Assembly (NCBI GenBank): GCA_002269645.1
Contig: NIVC01001916.1
Coordinates: 62,001 to 126,000 of the forward strand
DNA length: 64,000 nucleotides
Direction: 5' to 3'
From: Macrostomum lignano
Taxonomy: Eukaryota
Part shown: in pieces, positions 1-64,000 of the stretch
Numbering within the stretch: position 1 is the first letter of the stretch
How the letters are laid out: every line of letters begins with the position of its first letter
The notes under the pieces: model-generated
Seen by the model: the letters and a program-made list of their open reading frames with translations, nothing else
Told to the model about the DNA's origin: nothing
The model's database searches: none
Translations under genes and position numbers: made by a program

Positions 1-1107
1 ATAAACTAATTAGGGTTAAGCTAATGCTACAGTTTTTTGCTTTAAAGAGTATTTTTTGCGTTGTTTTGAATTCCTATGCTTGATCAGAAGCATCGCCTTT
101 TATACCCAGGGAGCGTTCGTTTACCACTATCCGTTCGTTCTTTAAAGTGCCCCACCCCAAACCTGTCTGGCTGACCGCTCCGTAGACGCTTGTATCCAGC
201 GAACGCAAAGCACGCCGCTTCGTTCCCTTACCTACCTCTAGCCTTTCAAAAGATTGTTTACTGCTCAATTGTTATCAATCTTAAATGGTTGCTCTATAAG
301 TTTCAAGCATTTCCCAAACTATTTTGCTAAGCAATTTTAGCTGGCAAATTTATTAGCCTTGCTACCTTGCGTCTACTGCTGCACTGGCCCAACAGACACT
401 TTAGGGCACGCGCTGTCTCTCGCGGTGCTTTCTGCGTTCGCCCTGAGGCACTAAAGTCTGTCCTTCTTGGCAGAACCCCTCGTAGAGCTCAAAGTGAGAT
501 TTCTATCGAAGCGACGCACAATAGCTTTCTTTTTATTAGTATGGTCAAACAATATGAAAACCCCTGGAGAGGGCTTTCGAATCAGGGCTGATATTGCAAC
601 TGCTTCTGTTGGGAGGTAAAAGCAGAGCGGGCTCCATTGCTATTGTGCTTCTCGGCGTGTGACTAGGTGAGATGAAAGTAAATAAGAGCTAGCTACTGAA
701 TTAAAATGGGTGGACGATTGCTTTAACTAAACTGTGTTAGTCTTACCACAGGCTCTGCTTTAGAGGCTTGAGAATTGCTTATTTGTGCATGCGAGCTATG
801 CTTTTGTGCAGGAAAAAACTACGTTTTCTATGCCCCGCATTAGTTCAACATATTATTTTAGAGAGCTTCTAGCCAAGTAATAAAAGTTGGAACTGCCTGT
901 AGGCAGAATTTTTTCATACTCATTCTCGAGTCTTTAATGTTGGTTATGAGCCTGCATATGCATGTCACCCACGTATGCGACAGATACAGGTCACCAATAC
1001 ATCTACCCGATGCATGTTACTGGTGCATGTTCAAGGACCACTAGAAACTAGAAACTTAGGAAACCTAGAAAATTGCACTTCTGCATGCCTAAGACGCAGA
1101 GGGAGTG

Positions 1108-1850
1108 GAATGACACGTGGTAATTGAGCTACACATCAGGGAGTGGAGTGACGCATAGGGGAGTGGAGTGACGCATAGGGGAGTGGAGTGACGCATAGGG
1201 GAGTGGAGTGACGCATAGGGGAGTGGAGTGACGCATAGGGGAGTGGAGTGACGTATAAGGGAGTGGAGTGACTGATAAAGGAGTGGAGTGACGCATAGGG
1301 GAGTGGAGTGACGCATAGGGGAGTGGAGTGACGCATAGGGGAGTGGAGTGACGTATAAGGGAGTGGAGCGACGCATAAGGGAGTTGAGTGACGCATAGGG
1401 GAGTTGAGTGACGCATAGGGGAGTGGAGTGACGCATAAGGGAGTTGAGTGACGCATAAGGGAGTGGAGTGACGCATAAGGGAGTTAAGTGACGCATAAGG
1501 GAGTTGAGTGACGCATAAGGGAGTTGAGTGACGCATAGGGGAGTGGAGTGACGCATAAGGGAGTTGAGTGACGCATAGGGGAGTTGAGTGACGCATAAGG
1601 GAGTGGAGTGACGCATTGGGGAGTTGAGTGACGCATAGGGGAGTGGAGTGACGTATAAGAGAGTGGAGTGACGCATAGGGGAGTGGAGTGACGCATAAGG
1701 GAGTTGAGTGACGCATAGGGGAGTGGAGTGACGCATAGGGGAGTGGAGTGACGCATAAGGGAGTTGAGTGACGCATAGGGGAGTGGAGCAACGCATACGC
1801 ATAGGGAAACGGAGTGACACAGGAGGGAGTGGAGTGACGATAATGCAGTG
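1108..1850. repeat. 20-bp minisatellite (GAGTGGAGTGACGCATAGGG), about 33 copies
   Basis: Direct tandem periodicity of 20 nt; it explains the repetitive ORFs at 1089-2019. Confidence 0.97.
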
Positions 1851-2099
1851 GAGTAATACAGGAGAAAGTGGAGAGACTACAGACAGTTACTTCGTCTTGG
1901 TTTGCTTGGTTACTGCTCCAGAGATCAGTATTTTTACTGATCTCAAAATACAAACTACATGTTATAGTACGAGCTATAACCAGATGAAACATGCAGCCAG
2001 TTTTGTCGTTGGATATCACTTTCCAAAGAAATTGTTTTGGCAGTTTGTAACGCTATAGGCAGTCTTCACGCAGTCTTCATCAAACTAGTCATTCCTTAC

Positions 2100-3620
2100 T
2101 AGCCACCTCGGATCAGTAGTGATAACTGCGTCTGACCCAAGCATTAGGCCAGTAAATCAAACCTTGGTCTTCATCCAATATTTCCGTTGTTTTCGTCATT
2201 GCCGTTGAAACGATGAAGGTACATTAGAGTTTTATTCCGTTCAAACGTATTCATCTGAGCGCGCCGTCGACCACTGCTAGTTGAAACCTTTCGAGGCCGT
2301 TTTCTGAATCGGCTGGAAATAGGTGCCAGATTCGGTATGAATCGATTCAAAAATTGACCTAATCCCACGAAGTATCTCAACTCAAGTGAGTTTATCGGCT
2401 GCTTGAATGTTTGTGAAAGCTTTTATCATAGCATCTTGATACGAGCTATCATCATGGATGTTTAGCACTCCTGTTAGGCCTGCCAATATTCTTTTACATC
2501 GCCGATTGGCATGCAAAACAACAACAACAACAACAAAAAATTACACAGCCTCGCTGTTTGCTAGCCACGCAGGGCGCGTCAGATGGCACGCCGCAGAGCC
2601 TGAGAGTGGACGAAGTCCGCCCCGTTGGCAGTGTCGGGCACCCCGGCGTCGCGTAGGAGGCAGCTCACGTATCGACAGGTTTGGGCCTGACCCCGCCTCT
2701 AACTGGCCCTGCAAGGTGAGCAGCAGGACGTCCTGAACAGGTTGGGGGCAGTAGCCCTCGGCCCGGATCACGTGGCCGCCCGCCAGTTGAAGTCGCCGCC
2801 GGCGCAGGATGGTGGACGGGCGCTGCAGCTTGGCCCGATCGTACAGGGCCTCGGTCCCGACGCTCTCGTCAGCTCGAAAGGCCGCACGGAGCAGCCCTGA
2901 GTGCGCCGAGTCCAGCTGCCGCTCCAGCGTAGCCGTCAGCGTTCGTCTCAGCGTTGTAGAGCAGGACGGTTTCGACCACCGCCTGCCACAGCCGAGCCCT
3001 CTGGCGGTCGGGCAGCGCTTCGGACTGGAGGATGCCCAGATCGAAGGAGGGCCGCCCAGGCAAGTCCTCTGCGCCACCGGAGGCCTTCCTCCACGTGGGG
3101 GCACCAGACCGCCGGGGTACATGTAGGTGAACCGCTGCCAGCGTGCGAGCTTGGTAGTCTGCCCGGCTGTGCCGCGGCACATCAGGTCCGCTGGGATGTC
3201 GGCCGGCACACAAAAGAAGAGTTAAACCCAACCCATTGATACGCGCTTGTAACGCATGAGTGGTCAGTAGACAAATGAAAATTATTGAAAGCTTGCACGA
3301 CTTCTCGCGCAATTCTAATTGAAGAAAAATTTCACCTGCATTAACCGGTTGATTAGCCGATGCTGGGCAGAGGTTGGTACTCTCTTTGCATCGCCTCATT
3401 GAAGTCTCTCAGATTGAATCTTGCCAAGCTATCATCAACCGTGACATCCAATCCGATGTGAATTTTACACGCTCGGTGATGCCTTCTTTCATGCGCCTTA
3501 AGTTCTTCGGACAGCTTGTCCGAAGACTATGGATTCGATTCCATCATTTACCTACCGATTCCTTGAATGATTTTGTTAACAATGAACACCAGCATTGCCT
3601 TTTTCAACGATTAATTTTTA
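2100..3620 (-). mobile_element. Decayed Ty3/Gypsy pol (reverse transcriptase) remnant, interrupted by an RTE LINE
   Basis: Minus-strand peptides GITERVKFTSDWMSRL and EIFLQLELREKSCKLSII (3230-3560) and RYFVGLGQFLNRFIPNLAPI (2171-2380) resemble Gypsy RT motifs (GIIE.V..SDW.S; AFLQI.L.E.S.KL; FLGL..Y..RFIPNLA); stops and frameshifts are present. Confidence 0.6.
2515..3215 (-). mobile_element. 5'-truncated RTE-clade non-LTR retrotransposon (3' end of RT ORF), frameshifted
   Basis: Frame-switching peptide LWQAVVETVLLYNAET / TLTATLERQLDSAHSGLLRAAF / LRRRRLQLAGGHVIR matches the RTE RT C-terminus (LLYG.ETWTL...RL.G...R.LR; RRL..AGHV.R); short (TTG)n tail at about 2516-2535; GC-rich island in AT-rich surroundings. 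Confidence 0.8.
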
Positions 3621-4324
3621 TCATTCAAGTAAAAGCTGCTTTCTTATCACATGTTAGTATTTAGCGCCTTGAATCCTCGGTTGCATTTTCTCTGGATTCA
3701 GAGTTCACCCCGCGTTTCAACATAGAGACAAGGATGTAGTCTACTACAGTACATTGGTCTTTGCATCGATATAGGCCGCGTTTTGTCATTGGATACGAGC
3801 ACTTCGTGGTTTTGCGAGATTGTACTCGTGTAACTAAGTAGAAACCGGTCAGAGAAATCTTCTATTCCTGATGATAATTGCTGGTCACGTTAGACGTGCA
3901 AAAGAAAATGAGCTCGAAATGTTGATTGTTATCAATTTTAGCTACGAGTACTAAAATTTGCAAGGCACCGCGTTTACTGCTACAGTTTTGTATGCAGTTT
4001 TGTCGTTTATTCAAGAACAAAAAGCAAAAATAATTTGCCAAAATATGGGCCTAGAAGCAGAAGTCTTGAAAATACACTTACAAATAGTGTCTTGTTAGAC
4101 CTTCTACTAGTACAGTGTGTATACTCGTACGTATTCAGACGCAGTGTTGTGCAAGTGCAATCAGCATAGGTGCAACGTCATGGATTTAACCTTTGCGAAA
4201 CCATGACGGCACCAGAAGATGGGATACTCGGTTTAATGCCCTGCACCTTGGCTGCTGAAAAATAGTGGAGATTGTAAACAAAATGAGGTAACCGAACTTG
4301 ATGTGTCAGTTGATGTGTCAGATG

Positions 4325-4650
4325 GTGCGTCAGGTGAGTGGTGTATCAGGTGATTAGTGTGTCAGATCAGGTAAGTGGTGTGTCAGGTAATTGGTGTGAC
4401 AGGTGAGTGGTGTGTCAGGTGAGTGGTGTGTCAGGTGAGTGGTGTGTCAGGTGAGTGGTGTGTCAGGTGAGTGGTGTGTCAGGTGAGTGGTGTGTCAGGT
4501 GAGTGGTGTGTCAGGTGAGTGGTGTGTCAGGTAAGTGGTGTGTCAGGTAAGTGATGTGTCAGGTAAGTGATGTGCCATGTGAGTGGTGTGTCAGGTGAGT
4601 GGTGTGTCAGGTGAGTGGTGTGAGTGGTGTGTCACTTGATAGGTGTGTCA
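4325..4650. repeat. 16-bp minisatellite (GTGAGTGGTGTGTCAG), about 18 copies; same unit recurs at 23868-24027
   Basis: Direct tandem periodicity. Confidence 0.95.
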
Positions 4651-4959
4651 GTGGTAGGGGGTGTGTAAGAAACTCACGCTTTTGAGTAAGCTGTTTTCTC
4701 GAAGCTTTCATGGAATCCATCTTTTGCTGAGCTGCAAGCGGAATAATAGGGAGTTGAATTGATGTGCAGTAGTTGGCAGTTGATAGAGGCTGATATTCGC
4801 GATAAAATTCACAAAACTGATTCCGTACAGACCTTTTGCCACAATGACCTTTTCTCGGTTCTTTTCCTCTTTATGGATCTTGTCTGCAAAAATGAAAAAT
4901 CGATTTCTTAATTCCAATCTTGATTCACGGATAAGGTGGCACAGAAGCAAGGAGTGACG

Positions 4960-5545
4960 TATGTTTGTAGAGTGACACAGAATGCAGTAGAGTGACACAG
5001 AATGCAGTAGAATGACACAGAATGCAGTAGAGTGACACAGAATGCAGTAGAGTGCCACAGAATGCAGTAGAGTAACACAGAATGCAGTAGAGTAACACAG
5101 AATGCAGTAGAGTGACACAGAATGCAGTAGAGTAACACAGAATGCAGTAGAGTAACACAAGATGCAGTAGAGTAACACAGAATGCAGTAGAGTAACACAA
5201 AATGCAGTAGAGTAACACAAAATGCATTAGAATGACACAATATGCGTTAGAGTGACACAATATGCGTTAGAGTGACAAAAAATGCGTTAGAGTGACACAG
5301 AATGCAGTAGAGTGACACACAATGCAGTAGAGTGACACACAATCCAGTAGAGGGACACAGAATGCAGTAGAGTGACACAGAATGCAGTAGAGTAACACAG
5401 AATGCAGTAGAGGGACACAGAATGCAGTAGAGTGACACAGAATGCAGTAGAGTGACACACAATGCAGTAGAGTGACACACATTGCAGTAGAGGGACACAG
5501 AATGCAGTAGAGTAACACAGAATGCAGTAGAGTGACACAATGCAG
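4960..5545. repeat. 20-bp minisatellite (AGTAGAGTGACACAGAATGC), about 29 copies
   Basis: Direct tandem periodicity. Confidence 0.96.
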
Positions 5546-5927
5546 TAGCAAAGAATCTAGTAGGTAAAACAGATACAAGCTGAGCGTTTAATCGAATGCA
5601 GGGCTGTCTACTTACATCGCCTGTAACCGTCATAGTATGCATAGTACGGATTTAGGACGCATCCTAGTGATTCATGTACTAACTGAGGCAGCAAAACGAT
5701 GCACAGTGGTAGCAAAAAGAAATTCCAAACTTTTAGATACATTTTGCTCACTAGCGAATATACAATTGCGTGCTTAATAATCTCTTTCAAAGTTCAATGA
5801 AAATTTTTTCTTTAATTTTGTAGATTTGCTACTCACATGTACATATTAGTACTATGCCATAGACATAAGTGCGATAATATAATTCAAGGCCTAGAAAGGA
5901 ACTTTAATAAATCCATATGACAGATTA

Positions 5928-6046
5928 GATTATGGAGTGTCAGATGAGATTGTGGAGTGTCAGATGAGATTGTGGAGTGTCAGATGAGATTGTGCAGTGT
6001 CAGATGAGATTGTGGAGTGTCAGATGAGATTGTGGAGTGTCAGATG
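5928..6046. repeat. 20-bp minisatellite (TGTGGAGTGTCAGATGAGAT), about 6 copies
   Basis: Direct tandem periodicity. Confidence 0.93.
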
Positions 6047-6149
6047 ACCCCTGAGCTCGCAGGTTGTACAGCTTCCCTGACTCTCAAATCGGCGGGCATG
6101 TACAGCCTGTGTGCCTTGGAGTTTATAAAGTAAAGCTAAAGAAAATAAA

Positions 6150-8730
6150 CTTGTTAATACGCTCGTAGATAAGAAAATTATGATTCGTTTAGAAAAGTTT
6201 AAGCGTTAAGTCAGTTGAAGATTCTCATCCAGAAATCTCATCCAGGCCTGTGCTGCAGCCATACAGTCTGGAAAAAGAGGCCACTCTAACCACTGACGCC
6301 TCCAAAGGTGCGCTTGCGGCTGTTTTGACCCAGGACGGGCACCCCGTGATTTACATCTCCAGGACTCTCTCATCCGCAGAAGCTAACTACTCAAACATCG
6401 AACGAGAGGCCCTGGCGATTTTCTGGGCAATCCATAGGCTGACACACTATCTGCACTATCTGTAGGGCCGAAAATTCACATTCCATTGCGCACCTCTTCC
6501 AGAATCAGCCGATGGGCGTTGTTTCTAATGCAATTCGACTTCACTCTGGAATACGTACAAGGGACAAAAATTCCGCATGCCGACGCGCTCTCCCGACTCC
6601 GGTTCGAAAACGCGGATCTTGAGCCTAGCAGTACCTTTTGGGCGATAAACTGCGTTGCCTTTGAATCCCCAACCATCGATCCACACAGAATAATATCCGA
6701 AATGGAGTCAGACTGGTGACTGGCGAGACTGCACACAAGCAGAGGCAGCCTTTAAGAAAGTCGCGGAAAACCTGACCCTAGAGAATGGCCTGATCTACAT
6801 GCGCCGCCGAGCATTCATTCCACCAAGGCTCAGACGAGAGGCCTTCGACACAGTGCATGACACTCATACGGGTTCCAACGCAGCGCACAAGTTGCTTGCA
6901 CAGACCTGTTGGTGGCCCGGTATGCAGAGGGACGTGGAGCGATTCGTTCATCAATGCCAGGCATGCACTCAGTTAAGACCTCGTCGACAAAAAACTCGGG
7001 ACACTTGGCCACCTGCCACCGCTCCATTTCAAAGAGTGCACATGGACTGGGCTTTTGTACCAGCCGTTGGCAACATTCTCATCGTGGTTGATGCGTACTC
7101 GGGCTGGATAGAAGCTTTCCCCACAAAGGACAGATCAGCAGACAGCGTCATCAACTCGCTGCAAACGGTTTTTACTCGCTTTGGTGTTCCGGAGCTGGTT
7201 GTTTCGGACCAGCTCGTTCACCTCAGCTCCACTACTCGCCTGGTTGGAAAAGAATGGTGCTCGTAAGATGGAGAGCCCTCCATATTCCCCTCAATCTAAT
7301 GGTGCAGCTGAGCGAGCCGTCCAGACTGTCAAGAAAGCCTTGCAGGCATGGACCCAGCGTCTAACACATGGCAGCTTTATCGCTTTTTTGCAGAGGGCTC
7401 TGCTACATCATCGCAATTCTTTAACTTCACGCGGACGAACCCCTGCCGAGCTCGTGCTAGGACGGCGACTTCGGGTTCCGGTGGTCTCCACCTTCCAGCA
7501 GGGCGACCCGGTGCAGTTCAAGGCCAACGGTGACACCACCAGCTCTCGAGCTGATGTCTCGAGCTGATGTCACAAGGGCGCAACACCTCCTGGCTACTGA
7601 CGGGCGCCAAACTACACCTGGCTTCAAACAATCAATTCGGCCCGCTGGCTCCTGCCTCTGAAGCCGATGAGGAAGAAAAGTTCACCAACAACCACAAACT
7701 AACATGCCTGAGATTCCCCCAGAGATCGCTCCGACAAGAAGAATCACTAGGGCAGGGGTCGGCAACCTCCGGCCCGCGGGCCAGATCCGGCCCGCAAAGA
7801 CTTTCTATGCGGCCCGCGAACTTCCTTAATCTTAATTATTACAATCCGGCCCGCACCTTTATTGTAACTTCATTGTTTCTCCTACAAAAGTTTTGTGCAC
7901 TAATAATGGGAAATTTCTTTCCTTAATTGCCAACTTTAATAACAAATTAGTTAACAATGAGACCCAAACTGATCGTGTAAGTGGCTGTTTACAAACTCTA
8001 GACAGACAGCACATCAGTTCAAACTTTCGAATATGGTATGGGGGGGGGTAAAGGCCCAGGGGGGGCAGATTTTGGAGGGTAAAGACCCAGAGGGCGGATT
8101 CTGGAAGGTAAAGACCGACGGGGCGGATTCTGGAGGGTAAAGACCCATGGGGCGGATTCTGGAGGGTAAAGACCCATGGGGCGGATTCTGGAGGGTAAAG
8201 ACCCATGGGGCGGATTCTGGAGGGTAAAGACCCATGGGGCAGATTTTGGAGGTAAAGACCCAGAGGGCAGATTTTTTAGGGTAAAGAAAGACCCAGGGGG
8301 GGGGGCGAAGTAATCGGGGGACGACCTGTGGCCCGTGGTCTTGAACTGAAAACCTCATCGGGCCCTCAAGTGGAAAAAGGTTGCCGACCCCTGCACTAGG
8401 GTGAGGAATCCCCCAAATCGCCTTGTGCCGTAGGCTCAGACTGAGTAAGCCGTGATCGCGTTATTTCACTGACTTTGCGAAGTTTACTAGCTAGTTCTTA
8501 AAGTTTGTTTGTTTGACTGTCTTGCGGACGTCGTTATCCATCGTCTTCCGTTGCAGACGGGGACATGTGGTAGTGGCTGCTAGCTAGAGCTAGCGTTGTT
8601 GCACTTTACCGCAGTTTTGAACGAAACTCTGCCGACAGCTTCGTTCAAACTACGACAGTTGTTAATACGCTTGTAGATAACAAATGTATGATTCGTTTAG
8701 AAACGTTTAAGCGTCAAGTCAGTTGAAGAT
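6150..8730 (+). mobile_element. Defective Ty3/Gypsy LTR retrotransposon (RNase H-integrase part) with LTR-like fragments
   Basis: RNase H motifs LTTDASKGALAAVL, SRTLSSAEANYSNIEREALAI and ADALSR; integrase HHCC (HDTHTG..WWPGM..C..C) and DDE core (VHMDW, VVDAYS, SPPYSPQSNGAAER); in-frame stops and frameshifts. A ~70-bp direct repeat lies at 6153-6222 and 8660-8730. A purine tract followed by TGTGG at 8566 is consistent with a PPT/3' LTR start. gag, PR and RT are missing. Confidence 0.9.
7753..8393. mobile_element. Non-autonomous hAT (Charlie-like) MITE, 641 bp, carrying an internal 30-bp tandem repeat
   Basis: Perfect 16-bp TIRs CAGGGGTCGGCAACCT/AGGTTGCCGACCCCTG and perfect 8-bp TSD CACTAGGG (7745-7752, 8394-8401) with central TA; internal repeat at about 8062-8280. 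Confidence 0.95.
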
Positions 8731-8979
8731 TGTTTGTTTATTAATTCTCGGAGGCTGTGTATAACATATAGTAGGCACATAGCAAAGATAAGGAAGTATG
8801 TGGTTAACAGATAGGTCCATACATATCGCGCAAGAGTGTGTCAGAAAAACTGTGACTTAAGAGAAGCTACGTAAGTAAATAAGCATTAGTTATTTATTTA
8901 TTCACGAGTGTCGTTGCGCACACAAATTTCAAAGAAATTCTGCTTTGAAAAAAAATATAACGCGCTCAAAGAAGCAGTT

Positions 8980-10795
8980 TCAAGGAAGCTCAAAACTGCG
9001 CTGTCGAAGTCGTCCGCCGCCGGACTTGCCAACCACCGGATCGCCCTGCCTGCCGTCCGTGGCCGTCACCACGATGCGCGGTTGGTCGGCGGCGGATGCC
9101 GCTGCAGCCACGCCGCCACCGAGGCGATCGCGGCGACGACTGTCAAAGTCGGCTCCGCTCCGACCTCTGCTCAAATCCGACCTGTCGAAGTCGGCTCCGC
9201 TCCGACCTCTTCTGCTCAAGTCCGACCTGTCGAAGTCGGCTCCGCTCCGGCCGCTGCTCAAGCCCGATCTGTCGAAGTCGGCTCCGCTACGGCCGCTGCT
9301 CAAGCCCGACCTGTCGAAGTCGGCTCCGCTCCGGCCTCTGCTCAAGTCCGACCTGTCAAAGTCGGCTCCGCTCCGACCTCTGCTTGATTCTGACCCATCA
9401 AAGTCTCTGCTCAAGCGACTACGACCAGTCTCAAGATCTAGCGGGCTCTTCCTCTCTTGGGCCTTGTCGGAAGCGCCGAGGCCACTCAGCCGATCAAACT
9501 CTCGAGGGCTCCTTTTCAGATCTTTTTCGGGGTCCTGCGCGGTGGTCCGATCTTTGCCGGAGTCAAGGTTGCGGCCCAGTCGCCTGGCGGAATCTGACGC
9601 AGGACTTTTGTCTTTGCTCCTGTTGAACTCGTCCGTTTGCAACCTGTCGGCACGTCTGATGTCGAAGCTTCCACCAAACTTCTTCTCTGGCGGCGGCGCT
9701 GAGGGCTTTTTTTCTGCCCCTTGGAGCCCGCGGCGATCCGACTGGCTTTTGTCGCTGTTCAGAGTTCTTGGACTGCGCTTCTGGTCCTCGGATGATTTGG
9801 TAGGTCGTTTTGAGGAGTCGTCCAACCCCTTGCCAGTTCTCTTCTCCTCGCCTGTCAGCTTTTTGTAGCTCTCTGCAGCCTTCGAGCGCAGCTTCGGCTT
9901 GCCGAACGCGTCCAGCGAGCTCTCGCTGTCAGAAGTCGCTAGCCGGCCCGCCTGACGGCCTGGCGATGCAACCTTTCGGCTGGCGCCGCTCGGCGGAGTC
10001 TTGCCAACCGGACGTCTTTTCTTGCTGCGCTCGTCGTCTGAAGACGAAGTTGACGAACTCGAAGAGTCTGAGGAAGCAGCGCGGCCTCGAGCTGATTTTG
10101 ATTTCTTCTTGGCAGCCGCAGCAGCTCGGCTCTGCTTCTGCTGCTCCTCCAATCGTTTCCGTTTCTTCTCCTGCTGCTTCTTTTTCTTCTCCTCTTCGGC
10201 TTTCTGCTTCTCGAGCAGCTCTTTGCTGATTCGTTCGAAATTCTCATTGTCACTGCACAATCGCAGCTGACGGTAAAGCAGCTTGCCGGAGTCCGACGCC
10301 GGCAGCTCCACCGTCTTGTCCTTCTTCAGCCAGGCCTGGTCCTTGGACTGCGGCACGAACGTCACCTGCACGGCGTAGGGCAGCTTCACCGAGCCGTGGT
10401 TCGGATCGAAGTCGTCGTGCGACTTCACGGAGTCCACCGACTCTCCGTCGGACGCTGAGCTGGTCTTATCAGAGCCCGTTGCGTCGCTGTCCTCGCTGTC
10501 GCTGGGCTGATCTGAGCTCTTCAGGCTGGCGCGGCGGCGGCTGCGACCGAAAAACCCGGCGCTGGCATCGACGGAGTCCTCGGCCTCTTCGTCCGACCTC
10601 CTCCGCTTGCCCTTCTTGGCGCCGCTCCTGTCCTCCAGTCTCTGCTTTTTACGTTGCTTCTCTCTTGCGTCGGCGTTCTCGAACAGGATTTTGCCCTTGT
10701 CCTGGGTCAGCCCGTCTGGCATCTTGTTGGAGAACTGCAGCCGCTGCAGGTGCTGCAGAATCTCCTCCATCACCAGGTACTTGGTCACTACGATC
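8980..10795 (-). CDS. Large terminal exon (about 605 codons) encoding a K/R/S/D-rich, largely disordered region with 12-13-aa repeats (RSGADFDRSDLS); probably the last exon of the PLAT-domain gene
   Basis: 602-aa open frame, GC-rich codon usage, acceptor ctcccag|ATC at 10796. The link to the upstream PLAT exons is inferred from strand and position; intervening exons are not resolved. Confidence 0.7.
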
Positions 10796-10849
10796 TGGGA
10801 GTTTCAGGATTTGGGGGGATAACATTTCGTAAAGTGCATCATTATCGCA

Positions 10850-11106
10850 ATAACAATTGATTACACCTGCCGTAATGGGAAGATGTGCAACCGACAGCTC
10901 AGCCGCAGCTATTGCGCGGCGCATCTGAAGGCTGCGTACGGCTGTTCAGTCCAAGGACTGGGGGGTCGCCACACACACCCTCAATTACCCCCAGCTAATG
11001 CTGGCACCCATTTTACAGCAGAGTCAAGTGTCTTGCTCAAGGACACAAATTGTTCCTGACCTTTCAGTCATGAGTCCGACTCTCTCAGTACTGGGCTACC
11101 AACCCC
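10850..11106 (-). mobile_element. tRNA-derived SINE copy (internally deleted), same family as 21564-21875
   Basis: The reverse complement shares the head, the CCTTGAGCAAGACACTT..CTGTAAAATGGGTGCC core and the 3' tail with the 21.6-kb copy. Confidence 0.85.
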
Positions 11107-11499
11107 ACAACAACATTGACAGAGATATGAAAATGAAAAGCAAGAGAAGCAAGGCCAGCTTTTTCTTTTTCAAATGATCTGGGTGATTTACAACATTTCA
11201 TAAAACACAATATCTAATTAAAATACGACAGACAGCGGCTTATCAAAAAAAATTTGCTGCTCAGAAACTTCTGGGTCCACCTGTGCAGCACTACGGATGT
11301 TACCTGTTCTGCTATATTAATTAAGCCTTCTCTTTTAAGGTTAGAGCTGTATGAGTAATACAGTGGCTCTGCCAATGTCTAAATATCACGGGCCGGGTTT
11401 TTTAAGCTACTGAAAGTAGACATTCTAAACACTCGTAGAGAGGGAAAATTTCTAAATTATTCAACATTATTTGTCGCTGCAAAACCAATTTTCGCATGA

Positions 11500-12395
11500 G
11501 TTTTTGTCTGGGTTTGGGTTCGGTTTGTTATTTGATTTGGGGTTCAGGTTCGGGTTCCGGTTTTGGTTTGGTTTTGGGTTTGGGTTTGGGTTTTGGGTTT
11601 GGGTTTGGGTTTGGGTTTGGGTTTGGGTTTGGGTTTGGGTTTGAGTTCGGGTTTGGGTTTGGGTTTGGGTTCGGGTTTGGGTTTGGGTTTGAGTTTGGGT
11701 TCAGGTTCGGGTGCAGGTTCGGGTTTGGGTTTGGGTTTGGGTTTGGGTTTGGGCTTGGGTTCGGTTTTGGGTTTGAGTTCAGGTTTGGGTTCGGGTTTGA
11801 GTTTGGGTTAGGGTTTGGGTTTGGGTTTTGGGTTTGGGTTTGGGTTTTGGGTTTGGGTTTGGGTTTGGGTTTGGGTTTGGGTTTGGGCTTGAGTTCGGGT
11901 TTGGGTTTGGGTTTGGGTTCGGGTTTGGGTTTGGGTTTGGGTTTGAGTTTGGGTTAGGGTTTGGGTTTGGGTTTTGGGTTTGGGTTTGGGTTTTGGGTTT
12001 GGGTTTGGGTTTGGGTTTGGGTTTGGGTTTGGGCTTGAGTTCGGGTTTGGGTTTGGGTTTGGGTTCGGGTTTGGGTTTGGGTTTGAGTTTGAGTTTGGGT
12101 TTGGGTTTGGGTTTGGGTTTGGGTTTGGGTTTGAGTTTGAGTTTGGGTTTGGGTTTGGGTTTGGGTTTGGGTTTGAGTTTGAGTTTGGGTTCAGGTTCGG
12201 GTGCAGGTTCGGGTTTGGGTTTGGGTTTGGGTTTGGGTTTGGGCTTGGGTTCGGGTTTGGGTTTGAGTTCAGGTTTGGGTTCGGGTTTGAGTTTGGGTTA
12301 GGGTTTGGGTTTGGGTTCAGGTTTGGGCTCGGGTTTGGGTTTGGGTTTGGGCTTGGGTTTGGGTTCGGGTTCGGGCTTCGGTTTGGGTTCGAGTA
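11500..12395 (+). repeat. Degenerate telomere-like (GGGTTT)n hexamer array, about 145 units, intronic
   Basis: GGGTTT dominant, with GGGTTC/GAGTTT/GGGCTT variants and only about 3 TTAGGG units; higher-order block duplications are visible. Confidence 0.95.
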
Positions 12396-12741
12396 AGAGT
12401 AAAGTTTTGACAGTCAAACATCTTGAACCTCTTTTAACTAACTGTGCCATTGTGCCACTGCTCCGAAAAAACAGTCTTGCATAGTACAACACAAAAGAGG
12501 TAGGCAAATGAGCGATTGCTTGATAGTTAAATACTTGAAAGCAGCTACTATAATAAGTAGTAAGATTGAAGAGCTTAACACTTCATAGTAAAAAGTTACC
12601 TTCTGTTGAATGGCGAATATAGAAAAAAGAATCGCGGTAATTCATATTTAATTTATAATAAATTGTAATTGAGTAATAATTCATAATATTCACCCAACTG
12701 CTATAGTAAGTAAAGGCATTTTTCTCACCCCGTCCATGTAC

Positions 12742-15700
12742 CAGTCCGGAGCGATACCTTTGCCAGAGATGGACACCTTCAACTTCACTGGCGTGTCAAT
12801 CACTCGAGCGGTCTGCATGGAAGGGGGGTTTTAGGCAGGTGTTATAAAACCGAAGAATGCGCGCACTAATGACACTTTAACTAATTTAAAATTAACTCAT
12901 GTGATGCAACTTATGTACTTGTAAAATCCTTTTGCCATTCTAGGAAAGTGCTCATGGTTCTCATGGCGTGCTGTGCACTCTGTGTGAGTTTTTGTATGCC
13001 TAATAGTTTGAATATATGACCGGTGTTACAAAAACTTTGTATCATTTTAACTCGTGAAAACCCACAAAAAGTGAGGTTCGAACCTAGCTCGCGCAGGTAC
13101 ACTGAAACCTGATTTCTGGCTTGTTTGCCTTCATCAGCCAGCCATAGCCATCGTTCTCTCCCACCACTCTCAGTGTGAACACAGATAGATGTTTCCTCTA
13201 TGGCGACACTTTTGGGGCTATGTGAGAGATTCTACGATTCAAATCTCTATTCGTCTACTTTTCTCAGTAGTCTAAATTTAATCTTTCACATAACTGTCTC
13301 TGGTGGGCGCCCCTGTCTCTTGGTGGGCGCCACTGTCTCTTGGTGGGCGCCACTGTCTCTTGGTGGGCGCCACTGTCTCTTGGTGGGCGTCCCTGTCTTT
13401 TGGTGGGCGCCACTGTCTCTTGGTGGGCGTCCCTGTCTTTTGGTGGGCGCCACTGTCTCTTGGTGGGCGCCCCTGTCTCTTGGTGGGCGCCACTGTCTTT
13501 TGGTGGGCGCCACTGTCTCTTGGTGGGCGCCACTGTCTCTTGGTGGGCGCCACTGTCTCTTGGTGGGCGCCACTGTCTTTTGGTGGGCGCCACTGTCTCT
13601 TGGTGGGCGCCACTGTCTCTTGGTGGGCGCCACTGTCTCTTGGTGGGCGCCACTGTCTCTTGGTGGGCGCCACTGTCTCTTGGTGGGCGCCACTGTCTCT
13701 TGGTGGGCGCCACTGTCTCTTGGTGGGCGTCCCTGTCTTTTGGTGGGCGCCACTGTCTCTTGGTGGGCGTCCCTGTCTTTTGGTGGGCGCCACTGTCTCT
13801 TGGTGGGCGCCCCTGTCTCTTGGTGGGCGCCACTGTCTTTTGGTGGGCGCCACTGTCTCTTGGTGGGCGCCACTGTCTCTTGGTGGGCGCCCCTGTCTCT
13901 TGGTGGGCGCCACTGTCTTTTGGTGGGCGCCACTGTCTCTTGGTGGGCGCCACTGTCTCTTGGTGGGCGCCACTGTCTCTTGGTGGGCGCCACTGTCTCT
14001 TGGTGGGCGCCACTGTCTCTTGGTGGGCGCCACTGTCTCTTGGTGGGCGCCACTGTCTCTTGGTGGGCGCCACTGTCTCTTGGTGGGCGCCACTGTCTCT
14101 TGGTGGGCGTCCCTGTCTCTTAGTGAGCTGCGCATCTAAAGCATTTTCAATGGCTCCTGTGCTCAGAGCTTGCATGAAATGCGGTTCTCGAAAAATAGAA
14201 TTCAGATATTTTTATCGGTATGCAGCGTAGCCTGGAGATCAGGGCGGCACGGAGCCAAACAGGAGTCAACTAAAACGTCAGAGTCTACGAGGCTCTGGTG
14301 TGCCAGCGGCCCAGGCTCGATTCCAAGTGCTGTCACATTAATCTGAGACTAAATTGGAATCTCGGCTTGGCTCTGCTCGTGCAATTAACGCCCTTGAGGA
14401 TCAAACCCAAAGGCACAGTGAAGTCTAAATGCCGTACGTATCGGCGCGCTTGTGTGCCTGCTCAGGGAAGTCAGTGGAATGGGCAGCAATGCCTCTCGCC
14501 GGCTGTGTGACAATGTCGTCTAAAGTGCAGGAGGGTGCACACAGCAACCTGTCTCTAACTAAAAAACAAACTCTTAATAGCTACTTAAATAATTGTTTTG
14601 ATAATAGGTTAGATGATTACATCTATACATAACTAATGCATTGTGTACATGCATTTGTCATGAATGTGTTATTATGACTGTGTGTATTTTTTTGCTACTT
14701 TGCTACGCCGGTCCAGTCGGCCGTCCTCTCCCCCCTACTCAGATATTTTCTGACTCACCCACCTGTACTTCTGCGCGTGCGTACCCCCCCTCCCTGCCTA
14801 GGCCTTTTCCGTTTAGTCAAACCCCCCCCCTTGCTCTGTGTGCGCCCCGTGCGACCCCGCCCCATTCTTTTGTTAGCTTTGCTGCCCCGCCCCTGTTTGT
14901 GATTGGCTGCCAGTCCCAGTCTGCCGTGCTGCGCCCCGGCGATTGGCTGGTACGGCTTATGTTTGTTTTTCCTATGCTGATGTCTAAGCCCCCTTTTCTG
15001 CCTTTATCCCGCGCCCTCAACCCCCAGTTTGCTGGCTATTTATTCGGACCCCCTTGAGACCCCATTCTCGTCGTCTTCGTGGCTCCCCGGTGATAGTGCC
15101 AGCGTTAATTGCGATACAAATACAATTAAAAGAATATCGATCAATACTACGAGTACCACTGCTCTGACGGCGCTGTGTCTTGTTGTACGACCGAAATCGC
15201 GGCTGGTAAGCCTTCCAATTTGCAAGTCATTTGGGTCTGCATCTGTACTAGGCACCTTAGGGGGATTAAGTGCGTCGTACGCCGGTCCCACCCCAAGCAG
15301 CTCTGCGTCGTACGCGAGTCTGTAGGCTGTCGTGCGTCGTACGCGTGTCAGTGGAGGACCGCAGCCGGGGTCAGTGCGCGAACCCGGGTCTGGGAAAGGG
15401 GCACGAAAGTACCGAGCCCTTGAGCCCCATCACCACACATTTAAAAAGAGACAACGGTCTCAAGCGTGAAAAATCTGCAAGAATTTTAGTTTACCATGGT
15501 TAGCTGGTGTCTCAAAGCACAAGCTGGTCCCTGCTGATTTACGTTTAAATCCAGTCGATGGTTTCAACGATAAACTACTAGTAGCAAGACGGTAAAACAC
15601 ATCAGCCAAATAGGATAAATTTTCATTTACACTACTGAGTAAATCATTTTTGACCTTTTTTACTTTCAGAAAAATCATTTCAAACCACAGATGCTAAAAA

Positions 15701-18700
15701 TCTAGATAGGCCACTCAGCACATTTGCGTATAAGCTACTTTCAGTTGTGGTAATCAGAGGCATTTTAATGTCGTATTCTAAAGCCAAGGCTCATTTATTG
15801 GTTCTCACCCCCAGCTTAAACCCTCCAACCGCGTCTTTCCACACTACCCCCGCCCCACCCCAATTTTTATTGCCTTTCTCGGAATTCCAGCCTAAAGCTG
15901 CCATGTACATTTCAGTGGCCAATGTACATTTGGCTGAACCAATTAGCAAGTTGTTTACGCCTGCAAGCTTGGCCTTCTAAACTTATCAAAGTCATTTCAG
16001 CTGCCTTTACGAGCGTGTTTATAAAAAAGCTTATGTATTCTTCTTTGCTACTGAACTGAAAGGCCCATTAGTTATTTTAGTATCTGTGTTTCAAACCAGC
16101 GCGTATGTTGTGTTCTAATTCACACGATGAGAAATCGACAATTAAAGGCTTAACGAAAGGAAAATTTCGACAGATCTCACCTCATTCATTGTGTCAGTTT
16201 GGCCTTTCTCGAATCTGCTTTTGTCCTCATCCCTCAGCTCGATGTCACACCTGCGACCGGCTTTGTCAAACAAAGACATGTAAATGGTAGAGTCGGTGCC
16301 CGCGAAATTCTTCTTGCCAGTCTTTGTTACAATTTGGTAAAGCGTTGTCTGGGTGTACACGGAGCCTGAAAGAGTAGAGTCAGGCAAGCGCACTTGTCCA
16401 GGTGTTGTCCACCTGCTTATCTCTCCTAGTCCAGGTGTTCTCCCACTCACCCACTCCATCGTGAACATCTTTGACAGTCCAAACCTCCCTCATTGGCGTC
16501 TCCTCATTAAGCCACTCGGAGACAGTAAAAAGCCATTTCTGACCAGTCTTGATGTCCTTCACTATCACCTGATCGACAAACCAGGTACGAGAACTTTCGC
16601 TCGATCTTAAAAATAAAAAAGTGAACAAGAGTTTGTTCCATATGCTTTCGTTACATATAAACTAGCAGTCAAGTGCCCAAGTACACAAATACTCAAGTAC
16701 TCAAGTAACTCACGTACCCAAGTACTTAAGTAGTAAAGTACAAAAGTACTCACGTACCTAAGTACTCAAGTACTAAAGTACAAAAATACTCACGTACCCA
16801 AGTAATCAAGTACAAAAGTACAAAAGTACTTAAGTACCTAAGTATTCAAGTACTAAAGTACAAAAGTACTCACGTACACAAGTAATCAAGTACAAAAGTA
16901 CGAAAGTACTCACGTACCTAAGTATTCAAGTATTCAAGTACTTCAGTACTCACGCAAGTGTCAAGTTTAAAGCCTAACCTGTTCATCTTGTCCTTTTTAT
17001 CGAACTTGTCCGACGATCGAGGATTGCGGGTGTCCAATTCCAATCTGAAAATTTAACCGAAAAAATAAGTTAAAGGAATTGCTTTGAAAGACACCTAAAG
17101 TAAAGCTGAAGGATCATAAAGACACCGGAAGTATAAAGCCGATGGGTCATATATAAGACACCGGAAGTGTCTTTTTCTTACCTGATTCCCTTGAGATCGC
17201 CAAAGTCTTCGACGTACAATTCGAATACATCTTTGCTGCCGGGCTGAAAAATATTGCGGCCACCGTCACTACTGCCGCCCTCTTCGACAGGTCGCCGAAG
17301 TTCGTGACGACCTCGCGACCCTTTGGCGCCCATCAGGCTGATGTACACTCGACAGTCAGTGCCGGAAGTCGCCTTCCGGCCAGTGTAAGTCGTGACCAGA
17401 ATGCCGCGCCCGGCTTGAGCCAAACTTTTAGCGCTGGTTGTAGGCGGGAGTCGAACCCGGTCCCTCCGACCAGATTTCAGCCAGTTGTTCACGTTGAAGT
17501 GGTACTCCATGCCCAGGCTGTAGTCTCTGACGCTCACCTGCGGTTAATTAGGAGTTGGCAATGGGGCGCCTTGACAAACTAAATGCTTTAAAAACTCATA
17601 TTTCACAAACTGCATATTTCACAAACTACACGATTCACAAACTACACAATTCACAAGCTACACAATGCACAAACTACACAATTAACAAAGTGCATAGTTC
17701 ACAAACTACACAATTCACAAACTGCATAGTTCACAAACTACACAATTCACAAAATTTACCATTCACGAACTAAGAATTCACAAGCTAGACACTTCACAAA
17801 ACAAACGCCTGAAATTATTGAAACTTTAAAATCAGAAATATTCTACTAGTTTGTAAACCAGCTTCAAAAAACAATTTACTTACCGTCTCAATTAGCCAAC
17901 GATATCGATGCTTCTTTGGCTTGACCTGATCTGCAGCTGGCAGTCTACTCGAAGCTGTAGCAGCCGCTGCCGTCGCTTCTTCAGGTGGCTCAATGGCAAG
18001 CGTCATGTCCGACAGGCGGCCGATCCGGGGCCCACGGATGTGGAACACCTCCGTGCTGCCACTGTCGAAAAAGAATGCCAACGAGCCGAACTTTTTGGTG
18101 AGGCGGCTCCGGCTTAGAGTGTCATCTTCGCCGCGGAGGGTAATATAAACCTGAGGCAGAGGGGCGGTGGATGGGCAGAGAGGGGCGGCGATGGCTAGCG
18201 TACACTCGGCAGGGAAGGGTTAGAAAAGACACTGTACAGTTGGAGACGAGATTTAAGACTGTACATTTGGAGACGAGATTTAAAAGACACTGTACATTTA
18301 GAGACGAGATTTAAAAGACAGTGTACATTTGGAGACGAGATTTAAAAGATACTGTACATTTAGAGACGAGATTCAAAAGATACTGTACATTTAGAGACTA
18401 GATCTAAAAAACAGACTGACTCACTGGAGCAGAGCAGGCAGCCTTAATATCCGTGCCAGTTTTCACCATGACCCTGTAGAGGCACTCTTTGCTCTCTGGT
18501 TTTGGCGGCGGCGGTTTCGGTGGCACGAACGGGGCCGGCGCTTCATAAGGAATTCGTTTCTTTCCGTGGATTTTCTTCTGCCGAATTAGGGTAACGTGAT
18601 TGGACGTGCAGTGCCGAAAATTAGCTTTTCTTATCATTCTTTTACCATAGCCCACAACTAGCTTGATGGGGCAGAGGAGTCACGCACCCCTGAAGCTTAA

Positions 18701-19925
18701 GGTGCCGCCACCTTGCAGTAGCGTCCTTGGTGCTAAAGCCCTTGGTGCTAAAGCCCCTGGTGCTACGAGTATTCTAACGTCCTGAAGCAGGCACATTCCT
18801 ACTTTTTACCTGCCGTTAAAAAATGAAAAAACAATAATGCAGAAATATGCTTTCTATCTTACCTCAGTTTTCATGATGTGTTTTTTATGCTGTTCCATTG
18901 TCGAGCAAAGATAACAGAATGGATTCTCTGAAAGGAAATATTTGGAGTCAATTTTACTTCATTTGATTCAATATGGAAATATGAAATATGGTTGTAGATG
19001 TCATTCTTAACGATAGCTTTCGCCCCCTCTGTAGCTACACCCCGTTAAATGAAAATAAAAAAGGCATGAAAATCCCCCAGTCACCCTCGTATCGGCGCGC
19101 CGGTAGGCCGTCCTCGTACTCGCCAGGCCTGGCCGGCGCGGTGAACAGGCGGCCGTTGCTGTCGGGCTCCATACGGGTGAACATCACCGCCAAGTTTCGC
19201 GGATCGGACGACTTGGCCAGCCGGTGGATTTCTCCGTCGGCTAAAATGTTTTATTTTGTTTTGAATGACACAAAATAAATATATTTTGATAATTGACACA
19301 AAAATTGAAAAAAATTATTATGTTTTGGCATAGCGAATAATTTATAAAAAATTATAGATTACGAATTCATATGTATATCAATAATGTATTTGAGTCATCT
19401 TATCTGTCATTAGTAATATTTTCAATCTCAACCAAAACAATAATTTAACTTTATGGAACATTAAACCATTATTGAAATTCATTTTGTATTGGACAGACTA
19501 AACTGTTATTTTTTAGAGCCAAAAATAAAAATTTAATGTGAAGCTATATATCATCATTCACACCAGTTAAGTATAATTAATTAAGGATATGCAGAAACTT
19601 CTTATTTCTCCTAAGAAATAACCTTCTTTTGAGACAAATTATAGATGATAACTAAATTTGTCAAGATGAGATTTAGGTTTATCAGTATTTGTGAAAGATT
19701 GAAAGCACCTGCAAATTCAATAAAAAATATACTACATAGCAACAGGGGAGTTACCATTAGAAAGTACTCACTCTGAGATTGCTTAATAGTTTCGTCATAT
19801 TCTTTCATCTTCTCAAGTTCGTCGACATGATCCTTCAGAAGGTCCAGATATAGCTGATTGTCTTTACAAAAATCCGTTAAATTATCTGAATATAACTGGA
19901 CTTTACGCTGCCTACTAAGCTCCAT
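12742..19925 (-). CDS. Multi-PLAT/LH2 (lipoxygenase homology) domain protein, LOXHD1-like domains
   Basis: Exons 19925-19772, 19240-19085, 18927-18863, 18577-18425, 18150-17884, 17537-17182, 17044-16979, 16605-16451 and 16365-16181 splice in frame with GT-AG ends. There are three PLAT signatures (e.g. YQIVTKTGKKNFAGTDSTIYMSL..F.KGQTD; WFVDQVIVKD..WLFTVSEWL) plus a PLAT-like exon at 12812-12742 (VKLKVSISGKGIAPDW). Exons between 16181 and 12812 are not resolved. Confidence 0.85.
13297..14120. repeat. 20-bp minisatellite (TGGTGGGCGCCACTGTCTCT), about 41 copies
   Basis: Direct tandem periodicity; open in all six frames, which explains the ORFs at 13200-14230. Confidence 0.97.
14298..14424 (+). 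mobile_element. Dispersed repeat (SINE-like); second copy inverted at 57546-57668
   Basis: GGCCCAGGCTCGATTCCAAGTGC..AATTAACGCCCTTGA..AGTGAAGT aligns with the reverse complement of 57546-57668 and contains a B-box-like CTCGATTCC. Confidence 0.65.
16670..16960. repeat. AAGTAC-rich degenerate tandem array (intronic)
   Basis: Repeated AAGTACTCA/AAGTACAA motifs; a similar AAGTACAT array lies at 32170-32420. Confidence 0.8.
17590..17800. repeat. About 16-bp degenerate minisatellite (ACAAACTACACAATTC), intronic
   Basis: Tandem periodicity. Confidence 0.8.
18230..18405. repeat. About 31-bp minisatellite (CTGTACATTTGGAGACGAGATTTAAAAGACA), intronic
   Basis: Tandem periodicity, about 5-6 copies. Confidence 0.85.
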
Positions 19926-21263
19926 ACTGTGACAATGTTATTTTATAATTTTACAGAACTTAATAATTCATTTGACTATCAAATCGCGTACAGTGACAAA
20001 TAGTGTAGGTAATAGCTACCGTAAAATTGGTGAATGTTTTAAAAGTTAAAACAGTGAATCAAACATTGATGTATTAGCAATGAACAAATACTTATCTGAA
20101 TTAAATTTTTGTTCAAGTGAATTTCAGCTTTCAACATGATTTGTTTAGTAAAAAATCTGTGATCAACCACAAGCAAATATATAACTGGTAACTTTTGTTA
20201 AAACTTATTTACCTGTCATGATTTTAGTGGCCCGGACAACTCTTGATGAATGGATAGTCAAAACCTAGGAAAAATTGAATGAGTGTATATTTTATATATC
20301 AGAAGTAAGGACGTTTCTCGTCTACTAAAGTCTACCTAATAGATCGACCTAATCTTTATATTTTTACGTAGTTTTCCTTTCGGACTTCACAATATACATG
20401 TACACAGGTGCTGAAGTACAAAAGAACGCGACACAGATAAAACTCCCATTCAGTGCTATGCGTAAAATCATCTTAGAAAATGGAAACAACTCGACTCATT
20501 GATTTTGAGAGCTCATTATATCATTCTGTTACCCATTTTTTACTAGTCATCAAGCTGAGAATGATAATATAGATTCATTTAAACCAATGAGATCACCTGT
20601 GCTATTTTTATGATTTATAGGCATGTGTTATACACTGTACATGTGCAATATTGTACGTAAATTTTTTATTATATAAACATAGAATTAGTATTTTCTATAC
20701 GAAAAGCTTTATGACTATCAATATAGAGCTATAATAAAAAGTAAGTATATATAATATCAAAAGATAAACATTGGGTCTCTTGTATTAAAAGCAATTTTTG
20801 TGTTGAAAAAGAAAAGCCTTCTACTATCTCCGTAAATGCATTTATAGTCGTTTTCACGACAAACCTCAAAAAACAAACTACACGTACATAATGTATATGA
20901 ATAGCATTAGGCATAGGCTATAAGACTCATGTATATTTATTAGATTCGCCATGTTTTGTCAGTCGGCCATTACGTAACTGCAAATAAATTTAAAACAACA
21001 TTCTACAGTACATGTACATACATGAAAAATGTATAAAAGTTTACACATCGATCAGTGCTTTCTCACTGAAATTGCCACCTGCTGCAAGTGTAAAAAAGTA
21101 AAACAAAATATAAAGAAAAATATAAAAAATAGAAATTGGTACACAGTATAGGTAAAATTAGTGTAATAAAGGCTAGAAAAAAGTACACACAGTACTCCTC
21201 AATTTAAGTTCTGTATAAAAGCGCCTATGTACATGCACATTGTATACAGAAGGTTCCAGAGCA

Positions 21264-22530
21264 TTAAGTCTTGGCCAGCTTCATCGGCCGGGGCACGTGA
21301 CCGGCTGGCGGCTGTCTCGACTTCGGCCCCATCCGAGCGGGAACCATCGGCTGTGGCGGCGGCCGCGGCTTCGGTGGCGGCGGACGCGGCGGTGGCACCC
21401 GTTTCGGCTTCGCCTTGCCTTTCAGCTTGAACCTCAGCTCTGAAGATCGATGGGTTATACAGAGGCAGCTGCAGTGGAGATTTCCTGATGCAGTATGACA
21501 CTCGGTTGAGACTTAATTTATAACCTTTTGCATATTATTGGGGTATTATGAACCATTGTTATTGGGGTTGTAGCCAAGTGGTTTGATCGAGTGTCGGACT
21601 CACGACTGAAAGGTCGGCGGTTCGATTCTCGACCCATTTGGAACAGTTTTAGCCCTTGAGCAAGACACTTAACTCAGCATAAATATTGCTCCAGTTCACC
21701 CAGCTGTAAAATGGGTGCCAGCATTAGCTGGGGTAATTAAGGGTGTGTGAGGGGACCCCCCCCAATCCTCCTTGGACTGAACAGCCGTACGCTGCCTTCA
21801 GATGCGCCGCGCAATAGCTGCGGCTGAGCTGTCGGTTGCACATCTGCCCGTTAGGACAGGTGTAAACAATTATTATTGGGGAAACAACAGGGTATTATTG
21901 GGGTATCGGGGGGAAACAACAGGGTATTATTGGGGGTATCGAGGGAAACAGCAGGGTATTATTGGGGGTATCGAGGGAAACAGCAGGGTATTATTGGGGG
22001 TATCGAGGGAAACAGCAGGGTATTATTGGGGGTATCGAGGGAAACAGCAGGGTATTATTGGGGGTATCGAGGGAAACAGCAGGGTATTATTGGGGGTATC
22101 GGGGGAAACAGCAGGGTATTATTGGGGGTATCGAGAGAAACAGCAGGGTATTATTGGGGGTATCGGGGGGAAACAGCAGGGTATTATTGGGGGTATCGAG
22201 GGAAACAGCAGGGTATTATTGGGGGGTATCGAGGAAAACAGCAGGGTATTATTGGGGGGTATCGGGGAGAAACAGCAGGGTATTATTGGGGTATCGTGAG
22301 AAACAGCAGGGTATTATTGGGGGTAACAGGGTGAATTTTTCGAATCGATCTTTATAGCAAGCAAGGCAGAGCAGAAATGAGTTATTCAGTTAGAAAAATA
22401 TTTACAATCGGCACTCACTCGGTTTCGCAGTGACTTTCAGCAATCGCCTATGGCAAGCATCCGACTCTTCAGCGATGATTGACAGCAGGACAAGGCAGAA
22501 TAGCGGAAGAAGCTTTAATAGTAGACTCAT
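21264..22530 (-). CDS. Secreted Pro/Lys/Arg-rich cationic peptide precursor A (95 aa), 2 exons
   Basis: Exon 1 22530-22419 (ATG, donor GTGAGT, phase 1) plus exon 2 21439-21264 (acceptor cttcag, TAA) gives MSLLLKLLPLFCLVLLSIIAEESDA-CHRRLLKVTAKPKLRFKLKGKAKPKRVPPPRPPPPKPRPPPQPMVPARMGPKSRQPPAGHVPRPMKLAKT*. Manual model. Confidence 0.75.
21564..21875 (+). mobile_element. tRNA-derived SINE with a CORE/Meta-like central domain
   Basis: A box TAGCCAAGTGG (21571), B box GGTTCGATTCTC (21619), central CCCTTGAGCAAGACACTTAAC..CTGTAAAATGGG resembling the MIR CORE, (TTA)n tail; second copy at 10850-11106. Confidence 0.88.
21876..22330. repeat. 32-bp minisatellite (GGGTATTATTGGGGGTATCGAGGGAAACAGCA), about 14 copies
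   Basis: Tandem periodicity directly after the SINE tail. Confidence 0.95.
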
Positions 22531-23169
22531 TGTGCCAATTAGTGATCTTTGATCTAGCTCGATCTTGTTCACAAGCATAAAATGTAGGAACCTTACTAGA
22601 TCTGTTTGCTGAAGCAGAAGAAATTTCTCAGCTTAAACCATAGACAGAAAAATTCTACAAAAAAAACTCGGATATTGCGTGCATTTCTACTAGCAAGTAG
22701 AGTAGTTAAAATTTACATCTTTTTTAACTTACCGTTGAAAAAAGTAGAAAATTAATCAATATTGCCAAATTGACATGAAGCCAATTGCATTAATAAAAAC
22801 TGACAAAAACCACATATTACAGACTCAAAGTGCCGCATCGGGTACTTTGTACTTTTGTTTACTTTTGCAAGCGTTACTGGGGTTCGCACACCATTGCTAC
22901 TTTTGTAGGGAAACTTAATGAAAAAAGCAGTTTACTACTTTGATACTTTAGAATAGGTTATATTCTCAATACAGTAGTATATCATGCATTTTAACTAACT
23001 TCGTCTTCTATCTTATTTGATATAGTAAAAAATTGAAACCTCAGCATTTACTGCCGGTTGGATATCAGAGGGTAGTGTCAGTCTGCTAGAGTGAGTAATT
23101 AACTTTGACAGTCTCTGATGATTGACAGGTCCACAGCACATTGGGTTGCCCCCTGATTGCTCAGCTGCA

Positions 23170-25675
23170 TTACGTTACAATGTGGAGACTGTCCTGAGCT
23201 GTAAGAGTTATTTTAGGTCAGTGAATAATGCGAAGTTCCAACAAAATGGTTGCCGTGCAGTCAGTGGGGTGTCAGTGAGGTGTCAGTGCAGTCAGTAGGG
23301 TGTCAGTGCAGTCAGTGGGGTGTCAGTGGGGTGTCAGTGAAGTCAGTAGGGTGTCAGTGCAGTCAGTGGGGTGTCAGTGAAGTCAGTAGGGTGTCAGTGC
23401 AGTCAGTGCAGTCAGTGGGGTGTCAGTGCAGTCAGTAGGGTGTCAGTGCAGTCAGTGCAGTCAGTGCAGTCAGTGAGGTGTCAGTGCAGTCAGTGCAGTC
23501 AGTAGGGTGTCAGTGCAGTCAGTGGGGTGTCAGTGCAGTCAGTAGGGTGTCAGTGCGGTCAGTAGGGTGTCAGTGCGGTCAGCAGCAGAAGCACTCACAG
23601 GTTTTAAATGCTTTTGAAGAAGCTTTGTTTGCATCATCACGGGCCTTCGAAGCTGTAATGATTTTATTTTCCGAGTTTTTACTTTTACGATGCAGTTTAG
23701 TATGCAATAAAGACAAACTGTATGCGATAGACTCTAATGAAAAAAAATTTACCATCTTTAAAAGTTTTCATTGCTTTGGCACTGCCCACATTCTGGAGGT
23801 TCTTCGCCTTTTGAGCTGAAATTTTGGTAGGCAAAGGTGAGCTGTGTTACCCGAGCAGTTTGTCAGATAAGTGGTGTGTCAGGTGAGTGGTGTGTCAGGT
23901 GAGTGGTGTGTCAGGTGAGCGGTGTGTCAGGTGAGCGGTGTGTCAGGTGAGTGGTGTGTCAGGTGAGTGGTGTGTCAGGTGAGTGGTGTGTTAGGTGAGT
24001 GGTGTGTCAGGTGAGTGGTGTGTCAGGGGATTTGTGTGCCGGTTCTAGTTTTTGAGGAATCAAGTCTTGAAATCGCAAATAGCCCCAGCTGTCTCACTTT
24101 TTTTGAAGGCCTTGGCTTTAGCGGCGTTCTCAGCCAACCGGGCTTTGTGGGCTGCAGGAAAACAAAATTAAGGGTGTCGGTGCAATTAGTGAAGATGTCA
24201 GGCGGATTAAGTAGGGTGTCGCTAAAACTAGTTAGGATTTTGAACTAGAGTTAGACACGTTTTCTCAAGATATGCAAAAGAAATTACCTTTATTGAAATT
24301 TTTCATAACTTTATGGCTGCCCAAATTATTTGTACGAGGCGCTGAAAAATAAAAATACTGGTTCACTAAGTTTAAAGATAGCTTTGAAATATTGATAGAA
24401 GTAGAATGATTTTATGGTAGAAAAGCCAGTAGGGAGTGACACCCAGGACGCATTCAAATAACACAGTAATCAGTGGAGTGACACAGGAGTCAATGGAGTG
24501 ACACAGGAGTCAATGGAGTGACATAGTAATCAGTGGAGTGACACAGGAGTCAATGGAGTGACATAGTAATCAGTGGAGTGACACATGAATCAGTGGAGTG
24601 ACACAGGAGTCAATGGAGTGACATAGTAATCAGTGGAGTGACACAATAATCAGTGGAGTGACACAGGAGTCAGTGGAGTGACATAGTAATCAGTGGAGTG
24701 ACACATGAATCAGTGGAGTGACACAAGAGTCAGTGGAGTGACACAGGAGTCAATGGAGTGACATAGTAATCAGTGGAGTGACACATGAATCAGTGGAGTG
24801 ACACAGGAGTCAGTGGAGTGACACAGGAGTCAATGGAGTGACATAGTAATCAGTGGAGTGACACATGAATCAGTGGAGTGACACAGGAGTCAATGAAGTG
24901 ACACAGGAGTCAGTGGAGTGACACAGGAGTCAATGGAGTGACATAGTAATCAGTGGAGTGACACAATAATCAGTGGAGTGACACAATAATCAGTGGAGTG
25001 ACACAGGAGTCAGTGGAGTGACATAGTAATCAGTGGAGTGACACAACAATCAGTGGAGTGACACAGGAGTCAGTGGAGTGACATAGTAATCAGTGGAGTG
25101 ACACATGAATCAGTGGAGTGACACAAGAGTCAGTGGAGTGACACAGGAGTCAATGGAGTGACATAGTAATCAGTGGAGTGACACATGAATCAGTGGAGTG
25201 ACACAGGAGTCAGTGGAGTGACACAGGAGTCAATGGAGTGACATAGTAATCAGTGGAGTGACACATAATCAGTGGAGTGACACATGAATCAGTGGAGTGA
25301 CACAGGAGTCAGTGGAGTGACACAGGAGTCAATGGAGTGACATAGTAATCAGTGGAGTGACACAGGAGTCAGTACAGTGACACAGTAATCAGTGGAGTGA
25401 CACAGGAGCCAGTGGCCGGGGTGACACAGGAGCCAGTGGCCGGGGTGACACAGGAGCCAGTGGAGTGACACAAGAGTCAGTAGAGTAACACAGGAGTCAG
25501 TGGAGTGACACAAGAGTCTGTGGAGTGACAGAGCAGTGTACTGAACCAGCAGCAACTTACCTTGCTTAAATCGCTTTAATCCTTTCGGGCAGGCAGACGT
25601 CAGAGTGGCATCTTCCATGAGCAGGATGAGCACAACAGTTGACAGTATAGAGATGCATCCTGTTTTGTGCAACAT
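23170..25675 (-). CDS. Secreted Lys/Ala-rich cationic peptide precursor B (83 aa), 4 exons
   Basis: Exons 25675-25561, 24151-24098 (54 bp), 23652-23599 (54 bp) and 23198-23170, all phase 1 with GT-AG ends, give MLHKTGCISILSTVVLILLMEDATLTSA-CPKGLKRFKQAHKARLAENAAKAKAFKKTSKARDDANKASSKAFKTSQDSLHIVT*. The last exon is the least certain. Confidence 0.72.
23255..23582. repeat. GTCAGTGCA/GTCAGTGGGGT compound minisatellite (intronic)
   Basis: Tandem periodicity. Confidence 0.92.
23868..24027. repeat. 16-bp minisatellite (GTGAGTGGTGTGTCAG), intronic
   Basis: Same unit as 4325-4650. Confidence 0.93.
24440..25535. repeat. 20-bp minisatellite (AGTGGAGTGACACAGGAGTC and variants), about 53 copies with higher-order patterning
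   Basis: Tandem periodicity; fills intron 1 of peptide B. Confidence 0.96.
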
Positions 25676-26043
25676 TTTCGCAAGTCAACTTCAACTATAT
25701 TGAATTTCAACTGACCTTTCTGGTTTATCAAATTCGGTTTCTTGCGCAACAGATCGATAATATTTAAGAGTCGAAAGCGATTTAAAAAGTAATTCCGTAC
25801 TTTCACCCTGCATATATTGCGAGCATGTGCTTGGACATAAAATAGAATACTAATAAATAAAGGTTTGCAGCTTCTGCAGCGGCTATTTGTCTATGTGTGA
25901 AAGTACGGCATTCTGAGCTTCTTGTGATGCTGGTGCTTGTCTATGGCTAGGACCAAAAAAATCGAGCTTCTGGCGATCCTGTTATGTTATTCATCCATGG
26001 TCAAAACCTAAAGTGCCATAGACAAAATCATGGTGGAGACTTT

Positions 26044-27646
26044 CGGTTAACAGTAGAAAGACCATGGGGGTGTATTTCAAATACACACATTTTTCTTTTG
26101 TCTGGATCTCCGAGAATATTCAACCAATTGCCATCAAAATCCAGAACACGGGCTAAAATTTTCCGCTCTATTCGACGAAGCAACTCTGAGAATCACGAAA
26201 AATCGGCATCGTTGAGATATTCAACGATTCTCCTCGGGGTGTCCGGTGGCAAAAACCACCAACATTGGCAAATTTTTTCTGTTCACAAAATCTCATCTTG
26301 AAACCACGTCGGCTCAGGAAACTATGCATATAAGTCGTAAAGGCCTTTCTTCTCAGCATCCCAGGAACCAGGGTCCCCTTCATCACTGTCTGGAGCATCG
26401 GCGGCGACCGTCAGGACCTTCAAAAAAAGCATCCGATCGGCATCGCAGAGACGGCTGCGTTCCCAAAACTGAAATGGAAGAATCCTCTTCTGCATTCAGC
26501 GTTCAGTCAGCAGACATAATCGGTGAATGAAATGGACGACGGCGACCCTCTAGGTTGACCTGTAGACATACAAGCGACCTTCGGGACCTTCAACGGAGTG
26601 CCACCATGCGGCCCCGACTAGCTGGCATCCCCAACATCGTGAATTTTCTGTCAAGGCACCAAACCAGGCATGTCTGCATGTTATACAGTGGTCCTGCACC
26701 ATGTTCAGCATTCAGCTCTGTCTGGACGACCTCCGGCACCTTCAACGGAATGCCACCACGCGGCCCCGACTAGCTGGCATCCCCAACATCGTGAATTTTC
26801 TGTCAAGGCACCAAACCAGGCATGTCTGCATATTACACAGTGGTCCTGCACCATGTTCAGCATTCAGCTCTGTCTGGACGACCTCCGGCACCTTCAACGG
26901 AATGCCACCACGCGACCCTGACGAGCGAACACTCCCAACATCGTAATCTGTAACTCTCCAATTTAACATGGTGGAAAAGCATTGTATAATATGCAAACAT
27001 GCCTGGTTTGGTGCCTTGATAGAAAGAGCAGGATGTTGGCGTTGGCGGTGTCAGCTCATCGGGGCCGCGTGGTGGCACTCCGTTGAAGGTCCCGAAGGTC
27101 GCCTGTGTGTCTACAGGTCAGCCTAGAGGGTCGCCATCATCCGTTTCATTCACCGATTATGTCTGCTGACTGAATGTTGCATGCAGAAGAGGATTCTTCC
27201 GTTTCAGTTTTGGAAACGCAGCCGTCTCTGCGATGCCGATCGGATGCTTTTGTTGAAGGTCCTGACGGTCGCCGCCGATGCTCCAGACGGTGATGAAGGG
27301 GACCCTGGTTCCTGGGATGCTGAGAAGAAAGGCCTCTCCGACAGATGGACCCAGATTATTGAGCCAATATAGATTCACCATAAAGGTTTATACAGTGTAG
27401 TGTTGGTTGTCCTTGCCACCAGTGTCTTCGACAAGAATCGTTGAATATCTCGACGATGCTGACGTCGGATGACTTTGAAAGTTAATTCGTTGGAAAGGGG
27501 GGGGAATTTTGATCCAAATGGTGGACTTTTACGAAAATTGGTTATTCGGTTTGCGAGCTATGGTGAAATTGGTTGTGTGTATTTGTAATACACCCCCATG
27601 GTCTTTCCCCATGGGGAAAATAGCGTGGTCTTTCTACTGTTAACCG
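26044..27646. mobile_element. Foldback-type element: about 1.6-kb imperfect palindrome with an internal 152-bp tandem duplication in the left arm
   Basis: Ends CGGTTAACAGTAGAAAGACCA / TGGTCTTTCTACTGTTAACCG; inverted homology of 26340-26700 with 27030-27340 and of 26200-26230 with 27430-27460; centre near 26960; CCTTCAACGG recurs at 26587, 26739 and 26891. No TSD or transposase recognised. Confidence 0.8.
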
Positions 27647-28295
27647 CATAGGTTTATTGCTTTAACTACTTTTAAAATTTTAAAATCTGGATTGGAAAGA
27701 ATGCTAGAGAACTAACTAACTACCTAACTAAAGAGCTTTTTTGATGAGTTGCCCTTATATAATCCTCAGAGATATTTAACTCTTGTAAGAGGTAAGTACT
27801 TGAAGACTTGAATTACTTGAGGTAAACACGTATTGTTAAATCACATCACCAGAGGTAAACTACTTGCAGTAATATTATAAACAATAATTGAACTCGAAAA
27901 TAAGAAGAAACAAAAATCATTTTAAAGTTTGTAAGTGTTATCTGATTATACTCATCTGTGCAAAGTATATTTGTTATACAAAGAAAAAGCCTAAAAAGTT
28001 TAAAAAAAGTTTTCTATTGCTATGTAAATCTGTGAAAAAAACTTGGCTTATGTACACTGCACTGCATGTTTAACAAGGACCACAGATACAAGAAGAGCTA
28101 TAGATATTCACTCGCAAAAAAGAGGTCGTCTACACGGTCCACTCTTTTCAGTAGATATTTGCGTTTGTGCCTAAAATAAATTGTCTTACCGACTCCAGAC
28201 TGCCAGGCATAAGCGAGTAAGAGAAAAGGCTGATAAGACAGTTTGACTTTCCCCTTGCCCGCTTGCGGCCGACTTTGACCTCTTCTCCTTACTGC

Positions 28296-28445
28296 TCTCT
28301 CATTGGCTGAGCTAGATTGGGCCTGCCGTAGACTGAATTTCGTCCGTTTATCTTTGACCTCTCTCATTGGCTGAGCCAGATTGGGCCTGCCCTAGACTGA
28401 ATTTCGTCCGTTTATCTTTGACCTCTCTCATTGGCTGAGCCAGAT
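28296..28445 (-). promoter_or_regulatory. 64-bp tandem repeat (about 2.3 copies) rich in CCAAT boxes; possible promoter
   Basis: CATTGGCTGAGC at 28301, 28365 and 28429, with a second ATTGG in the complete units; a minus-strand donor G|GTAAGA follows at about 28189. Confidence 0.4.
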
Positions 28446-28919
28446 GGGGCCTTCCCGCTGCTGCCCGCTCGAGTGTACATCGAGTTAAATGCTTGCTATT
28501 CATTCTTAACCCTATAAGCTTAATGAGGCCGCAAACCCAGAGGAAGGAAAAAAATTAGCTGCCACATTATATTTAAAAGACACTGCGCAAACAAACTACT
28601 GACAAAGAGTAGACGCTCTACTTTTTTCACAAGTTTATTTGGGATTGATACAAGTATATCTAGTAATTCTAGCGTCTGTGATTATGACCAAGTGCCTATT
28701 TGTATACACAATATTTCTGTAAAATTAATACTGTAACCCGCTTAATACTGTAGGTTTTTGCGACCAAATAAATATTTGAACTGCAGAAGGTCTGTTTATC
28801 TTAGCTGTGCTGTAGTGTACAACAACGTGGCGGTAGAAAGATACTATTCATTATTTGCTGACAAACTGTTGACGCAGTGAAAAGTAGCGAGTGATGTCAG
28901 CTAGGACTCAGTTGATTCT

Positions 28920-31543
28920 CTAAGCGCCAACTGCAAGTTTTTACGGGGAAAATTTATTAGGTGAGAACGTGAATTTTCCTGATTTTCAGAACTATTTTTA
29001 CATTAGGTGTGTCAGGATTCAGGACTAGTTTCTAAAATGTGTCAGGACTAGTTACTCAAATGTGTCAGGACTAGTTTATAAAACTTGTCAGGACTAGTTT
29101 CTGAAATGTGTCAGGACTAGTTACTCAAACGTGTCAGGACTAGTTTATAAAACGTGTCAGGACTAGTTTATAAAACTTGTCAGGACTAGTTTCTGAAATG
29201 TGTCAGGACTAGTTACTCAAACGTGTCAGGACTAGTTTATAAAACTTGTCAGGACTAGTTTCTGAAATGTGTCAGGACTAGTTTATAAAACGTGTCAGGA
29301 CTAGTTTATAAAACGTGTCAGGACTAGTTTATAAAACGTGTCAGGACTAGTTTATAAAACGTGTCAGGACTAGTTTATAAAATGTGTCAGGACTAGTTTA
29401 TAAAACGTGTCAGGACTAGTTTATAAAACGTGTCAGGACTAGTTTATAAAACGTGTCAGGACTAGTTTATAAAACGTGTCAGGACTAGTTTATAAAACGT
29501 GTCAGGACTAGTTTATAAAACGTGTCAGGACTAGTTTATAAAACGTGTCAGGACTAGTTTATAAAACGTGTCAGGACTAGTTTATAAAACGTGTCAGGAC
29601 TAGTTTATAAAACGTGTCAGGACTAGTTTATAAAACGTGTCAGGACTAGTTTATAAAACGTGTCAGGACTAGTTTATAAAACGTGTCAGGACTAGTTTAT
29701 AAAACGTCAGGACTAGTTTATAAAACGTGTCAGGACTAGTTTATAAAATGTGTCAACTCATCACAATTTTCTAATCGAGCCCACTTACCTTTAACGGAGC
29801 CAGCAGAAGGAACTGGAATTATGATGATGTTTGGGATTAATTAATTAATAAATTGTTGGGATAGCATGCATTTCGGAATGCAGTAAGTTAAAATTCACTC
29901 ATAAGTCACTCACCCCCAGAGCTGAGAATTTTTGCGCTAGGAGCCTTTTGGGTTCTCCCTGAGGCCTTTGCCGCGGCTCTTCCAAACTTGGATTGGTGCA
30001 GTTTTGTCATCTCGGATTTTTCGACTGAAGAAATAATTATGAGCATTGAGGGGCTTTGAGATAGAATCTGAGATAATCTACGAAAATATTTCAAAAAGTG
30101 GGTGTCAGACAGATTGGGTGTCAGACAGATTGGGTGTCAGATAGATTGGGTGTCAGACAGATTGAATGTCAGACAGATTAGGTGTCAGACAGATTGGGTG
30201 TCAGATAGATTAGGTGTCAGACAGATTGGGTGTCAGATAGATTGAATGTCAGACAGATTGGGTGTCAGATAGATTGAATGTCAGACAGATTAGGTGTCAG
30301 ACAGATTGGGTGTCAGACAGATTGGGTGTCAGACAGATTGAATGTCAGACAGATTAGGTGTCAGACAGATTGGGTGTCAGATAGATTGGGTGTCAGACAG
30401 ATTGAGTGTCAGACAGATTGAGTGTCAGACAGATTGGATGTCAGACTGATTGGGTATCAGATAGATTGAATGTCAGACTGATTGGGTATCAGATAGATTG
30501 GGTATCAGATAGTTTGGGTGTCAGACAGATTGAGTGTCAGACAGATTGGATGTCAGACTGATTGGGTGTCAGATAGATTGGATGTCAGACAGATTGGGTG
30601 TCAGACAGATTGGGTATCAGATAGATTGGATGTCAGACAGATTGGGTGTCAGACAGATTATATGTCAGAATGTTGGCTCAATGTTGGAAATTTTAGCTCA
30701 TTGTAATACGTGAAGGATCATAACAGTGAAAACATGAGTATAATGATAAAATTGATATACTTACAATTTTTAAATTTTCTAAAAGCCTTGTTACCCTTCA
30801 GGACGCTTCTTTTGTAAACTGAAAAAATTGTAAGAGGATAATTTTTTTAGTATAACATTGAAAAGAAATTTGAAGGCGCTGTGTACAGTACATTGAGGTG
30901 TTTGTGGTGTGTCTCGGAAGACATTGAGGTGTTTGTGGTGTGTCTCGAAAGACATTGAGGTGTCTGTGGGGTCTCGGAATATATTGAGGTGTCTCAGAAG
31001 ACATTAGAGGTTTGTTTGTGGGGTGTCTCGGAAGACATTGAGGTGTCTGTGGTGGGTCTCGGAAGACATTGAGGTGTCTGTGGTGGGTCTCGGAAGACAT
31101 TGAGGTGTCTCAGAAGACATTAGAGGTTTGTTTGTGGGGTGTCTCGGAAGACATTGAGGTGTCTGTGGTGGGTCTCGGAAGACATTGAGGTGTCTCAGAA
31201 GACATTAGAGGTTTGTTTGTGGGGTGTCTCGAAAGACATTGAGGTGTCTGTGGGGGGTCTCGGAAGACATTGAGGTGTCTCCTAAGACATTGAGGTGTCT
31301 TTGTGGGGTGTCTCAGAAAACATTTTTAGGTGTCTATGTGGGGTGTCTCAGAAAAAATTGAGGTGTCTGTGTGGGGGGTGTCTCAGAGTATTATTAAAAG
31401 GCAAAGCAACGCCACAGGTGAGATAACTTACGATTTTTGACGCCTCTCAGAGCCGCCCTGCAGGTGGAGCCGTTCTCTGTCCAGCACAGAAGCAGAAACA
31501 GGCAAACGAGCAGCAGCAGTTTCGAAAAAACGCACAATGACAT
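28920..31543 (-). CDS. Secreted Lys/Ser/Ala-rich cationic peptide precursor C (about 93 aa), 5 exons including two 24-bp microexons
   Basis: Exons 31543-31432, 30818-30795 (24 bp), 30024-29914 (111 bp), 29812-29789 (24 bp) and 28930-28920, all phase 1, give MSLCVFSKLLLLVCLFLLLCWTENGST-CRAALRGVKNLYKRSVLKVEKSEMTKLHQSKFGRAAAKASGRTQKAPSAKILSSGVPSAGSVKVGA*. The terminal exon is uncertain. Confidence 0.7.
29005..29755. repeat. 23-bp minisatellite (GTGTCAGGACTAGTTTATAAAAC), about 32 copies
   Basis: Tandem periodicity. Confidence 0.97.
30100..30665. repeat. 16-bp minisatellite (TCAGACAGATTGGGTG), about 35 copies
   Basis: Tandem periodicity. Confidence 0.96.
30890..31385. repeat. About 31-bp compound minisatellite (GTGTCTCGGAAGACATTGAGGTGTCTGTGG)
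   Basis: Tandem periodicity. Confidence 0.92.
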
Positions 31544-32430
31544 TTTTGGGCTTGAAGCTGCGACCTTAAACACTGACTTTCAGCACTTCACTTTTCAACT
31601 TGCCATAATCCGTTATTTTTTTCTATATTCAAAATAAATCTTTTTCAAAGGGCTGCGAGTTGGGCCATAGACGAAAAAGTAAAACAATTAAGCGTTGAAA
31701 TCTTGGAAGTGTTCGATGCGCGTCACAAAACATCGGCAAGCAGCGTGCATTTTAATAAAAGTACATCATTATATTTTTAACAACAAAACTAACATAGACT
31801 GAAATAGTTCAATAAAAGCGGAAATAGCTATTAAAAACTTATAATATTCGAGCACCTTAGTTTGAAAAAGACGATATGTATTGAAAAATACTTTGTAAGC
31901 CAGGGCAGCTGCTGCAAAAAATGACACAAAAGCGACTGCTTTCCAAAGCCGATATGTATAGAAAATTACTACTTCAAGGAGGGAAGCTGCAAAATTTAGA
32001 AATAAACAAATATATAAAATACTATAGAACACCGCCTAAGAAGCCGTGCACACGTGTATTAAGACAAATACACCGAAAGTATGTAATTACTATAAAAGTA
32101 AATTTTACAGAATAGCACATTTATTGTAAAAGTACGCTCCAAGAAATTTAGCACAATACGGGACATTTTGTAGAAAAGTACAAAAGTACACTTTCACTAA
32201 AAGTACATTTCATAGAAAACTACATTTCTTTGAAAGGTTAAATGTATATAAAAGTACATTTCTTCAAAATTAAACCTAACGTAAAAGTACATTTCTTCAA
32301 AATTAAACCTAACGTAAAAGTACATTTCGTAAAAAATAGTTTTTTAAAAGTACACTTTTATTAAAAGTACATTTCGTTAGTTTTGTAAAAGTACACTTTT
32401 AATAAAAGTACATTTCGTAAAAAGTTAAAT

Positions 32431-33003
32431 TTAGCCAGCGCCAGACAGCGCAGCGGGCAGCAGTTTGGCGCCATTGATTCCGTGAACGGACACTCGACCC
32501 GGACGCACCATGAGGCCGTGTTGCTGCTGACAGGTGAAGTATCTCTTGCCGAGGACTCGGCCGTCGTTTCGACCCAGCGGTTTTCGTAGTTCAACGCCCA
32601 GCCAAACACCGTCGGCAAAGTGCACCCGGCCGATGAAGCGGACGGTGCCCATCAGATTGCCGCAGAGCACCTGAAAAGATAAATTAGCAATCCATTTTAT
32701 TTTATTAGCATCTGAGCGATAGATTAGCAATCCATTCTACTCTATTAGGTTAAGAGATATAGATTAGGAATCTATTTTATTTTATTATATTCGAGCGATA
32801 GATTAGCAATCCATTTTTATTTTATTAGGTTCGGAAAGATAGATTAGCAATCCATTATATTTTATTAGGTTCGGAGACAGATTAGCAATCCATTCTATTT
32901 TATTAGGTTCGGAGACAGATTAGCAATCCAATTACACATTCATGCATTACAATACTGCAGTCACTATACCTGTAATCCTTCGCGCAGAACAAGTGTTGCT
33001 TGT

Positions 33004-33083
<80 letters not shown>

Positions 33084-36000
33084 AGTGGCCGTGGCCTCTG
33101 CCTGCCTACCGGAGCACCTGTGCAGCCTGGCAGCAGACGCGAACACTCCGTGACCCTGCGGACAGTGGAAGTACCTTCGCCCCTCCACGGATCCGTCATT
33201 TCTGCCCACCGCGTTGTCCAGCTCCACCCCGTACCAAACTCCCGGGGCGAAGTGGCACTCGCCAACGAACCGGACGGTGCCTCGACGTTGGCCGGCTACG
33301 ATCACTCGGTCGCCGAGGGCGAAACTGTGCCGGGTTCGAACCCGGGCCTCCACGCCGCTGACGTCGATTGCGCCGCGATGGACCCGGGTGAAGCCGGACA
33401 CGCGGCTCATGGGGACCAGCACCTGGCCGGGTCGGACACGGGGTCGGACACTTAATTCCTGGACTCTTGATTCCTGATAACCAATTCTCGGACACCATTC
33501 CTGAACACTTCATTCCCGGACTCTCCTTTCCTGGACACTTCATTCTTAGACACTCCATCTTTAAACACTTCATTCCCGGACACTTCATTCCCGGACACTT
33601 CATTCCCGGACACTTCATTCCCGGACACTTCATTCCCGGACGCTTCATTCCTCCAGACATTTAATTCCCGGACAGTGCGGACACTTCATTCCCGGACACT
33701 TCATTCCCAGAATCTTCATTCCCAGACTCTCCATTTCTTCGGACGCTTTATTCCTGGAAATTTAATTCCCGGACATTTAATTCCCGGACACTTAATTCCC
33801 GGACACTTCATTCCTGGACACTTCATTCCTACGGACACTTCATTCCCGGACACTTCATTCCTAGACACTTCATTCCTAGACACTTTATCTTCAGACCCTC
33901 CATTCCCGGACACTCACCCCCGGCCAGCCGGACACTGGAAGTATCTGACTCCGGACACGCAACCGTCGTGTCGGCCAGCCTGCGGCGTCTCGAGTTCAAC
34001 TCCGGCCCAGACGCCTGGCGCGAATTCCACGGGGCCCCAGTAGCGGAGGGTGCCGGGCCGGGACCCAGCAACCAGGACTCGGTCGCCCAAGTTGGAAGGC
34101 GGCTGATCGGCTTGCTGCTGCGGTCTCTGCTGCGGCTGCCGCTGTGACTGCTGCTGCTGCTTCTGCAGTGCAGCCGCCTGATGTGTGATCAGAAGCGATA
34201 ATTAGGATGATTCTTAGGGGATAATTGGGAAGATTCTTAGGTTATAATTAGGAAGATTCTTAGGGAATAATTATGGTGATACTTAGGGGATAATTAGGGA
34301 GATTCTTAGGGGGTAATTAGGAAGATTCTTAGGGGATAATTAAGGGTGATTGCGCCTTAATTTTTGTCCTTATTGTCATTAGGGGACAATTAGGAAGATT
34401 ATTAGGGGATAATTATAGGAAGATTCTTAGGGGATAATTAGGAAGCATCTTAGGGGATAATTAGGAAGCATCTTAGGGGATAATTAGGAAGCATCTTAGG
34501 GGACAATTAGGAAGTTTATTAGGGGATAATTATAGAAAGATTCTTAGGGGATAATTAGGAAGCATCTTAGGGGATAATTAGGAAGCATCTTAGGGGACAA
34601 TTAGGAAGATTCTTAGGGGATAATTAGGGAAATTGTAAGGGGATAATTAGAGAGATACTTGGGGGTTATTTAGAGAGATTCTTAAGGGATAATTAGGGCG
34701 ATTCTTAGAGAACAGTTAGGAAGATTTTTAGGGGATAATTAGGAATATACTTAGAGGATGATTAGGAATATTATTAGGGGACAATTAGGAAGATTCTTAG
34801 GAAATAATTAGGAAGATTCTTAGGCGATGAGTAGGGAGACTCTTAGAGGATAATTGGGGGTAGAATCTTAGGGGATAACAAGGGGATAACTAGGGAGATT
34901 CTTAATACATCCAACTAAACGTGCTTCCCAGTGAAAGAAGAGGAGTGAAAGGCAAAGGCAAGGGAAGTCCAACCTCTTCAAACGCTGACGAAGCCACCGA
35001 AGCGGTTGATGAAGCGGACGACAGCGGAGCTGCAGCCGCGGCAGCCGGCACCGAAGCGGTGGACGAAGCGGACAGCCGAGGCGGTCGCTCAGGCCGACTG
35101 CCAGCCAGTAAAGTGAGCAGTCTCGATCGGATCTCTCGATTCTCAGCCGAAGAGTTCGAGTTGAACAAACCAGAGGTCAGTTGAGGCAGGCAGTCGACGG
35201 GACGCCGGAGCAACTCGTCTGTGGCTGCCAGAGCTGCCTGACCTGCGCTGGAGACCAGCAGGCGGGCGCTGCCTTCGCTCAGGTGTGCAGCGGCCAGGTG
35301 CAGCGGGGTGGCGTCTTCGAACTCGGTGCATCTGATTGTGAAAGAGGGCATGAATTGTTAAAGAGTCGGTTCTGAGTTCGAACTCTATTATGACCGTTTA
35401 CTATGAGTATGTTTGTACTTTAGTCTATGACCGGTTTCTATGAGTATGTTTCTACTTTAGTCTATGACCGGTTCTATGAGTATGTTTGTACTTTAGTCTA
35501 TGACCGGTTTCTATGAGTATGTTTGTACTTTAGTCTATGACCGGTTTACTATGAGTTTGATTGTACTTAGTCTATGAAAGGTTTCTATGAGTTTGTTTGT
35601 ACTTTAGTCTATGGCTGGTTTTTGAGTTTGTACTTTAGTCTATAGCTGTTTTCTGAGTTTATACTTTAGTCTATGGCTGTTTTCTGAGTTTGTATTTTAG
35701 TCTATGGCTGGTTTTTAAGCTTGTACTTTAGTCTATGGCTGGTGTTTGAGTTTGTACTTTAGTCTATGGCTGGTTTTTAAGCTTGTACTTTAGTCTATGG
35801 CTGGTTTCTGAGTTTGTAATTTAGTCTATGGCTGGTTTCTGAGTTTGTAATTTAGTCTATGGCTGGTTCTGAGTTTGTACTTTAGTCTATGGCTGGTTTC
35901 TGAGTTTGTACTTTAGTCTATGGCTGGTTTTTTAGTTTGTACTTTAGTCTATGGCTGTTTTCTAAGTTTGTACTTTAGTCTATGGCTGGTTTTTAAGCTT

Positions 36001-37553
36001 GTACTTTAGTCTATGGCTGGTTTTTGAGTTTGTACTTTAGTCTATGGCTGGTTTTTAAGCTTGTACTTTAGTCTATGGCTGGTTTCTGAGTTTGTAATTT
36101 AGTCTATGGCTGGTTTCTGAGTTTGTAATTTAGTCTATGGCTGGTTTCTGAGTTTGTAATTTAGTCTATGGCTGGTTTCTGAGTTTGTAATTTAGTCTAT
36201 GGCTGGTTTCTGAGTTTGTAATTTAGTCTATGGCTGGTTTCTGAGATTGTACTTTAGTCTATGGAGGTTGCCAAAGTGACCCCCACTAACCTAGCCAATG
36301 GATCAGCCCCGGCCTCTAGCAGAACTTCCACCGCCTCTTGACAGTTGAACATTGTCGCCAGGTGCAACGGGGTTACGTCTGTCCACCGACTGCGCGCCTC
36401 AGGCTGAGCCCCAGCCAAGAGAAGTCCGCGCATGGCGTTGGCCGCCGCGGAGGGACTCGCCAACGCACCGCATTTTGCCGCAAAATGAAGCTGAGCAAAG
36501 TCGGTCACCTTGATGCGGTGGCAATACAGGAAGTCAGTCTTCCTTTAAGGCGGCCGAACTATTTATAGATTTTGTTGCCAGTGGTGATTTCAGTGGGGTG
36601 CCAGGGGATTTCAGTGGGGTGTCAGGGGGTTTCAGTGGGGTGTCAGGGGGTTTCAGTGGGGTTTCAGTGGGGTGTCAGGAGGTTTCAGTGGGGTGTCAGG
36701 GGGTTTCAGTGGGGTGTCAGGGGGTTTCAATGGAGTGTCAGGGGGTTTCAATGGAGTGTCAGGGGTTTTAATGGAGTGCCAGGATGTTTCAGTGGGGTGT
36801 TAGGGGATTTCAGTGGGGTGTCAGGAGATTTCAATAGGTGTCAGGGGGTTTCAATGGAGTGCCAGGAGGTTTCAGTGCGGTGTTAGGGGATTTCAGTGGG
36901 GTGTTAGGGCATTTCAGTGGTGTTAGGGGATTTCAGTGGGTGTCAGGTGATTTCAGTGGGGTGTCAGGAGATTTTTTCAGTGGGGTATCAGGGGTGATTT
37001 CGGTGGGGTGTCAGGGGTTTAAATGGAGTGTCAGGAGGTTTCAGTGGGGTGTCAGGGGTGATTTCGGTGGGGTGTCAGGGGGTTTAAATGGAGTGTCAGG
37101 AGGTTTCATTGGGGTGTCAGGGGTGATTTCAGTGGGGTGCCAGGGGATTTCAGTGGGGTGTCAGGGGGTTTCAGTGGGTGTCAGGGGAGTAAGAAAATAC
37201 ACTGGGGTATCAGTTAGAAAAATTGAAATTATGTCAACAAGAAAGCCAGTAAAAGTACACGCTTTTCAACACAGACAAAAGCACTAAAAAGTAAGATAAA
37301 CAATATCAAATCATCGACTCACTTGATCACGATCGTTTGGTCCAACGCCTAGCTCAGCCAGACGGTCAACTATCTCAGGCAGCAGCTGCTGGGCAGGTCG
37401 GGTCCATTGGCGAATCAGGGCGAATAGCTGATTAGGAGTTGCCACCTCCAGCTGCTGGGAGCAGCCTGAGCACTGCAGATCGAATAGCTCCGCTCCAAGG
37501 GACTGGCATCTTGAGCAGAGGGGTGCCAGAACACTCTCATAGATTTGGAACTC
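32431..37553 (-). CDS. CLIP4: CLIP3/CLIP4 (CLIPR-59/RSNL2)-like protein: ankyrin repeats plus three CAP-Gly domains; first exon not found
   Basis: Exons 37553-37323, 36508-36291, 35331 to about 34974, 34177-33918, about 33422-32970 and 32670-32431. NDRDQVTDFAQLHFAAKCGA..RSRWTDVTPLHLA matches the CLIP3/4 ankyrin region, and there are three GTVRF.G..FA.GVW.GVEL....G.NDG...G.RYF.C CAP-Gly motifs. CLIP3 versus CLIP4 cannot be distinguished. The 33918/33422 junction needs either an alternative acceptor or a 1-bp homopolymer correction. Confidence 0.88.
33455..33915. repeat. 15-bp minisatellite (CCGGACACTTCATTC), CLIP intron
   Basis: Tandem periodicity. Confidence 0.93.
34200..34900. repeat. About 23-bp degenerate minisatellite (TTAGGGGATAATTAGGAAGATTC), CLIP intron
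   Basis: Tandem periodicity. Confidence 0.92.
35390..36262. repeat. About 31-bp minisatellite (TAGTCTATGGCTGGTTTCTGAGTTTGTACTT), CLIP intron; mirrored at about 48466-49338
   Basis: Tandem periodicity. Confidence 0.94.
36585..37195. repeat. GGGGTGTCAG/GTTTCAGT compound minisatellite, CLIP intron; mirrored at about 47533-48143
   Basis: Tandem periodicity. Confidence 0.93.
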
Positions 37554-38922
37554 CTGGGAATGAGGCATGCAATGAAAAAATGATCGTGAATAATGGTATT
37601 ATGAAAAAGAAATATCACAATCAATGAATCTTTATGAGAATGAAAAATGTGGAAAACATTTATCTAAATCTTATCAAAACTAGAATTGAAATTAAAGCTA
37701 GACTTTAATTAAGTAGAATAGTTAAGATAGCTTTTAGCTTTATTATAAGTTATAGACCCTGAATTACAGATTTATTAGGATTTAGGCCTATAGATTAAAA
37801 CTTTTTTGTTTATCTACGAATAATATTCAGAATGTAGAATGTTTGCATGAATAAAGTACCTACATAAATAGAGTAACAAATAAAAAAATAACTAGTATTG
37901 TTTATTCCCTAAATATTTATGTACTGACTTATTAGTTAAATAAAAATATTTATAACATCCTTATTATGCTATAAGTATAAGTATAATCTAGTCTTAGACG
38001 TGGCTATAGGCCAAGGCTTAAACAAACAGAGCTTATTTAATCAATAAATATTCATATTCATATGAGCTAAATATAATTATTTTCAATAATTTCAGTATTA
38101 TCATTATTTTAATAAATGCCTAAATGGATCCGATACTGCCAAGTGCAAGCAATGGGATTTTGAAAATGAATTCCTACAAGCAGCAACTGAGTAATACTAA
38201 TATGGTGATAGGATAGTTAGGCTGTAGCAGTCGGGAGTAGACATTTCTCTATTTTTTTCTCTAGACATTTCTCGACATTTCTCTATTTTTTCGTTTTATT
38301 TGTCTTCATATTACAAATATCACTAAACACTAGGCATTGGAGTCAGTAGATTGATTAGAAAACAAACAAAAATCACTATTGTGTCTATGTCTAAGCAGCA
38401 GCTTAGCAGTTATTCGTTAACCCAAAAAAAAACCATGCCTACGAAAAAAATTATTTCATGACTATTAGTTAAAAATAGAAGTAACAACAACAAGGCAGAA
38501 TAGTAAAAAATTTATTAATTTTTACTAAAAAAAACTAATGTACAGTTTTTTAATATTACTAACATATATACGTTGTCTTTTAGCAAATTTAAAGCATTTT
38601 ACAGCACATTTGATTTACTGTTTTATTTATTAAAAATTTTAATTACAAACTTTCTTGCCAAAGTAGTGCACTGCTTCTTATAAGTAGTATTTGACAACGA
38701 TAAATTTACTAATTATTATTATTCCTCTATTCGTCCGAAAAAGTTCAGCTTTGACAAAAATTGAAAAAGTATTTGCTTTCTACAAATCATGGCTTTTATT
38801 AACTGTTTTTATTCAAGACAAAAATTATAACCTTAACGCTCTAAAAAAATTTTGGATTTGCAAACTTTCCTACTGATAGTAGAAATATCAACATTTTCTT
38901 CTATTTTGGTTGTACTGCTAGA

Positions 38923-38992
38923 TTTCTAGAAATTTCTTGAATCAATTAAATGACACAATTTCGAGAAATTTCCCCCGGGCAGTCTTTATAAA
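38923..38992 (+). promoter_or_regulatory. Heat-shock promoter: 4-unit HSE, 3-unit HSE and TATA box
   Basis: tTTCtaGAAatTTCttGAAt (38923-38942), tTTCgaGAAatTTCc (38959-38973) and TATAAA (38987-38992), about 115 bp upstream of the sHSP ATG. Confidence 0.92.
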
Positions 38993-39107
38993 CAAGACAG
39001 GCTGCTTCTCGAACAGACAAGCTCCTAAATCAAGAAAGCGAGAGCAAAACACAAGCAAAAGCAAAGCAAGCAAACCAAACAAACCAGCAGACATTCTACA
39101 AGCGACA

Positions 39108-39905
39108 ATGTCGCTCTGGATCTCCCCCACGAACGTGTTCACGCCGTTCTCGCACGCGCTGCCGCTTGTGACAGCCATGAGCGAGCTGGACGACTGGCTG
39201 ACGCCTGAGTACGACCCGCTGGTGCACCTGTGGTGTCATCGAGGTCCGAAGCGACCGCGCCACTGGTCCCGGACTGTCGACCTTCGCGGCTTCTCGCCCA
39301 AGGACGTGTCGGTGAAGCGACAGGACCGAAAGGTGCGCGTCGTGGCTCGACTCGAGAACGGCGACGACGTGACGGAGGTGAAGCGGACGGTGGACCTGCC
39401 CGAGGAGGTGGACGCTGAGAAGCTGAGCAGCGGCTTCACCCAGGACGGCATGCTGGTGCTGAAGGCGCCGTTCAAGGAGCAGCAGCTGCAGCAGCGACAG
39501 GGTGACTCGGTGTGGGACGAGCTGCGCGGCCTGCTGCGAGGCGACCTGCAGTCCGGCCAGCTGGTGGAGGCCGACGACGGCACCAAGCGGTTCAAGGCGG
39601 AGCTGTCGGTGCGCGAGTTCAAGCCGGACGAGATTCGCATCCAGCAGCAGGGCGACCGCGTCCGAGTCGAGGCTGAGCACAAGGACGAGTCGAACGGGCA
39701 GCGGATCCACAAGCGGCTGGAGAGAGAGTTCCAGCTGCCCGCCGGCACCAAGCTGGATCAGGTGGCCAGCAAGCTCAGCCAGGACGGCCGGCTGTGCATC
39801 GAGGCGCCGTTCGAGGCTCCGCCAGCCAAGCAGCCACCGCAGATCAAGGACGTTCCCATGGAGATCGAGAACGCCGATGATCAGAGCAGGGCGATGGGCT
39901 GCTGA
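39108..39905 (+). CDS. Small heat-shock protein with two tandem alpha-crystallin domains (flatworm p40/Tsp36-like), 265 aa, intronless
   Basis: Two ACDs (VDLRGFSPKDVSV..KRTVDLPEEVDAEKLSSGFTQDGMLVLKAP; LSVREFKPDEIRI..REFQLPAGTKLDQVASKLSQDGRLCIEAP); upstream HSEs. Confidence 0.95.
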   Translation: MSLWISPTNVFTPFSHALPLVTAMSELDDWLTPEYDPLVHLWCHRGPKRPRHWSRTVDLRGFSPKDVSVKRQDRKVRVVARLENGDDVTEVKRTVDLPEEVDAEKLSSGFTQDGMLVLKAPFKEQQLQQRQGDSVWDELRGLLRGDLQSGQLVEADDGTKRFKAELSVREFKPDEIRIQQQGDRVRVEAEHKDESNGQRIHKRLEREFQLPAGTKLDQVASKLSQDGRLCIEAPFEAPPAKQPPQIKDVPMEIENADDQSRAMGC

Positions 39906-42900
39906 CAATTGCTCCAAGAATTGTTTTGTTTGTTTTCAAGATTGGTTAAACTTTTGACACGGGTTCTTGTACGTCAGTCACTTTCAGGCAGTACTAATTG
40001 TTAGCTCTTTAGGCCTGAGTACACTTAATGCGGCTTACTCAAGTTAAGCGTACAACTCATTAATTATAGTTTACACGAATTGACATTCGTTTATCTTTTG
40101 ACTCTTTCATCATGCTTTTAAACAATTTTTTGAACTATTGAACTTTTTGAACTAGGAAAAAAGTAGTAGCACGTCCTCTTTCTGCATGCCACATGTACAT
40201 GTCATGTATTTCACTTCCTCTCATGCTGATACTTTTCAATACTCTCAAATATACAGTCAAAAATTTATAGTTTAACAGTTTTTTCCGTTATTCAATCTGA
40301 CGTTTGGTGAATTACTAAAATGGCGTCTCTGACTGCAGTTGAGAAAGTTTCTAGTAAGCTGTAATTTTACGTTAGGGAAAACACCATTACAATAGAAAAG
40401 GTGATTGAGCAAAACTTTGTCACATAGAACAAACATAGACATAGTCAAACGATGGAGCAATAGGCTTGTACTTTTACCATAGATCATGTGTCGGCAAAGT
40501 TTTTTATCTGAAGGGCCAGATATACATGTAGACTTTAGCGCATAACTTTGGGCCGGAGAGAGGAGAGAAAAAAGAGAATGAATAGAGGAGAAAAGAGAAG
40601 ATGGAAGAGAGAGGACAGATGAGAGAGAAGAATGGAGAGGAGAGCAGAGAGGGGAGATGAGGAGAGATAGGAAGGGAGAGACGCAATTGACGAGCAGAGG
40701 GGAGATCAGGAGAAAGTGGAGAGAAGGAGAGAGAGAGGGGAGAGAATAGCAAAGAGATCGAGGTGAGATTAGGGGAGAGGAGAAAATAATAGAGATTAGA
40801 GAAAAGACAAAGAGCGGGCGGATTGTGCAGTTGTGAGCAGTAGCCATCATAGGAAGAGACTACTGTTGTGAGCCCCGTCCTCCGGAGCGACGCCTACAGC
40901 TGAACCCTGTTGGGAAGCTGCGACCCCTAGGTCCCCAGTTAGAGCTCCCGTCCCGCGCCCTGAGGAGAAGCAGGAAAAAGGTCAGAAAAGAACTCACGAG
41001 CTTCCGTGCAAAACCGATGCAGTTCGCACTTGTGATGGTAGACAAGAAGTTTGTCTGTCTGTCTATGGCGAATCTGATATATTGAACTTAATGTTTCAAT
41101 CTCTATGGCGAATCTGATATATTGAACTTAATGTTTCAATCTCTATGGCGAATCTGATATATCGATCTGAATACTTCAGTGTCTTTTTTGGCCATTGTTT
41201 AACGATGCAACATACTAGACAATCTATCATTTGCTGAGATGCTGATGCTCAAGGAGGAGTTGCTGAGATGCCAAGCGTCAAGTGGGCATGGGCTTTTATG
41301 CGGAGGCTCAAAGGGGAAGTTGAGGATACTCATATCTTAGAGTATTTGCTTTAAACATCTTTCCTTTACACAAGCTAACAATATAGTGATCGTCAGGGAC
41401 TACTCAAACATCGAGACGGGAAACTAGGCAAATCATGGCGAAGTTTTTACGAGGCTGGTTAAATCTATGGCCGCGCCAATGCAGCAGTAGCTATTTCAAT
41501 ATTTCAATAAATCTTCAATAAATTTTATATTTTATTATATCTGTGAATTTTAATATTCAGGTGCTTTTATAACTGTGTACATTTACTTGAAAGTTTATTG
41601 GAAAAATAGTTCATAAAACATATAAGGTAACATTGAGGGCTATTTGTAAGGGGTGAATAGTGAACATGGAACAGACGAACAATAAAAAGTTAACTCACAC
41701 AGAGGATGTGAGCATTAAAATATGTGAAGTTTGAACATATATATATACAGACGGGAAAATGAACAGATGCGAAAAAATATTTAACAGATTTAAGCATTGA
41801 ATAGTCGGGAATACTCAGTAGATGTGAACTTGTTCGGCAGGGCTCTCGTTTGAGAGTAGGTTCTGGTTTAGGCCAGGGGTTAGGAGTCTTCTCCGTGGTC
41901 GTGTTCGGTTCCTTTTCCTCTTCTTCTCAGCTGAGATCTGCTTGCCAGTTGCGTAATCTAATTATTATTATTAACTGTTATTGTCGTTTTGTCAACTCTA
42001 GTTATCTGCGCCGCTTTGAATTTAAATATTGTAACTTGAAGTAATCAAATTAAATCGTCTAGCCAATTATCAGTTTGTATCACATAGGATTATCACTCTC
42101 TAAATCTTTCGGTTTGTGTTCCCTCGTGTTCTTTCTTTTCTTGTACTGTACCTGCGGCTATTGGAGAAGACTGGTAGGACTCGCCGACCGGCGATAGGCA
42201 ATTAGGATTAATAGCTTTAAAATCTTCGAACGCTCCAAGTAGGTTTGTCTAGGGCCTAATTAATTGCTCACCGTGCATGCTATTTATCTAATTGCCTTAT
42301 TTTATCACATCCGATTAGTGGGGGCTCTGCGCCCACACCCCCGCAAGGGAGCTGCGCTCCCTTGACCCTGCTCCCTGCCGAGCCAATATCTATGGCACGA
42401 AGACACTGCAGCGTTACTTAATGGCGTGGCTTAATGGCGTTACATAATGATCAACCGTAAACGCTAGTCTATATGATAATGCGATTATGTCTATGCTTTC
42501 AAACTTGGATAATGGTCACAGTCACGAGTGGCGAAGTCACGAGTGACTGCTGATCATTATTTAATTCTGAAATCACAGACTTAATCTAACATTATTTTAT
42601 AGCAGTTTCGGCAGAGTTTCTGGCAGACGCGTAGGACAAGCTCGATTTTGCCAAGAAAGTGCAGCGTTGTTGGCTGCAAGTCAAATTACGAGTCCGAACG
42701 ATTAGCTACGAAAGTCCATCTGTTTCCGAAGGACTCGGTTGAGCGAGAGCGATGGAAAAGGCCCTGCCGAACGAAGAGCAACAAGCACATTCTTTAAGGG
42801 ACTTGTCCGGAGATCATCGAAGGTGGCTCCATCATCCGTCACCTTTCAAGAGAGAAAGACAAAAAAACTTAGAAGTGCGTGACATTGCGGAACAGACAAG

Positions 42901-44823
42901 TTCACATCTACTGAGTATTCCCGACTATTCAATGCTTAAATCTGTTAAATATTTTTTCGCATCTGTTCATTTTCCCGTCTGTATATATATATGTTCAAAC
43001 TTCACATATTTTAATGCTCACATCCTCTGTGTGAGTTAACTTTTTATTGTTCGTCTGTTCCATGTTCACTATTCACCCCTTACAAATAGCCCTCAATGTT
43101 ACCTTATATGTTTTATGAACTATTTTTCCAATAAACTTTCAAGTAAATGTACACAGTTATAAAAGCACCTGAATATTAAAATTCACAGATATAATAAAAT
43201 ATAAAATTTATTGAAGATTTATTGAAATATTGAAATAGCTACTGCTGCATTGGCGCGGCCATAGATTTAACCAGCCTCGTAAAAACTTCGCCATGATTTG
43301 CCTAGTTTCCCGTCTCGATGTTTGAGTAGTCCCTGACGATCACTATATTGTTAGCTTGTGTAAAGGAAAGATGTTTAAAGCAAATACTCTAAGATATGAG
43401 TATCCTCAACTTCCCCTTTGAGCCTCCGCATAAAAGCCCATGCCCACTTGACGCTTGGCATCTCAGCAACTCCTCCTTGAGCATCAGCATCTCAGCAAAT
43501 GATAGATTGTCTAGTATGTTGCATCGTTAAACAATGGCCAAAAAAGACACTGAAGTATTCAGATCGATATATCAGATTCGCCATAGAGATTGAAACATTA
43601 AGTTCAATATATCAGATTCGCCATAGAGATTGAAACATTAAGTTCAATATATCAGATTCGCCATAGACAGACAGACAAACTTCTTGTCTACCATCACAAG
43701 TGCGAACTGCATCGGTTTTGCACGGAAGCTCGTGAGTTCTTTTCTGACCTTTTTCCTGCTTCTCCTCAGGGCGCGGGACGGGAGCTCTAACTGGGGACCT
43801 AGGGGTCGCAGCTTCCCAACAGGGTTCAGCTGTAGGCGTCGCTCCGGAGGACGGGGCTCACAACAGTAGTCTCTTCCTATGATGGCTACTGCTCACAACT
43901 GCACAATCCGCCCGCTCTTTGTCTTTTCTCTAATCTCTATTATTTTCTCCTCTCCCCTAATCTCACCTCGATCTCTTTGCTATTCTCTCCCCTCTCTCTC
44001 TCCTTCTCTCCACTTTCTCCTGATCTCCCCTCTGCTCGTCAATTGCGTCTCTCCCTTCCTATCTCTCCTCATCTCCCCTCTCTGCTCTCCTCTCCATTCT
44101 TCTCTCTCATCTGTCCTCTCTCTTCCATCTTCTCTTTTCTCCTCTATTCATTCTCTTTTTTCTCTCCTCTCTCCGGCCCAAAGTTATGCGCTAAAGTCTA
44201 CATGTATATCTGGCCCTTCAGATAAAAAACTTTGCCGACACATGATCTATGGTAAAAGTACAAGCCTATTGCTCCATCGTTTGACTATGTCTATGTTTGT
44301 TCTATGTGACAAAGTTTTGCTCAATCACCTTTTCTATTGTAATGGTGTTTTCCCTAACGTAAAATTACAGCTTACTAGAAACTTTCTCAACTGCAGTCAG
44401 AGACGCCATTTTAGTAATTCACCAAACGTCAGATTGAATAACGGAAAAAACTGTTAAACTATAAATTTTTGACTGTATATTTGAGAGTATTGAAAAGTAT
44501 CAGCATGAGAGGAAGTGAAATACATGACATGTACATGTGGCATGCAGAAAGAGGACGTGCTACTACTTTTTTCCTAGTTCAAAAAGTTCAATAGTTCAAA
44601 AAATTGTTTAAAAGCATGATGAAAGAGTCAAAAGATAAACGAATGTCAATTCGTGTAAACTATAATTAATGAGTTGTACGCTTAACTTGAGTAAGCCGCA
44701 TTAAGTGTACTCAGGCCTAAAGAGCTAACAATTAGTACTGCCTGAAAGTGACTGACGTACAAGAACCCGTGTCAAAAGTTTAACCAATCTTGAAAACAAA
44801 CAAAACAATTCTTGGAGCAATTG

Positions 44824-45621
44824 TCAGCAGCCCATCGCCCTGCTCTGATCATCGGCGTTCTCGATCTCCATGGGAACGTCCTTGATCTGCGGTGGCTGCT
44901 TGGCTGGCGGAGCCTCGAACGGCGCCTCGATGCACAGCCGGCCGTCCTGGCTGAGCTTGCTGGCCACCTGATCCAGCTTGGTGCCGGCGGGCAGCTGGAA
45001 CTCTCTCTCCAGCCGCTTGTGGATCCGCTGCCCGTTCGACTCGTCCTTGTGCTCAGCCTCGACTCGGACGCGGTCGCCCTGCTGCTGGATGCGAATCTCG
45101 TCCGGCTTGAACTCGCGCACCGACAGCTCCGCCTTGAACCGCTTGGTGCCGTCGTCGGCCTCCACCAGCTGGCCGGACTGCAGGTCGCCTCGCAGCAGGC
45201 CGCGCAGCTCGTCCCACACCGAGTCACCCTGTCGCTGCTGCAGCTGCTGCTCCTTGAACGGCGCCTTCAGCACCAGCATGCCGTCCTGGGTGAAGCCGCT
45301 GCTCAGCTTCTCAGCGTCCACCTCCTCGGGCAGGTCCACCGTCCGCTTCACCTCCGTCACGTCGTCGCCGTTCTCGAGTCGAGCCACGACGCGCACCTTT
45401 CGGTCCTGTCGCTTCACCGACACGTCCTTGGGCGAGAAGCCGCGAAGGTCGACAGTCCGGGACCAGTGGCGCGGTCGCTTCGGACCTCGATGACACCACA
45501 GGTGCACCAGCGGGTCGTACTCAGGCGTCAGCCAGTCGTCCAGCTCGCTCATGGCTGTCACAAGCGGCAGCGCGTGCGAGAACGGCGTGAACACGTTCGT
45601 GGGGGAGATCCAGAGCGACAT
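44824..45621 (-). CDS. Second, protein-identical copy of the double-ACD small heat-shock protein (265 aa)
   Basis: The ORF-track translation is identical to that of 39108-39905. Confidence 0.95.
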   Translation of the reverse strand: MSLWISPTNVFTPFSHALPLVTAMSELDDWLTPEYDPLVHLWCHRGPKRPRHWSRTVDLRGFSPKDVSVKRQDRKVRVVARLENGDDVTEVKRTVDLPEEVDAEKLSSGFTQDGMLVLKAPFKEQQLQQRQGDSVWDELRGLLRGDLQSGQLVEADDGTKRFKAELSVREFKPDEIRIQQQGDRVRVEAEHKDESNGQRIHKRLEREFQLPAGTKLDQVASKLSQDGRLCIEAPFEAPPAKQPPQIKDVPMEIENADDQSRAMGC

Positions 45622-45736
45622 TGTCGCTTGTAGAATGTCTGCTGGTTTGTTTGGTTTGCTTGCTTTGCTTTTGCTTGTGTTTTGCTCTCGCTTTCTTGAT
45701 TTAGGAGCTTGTCTGTTCGAGAAGCAGCCTGTCTTG

Positions 45737-45805
45737 TTTATAAAGACTGCCCGGGGAAATTTCTCGAAATTGTGTCATTTAATTGATTCAAGAAATTTCT
45801 AGAAA
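45737..45805 (-). promoter_or_regulatory. Mirrored HSE + TATA promoter of the second sHSP copy
   Basis: TTCaaGAAatTTCtaGAA at 45786-45805; TATAAA on the minus strand at 45737-45742. Confidence 0.9.
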
Positions 45806-47174
45806 TCTAGCAGTACAACCAAAATAGAAGAAAATGTTGATATTTCTACTATCAGTAGGAAAGTTTGCAAATCCAAAATTTTTTTAGAGCGTTAAGGTTA
45901 TAATTTTTGTCTTGAATAAAAACAGTTAATAAAAGCCATGATTTGTAGAAAGCAAATACTTTTTCAATTTTTGTCAAAGCTGAACTTTTTCGGACGAATA
46001 GAGGAATAATAATAATTAGTAAATTTATCGTTGTCAAATACTACTTATAAGAAGCAGTGCACTACTTTGGCAAGAAAGTTTGTAATTAAAATTTTTAATA
46101 AATAAAACAGTAAATCAAATGTGCTGTAAAATGCTTTAAATTTGCTAAAAGACAACGTATATATGTTAGTAATATTAAAAAACTGTACATTAGTTTTTTT
46201 TAGTAAAAATTAATAAATTTTTTACTATTCTGCCTTGTTGTTGTTACTTCTATTTTTAACTAATAGTCATGAAATAATTTTTTTCGTAGGCATGGTTTTT
46301 TTTTGGGTTAACGAATAACTGCTAAGCTGCTGCTTAGACATAGACACAATAGTGATTTTTGTTTGTTTTCTAATCAATCTACTGACTCCAATGCCTAGTG
46401 TTTAGTGATATTTGTAATATGAAGACAAATAAAACGAAAAAATAGAGAAATGTCGAGAAATGTCTAGAGAAAAAAATAGAGAAATGTCTACTCCCGACTG
46501 CTACAGCCTAACTATCCTATCACCATATTAGTATTACTCAGTTGCTGCTTGTAGGAATTCATTTTCAAAATCCCATTGCTTGCACTTGGCAGTATCGGAT
46601 CCATTTAGGCATTTATTAAAATAATGATAATACTGAAATTATTGAAAATAATTATATTTAGCTCATATGAATATGAATATTTATTGATTAAATAAGCTCT
46701 GTTTGTTTAAGCCTTGGCCTATAGCCACGTCTAAGACTAGATTATACTTATACTTATAGCATAATAAGGATGTTATAAATATTTTTATTTAACTAATAAG
46801 TCAGTACATAAATATTTAGGGAATAAACAATACTAGTTATTTTTTTATTTGTTACTCTATTTATGTAGGTACTTTATTCATGCAAACATTCTACATTCTG
46901 AATATTATTCGTAGATAAACAAAAAAGTTTTAATCTATAGGCCTAAATCCTAATAAATCTGTAATTCAGGGTCTATAACTTATAATAAAGCTAAAAGCTA
47001 TCTTAACTATTCTACTTAATTAAAGTCTAGCTTTAATTTCAATTCTAGTTTTGATAAGATTTAGATAAATGTTTTCCACATTTTTCATTCTCATAAAGAT
47101 TCATTGATTGTGATATTTCTTTTTCATAATACCATTATTCACGATCATTTTTTCATTGCATGCCTCATTCCCAG

Positions 47175-49619
47175 GAGTTCCAAATCTATGAGAGTGTTCT
47201 GGCACCCCTCTGCTCAAGATGCCAGTCCCTTGGAGCGGAGCTATTCGATCTGCAGTGCTCAGGCTGCTCCCAGCAGCTGGAGGTGGCAACTCCTAATCAG
47301 CTATTCGCCCTGATTCGCCAATGGACCCGACCTGCCCAGCAGCTGCTGCCTGAGATAGTTGACCGTCTGGCTGAGCTAGGCGTTGGACCAAACGATCGTG
47401 ATCAAGTGAGTCGATGATTTGATATTGTTTATCTTACTTTTTAGTGCTTTTGTCTGTGTTGAAAAGCGTGTACTTTTACTGGCTTTCTTGTTGACATAAT
47501 TTCAATTTTTCTAACTGATACCCCAGTGTATTTTCTTACTCCCCTGACACCCACTGAAACCCCCTGACACCCCACTGAAATCCCCTGGCACCCCACTGAA
47601 ATCACCCCTGACACCCCAATGAAACCTCCTGACACTCCATTTAAACCCCCTGACACCCCACCGAAATCACCCCTGACACCCCACTGAAACCTCCTGACAC
47701 TCCATTTAAACCCCTGACACCCCACCGAAATCACCCCTGATACCCCACTGAAAAAATCTCCTGACACCCCACTGAAATCACCTGACACCCACTGAAATCC
47801 CCTAACACCACTGAAATGCCCTAACACCCCACTGAAATCCCCTAACACCGCACTGAAACCTCCTGGCACTCCATTGAAACCCCCTGACACCTATTGAAAT
47901 CTCCTGACACCCCACTGAAATCCCCTAACACCCCACTGAAACATCCTGGCACTCCATTAAAACCCCTGACACTCCATTGAAACCCCCTGACACTCCATTG
48001 AAACCCCCTGACACCCCACTGAAACCCCCTGACACCCCACTGAAACCTCCTGACACCCCACTGAAACCCCACTGAAACCCCCTGACACCCCACTGAAACC
48101 CCCTGACACCCCACTGAAATCCCCTGGCACCCCACTGAAATCACCACTGGCAACAAAATCTATAAATAGTTCGGCCGCCTTAAAGGAAGACTGACTTCCT
48201 GTATTGCCACCGCATCAAGGTGACCGACTTTGCTCAGCTTCATTTTGCGGCAAAATGCGGTGCGTTGGCGAGTCCCTCCGCGGCGGCCAACGCCATGCGC
48301 GGACTTCTCTTGGCTGGGGCTCAGCCTGAGGCGCGCAGTCGGTGGACAGACGTAACCCCGTTGCACCTGGCGACAATGTTCAACTGTCAAGAGGCGGTGG
48401 AAGTTCTGCTAGAGGCCGGGGCTGATCCATTGGCTAGGTTAGTGGGGGTCACTTTGGCAACCTCCATAGACTAAAGTACAATCTCAGAAACCAGCCATAG
48501 ACTAAATTACAAACTCAGAAACCAGCCATAGACTAAATTACAAACTCAGAAACCAGCCATAGACTAAATTACAAACTCAGAAACCAGCCATAGACTAAAT
48601 TACAAACTCAGAAACCAGCCATAGACTAAATTACAAACTCAGAAACCAGCCATAGACTAAAGTACAAGCTTAAAAACCAGCCATAGACTAAAGTACAAAC
48701 TCAAAAACCAGCCATAGACTAAAGTACAAGCTTAAAAACCAGCCATAGACTAAAGTACAAACTTAGAAAACAGCCATAGACTAAAGTACAAACTAAAAAA
48801 CCAGCCATAGACTAAAGTACAAACTCAGAAACCAGCCATAGACTAAAGTACAAACTCAGAACCAGCCATAGACTAAATTACAAACTCAGAAACCAGCCAT
48901 AGACTAAATTACAAACTCAGAAACCAGCCATAGACTAAAGTACAAGCTTAAAAACCAGCCATAGACTAAAGTACAAACTCAAACACCAGCCATAGACTAA
49001 AGTACAAGCTTAAAAACCAGCCATAGACTAAAATACAAACTCAGAAAACAGCCATAGACTAAAGTATAAACTCAGAAAACAGCTATAGACTAAAGTACAA
49101 ACTCAAAAACCAGCCATAGACTAAAGTACAAACAAACTCATAGAAACCTTTCATAGACTAAGTACAATCAAACTCATAGTAAACCGGTCATAGACTAAAG
49201 TACAAACATACTCATAGAAACCGGTCATAGACTAAAGTACAAACATACTCATAGAACCGGTCATAGACTAAAGTAGAAACATACTCATAGAAACCGGTCA
49301 TAGACTAAAGTACAAACATACTCATAGTAAACGGTCATAATAGAGTTCGAACTCAGAACCGACTCTTTAACAATTCATGCCCTCTTTCACAATCAGATGC
49401 ACCGAGTTCGAAGACGCCACCCCGCTGCACCTGGCCGCTGCACACCTGAGCGAAGGCAGCGCCCGCCTGCTGGTCTCCAGCGCAGGTCAGGCAGCTCTGG
49501 CAGCCACAGACGAGTTGCTCCGGCGTCCCGTCGACTGCCTGCCTCAACTGACCTCTGGTTTGTTCAATATTGGACGAGCATGCTATAGAGCTTTCCCGAA
49601 ACCATTTTTAATCCAGTAA
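47175..49619 (+). pseudogene. 3'-truncated duplicate of the CLIP3/4-like gene (ankyrin part only, novel tail IGRACYRAFPKPFLIQ*)
   Basis: Exons 47175-47405, 48220-48437 and 49397-49567 are identical to the left copy; the arm ends mid-exon and the frame runs into unique sequence to a stop at 49619; AATAAA at 49738. Confidence 0.8.
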
Positions 49620-50614
49620 ATGCACATTAGAACCTGGCAGTTTATTCCTATCAGTATTTACGAGTACTTCATTTTACTCCAGATAATTTATGAACACGCT
49701 GTTTTACCACATTTTCCGTACGCTGTATGCGTATTTAAATAAACACTGTAATACATTCAACTTTGCTGATTTTTTGTTTTTAATGTATACATCTGTCAGG
49801 AATTTTTTTGGTCTCTTTTCAAGATTTCAAAACTGTCTTTACGCATCTGCCAGTTAAAACGGAGACAAAATCAACAAAAAACGGTGTCTGTTAGTTATTA
49901 CAGAACTGCACGATTCTGCACGATGCTCAGCCGCCTTGGTCGCCGATCTTGATGGCAGGTCTCCACCACCGCCCGGAACAACGCCGTCCTCACGACCTCA
50001 CAACGCGGTCACCTCAGACTGCACAAAATGACAGCCTCGATGTCGTCCGGCAAGCAGAGGGCGACATTCTGTGTGTTGACCTGACGCTGGGTACGTGTCC
50101 TTGACGGTTGAGGACAGCAACATCAGATGGCTGACACTCGAAAATAGGAGACAAGACAAACAACTCGTCTTACACATGTGTGTCTTGAATCAATGCGGAC
50201 AAAAGGCAATTCTTTTTCGCTGTTGAACAATTACTTTTTGGCAGATGCAGAAGGCGACATTTTGAGTAGGCTCAACAGTTTTCTTAGAAACGAACAATTT
50301 CAAAGGCATCTGAGAGCTACACAATTGTTGCGAAACTTTTTTTGATGCTAATTAAAGCAAACAAGGATGAAAAGGAAGTTTTTTCTGTGAGCAAAACTTG
50401 AAACTGTCTAACAAGTTGACGCCACCTCAAGACCATCTTATCCAAATTTTCAGCATATGCCTCTCCACCTCTCTTAAGCTGCAGAGTGGAGACGCGTAGG
50501 TCTCACTTGATATGATGCGTGCACGATAGACATCGCTCAAATTAGATTGAGAACAAAAATTTTAAATGAGTCATGCCGTGAATGACATCACGTTGTATTG
50601 TCGTCACGTTGAAA

Positions 50615-51255
50615 CACCTCCCTCATCTCCCTTCCTCTCTCCCTCATCTCCCTCCCTCTCTCCCTCATCTCCCTCCCTCTCTCCCTCATCTCCCTTCCTC
50701 TCTCCCTCATCTCCCTCCCTCTCTCCCTCATCTCCCTCCCTCTCTCCCTCATCTCCCTTCCTCTCTACCTCATCTCCCTCCCTCTCTCCCTCATCTCCCT
50801 CCCTCTCTCCCTCATCTCCCTCCCTCTCTCCCTCATCTCCCTCCCTCTCTCCCTCATCTCCCTTCCTCTCTACCTCATCTCCCTCCCTCTCTCCCTCATC
50901 TCCCTCCCTCTCTCCCTCATCTCCCTCCCTCTCTCCCTCATCTCCCTCCCTCTCTCCCTCATCTCCCTTCCTCTCTACCTCATCTCCCTCCCTCTCTCCC
51001 TCATCTCCCTCCCTCTCTCCCTCATCTCCCTTCCTCTCTACCTCATCTCCCTCCCTCTCTCCCTCATCTCCCTTCCTCTCTACCTCATCTCCCTCCCTCT
51101 CTCCCTCATCTCCCTCCCTCTCTCCCTCATCTCCCTTCCTCTCTACCTCATCTCCCTCCCTCTCTCCCTCATCTCCCTTCCTCTCTACCTCATCTCCCTC
51201 CCTCTCTCCCTCATCTCCCTTCCTCTCTCCCTCATCTCCCTTCTCTCTTCTTCAT
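50615..51255. repeat. 21-bp pyrimidine-rich minisatellite (CTCCCTCATCTCCCTCCCTCT), about 30 copies
   Basis: Tandem periodicity; explains the SPSSPSL/LPHLPPS ORFs. Confidence 0.96.
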
Positions 51256-51597
51256 CTCCCTCCCTCATTTCATGCCGTCATTCATACAAAGAAAAGAAAA
51301 GTTGAATCCAAAAGATTTTACGCCAAGACTGCAGCCCTCCTTTACTCCCACGATTCAGGGAAACTTGGGCTATTTCCTTCATTCCAGGCAGTCTCTGATT
51401 TTAATGATCGACCCAGCCAAGCCATCCTTGCCATTCGCCAAGCATCCCTTTCCTGACTGGCTGGAGACGGAGGAACCCAAGCCTAGAGAGGATTCAGCAC
51501 CTCCCCTCGCTTTACTTAAACGCTGCTGATTTCACATGCAGCCGGGAAAAATTCTGCAAACACATGAGAACAGCTTTTAGACTGAAAAGAGTTAACA

Positions 51598-54500
51598 ATG
51601 ACCCTAGCAACGGTTGCCACGGCCGCACTACTGCTGCAGCTGACGGCGCCAGGCGCCTGCAGCGAGCCCGATCAGTACCTGTACTCACCAGGCCAGGCGC
51701 ACTGGGACAGCGGCAAGGCCGCGGAGTCCAGACAGCCGGCCGCGCTTGTGGCCGCCCGCTCGGACATCGAGTGCGCGTCCGAGTGCGAGGCCGCGTCCCG
51801 CAGCTGCGTCGGGGTCGCCTGGTGCCCTCGCGACGAGTCCGCCGGAGACTGCCGGCTTCTCGGCGACACGGCCGACGCCTCCGCGATGCCGTCGGGGTGT
51901 CGGGTGCTGGCGCTGAGCAACAGGCGTCGAGGTAAGCAGCGGTCCGAGCTCGAATAAGAGCTCTCAAAATCTACGAAAAACTCCATGGCTGCATGACTTG
52001 ATTATTGATTCTATGGCTTGATGACTTGATTATTGATTCTATGGCTTGATGACTTGATTATTGATTCTATGGCATGATGACTTGATTATTGATTCTATGG
52101 CTTGATGACTTGATTATTTATTCTATGGCTTGATGACTTGATTATTGATTCGATGGCTTGATGACTTGATTATTGATTCTATGGCTTGATGACTTGATTA
52201 TTGATTCTATGGCATGATGACTTGATTATTGATTCTATGGCTTGATGACTTGATTATTTATTCTATGGCTTGATGACTTGATTATTGATTCGATGGCTTG
52301 ATGACTTGATTATTGATTCAATGGCTTGATGACTTGATTATTAATTCTATGGCTTGATGACTTGATTATTAATTCTATGGCTTGATGACTTGATTATTGA
52401 TTCTATGGCTTGATGACTTGATTATTGATTCTATGGCTTGATGACTTGATTATCAATTCTTTGGCTTGATGACTTGATTATTGATTATATGGCTTGATGA
52501 CTTGATTATCAATTCTTTGGCTTGATGACTTGATTATTGAGCTCAATCTGTGAATCTCCGGTCCGCAGTGAGCGGCGGCTGGTGTCCCTGGAGCTCGTGG
52601 ACCTCCTGGAGCGCCGCCTGCCACGCCGCTCAACGCCTCCGCGGTCGAAGCTGCCGATGCCCGAGTCCGCAGGCTCCTGCCGCCGGGGCCCACTGCGAGG
52701 ACCGCACAGCCGACGGAGGCGACTCGCAGAACGAGCAGCGCTTCATCGGCTGGTGCGCCTGGGAGGACTGGGCGACCTGGAGCTCAGGTGAGGCTTCAGA
52801 GCCGTTTTGAACATCTGTGACCAAACAGTTCGGTAGTGAGCTCTCTGTGACCAAACACTTTGCTAGTGAGCTCTCTGTGACCAAACACTTTGGTAGTGAG
52901 CTCTCTGTGACCAAACACTTTGGTAGTGAGCTCTCTGTGACCAAACACTTCGGTAGTGAGCTCTCTGTGACCAAACACTTTGCTAGTGAGCTCTCTGTGA
53001 CCAAACACTTTGGTAGTGAGCTCTCTGTGACCAAACACTTTGGTAGTGAGATCTCTGTGACCAAACACTTCGGTAGTGAGCTCTCTGTGACCAAACACTT
53101 TGGTAGTGAGCTCCCGAAAAAAGAACTTCGCTGAAAACATGCGCAATATTCCAGGTTGCAACTCAAACCAGCAACGCACCAGGGAGAGGAACTGCAGCTG
53201 CCCCATCGCTCCGGTAGCGACTCCGTCAACTGAGGCTTCTCAGACTGCCGCCAGGTTCATGGGCTGGTGCGAGTGGCAGGACTGGAGCACCTGGACTACA
53301 GGTGAGCCTAGCGACAAATTCCTTGCTTTGAAGTGAGTTTGGCAAATAATTGTCAGTGCTAGACTGAACTGGCTGGCTTTCTCTGGCTCTTAAAGGTAGC
53401 CGTCGCCCAAGACAAGAAGCACATTATAAGCATTGTCTACTGTATAAATATCGATAAATTACATGTAGATTCAGGAGTCAGGAGGCCCTTATTTAGAGTT
53501 TGTGCTCACAACAGACTTGCTTTTGGCTAAAAAAGTAAACGATGGCACTTCAGTTTCACCGAGTGTGGATGACTTCTTAGGAATGTACCATGCAGATAAT
53601 GCTCACCAGTGCTCAAAAACATTTCTCCAGGCTGCAACTCGAACCAGCAGCGCACCAGGGTGAGGAGCTGCAGCTGCGTGACCACTGCCGTCGCCACGCC
53701 GTCCACTGAGGCTTCTCAAACTGACTCCAGATACATGGGCTGGTGCGCGTGGCAGGGCTGGAGCACCTGGACTACAGGTGAGCTTGAGGATTGTTTGCGT
53801 AAAATGCCACAGTCAATCAGGGTTCGTTGTGTTTTCATTCGAATATCTTTTATTATTCACTGGGACGGGGGTTGAGCAACCTGCTAGAATTTTACTAAAT
53901 TGCTACTGCAGTACAAAGTAACAGAAAATTAAAAATTAAAAACGACTGGGTCTCGAATAAGGCCTTTGGTTTGATTTTGCGTTCGTTTACATTAATATGG
54001 AGCTTGTACACGAAAATTTCGGTGTTGTGCAATTCATACTCATGAAAGCCAATTTTGAAGGCACAGGGAGTGTACATACCTGCTGCCTGCGACGATTAGA
54101 AAGCCAGGGTCGCGCTGCGCACCATGTGTGAAGGTGTGCAGGAGTGCAGTACCTGCGTACAGTATTGCGCGCTTTTATGCATGTTCTCAGGAGTCAGGAG
54201 AACTTGCACAGCGCTGGTTGAGATGACGATGACACTAGAGGCGTTGCTCTAGCGTGCCCACAGCTCAATTATGAATATTATTATATTACCTTAGGTAGTT
54301 GTTTAAAAATTTTGAAACAATTGAAATGCCACACATTCCAGGCTGCAACTCGAACCAGCAGCGCACCAGGGTGAGGAGCTGCAGCTGCGTCACCACCGCC
54401 GTCGCCACGCCGTCCACTGAGGCTTCTCAAACTGACACCAGATACATGGGCTGGTGCGCGTGGCAGGGCTGGAGCACCTGGACTACAGGTGAGCTTGAGG

Positions 54501-55411
54501 ATTGTGTACCTCTACCACTCTCAGTCAGGGTTTGTTTTGACTTCTTGCAAATTGGCTCAAATCCGTATCTGTTAAAGCTTCTGGATTATAAAATTAATGG
54601 TTTCACGTAGCTCATGTAATCCGATCACTGGACGTTAATACTGTCGCAGTGATGAGTTGAATTTTTCAAATTCTACAGCCAGAAGGTAATGCTGGATTGC
54701 AAATAGATTTTTCGAGGCCAAGCGACCTGCTTAAATTTTTGTTTAAATTTAGGTTGCAACAAATTGAGGACAAAATTTTGCTAAACCAAGTCAGTGAGAT
54801 GATCAAATGCCACACATTCCAGGCTGCAACTCGAACCAGCGGCGCATCAGGACAAGGAGCTGCAGCTGCGTCACCACTGCCGTCGCTACGCCGTCCACTG
54901 AGGCTTCTGAAACGGACACTAGATACATGGGTTGGTGCCAATGGCAGGACTGGAGCACCTGGACTACAGGTGAGCTTGAGAAGTAATAGAACTAATAGAA
55001 CTCAAACATATGGAGCCTCCGATTTTTTTTGACCATGTGCATTGATAATCCCAGTATGATAAATCATGATTGCTGTATCGTAGTGTTTTGAGTATCGAGT
55101 ACTCATAATTGTCATTTTAAGGCTGCAACGTGATTCAGCGGCGAACGAGGGGTCGAACCTGCGGCTGCATCACCGGCCCTGTCACTTCGCCGTCTACTGA
55201 AACTTCTCAAACTAGCACTAGATTCATGGGCTGGTGCCCCTGGGACTCGTGGAGCAGCTGGTCTGGCTGGTACAAAAGCAACTGTGTCATCCTGTGGAAA
55301 AGAAAGAAGCGCACTCGAACCCGAAGCTGTAGCTGCACAGTGAGCTACACGTCAAGTCCGTCCACTTCGAACCTTGAGACCGACGAAACTCGCTGCAATT
55401 TTAAAGGATAG
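51598..55411 (+). CDS. Secreted PAN/apple-like + thrombospondin type-1 repeat protein (476 aa), 7 exons
   Basis: Exons 51598-51931, 52569-52787, 53155-53301, 53631-53777, 54342-54488, 54823-54969 and 55122-55411, all phase 1 and in frame. Signal peptide; PAN-like S.IECASEC....C.GVAW....C.L; repeated WC.W..W..W..GC...QRTR.R.CSC TSP1 motifs. Confidence 0.9.
51990..52540. repeat. 28-bp minisatellite (ATGGCTTGATGACTTGATTATTGATTCT), about 20 copies, intronic
   Basis: Tandem periodicity. Confidence 0.96.
52812..53112. repeat. 30-bp minisatellite (CTCTGTGACCAAACACTTTGGTAGTGAGCT), 10 copies, intronic
   Basis: Tandem periodicity. Confidence 0.96.
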
Positions 55412-56199
55412 TCATTATTTTGTACAATGGGTCGAATCATCTTGAACGAAGACAAAGCGAACATCTGATCGACCGGCTTTCAAGGACTTATTGAATACCC
55501 TTTTCCTAACTTTTAGAACTCCTGCTAAAAGTACGTCTCTCTCCCAGAATATTCGCCGTTAATTTGTCGAATTTATTTTATTCAGACCGATAGGTGCAGC
55601 CGTGTCACCGATCTATCTTTGTGTTACTGACGGCAAATTAACATTACAACTTTTTTGTTTTACATACAACTTTAAGATTATTAATATTAAATAATTAAAA
55701 CAAAAGCAAGGCATCAACAAATTAAATTTTTAATCGCCTTAAAATCATTTTTTTCTGAATTATGAACAACAGAAATGACACGCAAGCAAACGGTTTTTAA
55801 CTAAGTACTTTTCGTCCAACCCCAGTAAAACTATTCAAATAAGATTATAGAAGATTATACATGCCTTTCGAGATATTTATAAAAATAGCTCCTGAAAAAG
55901 CTTAATCTCATATAAAACTTAGACAAATAAGTTTTACGGGATATTATATAATAAATCTTACCAAATAAAATATCAAAGAATGCAAATATTGAACCGGAAA
56001 ATATTAGTATTTAAAAAAAAGTTATAAAATAAACGTCTACACACTTCCAATTTCCAAGTTCAACTGGAGAACAACACTTAGCTACCATAGACAACACACA
56101 ATAAAACAGAGACAAGCATAGAAACTTACAGCGTATTTACTATATTATAAGTATTGTAGCGTATTTCTATAATTTTCTATAACATGCTTAAATATTCGT

Positions 56200-56396
56200 A
56201 TTCTAGAAAGTTCTCCAACTAAACAACGCGCGTACACGGTATAAGATAGCGTACAGTACAATACTTGTATTCTAGAAACTTCGCGTAAAACACTCACTTG
56301 CTATATTTGGTATTTCGAACTCCCGCGCACCCTTTCTAGAAACTACTTCTCGAACTTTCCGGATTCCGGAATGCTCTATTAACACGAATATAAATA
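56200..56396 (+). promoter_or_regulatory. Cluster of three 3-unit heat-shock elements plus TATA box, with no adjacent ORF
   Basis: TTCtaGAAagTTC (56201), TTCtaGAAacTTC (56270), TTCtcGAActTTC (56347) and TATAAATA (56389). Confidence 0.7.
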
Positions 56397-57545
56397 TACA
56401 GCACCCCAACACGCAATTATTCAACTCTCCTCCTTTTCCACACGGAAAACAATCAAAGCAAAACCAAAGTAAACGAACCACCGCGTTTTACGTCTCGATT
56501 ATTTTCGTGATCCTTACAAACTCCCTGACACTGTTTTAACAAAGTATGCATACATCATGAACTTTAACTTAACATTTCGTTCATAAAGTTATCGTCAGCG
56601 TAATACCCCAATTAATTGTTGATGGTGACATTATAGTCCTTAGTTGTAATTAAGTTGTCCTTTTGGACGTTTTCTAATCAAAATTGCACTCCCTTATTTG
56701 GACATCAGATCGTTCGATCGTAGCATCGCATTTGGGTACACATTTACATGTAGGCCCACATCTAAGACATCTAAGTGTGTTTTTTGCCAATAGTCCGGAT
56801 GGGAAGTCGGCCTTCACCTTACGAGTAGCTGAGTCGGTAGAATCAAAGTAGACAACATTTTTTGGCTTAACTCTTGTGTAACTAACTAGCCAACTTAACT
56901 GATTTAGTCTTTTGAAACAGGTAAACGGTATAACAAGCAACATTTCTATTCTCTCAACTCGATTGACAGTTGCACTCTGATCTATTGTCATAGCGCATGT
57001 GTTTCTTTCTTTCTCTAAGGACAAAATTTTATCTATTTGGATATTACAATATTAACTTTTATTTATGAAGTCAATATGAATCATCTTCTTCAAATCGTTA
57101 GGTAAAGTACTTTATCATTTGCAGTAAGGTTTATATAAAATTCAAAACTTTATCTGAGATTTCCAGTTAAAATTTATCAAAGTTCCAACTACACTTTACA
57201 GTACTTTTCTACAAATTTTTACAAAACTCGGTGGGTGCTACAAGGGTACCATCTAGATATGTGCAGTTCTATCCATGAGCTGAGGAACCAAGTTGATGCA
57301 GACGTCGTCCAACTCAGCAATTCTACCCTTAAGCCTTGACATCTACCCTTAAGCAATTCCCCCGTAAGCATTGACATCTCAGAAATTCCCCATTCAGCAT
57401 TGACATCTCCGCAATCCCCCGAAGACTTGACATCTCCGCAATCCCCCCAAGCGCGCGGATACCTATGCAGTCATACGCACAGGCACACACTCACACAGGA
57501 GTGTACAGCGCCACTAACTTTATTTTCCGTTAGGCATGTACACTT

Positions 57546-57668
57546 ACTTCACTATGCTTTGGAGGTTGGCCATCAAGGGCGTTAATTCCACGAGCAGAGC
57601 CAAGCCGAGATCCCAATTTAGCCCAAATTGATGTGACTGCACTTGGAATCGAGTCTGGGCCACTGGTA
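57546..57668 (-). mobile_element. Dispersed repeat (SINE-like), second copy of 14298-14424
   Basis: Reverse-complement alignment to 14298-14424. Confidence 0.65.
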
Positions 57669-57957
57669 CATGTACATCAGAGCGCAGCGCTAGACCACTA
57701 GACCCCAACATATCTATATAGTATCTGCATGTCGATTCTTCAGGTGACAATCTGAGATACTGTCGCAACAACTTACTGAACTCCCTTGAGCTTTCAATCA
57801 AACAAATTTACAACTGAATACAACTCAGAGTCTAATTTCTATGGGTAGAAGCGTCGACGCAGTAAGTAAAGTTTAGAAAGCTACACTTGCATGAATACGC
57901 TTTAAGGCTACTGGTAAAATTTGAAATTAAAACATTCGTCACAGCATCCGGAGCATC

Positions 57958-58996
57958 ATGGGCAGCACAATCTCGCACTTCTATTTCGTTCGTTCAGTCC
58001 TGCACTTCATCGGCCACGTTCGTCGCGTGGTGTTCCTCAGGCCCACCCTGCCGCAGGTAGTCGTATCCGAGCTGGTCTACCAGACCCACCTGGACCGCGA
58101 TCGCGTCCATCACATGTTTCGCGTGTTCATCTCCTTGGCCCAGGCGAACGGTCGAGTGACGCCGGAAATTCTATCGGAGAGTCTGCCCGGTTGGTCGACT
58201 AATCCGCTGAAGTCCTACCTGAAACGGGCGATTTTCAACGGCTCTGAGGCGGTCACGTTTCCCGAGTTGGTGAAACGAGTCGCCCTGTTTTGTCCCGAAA
58301 GCCGCTTCAGTCCCGTGGTTAGCGAACTGACCCAGGAGGAAGATGCCAGCTTCTTTGAGGGTGCCGCTAGTAAGAATGAGAGGTAAGTAGGTGAGTGACA
58401 GTGAGATAATGGGTGCAGTTAATTTGTTAGTTTGCGACATGAGTGAGTACATGGGTGATTGTGTATGAATAAGTTTTTGAGTAAGGGAAATGATGAGTGA
58501 TTGAGTTGTCCTGTAATGAGTGAATGACTATAGGAGCTACATGTATTCGTACTTCACAACCATGAGGACCAACCCCCAAGGCGCAGAGTGTTACATGCCT
58601 GCATGACAATTACGCCCGTAGAAAGTTGTAAAACGATGTGAAATATCCTCACCCAGATTCCAAAGGAAGAGGCTGCTGATGCTGTTTGACCTGGCCAATC
58701 AGCGCAGGAACGGGCAAATCTCCTGCTCCGAGTTGGGCCGCCTAATTCGCTGCCTACTCAAGACTACAATCCCGGACGACACTCCGATGATAATTCCGCA
58801 AAAGGTGATCACGGAAATTGCTCAAGTTGTCATTATTAGTGTACACGAGAGAAACGAGGCCCATTGCTGGGCTGTATGCCGCTCCAAGCAGCGAGAAGCG
58901 CTCCTGGCCGAGGAGGAGGCGGTTCAAGGCTCCCATCGGATGGTCATCACTCGGGAGATGTTTCTGAGCGAGCTGAGTAGACAAGATTTCGCTTAA
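57958..58996 (+). CDS. Calcineurin-B/neuronal calcium sensor-like EF-hand protein (254 aa), 2 exons, divergent
   Basis: Exon 57958-58382 (AG|GTAAGT) plus exon 58657-58996 (ccag|A) in frame. N-terminal MGSTIS myristoylation motif; QTHLDRDRVHHMFRVF..NGRVT..NPL..AVTFPELV..LFDL..NGQISCSEL parallels the recoverin/CnB layout. Confidence 0.75.
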
Positions 58997-59459
58997 CATA
59001 CTACTATAGATAAGGCAGATTAATACTTTAGTAGTATCATAGTCGAAGCGTCAAATCTGCACTTTTGGTGTTTCATGAACGATTGAAGTTTAAAAATTCT
59101 AACTAACTAATCAATCATTTTGACACATTGAAGCCTATCATTAACAATTTGCTATCCCCTGTTAAATTAGTACTGTTCTCCCCTGGGAAATGTGCGAATT
59201 TGTTCTGTACAGCGCAATCCGCCGTCCGCTGGCAAATATGTAATTTTACATTGCACCGACATTCAGCCAACGGGACCGGCGTTGCTGCCGTTCGGATTGC
59301 TGTACTGCACTACATTTTCGGGTGTACCTCCCGGTTGTAAAAGTTCTCTCTGTTTGGGAACTCCCGTCCAAGCCGTAAAAGTTTCATGTATTTTAGACTT
59401 TATGCAGTACATACAGTAGATGTATGTGGCATGATTCAAGTGAAGTAGACGCCGTTAGC

Positions 59460-60140
59460 TTCCCAGTTTAGGCCCTTAAGTTCACCTTAAGTCTCGAGCC
59501 TCTTCTGTGGGAAGTCTTCTTAGCTCTTAGTAGCGTAGGTAGTGCTGCCACCAGTTCCTTCAGGTCTCGGCCTTCGGTGAGGTGAGCTTCCCGTCGGAAC
59601 GAAATAAAGAAGTCAACGAACTCAGCACCGTGTGCAGATTTGCAGCTCAACGTGCAGGGCGTCTCGTCAGCAGATCCTGCCGGGCTTGGTGGTGGATGGG
59701 AGGGCTGTGTTAGCCTCTCGTAGGCTCGGGGTTGGCTTTAGATGGGTCTCAGTCAGGCCAATAGCAGAGAACTCAATGTACGCAGACAGAGAACGGGCGT
59801 TCAATCTCAGACAAGGGCTCACACAGGATCTTGGAAGACGAAACTCGCACGAAAGACTATGTCTCGGAAAACCAGTTGACGGAAACAAGGGGGAGAGGGG
59901 TCCTATTTATAGCAGCGCTCACCAGACCTCGTGACTTGTTCTATTTTTAGAATTGACGTCACTTGAGGTCTCCGGGCAGAGTGCACCAGGCTGTGACTCA
60001 GTATCTATTTTTAGAAAGATGAGTCGACCACTCCTCTCCTTAGAGAAGGGAAGGGCCTTAGGCACGTGATTCTCCCGGTAAGCAGGACCAGCGCGAGTGC
60101 AGTAAACATGTTTACTACACTTTAGGACTCCAAGAAGCAA
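59460..60140 (-). mobile_element. CR1/L2-type LINE fragment (end of ORF1 and start of the ORF2 AP endonuclease), degenerate
   Basis: LRLNARSLSAYIEFSAIGLTETHLKP (59667-59888) matches the APE motifs LNARSL and IGLTETWL; the ORF1 assignment is weaker. Confidence 0.7.
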
Positions 60141-63092
60141 GACCTGTCATGTGACTTGCTCAACCAAACAAGGACAGCCCACAGCAGAGGAGCTGAAGGC
60201 CGAGAACAATAAAGGCACAGGAAACGAACAGAAGGGAGAGAAGGGGCAGCAAACAGGCAGCCAAAAGGGAAGCGGGAAGCTGACCAGCGGCAGACAGCAA
60301 CCCAGGGCAAGAACAAGGGCGAAGGGACTGCTGACAAAGGGGGACGCCTTACACTAAACTAGCGGCTCACTACACAAGTAAGAGAGAGTATTACTTATTG
60401 GCGCAAAATGTGCAAATGTCGACATTTTCCAAAAGTAAAACTGTACATATTGACTAATTCACATCTACGCATATGCATTTCACTGTGTGCACGACACGAG
60501 CGTAAAGACGACCGTGAACAATTCGATTAATTCAGCACCCGTCACTACAGAGACGGTGTATGTACAGTCAAATTATTGTCGCCCCTAGCTATTTGAGTTC
60601 ATTCAAAGTATACATGTAAACTACCGGGCTGAGGGCAAAAAGCTAAGGGCGCCTGGGATATAATAAGCTTATCATTCCAGTGGGTAAGCCACGGTTGAAT
60701 CAACCGGATGGCACTGTTGAGGCCATTGATCGTTGCTTCTCATCGAAGAATTACCCATTACATGTACGTGTTGTTCCGTGAAACAACGTTGGGCCAGCGA
60801 TGGGTCTCGATGGTTGAACTACATGCAAATCGACGCTCTTAAGGCTCTTATAATAATCGGGAGTCCCAGCTCTTTATATGCATCAGTCTCTCGGTTGCTA
60901 TTTAATTAGGGTATATTAGGGTATATTTTGATCACCGAAACAAATACAGTACATTTAGTATCTGTGGGGAGGACTCAGTCTTATCAACTTATTAATTATA
61001 TATGTAGATCAAAGAGTACTCTTTGATGTAGATCATTATTTTGCTTATGCAGCAGGTAGTAAGGAAAGCGGCACGCGTTCTTTAAAAACTGAATGAACAC
61101 GCACCCAAAACACCTTAATTTTTTTATCCAAAACTGCATGTTGATGTAAACAACGGCCAAACAAACGTGTTTCCAACAAAGCCGTTTTTCCACTGCGATT
61201 CATTTAAACTCAACTAATTAAACACAAAACTTAATGATTTGCGGTTAAGCCGGTTGAGACAGTTGTTTTATTTTTTCATCAATCATTTCTCGAGCTTTTA
61301 GTTAGAAAATTGAAGTGTGTACCCGAAGCTTTAAATTTTGTGTCGCTTAGTTTACAAAAGGCCTACTAAAAGTAATGTTTCACTTAGTTACTGTACGAGT
61401 ATATACAGTGATCATTGTACTGTACGTAATGAGTTCCTCGCAACGTTGCGATGCATAAGATGGCGGCGCAAGAGACTCTTTCTTAAAATAGTGGTTCTCC
61501 GCTTGTGGAGCTAGTTCTACAAAGCATGCACCGCGTAAAATTAAATTATCGGGTCGAGTAAAGAAACATACTTTCTTAATTTTATAAAATTTGTTAACAA
61601 CGTAAAGCAAAAACACTATAACTTTTGCTTATAAAAAGCCTAGTTTTGTTCTACTGTTGTTCTACTGGTTTCTTGGAATACGCCAAATTTTACACGCGCA
61701 GTGGATCAGGTCATGTATAGTGTACTGTACTGAGTAGTGAGTACTGGGCGACTGGTCAATGGTTCAATGCCAAGGGGACTTGACAAAACCTAGTTCTTAG
61801 AGTACTTAGACCTTTTTTTCAGTTTCCTGCAAACTTATTTATTTACTCACTGAACTTAAAAGTTACCAGGTCCAATTGACTCACATCTACATGACTACAT
61901 GTCATACAAGTAAGTAACATAACTATATTTAGCTCTAACACTGACTAAGAAACATCAGAAAACTTTATTCGATTTTCGAATTCTGCTGTGCCAAAAAGAA
62001 CTTAAAGAACTGGGACAAATAAACCATAAAGTTCAACTTAATTTCCTCGTATGTAATGTAACTGTGTAGACCTCAACACATTCATAGATTATAGGGCCTA
62101 TTAGGCTATTATATTCTACAATAATATAGGGCTAGGGCCTCAGTCGACAGTCTAAGGCTATAGCAGTAAGCAGTTATGTAGGTACTTATGTAGGCCTATG
62201 ACTGTGTCTTAGGCCTATGTCTAGTCTAGAAGTATTTTTTTCATGTAGGCCTAGTTTATGTAGTCTGTATATATTTGATAATGATAGGCCTAGGCCTACA
62301 GGCTACATATTCATTTTTTGTCATTTTGTGATTTTTTCAACAAATCATTTTTTGTGATTTTTGTCACAGAAAAATATCTATCTAGCCTTTGTTTTTATTG
62401 TAGGCCTATGGTTATGGATTAGGTTGTGGGCAATGTAGGATGATAATTACAAACTATGTGAGACAGGCATTAATAATAGCTCTAATACTTTTAAATTTTA
62501 CTCGTTTTATGTTTGCCTTTCTTAGAAAAACCTTTATTCAAATCTGCGTGAAATATTTGTTTGAATGTTGTAGTTTGCAAAAATATTTCTGCAATTATTA
62601 TTTTGTTTAAACTATAACGAATTTTGGGTATAAATAGACACGCTGAGCAGACTTGAGGAAGCAACCGTTTGCTGCCTCTCAGTTTTTGATAAGCAAATTT
62701 AGTTTGTTCTAAATATTGAAATCGCTTAAAGACTTAATCATTTCTTAGAGTATAAGAACCCCAATTGGGAGTATCAGAAACTGCTACAAGCGAGAAACTG
62801 CCTCAGGGCAGTAAATTATAAATTCGCCTCAGGGCAGGAGAACCACCTCATAACGAGAGAAGATCGCCTCAGGGCAGAGAAAGAGCATAAGCTGTGACCC
62901 TCTGATCCAGGGAACGCCCAGGACTAAGAGAATAATATTAGGAGAAGCATAGGAATAGAATAGACAGTGCTATTAGACCGCTCAGGCTAGAAAGTACAAT
63001 AGAAGTACATATGCTACCAATAGAAGTACATGCGCTACCAGTAGAAAGACAATTAATAACCAGTAAAATTATTAAGGAGAAATAGCTTTATT

Positions 63093-63265
63093 ACAACTTT
63101 GGGTGGCATTTAGGATTCTCAGTGTACAGGGAAGAGCACTATGACAACTTGGTTACAGCGGTAGGATTTTGTATCGTACGGGAAACCCCTAGCACAACTT
63201 GGTGGCATAACGGTGGAATTCTTATAGAGAGCCAAAAGGCCTGTAACAACTTTGGTGGCAGCTAG
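63093..63265 (+). other. Array of four ACAACTT(T)GGTGGCA-type motifs spaced 50-52 bp apart, resembling LTR-end + tRNA-Leu primer-binding sites
   Basis: Motifs start at 63093, 63144, 63194 and 63246; the consensus approximates TGGTGGCAGCGGTGGGATT; the intervening sequences differ. Confidence 0.55.
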
Positions 63266-64000
63266 TAAGGCTAGCAAAAGGAATAATTAAGAGCCCTACG
63301 ACATATGTGAATGTGAGTTTGCTATACTATATTGCTACATGTATGTTTTTAATTAAATACTTTTTTTGTTTTAAAACATGATACTTATAGTTATAGAAAG
63401 TTAAAATACTAATACAAATAAATTAGAAAACAACTTAATATGCTAAATTATAGGCACCCTATGGCCTATCTATTACACAAGGGAAAAAGAACTTAAAACA
63501 TGAGTTAAAGCAAAAAATGCTAAAGAAATGCTTTTCTATTAGGCCTATAGTCTTATATTTTAGGCCTATTATAGACTTTTTAGGCTTAGTTAGCCTACAA
63601 AGGTTTTGGAAATTCTAGCTATATTAATTTTTTTATCAATAGAGATTGGTGATAAAGGTTACCCTATTGAAATAAGTTTCAAAAACCTGTAGACACGCAA
63701 CACGGGTGCCAAAATTGTGCCCTCAAAAGTGCAACACAATACCAAATTTTGTTGACTAAGGCCAAGGGGTAGCAACACGCAACACAACACTAATGTCTAT
63801 TGACCAAATGACCGGGGGACACCACAGCAGCCACATTGCAATTGACAATTCCCATTCTGCTATTCACTCCCAATACCAAGACCATAAGGCAAGGGACGAG
63901 AATATTCCTTTCAATTTTGTGGAAAAAGAAATAAAATTTAAAAATAATAAACAGTAAAATAACAAAGGTACAACATTTAGAAAAATAATGCACACATTGT

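What the first reader, a model, noticed from the sequence alone, without database searches (positions are those of the whole stretch)
21264..31543. Hidden tandem cluster of three secreted cationic peptide genes sharing a signal-peptide + Cys exon-1 blueprint
Seen: three same-strand genes, mostly invisible in the ORF track because their exons are short and separated by minisatellite introns. Each exon 1 is 112, 115 or 112 nt and ends in phase 1. Each encodes a hydrophobic signal peptide with acidic residues just before the predicted cleavage site (EESDA, EDATLTSA, TENGST), then a single Cys and a basic stretch. The mature parts (about 70, 55 and 66 aa; net charge about +21, +11 and +13 by hand count) are otherwise unrelated: one Pro-rich, one Ala/Lys helical, one Lys/Ser-rich. 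Inference: a fast-evolving family of antimicrobial, mucus/adhesive or seminal-fluid peptides that keeps a shared secretion module and N-terminal Cys (possibly for dimerisation or lipidation) while swapping the payload. I recognise no known family for it.
Basis: partly seen in the sequence, partly recalled or inferred. Interest (0 to 1): 0.85.

Follow-up and report, generated by a model that had tools for sequence, protein, structure and literature searches.

The report
Flatworm cluster of secreted cationic peptide genes
This stretch of the flatworm Macrostomum lignano genome holds a tandem cluster of four (not three) small genes for secreted, strongly positively charged peptides found only in this animal; they are real, and at least one is missing from every annotation searched, but their function (most likely defence or gland secretion) is untested.

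Summary
The window is Macrostomum lignano contig NIVC01001916.1. On the minus strand lie three GT-AG gene models whose first exons are exactly 112, 115 and 112 nt, end in phase 1, and encode a hydrophobic signal sequence, an acidic/small c-region, one Cys and a basic tail. My independently built 6-exon model of the middle gene is 100% identical to the RNA-seq-derived GenBank protein Mlig016063 (122 aa). A fourth member lies at 5742-4178; its junctions match UniProt A0A1I8GQE9. Such first exons occur 4 times versus 0.04 expected. Corrections: genes 2 and 3 are longer than stated (mature 94 and 85 aa, both +19). The payloads are not unrelated: genes 2, 3 and 4 share 18-residue phase 1-1 exon modules carrying a K-A-F-K motif, and gene 2 arose by duplication of a two-exon cassette. 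All four have GTCTATGG upstream. No homologue exists outside M. lignano in 5.8 or 1.8 billion proteins, and no Pfam family matches. UniRef's "ribosomal protein L29" name is unsupported. Older gene models skip exons and even join gene 2 to gene 1's terminal exon, so combinatorial splicing is possible. Function is inferred only: extracellular polycations, probably host-defence or gland products. Moderate interest; a new member of a known kind.

The parts
22419..22530 (-). Gene 1 exon 1 (112 nt, phase 1): MSLLLKLLPLFCLVLLSIIAEESDA|CHRRLLKVTAKP
   Evidence: ORF identical in paralogous copies L002 and L003
21264..21439 (-). Gene 1 exon 2 (terminal, Pro-rich, includes stop)
   Evidence: same acceptor and frame used in UniRef model A0A1I8I613 (P0004)
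25561..25675 (-). Gene 2 (Mlig016063) exon 1 (115 nt, phase 1): signal sequence ...EDATLTSA|CPKGLKRFKQ
24288..24341 (-). Gene 2 exon 2 (54 nt, phase 1-1 module)
24098..24151 (-). Gene 2 exon 3 (54 nt, phase 1-1 module)
   Evidence: retained in isoform models P0003 and P0004
23753..23815 (-). Gene 2 exon 4 (63 nt, phase 1-1 module; duplicate of exon 2)
23599..23652 (-). Gene 2 exon 5 (54 nt, phase 1-1 module)
23170..23198 (-). Gene 2 exon 6 (coding part, ends in TAA)
   Evidence: annotated gene span 2506 nt equals 25675-23170
31432..31543 (-). Gene 3 exon 1 (112 nt, phase 1): MSLCVFSKLLLLVCLFLLLCWTENGST|CRAALRGVKN
   Evidence: intact in L002 with 1 aa change
30765..30818 (-). Gene 3 exon 2 (54 nt, phase 1-1 module with KAFRKFKN)
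29914..30024 (-). Gene 3 exon 3 (111 nt, phase 1-1; corresponds to two fused modules)
29789..29812 (-). Gene 3 exon 4 (24 nt, phase 1-1; inferred)
   Evidence: PSAGSV aligns with PSSGAV of gene 4
28941..28978 (-). Gene 3 exon 5 (coding part with stop; inferred)
   Evidence: AATAAA 302 nt downstream
5616..5742 (-). Gene 4 exon 1 (127 nt, phase 1): MYLKVWNFFLLPLCIVLLPQLVHESLG|CVLNPYYAYYDGYRR
4833..4883 (-). Gene 4 exon 2 (51 nt, phase 1-1)
   Evidence: junctions match P0005
4678..4731 (-). Gene 4 exon 3 (54 nt, phase 1-1)
4178..4254 (-). Gene 4 exon 4 (terminal, with stop)
   Evidence: AATAAA 167 nt downstream
22638..22645 (-). GTCTATGG motif 108 nt upstream of gene 1 ATG
26016..26023 (-). GTCTATGG motif 341 nt upstream of gene 2 ATG (a + strand copy lies at 25939-25946)
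31665..31672 (-). GTCTATGG motif 122 nt upstream of gene 3 ATG
5857..5864 (-). GTCTATGG motif 115 nt upstream of gene 4 ATG
23861..24038 (.). 16-nt minisatellite (TGTCAGGTGAGTGGTG) in gene 2 intron 3; same unit as 4323-4622 in gene 4 intron 3
4323..4622 (.). 16-nt minisatellite in gene 4 intron 3 (same unit as in gene 2 intron 3)
24461..25530 (.). 20-nt minisatellite filling 88% of gene 2 intron 1. Other intronic arrays: 21879-22325, 23255-23582, 29019-29755, 30099-30659, 30890-31387, 4967-5548

Best explanation
A tandem, same-strand cluster of four paralogous, Macrostomum-restricted genes, each encoding a small secreted polycationic peptide of about 8-10 kDa. Each gene starts with its own exon that carries a cleavable signal sequence and ends in phase 1 just after the cleavage region. 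Cleavage is predicted directly before the one conserved Cys, so the mature peptide would begin with Cys followed by a basic stretch. The rest is assembled from short symmetric (phase 1-1) exons, mostly 18-residue Lys/Ala modules carrying a K-A-F-K motif. These modules multiplied by exon-cassette duplication. Gene 1 instead carries one Pro/Lys/Arg-rich terminal exon. Shown: gene structures, paralogy, transcript support for gene 2, independent annotation support for gene 4 and for gene 1's exon 2, and absence of any known family. Inferred: secretion, the cleavage site, and the mode of action. The proposed action is that the peptides work outside the cell by electrostatic binding to polyanionic targets, with the free N-terminal Cys giving disulfide-linked dimers. 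My preferred target is microbial surfaces (host-defence peptides). Confidence is about 0.85 for the gene-family description and about 0.35 for the host-defence role.
For: Gene models close with GT-AG and all 13 introns are phase 1. Gene 2 equals the transcript-derived GenBank protein PAA62608.1 at 100% over 122 aa. Gene 4 equals UniRef A0A1I8GQE9 from residue 22 to the stop. Gene 1 exon 2 is used in the same frame in A0A1I8I613. The exon-1 pattern occurs 4 times versus 0.04 expected. Hydrophobic cores score Kyte-Doolittle 3.0-3.6 over 11 residues, and residues at -3/-1 before the Cys are small in all four: S/A, T/A, G/T, S/G. Mature-part similarity against shuffles: g2-g3 z=3.8, g2-g4 z=3.1, g3-g4 z=6.3. 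The module motif occurs 4 times versus 0.07 expected. Cassette duplication has z=8 and the alignment extends into the intron. GTCTATGG lies upstream of all four ATGs in sense orientation. Genes 2 and 4 share a 16-nt intron minisatellite unit. Mature peptides have pI 10.1-12.0, net charge +11 to +21 and a single Cys. AlphaFold predicts two long helices in gene 2 with block-mean pLDDT up to 90. Hydrophobic moment is significant for gene 3 exon 2 (0.58, p=0.017). ORFs are intact in the paralogous copies.
Against: There is no transcript evidence for gene 3 or for gene 1's exon 1. Both are absent from the RNA-seq-based GenBank annotation and from 15 billion proteins, although that annotation discarded transcripts overlapping repeats. 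No SignalP run was possible. At 70-94 residues and 27-35% hydrophobic residues, the peptides are longer and more hydrophilic than classical helical antimicrobial peptides. Several modules have no amphipathic moment. No anionic propiece or dibasic processing site of the kind seen in myticalins or cathelicidins is present. Exon and non-coding divergence between copies is equal (0.4 vs 0.3%, and 0.7 vs 0.8%), so no constraint is demonstrated. Tissue of expression is unknown.
Confidence: 0.5

Rival explanations
1. Same gene family, but the products are structural or functional components of a gland secretion: adhesive, cement or shell-gland material, mucus or rhabdites. The Lys-rich polycations would bind polyanionic glycans or surfaces. 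In gene 4, the Tyr-rich N-terminus would serve quinone/DOPA-type cross-linking.
For: M. lignano adhesion relies on extremely Lys/Arg-rich regions of Mlig-ap1, and free positively charged peptides alter detachment (PMC6410801). Gene 4 mature starts CVLNPYYAYYDGYRRYK, with 6 Tyr in the first 16 residues, next to Lys. The peptides are hydrophilic and long for membrane-active peptides.
Against: Genes 1-3 have 0-1 Tyr. The known adhesive proteins are very large multidomain proteins (KR regions alone exceed 3,600 aa), not 8-10 kDa peptides. There are no expression data.
Confidence: 0.22
2. Same gene family, but the products are seminal-fluid (prostate gland) peptides transferred at mating.
For: Putative M. 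lignano seminal fluid proteins have been sought by a targeted in situ screen that considered signal peptides (PMC5977470), and reproduction-related genes evolve rapidly in the genus (PMC7336406); both. This family has no detectable homologue.
Against: Mlig016063 does not appear in the parts of the stored reproduction-related tables that could be searched, but those tables are truncated, so this is weak. It is also absent from the germline/neoblast lists.
Confidence: 0.1
3. Not four independent genes but one or two complex transcription units. Alternative signal-peptide first exons and freely skippable phase 1-1 exons are joined in different combinations, including across the gene 2/gene 1 boundary, to give a repertoire of peptides.
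For: UniRef A0A1I8GNM7 equals gene 2 exons 1+3+6. A0A1I8I613 equals gene 2 exons 1+3 plus gene 1 exon 2. Every exon is phase-compatible with every other. Only 640 nt separate the gene 2 stop from the gene 1 ATG, and no canonical AATAAA lies between them; the only ATTAAA in that stretch is inside gene 1 exon 1. M. lignano transcriptional units often contain several genes (PMC5730564).
Against: These two models come from the older assembly's proteome and may be ab initio predictions or artefacts of collapsed repeats. The transcript-based GenBank model is the plain 6-exon gene 2 in all three copies. Each gene has its own ATG, signal exon, stop and upstream GTCTATGG motif.
Confidence: 0.15
4. Only genes 2 and 4 are functional. 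Gene 3 and the first exon of gene 1 are untranscribed relics of duplication.
For: They are absent from the transcript-based annotation and from all protein collections. There is no measurable excess constraint on exons.
Against: ORFs, start codons, all splice sites and stops are intact in every available copy. There are no gap columns in 1,825 aligned exon bases against 56 in 8,772 non-coding bases. Both carry the upstream motif. Gene 1 is 95 aa; my recollection is that TransDecoder's default minimum ORF is 100 aa, and the paper read here does not state the cut-off used. Repeat-overlapping transcripts were filtered out of the GenBank set.
Confidence: 0.12
5. The proteins are intracellular basic proteins related to ribosomal protein eL29, as UniRef's name suggests.
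For: UniRef names A0A267EM70, A0A1I8GNM7 and A0A1I8I613 '60S ribosomal protein L29'. The composition is Lys/Ala-rich.
Against: No Pfam Ribosomal_L29e hit even at E<=1. No eL29 chain among all PDB ribosome structures at E<=10. An N-terminal hydrophobic signal sequence is present. The exhaustive phmmer search found no eL29.
Confidence: 0.01

Closest known systems
Mlig016063 (GenBank PAA62608.1, PAA88972.1, PAA62839.1; UniRef A0A267EM70) and A0A1I8GQE9, uncharacterised M. lignano proteins
   Same: Gene 2 is this protein (100%, 122 aa). Gene 4 is A0A1I8GQE9 from residue 22 onward.
   Different: The database entries are isolated 'hypothetical' or mis-named records. The clustering, the family relationship, gene 3 and the gene 1 first exon are not recorded anywhere I could search.
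Myticalins/modiocalins of mussels (taxon-restricted linear cationic antimicrobial peptide families)
   Same: A multigene, taxon-restricted family. The signal sequence is better conserved than the strongly cationic mature region, which can be Pro/Arg-rich (as in gene 1). A phase-1 intron is present (PMC5577615).
   Different: Myticalins encode signal plus mature peptide in one exon, followed by a Lys-Arg site and an anionic C-terminal propiece. Here the mature part is split into many phase 1-1 exons, there is no anionic propiece, the peptides are 70-94 aa, and there is a conserved +1 Cys. No sequence similarity was detected. Antimicrobial activity is untested.
Mlig-ap1 KR-regions (M. lignano adhesive/cohesive protein)
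   Same: Same organism; secreted; extreme Lys/Arg content; function through charge interactions with polyanions (PMC6410801).
   Different: Mlig-ap1 is a giant multidomain protein with C-type lectin and von Willebrand D domains and more than 3,600 aa of KR regions. These genes encode 95-122 aa precursors with no domains.
Single-Cys disulfide-dimerised helical peptides (e.g. dicynthaurin, halocidin of tunicates) and N-terminal-Cys acylated secreted proteins (Hedgehog, Spitz) - recalled from memory, a lead only
   Same: One Cys in a cationic secreted peptide. The Cys is predicted at position +1 after signal cleavage, followed by basic residues (CHRR, CPKGLKR, CRAALR).
   Different: No sequence relationship. 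Neither dimerisation nor acylation can be tested here. Gene 4's Cys is followed by CVLNPYY, with no basic residue in the next 13 residues.
General rule of phase-1 introns after signal-peptide exons and 1-1 symmetric exon shuffling in metazoan secreted proteins (Patthy and co-workers; established knowledge)
   Same: The first exon ends in phase 1 shortly after the cleavage site, and all internal exons are 1-1, allowing duplication and skipping without frame loss.
   Different: The modules here are unusually small (18 residues). Nine of 13 introns are ~100-nt-class introns expanded by a minisatellite.

Membership tests
Mlig016063 transcript cluster (M. lignano hypothetical protein) | Sequence identity to PAA62608.1 / A0A267EM70 | tested here: met
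   Gene 2 model is 100% identical over 122/122 aa. The window is the same contig.
Ribosomal protein eL29 (Pfam PF01779), the name carried by UniRef | Match to the Ribosomal_L29e profile or to eL29 chains of solved ribosomes | tested here: not met
   No Pfam hit at E<=1. No eL29 chain in the PDB at E<=10. No eL29 in the exhaustive phmmer search.
Ribosomal protein eL29 | Cytosolic protein without a signal sequence | tested here: not met
   N-terminal hydrophobic core with Kyte-Doolittle 3.0 over 11 residues, followed by small residues at -3/-1.
Secreted protein with cleavable signal peptide | n-region, hydrophobic h-region of 10 or more residues, c-region obeying the -3/-1 rule | tested here: met
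   All four: h-region KD 3.0-3.6; -3/-1 are S/A, T/A, G/T, S/G before the Cys. This is heuristic only; SignalP is not available.
Proline-rich antimicrobial peptides (Bac7/PR-39/apidaecin/myticalin type) - considered for gene 1 | High Pro plus Arg/Lys content in the mature peptide | tested here: met
   Gene 1 mature: Pro 29%, Lys 17%, Arg 13%, net +21, pI 12.0.
Proline-rich antimicrobial peptides | Precursor with a conserved pro-region (cathelin or anionic extension) and a processing site | tested here: not met
   The mature part has no acidic residue and no anionic extension. No Pfam cathelicidin hit.
Proline-rich antimicrobial peptides | Demonstrated antibacterial activity or ribosome/DnaK targeting | not testable with these tools
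   Needs a peptide assay.
Linear amphipathic alpha-helical cationic antimicrobial peptides - considered for genes 2 and 3 | Helical propensity with a significant hydrophobic moment | tested here: inconclusive
   AlphaFold predicts helices 45-83 and 87-121 in gene 2. Moment is significant for g3 exon 2 (0.58, p=0.017) and marginal for g2 exons 2 and 5 (p about 0.05), but absent in g2 exon 3, g3 exon 3 and gene 4.
Linear amphipathic alpha-helical cationic antimicrobial peptides | Typical size (about 12-50 aa) and about 40-60% hydrophobic residues (from general knowledge) | tested here: not met
   70-94 aa and 27-35% hydrophobic residues. The exon-skipped form P0003 would be 37 aa and 41%.
Hedgehog/Spitz-type N-terminal Cys acylation substrates | Cys at +1 after signal cleavage with nearby basic residues | tested here: inconclusive
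   Predicted for genes 1-3 by the -3/-1 rule. The cleavage site is not verified, and gene 4 lacks nearby basic residues.
Hedgehog/Spitz-type N-terminal Cys acylation substrates | Actual N-palmitoylation by an MBOAT acyltransferase | not testable with these tools
   Needs mass spectrometry.
Mlig-ap1-like adhesive proteins | Giant protein with KR regions plus C-type lectin and vWD domains | tested here: not met
   Precursors are 95-122 aa and no domains are found. Description of Mlig-ap1 from PMC6410801.

The most novel reading that the evidence does not exclude
The locus is a combinatorial peptide generator. Four promoter plus signal-exon units and at least ten freely interchangeable phase 1-1 payload exons are spliced in varying combinations. 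Examples are the exon-skipped model 1+3+6 and the cross-gene model joining gene 2 exons 1+3 to gene 1's Pro-rich exon. The result would be a repertoire of N-terminal-Cys polycationic peptides that can further pair through their single Cys. The minisatellite-filled introns, most of which carry repeated CTGAC branch-point-like cores on the sense strand, might influence which exons are used or how fast the cluster rearranges.
Probability: 0.1. Interest if true: 0.7.

Novelty: new member of a known kind. Interest (0 to 1): 0.4.

Why it matters
Effector peptides of free-living flatworms are almost uncharted, as far as I know. M. lignano is a flatworm model in which transgenesis is established (PMC5730564; RNAi knockdown is also in routine use, PMC6410801), so a compact four-gene family of secreted polycations can be tested directly for defence, adhesion or reproductive roles. 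The case also exposes annotation gaps. Genes 1, 3 and 4 are missing from GenBank, and the family is mis-named as ribosomal protein L29 in UniRef. It gives a clean example of how 18-residue phase 1-1 exons let a secreted peptide grow by cassette duplication. None of this overturns current understanding: taxon-restricted clusters of secreted cationic peptides with a conserved signal exon are common in invertebrates.

Tried and rejected
(1) Looking up the neighbouring small heat-shock gene to identify the source: not on record. The identity came from gene 2 itself.
(2) Selection test using the paralogous/allelic contigs L002 and L003: they differ by less than 1% and exon and non-coding divergence are equal, so there is no power.
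(3) Homologues outside M. lignano: none with gene 2 (word-indexed search; exhaustive phmmer over 1.84 billion representatives), gene 3 or a four-gene profile.
(4) Pfam gave only sub-threshold chance hits: PRIMA1, Uteroglobin, CRPV_capsid, DivIC.
(5) The eL29 identity was rejected.
(6) Expression data: 'Mlig016063' occurs in no searchable main text. It is absent from the supplements of PMC5816591, PMC12732829 and PMC7336406, but the relevant tables of the last are truncated in the store. Two further papers have no stored supplements.
(7) Rfam and ARAGORN find nothing in the window, so the tRNA-like stretch in gene 1's intron is not a scored tRNA.
(8) DNA-level similarity among the four first exons is not above shuffles, so paralogy rests on architecture, protein similarity, the upstream motif and a shared minisatellite unit.
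(9) Neuropeptide-precursor reading: considered and dropped, because there are no repeated G-K/R amidation/cleavage units.
(10) The method behind the older proteome models (P0003, P0004, P0005) could not be checked, because the source paper is not in the library.

Full report
**What the window is.** Composition, dense minisatellites, retroelement fragments and split genes mark the window as animal DNA. The gene 2 protein I assembled by hand hit a GenBank protein of the flatworm Macrostomum lignano at 100% identity. The contig holding that gene, NIVC01001916.1 of assembly GCA_002269645.1, is identical to the window over 20.7 kb. Two further contigs (L002, L003) carry copies 95-99% identical overall and less than 1% diverged in unique sequence. 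This fits the redundancy reported for this assembly and the recent genome duplication in the species (PMC5730564; PMC10468722).

**Checking the observation.** All the genes lie on the minus strand. Reading from each ATG, the first exons are 22530-22419 (112 nt), 25675-25561 (115 nt) and 31543-31432 (112 nt).
- Each is followed by GTGAGT or GTAAGT and ends after the first base of a codon.
- Each encodes a hydrophobic core (Kyte-Doolittle 3.0-3.6 over 11 residues), an acidic/small stretch (EESDA, EDATLTSA, TENGST), then a Cys preceded by small residues at -3 and -1, then a basic tail.
- A formal scan for this pattern finds four sites in the 128 kb of both strands, all on the minus strand, against 0.04 in block shuffles. 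The pattern was defined after seeing the genes, but the margin is large.

Full models:
- Gene 1: 2 exons, 95 aa.
- Gene 2: 6 exons (115, 54, 54, 63, 54 and 29 coding nt), 122 aa.
- Gene 3: 5 exons (112, 54, 111, 24, 38), 112 aa.
- All introns are GT-AG and phase 1.

Genes 2 and 3 are longer than it thought: mature 94 and 85 aa, both +19.

**Independent support for the models.**
- Gene 2 equals PAA62608.1/PAA88972.1 (Mlig016063) residue for residue. The GenBank annotation was derived from genome-guided RNA-seq assembly (PMC5730564), so its five junctions have transcript support.
- A fourth candidate emerged from the scan at 5742-4178. A profile search returned UniRef A0A1I8GQE9, which is identical to my model from residue 22 to the stop across all three junctions.
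- The N-terminus of A0A1I8GQE9 is the same exon read in another frame. This is either an indel artefact of the older assembly or a variant copy.
- Gene 1's Pro-rich exon is used, with the same acceptor and frame, in UniRef A0A1I8I613.
- Gene 3 and gene 1's first exon appear in no annotation or protein collection.
- That absence is weak evidence. Transcripts overlapping repeats were removed from the GenBank set, and gene 1 is only 95 aa.
- Their ORFs and splice sites are intact in every available copy.

In fact:
- Mature parts of genes 2, 3 and 4 align better than composition-matched shuffles (z = 3.8, 3.1, 6.3).
- The internal exons are 18-residue units of the form [A/T]xKA[R/K]...N...[S/A]KA[F/M]Kx(FKx).
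- The motif K[AV][FM][KR] occurs once in each of gene 2's four internal exons and in gene 3's exon 2, always 5 or 8 residues from the exon end. That is four in gene 2 against 0.07 expected.
- Within gene 2, exon 2 plus the start of intron 2 aligns to exon 4 plus the start of intron 4 (56 nt, z = 8). Short and array-bearing introns alternate. So gene 2 grew by duplicating a two-exon cassette.
- Gene 3's 111-nt exon corresponds to two fused modules.
- Gene 1's payload is not similar to the others. Its signal region does resemble those of genes 3 and 4 (z = 2.7, 3.8).
- All four genes carry GTCTATGG in sense orientation upstream of the ATG, at -108, -341, -122 and -115. Only 8 non-array copies exist in the window, against 1.3 expected for the whole window including arrays.
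- Genes 2 and 4 also share the same 16-nt minisatellite unit in the corresponding intron.
- In the four-way alignment, the invariant residues beyond Met and the signal-core Leu residues are the Cys and two Lys.

**What it is not.**
- UniRef calls these proteins '60S ribosomal protein L29'. There is no Ribosomal_L29e Pfam match even at E = 1, no eL29 chain among all solved ribosomes at E = 10, and the proteins have signal sequences. The name is a compositional artefact.
- Nothing outside M. lignano matches in 5.8 billion or 1.84 billion proteins.
- Rfam and tRNA scans are empty.

**One locus or four genes?** The exhaustive search returned a 65-aa UniRef protein that is exactly gene 2 exons 1+3+6. 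Its cluster mate is gene 2 exons 1+3 joined to gene 1's terminal exon. Because every exon is phase 1-1, all such joins stay in frame. The gene 2 stop and the gene 1 ATG are only 640 nt apart, with no AATAAA between them, and M. lignano makes multi-gene primary transcripts. These models may be prediction artefacts of the older assembly. I could not check how they were made. I therefore treat combinatorial splicing as an open rival at about 0.15, not as shown.

**How it probably works.**
- Shown: four precursors of 95-122 aa.
- Predicted by rule: cleavage immediately before the Cys, giving mature peptides of 70-94 aa, pI 10.1-12.0, net +11 to +21, with exactly one Cys at position 1.
- Gene 2 is predicted to form two long helices (block-mean pLDDT up to 90, single-sequence AlphaFold). 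Gene 3's exon-2 module is clearly amphipathic. Gene 1 is 29% Pro, like Pro/Arg-rich antimicrobial peptides.
- Inferred: they are extracellular polycations acting by electrostatic binding, and the conserved lone Cys most simply gives disulfide dimers. N-terminal acylation is a less likely alternative.
- I favour host defence (about 0.35), by analogy with taxon-restricted cationic families such as myticalins (PMC5577615).
- However, the peptides are longer and more hydrophilic than classical membrane-active peptides. M. lignano also uses Lys/Arg-rich secreted protein in adhesion (PMC6410801), and gene 4's Tyr-rich start suggests cross-linking chemistry. A gland-secretion role (about 0.22) or a seminal role (about 0.10) are real rivals.
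- No expression data could be retrieved. The tables that hold them are truncated in the store.

**Verdict.** Two of the four proteins are already in databases as uncharacterised or mis-named entries. The family as such, gene 3, and the complete gene 1 (its first exon) are, as far as I could search, undescribed. This is a new member of a familiar kind of system: lineage-specific clusters of secreted cationic peptides with a conserved signal exon. It has a neat modular exon architecture and an open question about combinatorial splicing. Interest is moderate (0.4).

Noticed in passing
window 35161-41833 and 42896-49567: A perfect (100% complementary) 6.7-kb inverted repeat with a 1,062-nt spacer. 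It duplicates a two-domain small heat-shock protein gene (39108-39905 + / 44824-45621 -), a 192-aa ORF and several minisatellites. Perfect identity suggests an assembly palindrome (a long-read artefact) or a very recent inverted duplication.
   Followed up: partly
window 4323-4622, 5921-6047, 23255-23582, 23861-24038, 29019-29755, 30099-30659, 36611-37187 (GTGTCA on +); 4967-5548, 24461-25530 (GTGACAC on +): Minisatellites with different periods (16, 20, 21, 23 nt) share a GTGTCAG / GTGACAC core. Their G-rich strand is always the + strand, so in most of them (those with GTGTCAG on the + strand) the sense strand of the peptide genes carries repeated CTGAC, a branch-point-like sequence. This suggests a common origin or a common expansion mechanism.
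   Followed up: partly
introns of genes 1-4 (table): Array-free introns are 100-136 nt. Eight of the nine array-bearing introns have only 72-179 nt of non-array sequence (gene 1's has 532 nt). The ancestral introns therefore look about 100 nt long and were later inflated up to about 10-fold by tandem arrays. In genes 2 and 4, inflated and plain introns alternate.
   Followed up: partly
window 35595-36264 (+) and 48464-49317 (-), also 41061 and 43661: The upstream motif GTCTATGG of the peptide genes is also the core of a 31-nt minisatellite (GTTTGTACTTTAGTCTATGGCTGGTTTCTGA) in the neighbouring ankyrin/CAP-Gly gene region. There are 50 copies in the window against 1.3 expected.
   Followed up: no
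window 26334-27342: Between genes 3 and 2 lies a foldback-like element: inverted arms about 90% complementary, with a 152-nt tandem repeat (26575-26944).
   Followed up: no
window 21556-21640: A tRNA-like (SINE-like) segment inside gene 1's intron. Neither ARAGORN nor Rfam scores it.
   Followed up: partly
window 6799-7567 (+) and 2541-3399 (-): Retroelement fragments (integrase-like ORFs on the + strand; reverse-transcriptase-like tail on the - strand) flank gene 4. Identified by eye only.
   Followed up: no
window 8980-10788 (-): A 602-aa open frame rich in Ser/Arg/Lys/Asp, with internal 42-nt repeats (9140-9384). It gives no Pfam family above threshold. It may belong to a gene downstream of the annotated PLAT-domain gene.
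   Followed up: no
UniRef A0A1I8GQE9 versus window 5742-5680: The older-assembly protein has a non-hydrophobic N-terminus that is the +2 frame of the window's gene 4 exon 1. Two compensating indels therefore separate the two versions. This is either a sequencing error or a copy that has lost its signal sequence.
   Followed up: partly

Follow-up and report, generated by a model that had tools for sequence, protein, structure and literature searches.

A probable gene of two exons encoding a small, strongly basic and proline-rich secreted peptide in Macrostomum lignano

The locus described here lies on the minus strand of a 64,000-nucleotide stretch of Macrostomum lignano DNA (the window, from contig NIVC01001916.1). 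It raises the question whether its predicted product, peptide A, is a convergent proline-rich antimicrobial peptide (PrAMP), as a sequence-only reading had proposed, a secreted polycation with some other role, or the chance translation of GC-rich DNA. Our analysis points to an unannotated gene of two exons, whose predicted product is probably a small secreted peptide, very basic and rich in proline. The new information consists of the evidence for a local gene family and for the origin of the proline-rich part in a triplet repeat. We regard the result as a reasonable lead and not as a discovery.

Gene model and reading frame of peptide A

Joined in phase 1, the two predicted exons encode a precursor of 95 residues, MSLLLKLLPLFCLVLLSIIAEESDACHRRLLKVTAKPKLRFKLKGKAKPKRVPPPRPPPPKPRPPPQPMVPARMGPKSRQPPAGHVPRPMKLAKT (Table 1). 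Exon 1 contributes MSLLLKLLPLFCLVLLSIIAEESDACHRRLLKVTAKP and the first base of the codon for Lys38. Its product starts with MSLLLK, continues with LLPLFCLVLLSII and then AEESDACHRRLLKVTAKP, and reads as a textbook signal peptide, with an h-region from L7 to I19, a short acidic segment (EESD) and one cysteine (Cys26). The start codon stands in the context ggcacaATGa. A further in-frame ATG is located upstream in a poor context (cattttATGc) and, if it lies within the mRNA, would place MLVNKIELDQRSLIGT before the signal peptide.

The intron opens with a consensus GTGAGT donor, starting at 22418, and closes with the pyrimidine-rich acceptor tcttCAG, the CAG of which occupies 21442-21440. Without its two inserts, a SINE-like element and a minisatellite, the intron would measure about 210 nt. 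Another copy of the SINE-like insert is found at 10848-11113, in reverse orientation. A tRNA gene inside the intron was considered and rejected: neither ARAGORN nor Rfam made a call, and the tRNA-like stretch is part of the SINE-like repeat.

Exon 2 stands out sharply as a GC island: its GC content is 69% as a whole and rises to 78% between 21301 and 21400, whereas the flanks have 25-35%. It encodes an alternating-basic module, KLRFKLKGKAKPKR, followed by a proline-rich tail, VPPPRPPPPKPRPPPQPMVPARMGPKSRQPPAGHVPRPMKLAKT. The frame inherited from exon 1 stays open for 58 codons past the acceptor, up to a TAA at 21264-21266. The assignment of exon 2 to one of the flanking genes, the PLAT-repeat gene downstream or the CAP-Gly gene upstream, was rejected in view of this TAA, the poly(A) signal and the absence of upstream PLAT exons. 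A neuropeptide precursor was also rejected, as Gly-dibasic amidation sites are absent from the sequence as read.

Table 1. Positions in the window of the features of peptide A and of its predicted paralogues B and C
Feature	Position	Strand	Description
GTCTATGG upstream of A	22638-22645	minus	115 nt 5' of ATG
In-frame upstream ATG of A	22576-22578	minus	poor context
Coding join of A	22530-22419 + 21439-21264	minus	95-aa precursor, phase 1
Exon 1 of A, coding part	22419-22530	minus	112 nt, phase 1, begins at ATG
Intron of A	21440-22418	minus	979 nt, GTGAGT donor to tcttCAG acceptor
Minisatellite in intron of A	21879-22325		32-nt unit, 13.9 copies
SINE-like insert in intron of A	21556-21878		tRNA-like head
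Exon 2 of A, coding part	21264-21439	minus	173 nt + TAA; 69% GC
Decayed triplet repeat in exon 2 of A	21355-21396	minus	(GGC)14 on the plus strand, equal to (CCG)n on the coding strand; Tandem Repeats Finder, low threshold
First AATAAA past the stop of A	20936-20941	minus	implied 3' UTR of about 320 nt
Paralogue B including upstream element	28920-31672	minus	5 exons; 103-aa predicted secreted Lys-rich product
Exons of B	31543-31432, 30818-30765, 30024-29914, 29812-29789, 28930-28920	minus	all phase 1
GTCTATGG upstream of B	31665-31672	minus	129 nt 5' of ATG
Paralogue C including upstream element	4178-5864	minus	4 exons; 102-aa predicted secreted Tyr/Lys-rich product
Exons of C	5742-5616, 4883-4833, 4731-4678, 4254-4178	minus	consensus splice sites
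GTCTATGG upstream of C	5857-5864	minus	122 nt 5' of ATG

Over exon 2, the sequence-only reading had seen nothing but an acidic frame in the list of open reading frames. This is so at the default threshold, where a 100-aa ORF at 21199-21501 is listed, but no longer at a minimum of 30 aa, where the proline frame appears as a 44-aa ORF at 21264-21398. Among the CAG and TAG acceptors near the GC island, only those giving exon starts at 21484 and 21439 yield a long ORF, and both lead into the proline frame. Furthermore, an alternating-basic pattern that extends from K36 in exon 1 to K50 in exon 2 crosses the junction in this frame only, and peptide A is basic, as are its paralogues B and C. Codon usage was tried as a means of telling the frames apart and proved uninformative, since every frame of CCG-rich DNA is GC3-rich; peptide A favours CCG and AAG codons, as do the bona fide genes of the window.

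The gene model of peptide A and its proline frame are thus predictions that the sequence supports. It is extremely unlikely that exon 2 is used otherwise, be it in the acidic, alanine-rich frame or from the acceptor at 21484. Both options give long ORFs in the frame of exon 1, and the acidic ORF is the longest of the region. However, the acidic frame is reached solely through GAG or AAG acceptors adjoining the strong CAG, one GAG lying 2 nt downstream of it, and the 116-aa acidic secreted protein predicted from that GAG would depart from the basic character common to B and C. The acceptor at 21484, which has the weaker pyrimidine tract (0.53 vs 0.63), would add RNLHCSCLCITHRSSE, 15-16 residues with four cysteines, before an unchanged proline-rich tail; a Cys-rich isoform made through it is possible.

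Local relatives and a common upstream element

Both strands of the window were scanned for an ATG with a signal-peptide-like ORF running into a GTRAGT donor, with block-shuffled windows as the control. The scan revealed three signal-peptide exons with a consensus donor, against a mean of 0.23 expected from the shuffled windows. They share the minus strand and phase 1 and correspond to the first exons of A (112 nt), B (112 nt) and C (127 nt). B and C are complete small genes with consensus splice sites throughout. They share with A the strand, the upstream GTCTATGG, the phase-1 signal exon, a minisatellite in intron 1 and a predicted basic product with a total length near 100 aa. In all three products, one cysteine comes shortly after the signal, within an E-x(3-4)-C motif.

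The 8-mer GTCTATGG precedes the three start codons at closely matched distances (Table 1). In control sets of 5000 each, any common 8-mer at matched distance turned up once among the shuffles and three times among random triples drawn from the real window sequence. GTCTATGG has eight occurrences in the window in all, not counting two minisatellites that contain it; in 62 kb of M. lignano DNA from elsewhere, its frequency does not depart from the background. We infer that it is a candidate promoter or regulatory element common to A, B and C.

The mature parts of B and C are similar to each other, with a score reached by 0 of 2000 shuffles. A and B align from Met1 over the splice junction to LKG with a score of 46, which 0.3% of shuffles reach. 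No significant similarity was found between mature A and B or C (scores reached by 93% and 40% of shuffles, respectively), and the proline-rich tail of A has no counterpart in the two paralogues, which are not Pro-rich. B and C are divided into four to five exons, of which the internal ones are short and symmetric, whereas in A one GC-rich exon follows the first; the two paralogues are Lys-rich, with AT-rich codons and mutually similar mature parts, and A is Pro-rich.

The exon structure of B and C recalls the micro-exon genes (MEGs) of schistosomes, parasitic flukes in which such genes encode orphan small secreted proteins by a signal exon and then short symmetric exons. Going by this general description of MEGs, the likeness lies in the internal exons of B (54, 111 and 24 nt) and C (51 and 54 nt), which are symmetric and multiples of three. 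A differs in having two exons only, without micro-exons.

A search with the concatenated B, C and A products matched one protein, UniRef A0A1I8FTT7 from Macrostomum lignano, with 99% identity over exons 1-3 of B. Junctions 1/2 and 2/3 of B are identical in this public model to those derived here. The automated model joins B to the upstream CAP-Gly gene via an acceptor just 5' of the ATG of B; we consider B a separate gene because it has its own upstream element. Taken together, the three signal exons, the shared 8-mer, the minisatellite introns and the basic exons suggest that peptide A probably belongs, with B and C, to a local Macrostomum lignano family of secreted peptides that are small and basic.

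Relatives of peptide A were also sought in public collections. A homology search with the 95-aa precursor against 5.8 billion clustered proteins gave 14 word candidates, none of them at E <= 10, and an exhaustive phmmer run with the exon-2 peptide over 1.84 billion representatives gave 0 matches. Peptide A is absent from the UniRef and NCBI protein sets of M. lignano, both covered by the protein searches. A Pfam scan assigned it to no family, and PDB sequences gave no meaningful match, the best being Cas11a at chance level (E = 0.19). Exact-product look-ups found no record for the acidic ORF, the exon-1 ORF, the plus-strand ORF within exon 2 or the 44-aa proline ORF, and none for the sHSP of the window or A0A1I8FTT7. 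No match to the core motif of peptide A was obtained in a full-text literature search, and literature searches on proline-rich peptides, antimicrobial peptides and micro-exons in Macrostomum returned nothing relevant. As annotation pipelines commonly discard products of less than 100 aa, it carries little weight that peptide A is unannotated.

The window also contains a duplicated two-domain sHSP, which is paralogous to the recorded ones, with 64-72% identity. The M. lignano loci of these paralogues (L001-L003) match the window at the sHSP only, with no CAP-Gly gene, PLAT gene or peptide A, B or C within 10 kb.

Composition, triplet repeat and comparison with PrAMPs

The composition given for the mature peptide in the sequence-only reading was reproduced: counted from Cys26, the 70-mer contains 12 K and 9 R, hence 21 basic residues, with 20 P and no D or E, and the core KRVPPPRPPPPKPRPPPQP is present exactly as described. 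The lack of acidic residues holds if the signal is cleaved after Ala25, which gives the 70-mer, but not if it is cleaved after Ala20, where EESD is retained. Cleavage after Ala20 suits the -3/-1 rule as well as Ala25 and yields a 75-mer with 3 acidic residues and a net charge of +18. For the 70-mer and for the 44-mer that would remain after a cut behind KPKR, the net charge is +21 and +9, respectively. The proline content amounts to 26.7% in the 75-mer, 28.6% in the 70-mer and 40.9% in the 44-mer. Peptide A has three PRP motifs and one PKP, and the 70-mer has a single aromatic residue. Between K36 and K50 every second residue is basic, and the hydrophobic moment of this segment, taken at 180 degrees, is 1.1-1.3.

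The decayed triplet repeat in exon 2 coincides exactly with the PPPRPPPPKPRPPP core of peptide A, and the GC island leaves four of the six frames open. Neither a gene nor an antimicrobial peptide (AMP) can be argued from composition and an open frame by themselves, because CCG-rich DNA gives both in one frame. Elsewhere in the window, a hexamer array at 11509-12389 likewise translates to a Pro/Lys-rich "peptide".

By the definition of Welch et al. (2020, Box 1), PrAMPs have at least 25% proline and a net charge of +1 or more; PRP motifs are indicative, and the essential criteria are antimicrobial activity and an intracellular target, the 70S ribosome and/or DnaK (PMC7736402). The three sequence-level features are found in peptide A, with 26.7-40.9% proline, a net charge of +9 to +21 and 3 PRP. 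With Bac7, PR-39, oncocin and apidaecin it shares the proline content of at least 25%, the strongly cationic character, the PRP motifs (three in A) and a secretory precursor, and its length falls inside the range of the family (Bac7 has 60 aa). In contrast to these peptides, A shows no homology to PrAMP precursors, has more Lys than Arg and contains poly-Pro runs of 3-4 residues, longer than in any listed PrAMP. Their spaced PRP motifs carry Tyr, Leu, Ile or Phe anchors; those of A do not, and A has one aromatic residue in 70.

Smith-Waterman comparison with the 14 PrAMPs of PMC7736402 gave scores that mostly fall within those of composition-matched shuffles. The best local likeness pairs PKPRPPPQP with PQPRPPHPR of apidaecin 1a and is reached by 0.2% of shuffles, a value uncorrected for the 14 comparisons. 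This stretch is internal in peptide A, whereas class II peptides depend on the C-terminal region (PMC11678341). Binding of class I PrAMPs needs a conserved core containing PRP (PMC11678341), and all class I peptides compared have a PRP anchored by Y, L, I or F. A regex scan of peptide A for an anchored core of the YLPRP/RLPRP type found none, only a VPRP near the C-terminus. The invertebrate PrAMPs covered by a 2024 review come from annelids, crustaceans, insects and molluscs, with none from flatworms (PMC11678341).

Proposed role and alternative readings

We tentatively read peptide A, with somewhat less than even confidence, as the product of a real secreted-polycation gene of the local family that would act extracellularly on polyanionic surfaces. 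The gene would be restricted to the lineage of Macrostomum lignano and would be one of a family of three or more genes on the same strand (C, A and B), its intron having been inflated by the SINE-like insert and the minisatellite. The 95-aa precursor would enter the secretory pathway and lose a signal peptide of 20-25 aa, and a second cut may follow after KPKR51. The released product would be a disordered polycation composed of two modules: an N-terminal module with basic residues in alternate positions (K36 to K50) and a Pro-rich module, which is expected to form a polyproline-II helix and would have originated by CCG repeat expansion and decay inside exon 2. Judged by its composition only, peptide A may stick electrostatically to extracellular polyanionic surfaces. 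These might be the envelopes of microbes, mucus or glycans that are secreted, or secretions that serve adhesion or reproduction. A role in antimicrobial defence would be possible but is not established.

Secretion of polycations is known in this organism. In the cohesive adhesion protein Mlig-ap1 of M. lignano, extremely K/R-rich regions, in which Pro residues are scattered, bind to anionic sugars, and the animal is kept from detaching by cationic peptides in free form (PMC6410801). The KR regions of Mlig-ap1 resemble peptide A in that they are from the same organism, secreted and of extremely basic low complexity, with K/R and Pro (antigen peptide SRKPRRKNRKSRKP; PMC6410801). This is a likeness of description: Mlig-ap1 is a giant multidomain protein, with KR regions of more than 3,600 aa and lectin and vWD domains, whereas peptide A has 95 aa and is domainless. 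M. lignano also has at least 76 prostate-limited transcripts, many of them secreted and 31 without a BLAST hit (PMC5977470). Since the animal secretes K/R-rich polycations and has many orphan gland products, peptide A could equally be a component of a gland secretion.

The reading as a convergent PrAMP is neither supported nor refuted by the sequence, because the essential criteria are functional, the likeness is mostly compositional, the anchored core is absent and the secretion of polycations is known. That peptide A is a true PrAMP, taken up into bacteria by an SbmA-type transporter and then blocking the ribosome exit tunnel or DnaK, appears very unlikely to us. AMP families typically combine conserved signal exons with divergent mature parts, and peptide A shows this combination, together with a secretory precursor that contains an acidic stretch of a few residues and a KR site, the sequence-level PrAMP features and the local likeness to apidaecin 1a. 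Against this stand the lack of homology to PrAMP precursors and of a Pfam match, the shuffle-level scores, the missing aromatic- or Leu-anchored PRP core, the internal position of the apidaecin-like stretch, the excess of Lys over Arg with unusually long proline runs, and the absence of flatworm PrAMPs from the record (PMC11678341). In addition, the proline run is a by-product of the triplet repeat, and neither B nor C, the other members of the family, is Pro-rich. It is just as doubtful that A is the first flatworm PrAMP, born recently by CCG expansion in the second exon of a secreted basic-peptide family member, with B and C in the ancestral non-Pro-rich state.

A role in host defence at the bacterial surface, in which the module of alternating K and apolar residues would bind LPS, teichoic acids or membranes and the Pro-rich tail would serve as a spacer, is quite unlikely. 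It is in line with the alternating basic residues of K36-K50 and their hydrophobic moment, with the net charge of +18 to +21, and with the existence of invertebrate Pro-rich AMPs, such as the myticalins, whose action is lytic and in which the ribosome-binding consensus is missing (PMC11678341). However, the apolar face, made up of P, L, F, L, G, A and P, is weak, and identical features explain the binding of any polyanion. Somewhat unlikely, in our estimate, is that the locus is non-functional, a relic of a B/C-family signal exon that stands upstream of a GC-rich repeat island by chance or as a decaying pseudogene. GC-rich triplet repeats keep frames open by chance, as four of six are here, the core derives from such a repeat, and the mature part has no relation to those of B and C. 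The SINE-like insert and the minisatellite have invaded the intron, and none of the searched collections holds a homologue or an annotated product. Yet the ATG, the signal peptide, the consensus donor, the YAG acceptor, the in-phase ORF and the AATAAA are all intact, the upstream element is conserved, and the evidently intact B and C also have minisatellite introns; moreover, products as short as A (less than 100 aa) are those that annotation pipelines commonly drop.

If peptide A is not expressed, the locus serves as a caution that the translation of CCG-rich DNA gives "AMP-like" peptides for free. If it proved to be antimicrobial, PrAMPs would be extended to Platyhelminthes and a triplet-repeat origin of a PrAMP would be documented; as the first flatworm PrAMP, it would represent the traceable convergent birth of such a peptide from simple-sequence DNA. 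A gland secretion would bear on the charge-based chemistry of adhesion and release described in M. lignano. If expressed, peptide A and its relatives would give a widely used model of regeneration and sexual selection a family of secreted peptides that is missing from its annotation, and would show that annotation pipelines miss products of less than 100 aa. In that case, GTCTATGG would be a candidate shared regulatory element usable in transgenic reporters.

Genes and an inverted duplication around peptide A

The features of the window are collected in the table below. Downstream of peptide A, the putative gene for a secreted, basic, Pro-rich precursor, and on the same strand, lies the PLAT/LH2-repeat gene, whose apparent 5′ end at ~19.2 kb is ~1.7 kb past the poly(A) signal of A. 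The 602-aa open frame, for which Pfam gives no match, probably represents one large exon of an uncharacterised gene. The arms of the inverted duplication, ~6.67 kb each and 100% identical, are separated by a 1062-nt spacer; the duplication is either a palindrome of very recent origin or an artefact of the assembly.

Features of the window
Feature	Positions	Strand	Remarks
27-nt stretch encoding ASGRTQKAP	423-449	-	Peptide identical to that of gene B 29965-29939
Gene C, four exons	4178-5864	-	Predicted 102-aa secreted peptide
Retroelement integrase fragment	6799-7567	+	Integrase_H2C2 + rve
602-aa open frame	8980-10788	-	Rich in Ser, Asp, Glu, Lys, Arg
SINE-like element, tRNA-like head, two copies	21556-21878; 10848-11113
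TGGGTT hexamer array, 146 copies	11509-12389		Adjoins 602-aa open frame
PLAT/LH2-repeat (LOXHD1-like) gene, multi-exon	about 14000-19250	-	Pfam PLAT match in exon 17178-17537
Gene B, five exons	28920-31672	-	Predicted 103-aa secreted Lys-rich peptide
Inverted duplication arms	35161-41833; 42896-49567
Two-domain HSP20 gene, one per arm	38937-39905; 44824-45621	+; -
GTCTATGG in arrays	35595-36264; 48464-49317
GTCTATGG, eight single copies	5857, 22638, 25939, 26016, 31665, 41061, 43661, 56085

Repeats and mobile elements

The window is extraordinarily rich in minisatellites, with units of 16-40 nt (61 TRF rows), and one is found in introns of each of A and its proposed paralogues, B and C. Many of these minisatellites yield long spurious ORFs in several frames (e.g., 1089-2019 and 13200-14230). 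The two SINE-like copies share 88% identity, and one of them lies inside the intron of peptide A, inserted into or beside a 32-nt minisatellite; the tRNA-like head is not called as a tRNA by ARAGORN or by Rfam. The integrase fragment is probably a decayed LTR-retrotransposon copy, since it is broken across two frames.

The upstream 8-mer and the public model of gene B

The candidate regulatory 8-mer GTCTATGG occurs 50 times in the window, against 1.3 expected, with the majority of copies within a 31-nt minisatellite. Eight copies stand alone, and three of these sit 115-129 nt 5′ of the three signal-peptide genes (A, B and C). The internal exons of gene B measure 54, 111, and 24 nt, with phase 1 throughout. 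In the public M. lignano protein model A0A1I8FTT7 (P0003), gene B is joined to an upstream CAP-Gly gene (exons ~32.4-33.5 kb); because gene B has an upstream element of its own, this suggests that the model is a chimera of the two genes.

Gene C and a possible fourth family member

Gene C is homologous to gene B; its product, Tyr-rich at the start (NPYYAYYDGYRRYK) and then Lys-rich, has no match in database searches. The ASGRTQKAP-encoding stretch, which lies at the window's left edge, is immediately preceded by an in-frame stop, and no signal exon was found for it. It differs from its gene B counterpart at six nucleotides, and all six differences are synonymous, which suggests that the stretch belongs to a fourth family member, or a fragment of one, under purifying selection.

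What the first reader, a model, noticed from the sequence alone, without database searches (positions are those of the whole stretch)
35161..49567. 14.4-kb near-perfect palindrome doubling a heat-shock gene
Seen: arms of 6673 and 6672 bp around a 1062-bp spacer. The only difference I noticed is one homopolymer base, even through the unstable minisatellites. The palindrome places two identical HSE-driven sHSP genes tail-to-tail about 4.9 kb apart. Inference: either a very recent inverted duplication that raises sHSP dosage, or arm-to-arm gene conversion as in Y-chromosome palindromes. Heat-induced read-through could form long hairpin dsRNA and endo-siRNAs. An assembly or amplification fold-back artefact is an equally serious alternative.
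Basis: partly seen in the sequence, partly recalled or inferred. Interest (0 to 1): 0.7.

Follow-up and report, generated by a model that had tools for sequence, protein, structure and literature searches.

The report
Young palindromic duplication doubling flatworm sHSP
A 6.7-kb block of the flatworm Macrostomum lignano genome, holding a heat-shock-promoter-driven small heat-shock gene and most of a neighbouring gene, has been copied in reverse 1 kb downstream. This is an ordinary kind of young inverted duplication, and it resembles the known palindromic hsp-16 locus of C. elegans.

Summary
The arms are 35161-41833 and 42896-49567, the spacer is a unique 1,062 bp, and the only difference is one C in a homopolymer.

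The window is Macrostomum lignano assembly Mlig_3_7, contig NIVC01001916.1 (window position + 62,000). Each arm carries:
- exons 1-3 of an ankyrin/CAP-Gly gene;
- an AT-rich intergenic region;
- an intact, unannotated, intronless sHSP gene with two alpha-crystallin domains, behind a classical 4-unit + 3-unit HSE/TATA promoter;
- 1.9 kb of 3' flank.

The left arm is parental. Its outer edge cuts exon 3 of the ankyrin gene, which continues into the left flank to its CAP-Gly exon. The right copy is truncated and is annotated as a separate gene.

Two homeologous contigs carry a single, decayed, promoter-less sHSP fragment and no palindrome. They differ from the window by 2.3-2.5% in the sHSP, against zero substitutions between the arms. 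The duplication is therefore young, unless the arms have been homogenised.

The right outer junction sits on a 3-nt (8 of 10) microhomology. The inner left boundary sits on a 12-nt inverted repeat. Both fit replicative template switching.

There is a unique spacer, unique flanks, and the outer junction also appears in a gene model that is not in this assembly's GenBank annotation. It is not excluded, because no reads could be checked. This is a new member of a known kind.

The parts
35161..41833 (.). Left (parental) arm of the palindrome, 6,673 nt
   Evidence: It is parental because exon 3 of the ankyrin/CAP-Gly gene runs uninterrupted across 35160/35161.
41834..42895 (.). Unique 1,062-bp spacer
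   Evidence: It has no other copy in the window and is not an eroded palindrome.
42896..49567 (.). Right (derived) arm, 6,672 nt, the reverse complement of the left arm
   Evidence: Searches show one homopolymer base of difference.
39108..39905 (+). sHSP gene, left copy: intronless, 265 aa, two HSP20/alpha-crystallin domains
   Evidence: Pfam PF00011 matches in 2 stretches, E 2e-25. The best PDB match is 2BOL over both domains. dN/dS is 0.35-0.43 against paralogues. It is not annotated in the GenBank record.
44824..45621 (-). sHSP gene, right copy, identical coding sequence
38923..38993 (+). Heat-shock promoter of the left copy: 4-unit HSE 38923-38942, 3-unit HSE 38959-38973, TATAAA 38988-38993
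   Evidence: The same 4+3 HSE layout sits upstream of the paralogues in L001 and L004.
45736..45805 (-). Mirror-image heat-shock promoter of the right copy
38972..38976 (+). C5 homopolymer (C4, read as G4, at 45753-45756 in the right arm): the only difference between the arms
33917..37568 (-). Parental ankyrin/CAP-Gly gene (BOX15_Mlig019130g1, P0123). Exons: 37565-37320, 36505-36290, 35330-34974 (crosses the arm boundary) and 34177-33917 (CAP-Gly, outside the arm).
   Evidence: CAP_GLY matches residues 303-360 with E 2.5e-20.
47163..49619 (+). Truncated copy of the ankyrin gene (BOX15_Mlig016211g1, P0003, 227 aa). Exons: 47163-47408, 48223-48438 and 49398-49616. After the junction it reads 16 new residues (IGRACYRAFPKPFLIQ) and stops. 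It has no CAP-Gly domain.
49558..49570 (.). Right outer junction (49567/49568), on a microhomology. The window reads GTTTGTTCAA|TAT and both homeologs read GTGTGTCCAA|TAT: 8 of 10 bases match and the last 3 are identical.
41832..41843 (.). 12-nt perfect inverted repeat GTTCGGCAGGGC straddling the inner left boundary; its partner is at 42761-42772 in the spacer
   Evidence: One of 5,000 shuffles reached this.
42652..42790 (+). Fragment of a THAP zinc-finger domain (first half only) in the spacer
   Evidence: PF05485, E 6e-6. No second half was found anywhere in the window.

Best explanation
This is a young inverted segmental duplication in the Macrostomum lignano DV1 genome (contig NIVC01001916.1, about 97,161-111,567).

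The copied block is 6.67 kb. It holds exons 1-3 of an ankyrin/CAP-Gly gene, the shared AT-rich intergenic region, a complete HSE/TATA-driven two-domain sHSP gene and 1.9 kb of its 3' flank. The block was copied in reverse orientation and placed 1,062 bp downstream of itself.

Shown:
- the structure itself;
- the left arm is parental and the right arm derived;
- the right copy truncates the ankyrin gene;
- both sHSP copies keep an intact reading frame and the full promoter;
- two homeologous loci carry only one decayed sHSP and no palindrome.

Inferred: the copy arose in one replication-based event with two template switches. A strand copying the right flank leftwards left its template at a 3-nt (8 of 10) microhomology with ankyrin exon 3. 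It copied the block up to a 12-nt inverted repeat, where it stalled. It then returned to the original template next to where it had left. No transposon is involved.

The arms are identical because the event is recent: under about 2% of the age of the homeolog split, if no conversion has occurred.

Expected consequences: two heat-inducible copies of the only intact member of this sHSP homeolog group, and a new truncated ankyrin gene.
For: - Structure.
- Identity of the window with Mlig_3_7 contig NIVC01001916.1.
- Polarity: exon 3 of P0123 crosses 35160/35161 and continues to a CAP-Gly exon in the left flank, while the right copy stops 16 codons after 49567.
- Orientation in relatives: in homeologs L012 and L013 the sHSP sense strand reads towards the sequence that starts at window 49568, as the left copy does.
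- Age: there are no substitutions in 6,672 nt between the arms, against 18-20 mismatches in about 800 nt of sHSP and 4-5% in the adjacent flank against the homeologs.
- Mechanism: junction microhomology; a 12-nt inverted repeat at the inner boundary, reached by 1 of 5,000 shuffles; no target-site duplication, no terminal repeats and no further copies.
- Reality of the junction: a 121-aa UniProt gene model (P0124, UniRef100_A0A1I8GEY8) that is not in the Mlig_3_7 GenBank annotation ends ...LTSGLFN|IGRACYRAFPKPFLIQ, so it spans 49567/49568.
- Against a simple fold-back artefact: a unique 1,062-bp spacer, no N in the window, and the palindrome lies inside a 222-kb contig.
- Function of the sHSP: two HSP20 domains, best PDB match 2BOL, dN/dS 0.35-0.43, and HSEs in the same layout as the experimentally heat-inducible paralogue Mlig-hsp20/Mlig005128.
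Against: - No sequencing read was inspected.
- Mlig_3_7 and the older ML2 assembly were built from the same PacBio data set, so the second gene model is independent in assembler but not in reads.
- The annotation is genome-guided and allows multi-mapping reads. The separate 'gene' for the truncated copy is therefore weak evidence.
- Perfect identity through about 1.5 kb of minisatellite is also what an artefact would give, or read correction that erases small differences (the latter is my knowledge of Canu).
- The inner right junction (42895/42896) shows no clear microhomology, and the ancestral spacer-flank adjacency could not be demonstrated. The 77-78 nt that the homeologs have in that place show no significant similarity to the spacer.
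- Heat induction of this particular sHSP has not been shown, and it is absent from the GenBank annotation.
Confidence: 0.7

Rival explanations
1. The palindrome is old, and its arms are kept identical by arm-to-arm gene conversion, as in the C. elegans hsp-16 locus and the Y-chromosome palindromes. Selection would then favour two co-evolving heat-shock gene copies.
For: The arms are identical even in introns and minisatellites. A close precedent exists: the C. elegans hsp-16 palindrome has 100% identical arms and a 414-bp spacer, and its structure is conserved in C. remanei (PMC1803023). Identity between the window and its homeologs is mosaic, which shows that conversion or recombination acts in this region.
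Against: Neither homeologous locus has the palindrome or a second sHSP. Arm non-coding GC (0.28-0.39) is not raised above the spacer (0.445), so there is no sign of GC-biased conversion. The duplicated unit ends inside a coding exon of an unrelated gene, which looks accidental rather than selected. Keeping 1.5 kb of minisatellite identical would need very frequent conversion.
Confidence: 0.1
2. The palindrome is an assembly or library artefact. The inverted copy would then come from chimeric molecules or from a mis-join and would not exist in the worm's genome.
For: The arms are perfectly identical, and the single difference is a homopolymer indel, a common residual error in assemblies of this type (my knowledge). 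REAPR scored only 64% of Mlig_3_7 bases as error-free and found 872 coverage errors within contigs. Both assemblies share one PacBio data set. Exact look-ups of ORFs that span the junctions in public read assemblies found nothing, but neither did the control ORF.
Against: A missed-adapter or fold-back read gives arms that meet with no spacer and usually lies at a contig end. Here there is a unique 1,062-bp spacer, and unique flanks extend at least 35 kb on the left and at least 14 kb on the right within the window. Mixing an inversion haplotype with the standard one cannot produce the spacer|right-arm junction. The right arm is identical to the left arm, not to the homeologs' sHSP (about 97.5%, no promoter), so it was not borrowed from them. 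No assembler joins contigs on a 3-10 nt overlap, so the junctions must be present in reads. At about 130x coverage a single chimeric read should not win, and the outer junction also appears in a gene model that is not in the Mlig_3_7 GenBank annotation.
Confidence: 0.15
3. A transposon made the duplication, for example by aberrant or alternative transposition of an element in the spacer. The THAP fragment there could be a relic of a P-element-like transposase.
For: The spacer holds the first half of a THAP domain.
Against: The spacer and the palindrome have no terminal inverted repeats and no target-site duplication. The THAP fragment is frameshifted and incomplete. There are no other copies in the window.
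Confidence: 0.04

Closest known systems
C. elegans hsp-16 locus (hsp-16.1/16.48 pair duplicated as a 3.8-kb inverted repeat; Russnak & Candido 1985, as described in PMC1803023)
   Same: Small heat-shock genes with HSE promoters lie in a palindrome with 100% identical arms around a short unique spacer (414 bp there, 1,062 bp here). The inner genes are convergent. The same question arises of recent duplication against gene conversion.
   Different: The arms here are 3.5 times longer and also carry part of an unrelated gene, which the arm boundary truncates. The nematode structure is conserved between species. Here two homeologous loci lack it, so conservation is not shown.
Human and ape Y-chromosome palindromes (P1-P8), maintained by arm-to-arm gene conversion (Rozen et al. 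2003, cited in PMC1803023)
   Same: Near-identical inverted arms around a unique spacer, with paired gene copies.
   Different: This one is orders of magnitude smaller. There is no evidence of long-term maintenance, no sign of GC-biased conversion, and no known link to a sex chromosome or a non-recombining region.
Inverted duplications made by replication-based template switching or fold-back (FoSTeS/MMBIR; U-turns of restarted forks at short inverted repeats in yeast). This comparison rests on my knowledge.
   Same: The copy is inverted and lies close to its source with a short spacer. One junction has a 3-nt microhomology and one boundary lies at a short inverted repeat. There are no transposon hallmarks.
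   Different: The partner of the 12-nt repeat lies 123 nt away from the actual inner right junction, so the simplest one-step fold-back model does not fit exactly. The mechanism is inferred from sequence alone.
Flatworm sHSPs with two alpha-crystallin domains (PDB 2BOL, which I know as Taenia saginata Tsp36; the schistosome p40 antigen family) and M. lignano Mlig-hsp20 (Mlig005128)
   Same: The protein has two HSP20 domains in one chain. It is 64% identical to Mlig005128, whose promoter was shown to be heat-inducible (PMC6371448) and has the same HSE layout.
   Different: This is a distinct, unannotated paralogue. Its heat induction is untested, and it has no canonical poly(A) hexamer within 1.6 kb of the stop, unlike Mlig005128.

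Membership tests
Palindromic (inverted) segmental duplication | Two long arms in inverted orientation with near-identical sequence | tested here: met
   The arms are 6,673 and 6,672 nt with one indel.
Palindromic (inverted) segmental duplication | Unique spacer and unique outer flanks, meaning it is not a dispersed repeat or transposon | tested here: met
   Self-BLAST of the spacer, flanks and arms found only minisatellite cross-hits outside the palindrome.
Palindromic (inverted) segmental duplication | Present in the organism's DNA, with both novel junctions supported by independent molecules | not testable with these tools
   No reads were available. The indirect support is that the outer junction is present in gene model P0124, which is not in the Mlig_3_7 GenBank annotation. 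Both assemblies used the same PacBio data.
Palindrome maintained by gene conversion (hsp-16 or Y-chromosome type) | Structure shared by related loci or species whose sequences have diverged | tested here: not met
   Homeologous contigs L012 and L013 carry one decayed sHSP and no palindrome. The paralogous Mlig-hsp20 loci L001-L003 have no palindrome around the gene. Other species and lines could not be examined.
Palindrome maintained by gene conversion (hsp-16 or Y-chromosome type) | GC enrichment of the arms relative to spacer and flanks, from biased conversion | tested here: not met
   Arm non-coding GC is 0.28-0.39 against 0.445 in the spacer. This is a weak test at this scale.
HSF-regulated heat-shock promoter | At least 3 contiguous alternating nGAAn/nTTCn units close to a TATA box and the start codon | tested here: met
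   A 4-unit and a 3-unit perfect HSE lie 15-70 bp upstream of TATAAA and 135-185 bp upstream of the ATG. The window holds 9 perfect 3-unit matches against 0.5 expected.
HSF-regulated heat-shock promoter | Transcript induced by heat | not testable with these tools
   There are no expression data for this copy. Heat induction was shown only for the paralogue Mlig005128.
Two-domain flatworm sHSP (Tsp36/p40 type) | Two alpha-crystallin (HSP20) domains in one polypeptide | tested here: met
   PF00011 matches in 2 stretches. The alignment to 2BOL covers query residues 56-235, that is both domains.
Fold-back sequencing or assembly artefact (missed SMRTbell adapter, amplification chimera) | Arms meet with no spacer or only adapter sequence, and the palindrome runs to a contig end | tested here: not met
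   The spacer is 1,062 bp of unique sequence that includes a THAP fragment. Unique flanks extend at least 35 kb and 14 kb inside a 222-kb contig.
Fold-back sequencing or assembly artefact (missed SMRTbell adapter, amplification chimera) | Junctions supported by one or very few chimeric reads, with half depth on the arms | not testable with these tools
   No read data were available. Look-ups of ORFs that span the junctions were uninformative because the control ORF was also not found.
Transposon-borne inverted repeat (foldback or TIR element) | Target-site duplication at the outer ends, and multiple copies | tested here: not met
   The flanks read ...GAGTTCGAG| and |TATTGGACG, with no direct repeat. 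There is no further copy in the window.

The most novel reading that the evidence does not exclude
The palindrome is not a passing accident. It would be a maintained structure that keeps two co-converting copies of the only functional member of this sHSP homeolog group, since both homeologs have lost the promoter. That would make palindromic sHSP loci a recurrent solution that arose independently in flatworms and nematodes. A further possibility is that heat-induced read-through across the centre produces a hairpin RNA that feeds back on the gene.
Probability: 0.1. Interest if true: 0.6.

Novelty: new member of a known kind. Interest (0 to 1): 0.33.

Why it matters
If real, the locus gives M. 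lignano, a transgenic flatworm model whose Hsp20 promoter is already used as a heat sensor, two identical and unannotated heat-shock-type sHSP genes. It also gives a truncated ankyrin gene that the current annotation treats as an independent gene. This matters for qPCR, RNAi and CRISPR design and for expression counting, because reads multi-map to both arms.

The locus is also a clean, datable example of an inverted duplication, with junction signatures and two homeologous outgroups. Together with the IR-flanked inverted block on a homeolog, it suggests that this neighbourhood is prone to inverted rearrangements.

It does not open a new kind of biology. Palindromic heat-shock gene pairs are known from C. 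elegans (hsp-16) and, from my knowledge, from the Drosophila hsp70 locus.

Tried and rejected
- **Exact-protein look-ups.** I looked up the sHSP, ORFs spanning the inner right junction and the outer right junction, and a control ORF across the left boundary in public assemblies. None is on record, including the control, so the result is uninformative.
- **Synteny with the Mlig-hsp20 loci L001-L003.** Only the coding sequence is conserved. The shared element at 62817-63048 is a non-coding, SINE-like dispersed repeat. The roughly 50-nt match at 55959-56005 is too short to use.
- **Is the 77-78 nt that the homeologs have between their sHSP and the flank a remnant of the spacer?** Local and spliced alignments are no better than shuffles: 42 of 300 and 26 of 200 shuffles scored as high. 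Only an anchored GAACAG hexamer is shared, so the ancestral spacer-flank adjacency stays an inference.
- **Second half of the THAP domain** in the right flank, which would have shown that the copy was inserted into a THAP gene: not found.
- **Spacer as an eroded palindrome centre; homology between the two outer flanks:** none.
- **One-step fold-back at the 12-nt inverted repeat.** The predicted junction is 123 nt away from the real one, so the simple model was rejected in favour of a stall at that repeat.
- **RNA genes:** Rfam and tRNA scans of the window found nothing.
- **Simple tree of the three homeologs to polarise the arrangement.** Identity is mosaic, so no single tree holds.
- **Literature.** The original genome paper (Wasik et al. 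2015) is not held, so I could not check whether the PacBio library was amplification-free. I found no literature on palindromes in M. lignano.


Full report
**1. The observation**

- The left arm is 35161-41833 (6,673 nt) and the right arm is 42896-49567 (6,672 nt).
- The spacer, 41834-42895, is 1,062 bp.
- The arms are exact reverse complements apart from one base in a C-run: C5 at 38972-38976 against four at 45753-45756.
- Because of this, the minisatellite arrays in the arms are identical too: 37/31-bp units at 35389-36264 and 21-bp units at 36576-37187.
- The spacer and both flanks have no other copy in the window and no residual symmetry.
- This is the only large inverted repeat in the 64 kb.

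**2. Where the window comes from**

A neighbouring gene led to contig NIVC01001916.1 of Macrostomum lignano assembly GCA_002269645.1 (Mlig_3_7). Its positions 99,163-121,619 are 100.000% identical to window 37163-59619. The window is therefore this contig, with window position + 62,000 giving the contig position.

Mlig_3_7 is a Canu 1.4 assembly of published PacBio data at about 130x coverage, polished with Pilon. The older ML2 assembly used the same PacBio data (PMC5730564). The DV1 line has extra large chromosomes, the assembly holds 180 Mb of duplicated non-repetitive blocks at least 95% identical, and M. lignano is a hidden polyploid (abstract of PMC10468722).

**3. What each arm contains**

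Reading the left arm from its outer end:

(a) *Part of an ankyrin/CAP-Gly gene on the minus strand.* These are exons 3 (part), 2 and 1 of BOX15_Mlig019130g1 (P0123).
- The exons are 37565-37320, 36505-36290, 35330-34974 and 34177-33917.
- The last exon encodes the CAP-Gly domain (E 2.5e-20) and lies outside the palindrome.
- The two minisatellites sit in its introns.

(b) *A 1.5-kb intergenic region* with 28% GC.

(c) *An intronless 265-codon gene on the plus strand*, 39108-39905, with 66% GC.
- It has two HSP20/alpha-crystallin domains.
- Its best solved-structure match is 2BOL, across both domains. I know 2BOL as the two-domain tapeworm sHSP Tsp36.
- It is 64% identical to M. lignano Mlig005128. 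That gene is Mlig-hsp20, whose promoter was shown to respond to heat (PMC6371448).
- dN/dS against two paralogues is 0.35-0.43.

(d) *1.9 kb of 3' flank.*

The promoter is a textbook heat-shock promoter. It has a perfect 4-unit HSE (38923-38942), a perfect 3-unit HSE (38959-38973) and a TATAAA (38988-38993), with the ATG at 39108. The window holds 9 perfect 3-unit matches against 0.5 expected. Both paralogue promoters have the same 4+3 layout. The single base that differs between the arms lies between the proximal HSE and the TATA box.

The GenBank annotation does not include this sHSP. That annotation was filtered to remove transcripts overlapping repeat annotations and transcripts with identical coding sequences.

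**4. Which arm is the original**

The left outer boundary (35160/35161) falls inside exon 3 of the ankyrin gene, at residue 211/212.
- In the left context the reading frame continues and is spliced to the CAP-Gly exon.
- In the right context it reads 16 new codons (IGRACYRAFPKPFLIQ) and stops.
- The right copy is annotated as a separate 227-aa 'partial' gene, BOX15_Mlig016211g1 (P0003).

The left arm is therefore parental and the right arm is the copy. The two novel junctions are 42895/42896 and 49567/49568.

**5. Homeologous loci as outgroups**

The right-flank gene Mlig017751 (window 57958-58996) is also encoded on two other contigs of the same assembly:
- NIVC01000169.1, fetched as L012;
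- NIVC01001895.1, fetched as L013.

Both match the window's right flank at 95-100% identity, in a mosaic pattern. Both share one arrangement:
- the sequence that starts at window 49558-49568, in inverted orientation;
- then 77-78 nt of unrelated sequence;
- then a single sHSP-derived segment, equivalent to window 39070-39874 plus 38871-38927;
- then about 750 nt of unrelated sequence;
- then the flank from window 51588 onwards.

Their sHSP copies are decayed:
- a 142-nt deletion removes both HSEs and the TATA box;
- the C-terminus is replaced;
- L012 has a 27-nt in-frame deletion;
- L013 is frameshifted.

Neither 21-kb locus has the palindrome or the ankyrin gene.

Three things follow.
- *Orientation.* In the homeologs the sHSP sense strand points towards the 49568 flank, as the left copy does. 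This again marks the left copy as the original orientation.
- *Age.* The arms differ by no substitution in 6,672 nt. The window's sHSP differs from the homeologs by 18-20 substitutions in about 800 nt, and the adjacent flank differs by 4-5%. With at most about 3 differences compatible with observing none, the duplication, or the last homogenisation, is younger than roughly 2% of the homeolog divergence. This is my inference.
- *Source of the right arm.* It was not borrowed from a homeolog by the assembler, because it is identical to the left arm and has the promoter that the homeologs lack.

**6. Junction anatomy**

- *Right outer junction.* Homology between the window and the homeologs begins exactly at this junction. 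The homeologs read ...GAACAGTGTGTCCAA|TATTGGACGAGC and the window reads ...CTCTGGTTTGTTCAA|TATTGGACGAGC. The last 10 nt match at 8 positions (about 4e-4 by chance, my calculation) and the last 3 are identical.
- *Inner left boundary.* It sits 2 nt inside a perfect 12-nt inverted repeat, GTTCGGCAGGGC at 41832-41843, whose partner is at 42761-42772 in the spacer. Only 1 of 5,000 shuffles of the spacer gave such a repeat straddling the boundary.
- *No transposon hallmarks.* There is no target-site duplication and there are no terminal repeats.

These features fit a replication-based event with two template switches. A strand copying the right flank leftwards slips onto ankyrin exon 3 at the microhomology. 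It copies the block rightwards until it stalls at the short inverted repeat. It then returns to its original template next to where it left.

This is an inference with gaps.
- A one-step fold-back at the 12-nt repeat does not fit, because the real junction is 123 nt away.
- The inner right junction has no clear microhomology.
- The ancestral adjacency of spacer and flank could not be shown. The homeologs' 77-78 nt are not detectably related to the spacer, apart from a shared GAACAG next to the junction.

**7. Real or artefact**

*Against an artefact:*
- A missed-adapter or fold-back read gives arms that abut and usually sits at a contig end. Here the spacer is a unique 1,062 bp and even contains a THAP-domain fragment.
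- The palindrome lies deep inside a 222-kb gap-free contig.
- Mixing an inversion haplotype with the standard one cannot create the spacer|right-arm junction.
- Assemblers do not join sequences on 3-10 nt, so both junctions must exist in reads.
- A 121-aa UniProt gene model (P0124, UniRef100_A0A1I8GEY8, two entries) ends with the junction-specific peptide ...LTSGLFN|IGRACYRAFPKPFLIQ. It is not part of the Mlig_3_7 GenBank annotation. From its accession series I take it to come from the ML2 assembly.

*For caution:*
- ML2 and Mlig_3_7 share their PacBio reads.
- The annotation is genome-guided and allows multi-mapping.
- REAPR flagged many errors in the assembly.
- Read correction can erase small differences between near-identical repeats (my knowledge), so 'perfect' identity may be somewhat overstated.
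- My look-ups of ORFs spanning the junctions in public read assemblies were uninformative.

I put the artefact at about 0.15.

**8. Recent duplication or maintained palindrome**

The closest precedent is the C. elegans hsp-16 locus. It is a palindrome of small heat-shock genes with 100% identical arms and a 414-bp spacer. Its structure is conserved in C. remanei and is thought to be maintained by gene conversion (PMC1803023).

Here I find no support for such maintenance.
- The homeologs lack the structure.
- The arms are not GC-enriched.
- The arm boundary cuts an unrelated gene, as an accident would.

I therefore favour a recent event (0.7) over maintenance (0.1).

**9. Likely consequences**

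Both sHSP copies keep the complete promoter and reading frame, so both should be heat-inducible. This is an inference. They are the only intact members of this homeolog group in the loci I could see.

The two genes converge 4,918 bp apart. No AATAAA or ATTAAA occurs for 1.6 kb after the stop, whereas the Mlig-hsp20 paralogue has such hexamers at +216, +298 and +318. Long 3' ends are therefore possible. A hairpin RNA would still need transcription through a further 330 nt of arm, the spacer and into the other arm, and nothing here tests that.

The truncated ankyrin copy lacks CAP-Gly. Whether it is expressed as such is unknown.

**10. Verdict**

The structure is most likely a real, young inverted segmental duplication formed by template switching. 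It doubles a heat-shock-type sHSP gene as a by-product, together with part of a neighbouring gene. It is a new member of a known kind and of modest interest. Its main value is practical, for annotation and experimental design in this model flatworm, and as a clean example with outgroups.

Noticed in passing
window 56200-56400 (+): There is a second heat-shock-type promoter in the right flank. It has three perfect 3-unit HSEs (56200-56214, 56269-56283, 56346-56360), a TATA-like ATATAAATA at about 56388, and an A/C-rich leader that resembles the sHSP 5' UTR. No hsp-like ORF follows. The next annotated gene is Mlig017751 at 57958-58996, which has no Pfam domain. The target could be a non-coding transcript or that gene. 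The region is 99.8% conserved on homeolog L012.
   Followed up: partly
window 42652-42790 (+), in the spacer: This stretch encodes the N-terminal half of a THAP zinc-finger domain (PF05485, E 6e-6, above the gathering score). A 1-nt frameshift in an A-run breaks it, and no second half exists anywhere in the window. It is probably a gene or transposase relic.
   Followed up: partly
window 41832-41843 and 42761-42772: A perfect 12-nt inverted repeat has one arm straddling the inner left boundary of the palindrome (1 of 5,000 shuffles). The same CCCTGCCGA motif occurs again at 42373-42381.
   Followed up: partly
L012 (NIVC01000169.1:622254-643292) 1-3717: A 146-nt, 97% inverted repeat (1-146 and 3572-3717) flanks the 3.4-kb block that holds the decayed sHSP. 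The left copy is cut by the end of the fetched locus, so it may be the inner edge of a larger palindrome on this homeolog. Relative to the window, the block from 49568 to about 51590 is inverted.
   Followed up: partly
L012 1985-2823 and L013 1519-2400: The homeologous sHSP copies are pseudogene-like. A shared 142-nt deletion removes the HSEs and the TATA box, and a shared replaced C-terminus reads IQKAAE*. L012 has a private 27-nt deletion and L013 has a frameshift.
   Followed up: yes
window 49568-60983 against L012 and L013: Identity to the homeologs is mosaic. Against L012 it is 95-97% at 49568-53620 and 99.7-100% at 55000-60980. L013 is 99.8% identical at 50000-50600 and 92-99% elsewhere. 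This suggests exchange between homeologs, or mixing of haplotypes in the assembly.
   Followed up: no
window 39906-41505: No AATAAA or ATTAAA occurs for 1.6 kb downstream of the sHSP stop codon. There is only an AATATA at +343. The heat-inducible paralogue Mlig005128 has canonical hexamers at +216, +298 and +318.
   Followed up: partly
window 39108-39905 and 44824-45621: The intact two-domain sHSP gene is missing from the GenBank annotation of Mlig_3_7. Searches of 5.8 billion proteins returned no identical entry.
   Followed up: yes
window 62817-63048; L001 20655-20838; L003 13870-14068: A non-coding element that looks SINE-like by eye also lies near the Mlig-hsp20 loci, at varying distances. 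It is a dispersed repeat and not a synteny marker.
   Followed up: partly
window 53626-53794, 54337-54505, 54805-54980, 55130-55411: A unit of about 170 bp is repeated several times in the right flank. It has an open frame reading ...CNSNQQRTRVRSCSCVTTAVATPSTEASQTD... The repeat is also present on the homeologs.
   Followed up: no
L001 (NIVC01001104.1) 16083-17742: Another short-spacer inverted repeat (655-nt arms, 99% identical, 350-nt spacer) lies 5 kb downstream of one Mlig-hsp20 copy. It is absent from the two sister loci L002 and L003.
   Followed up: no
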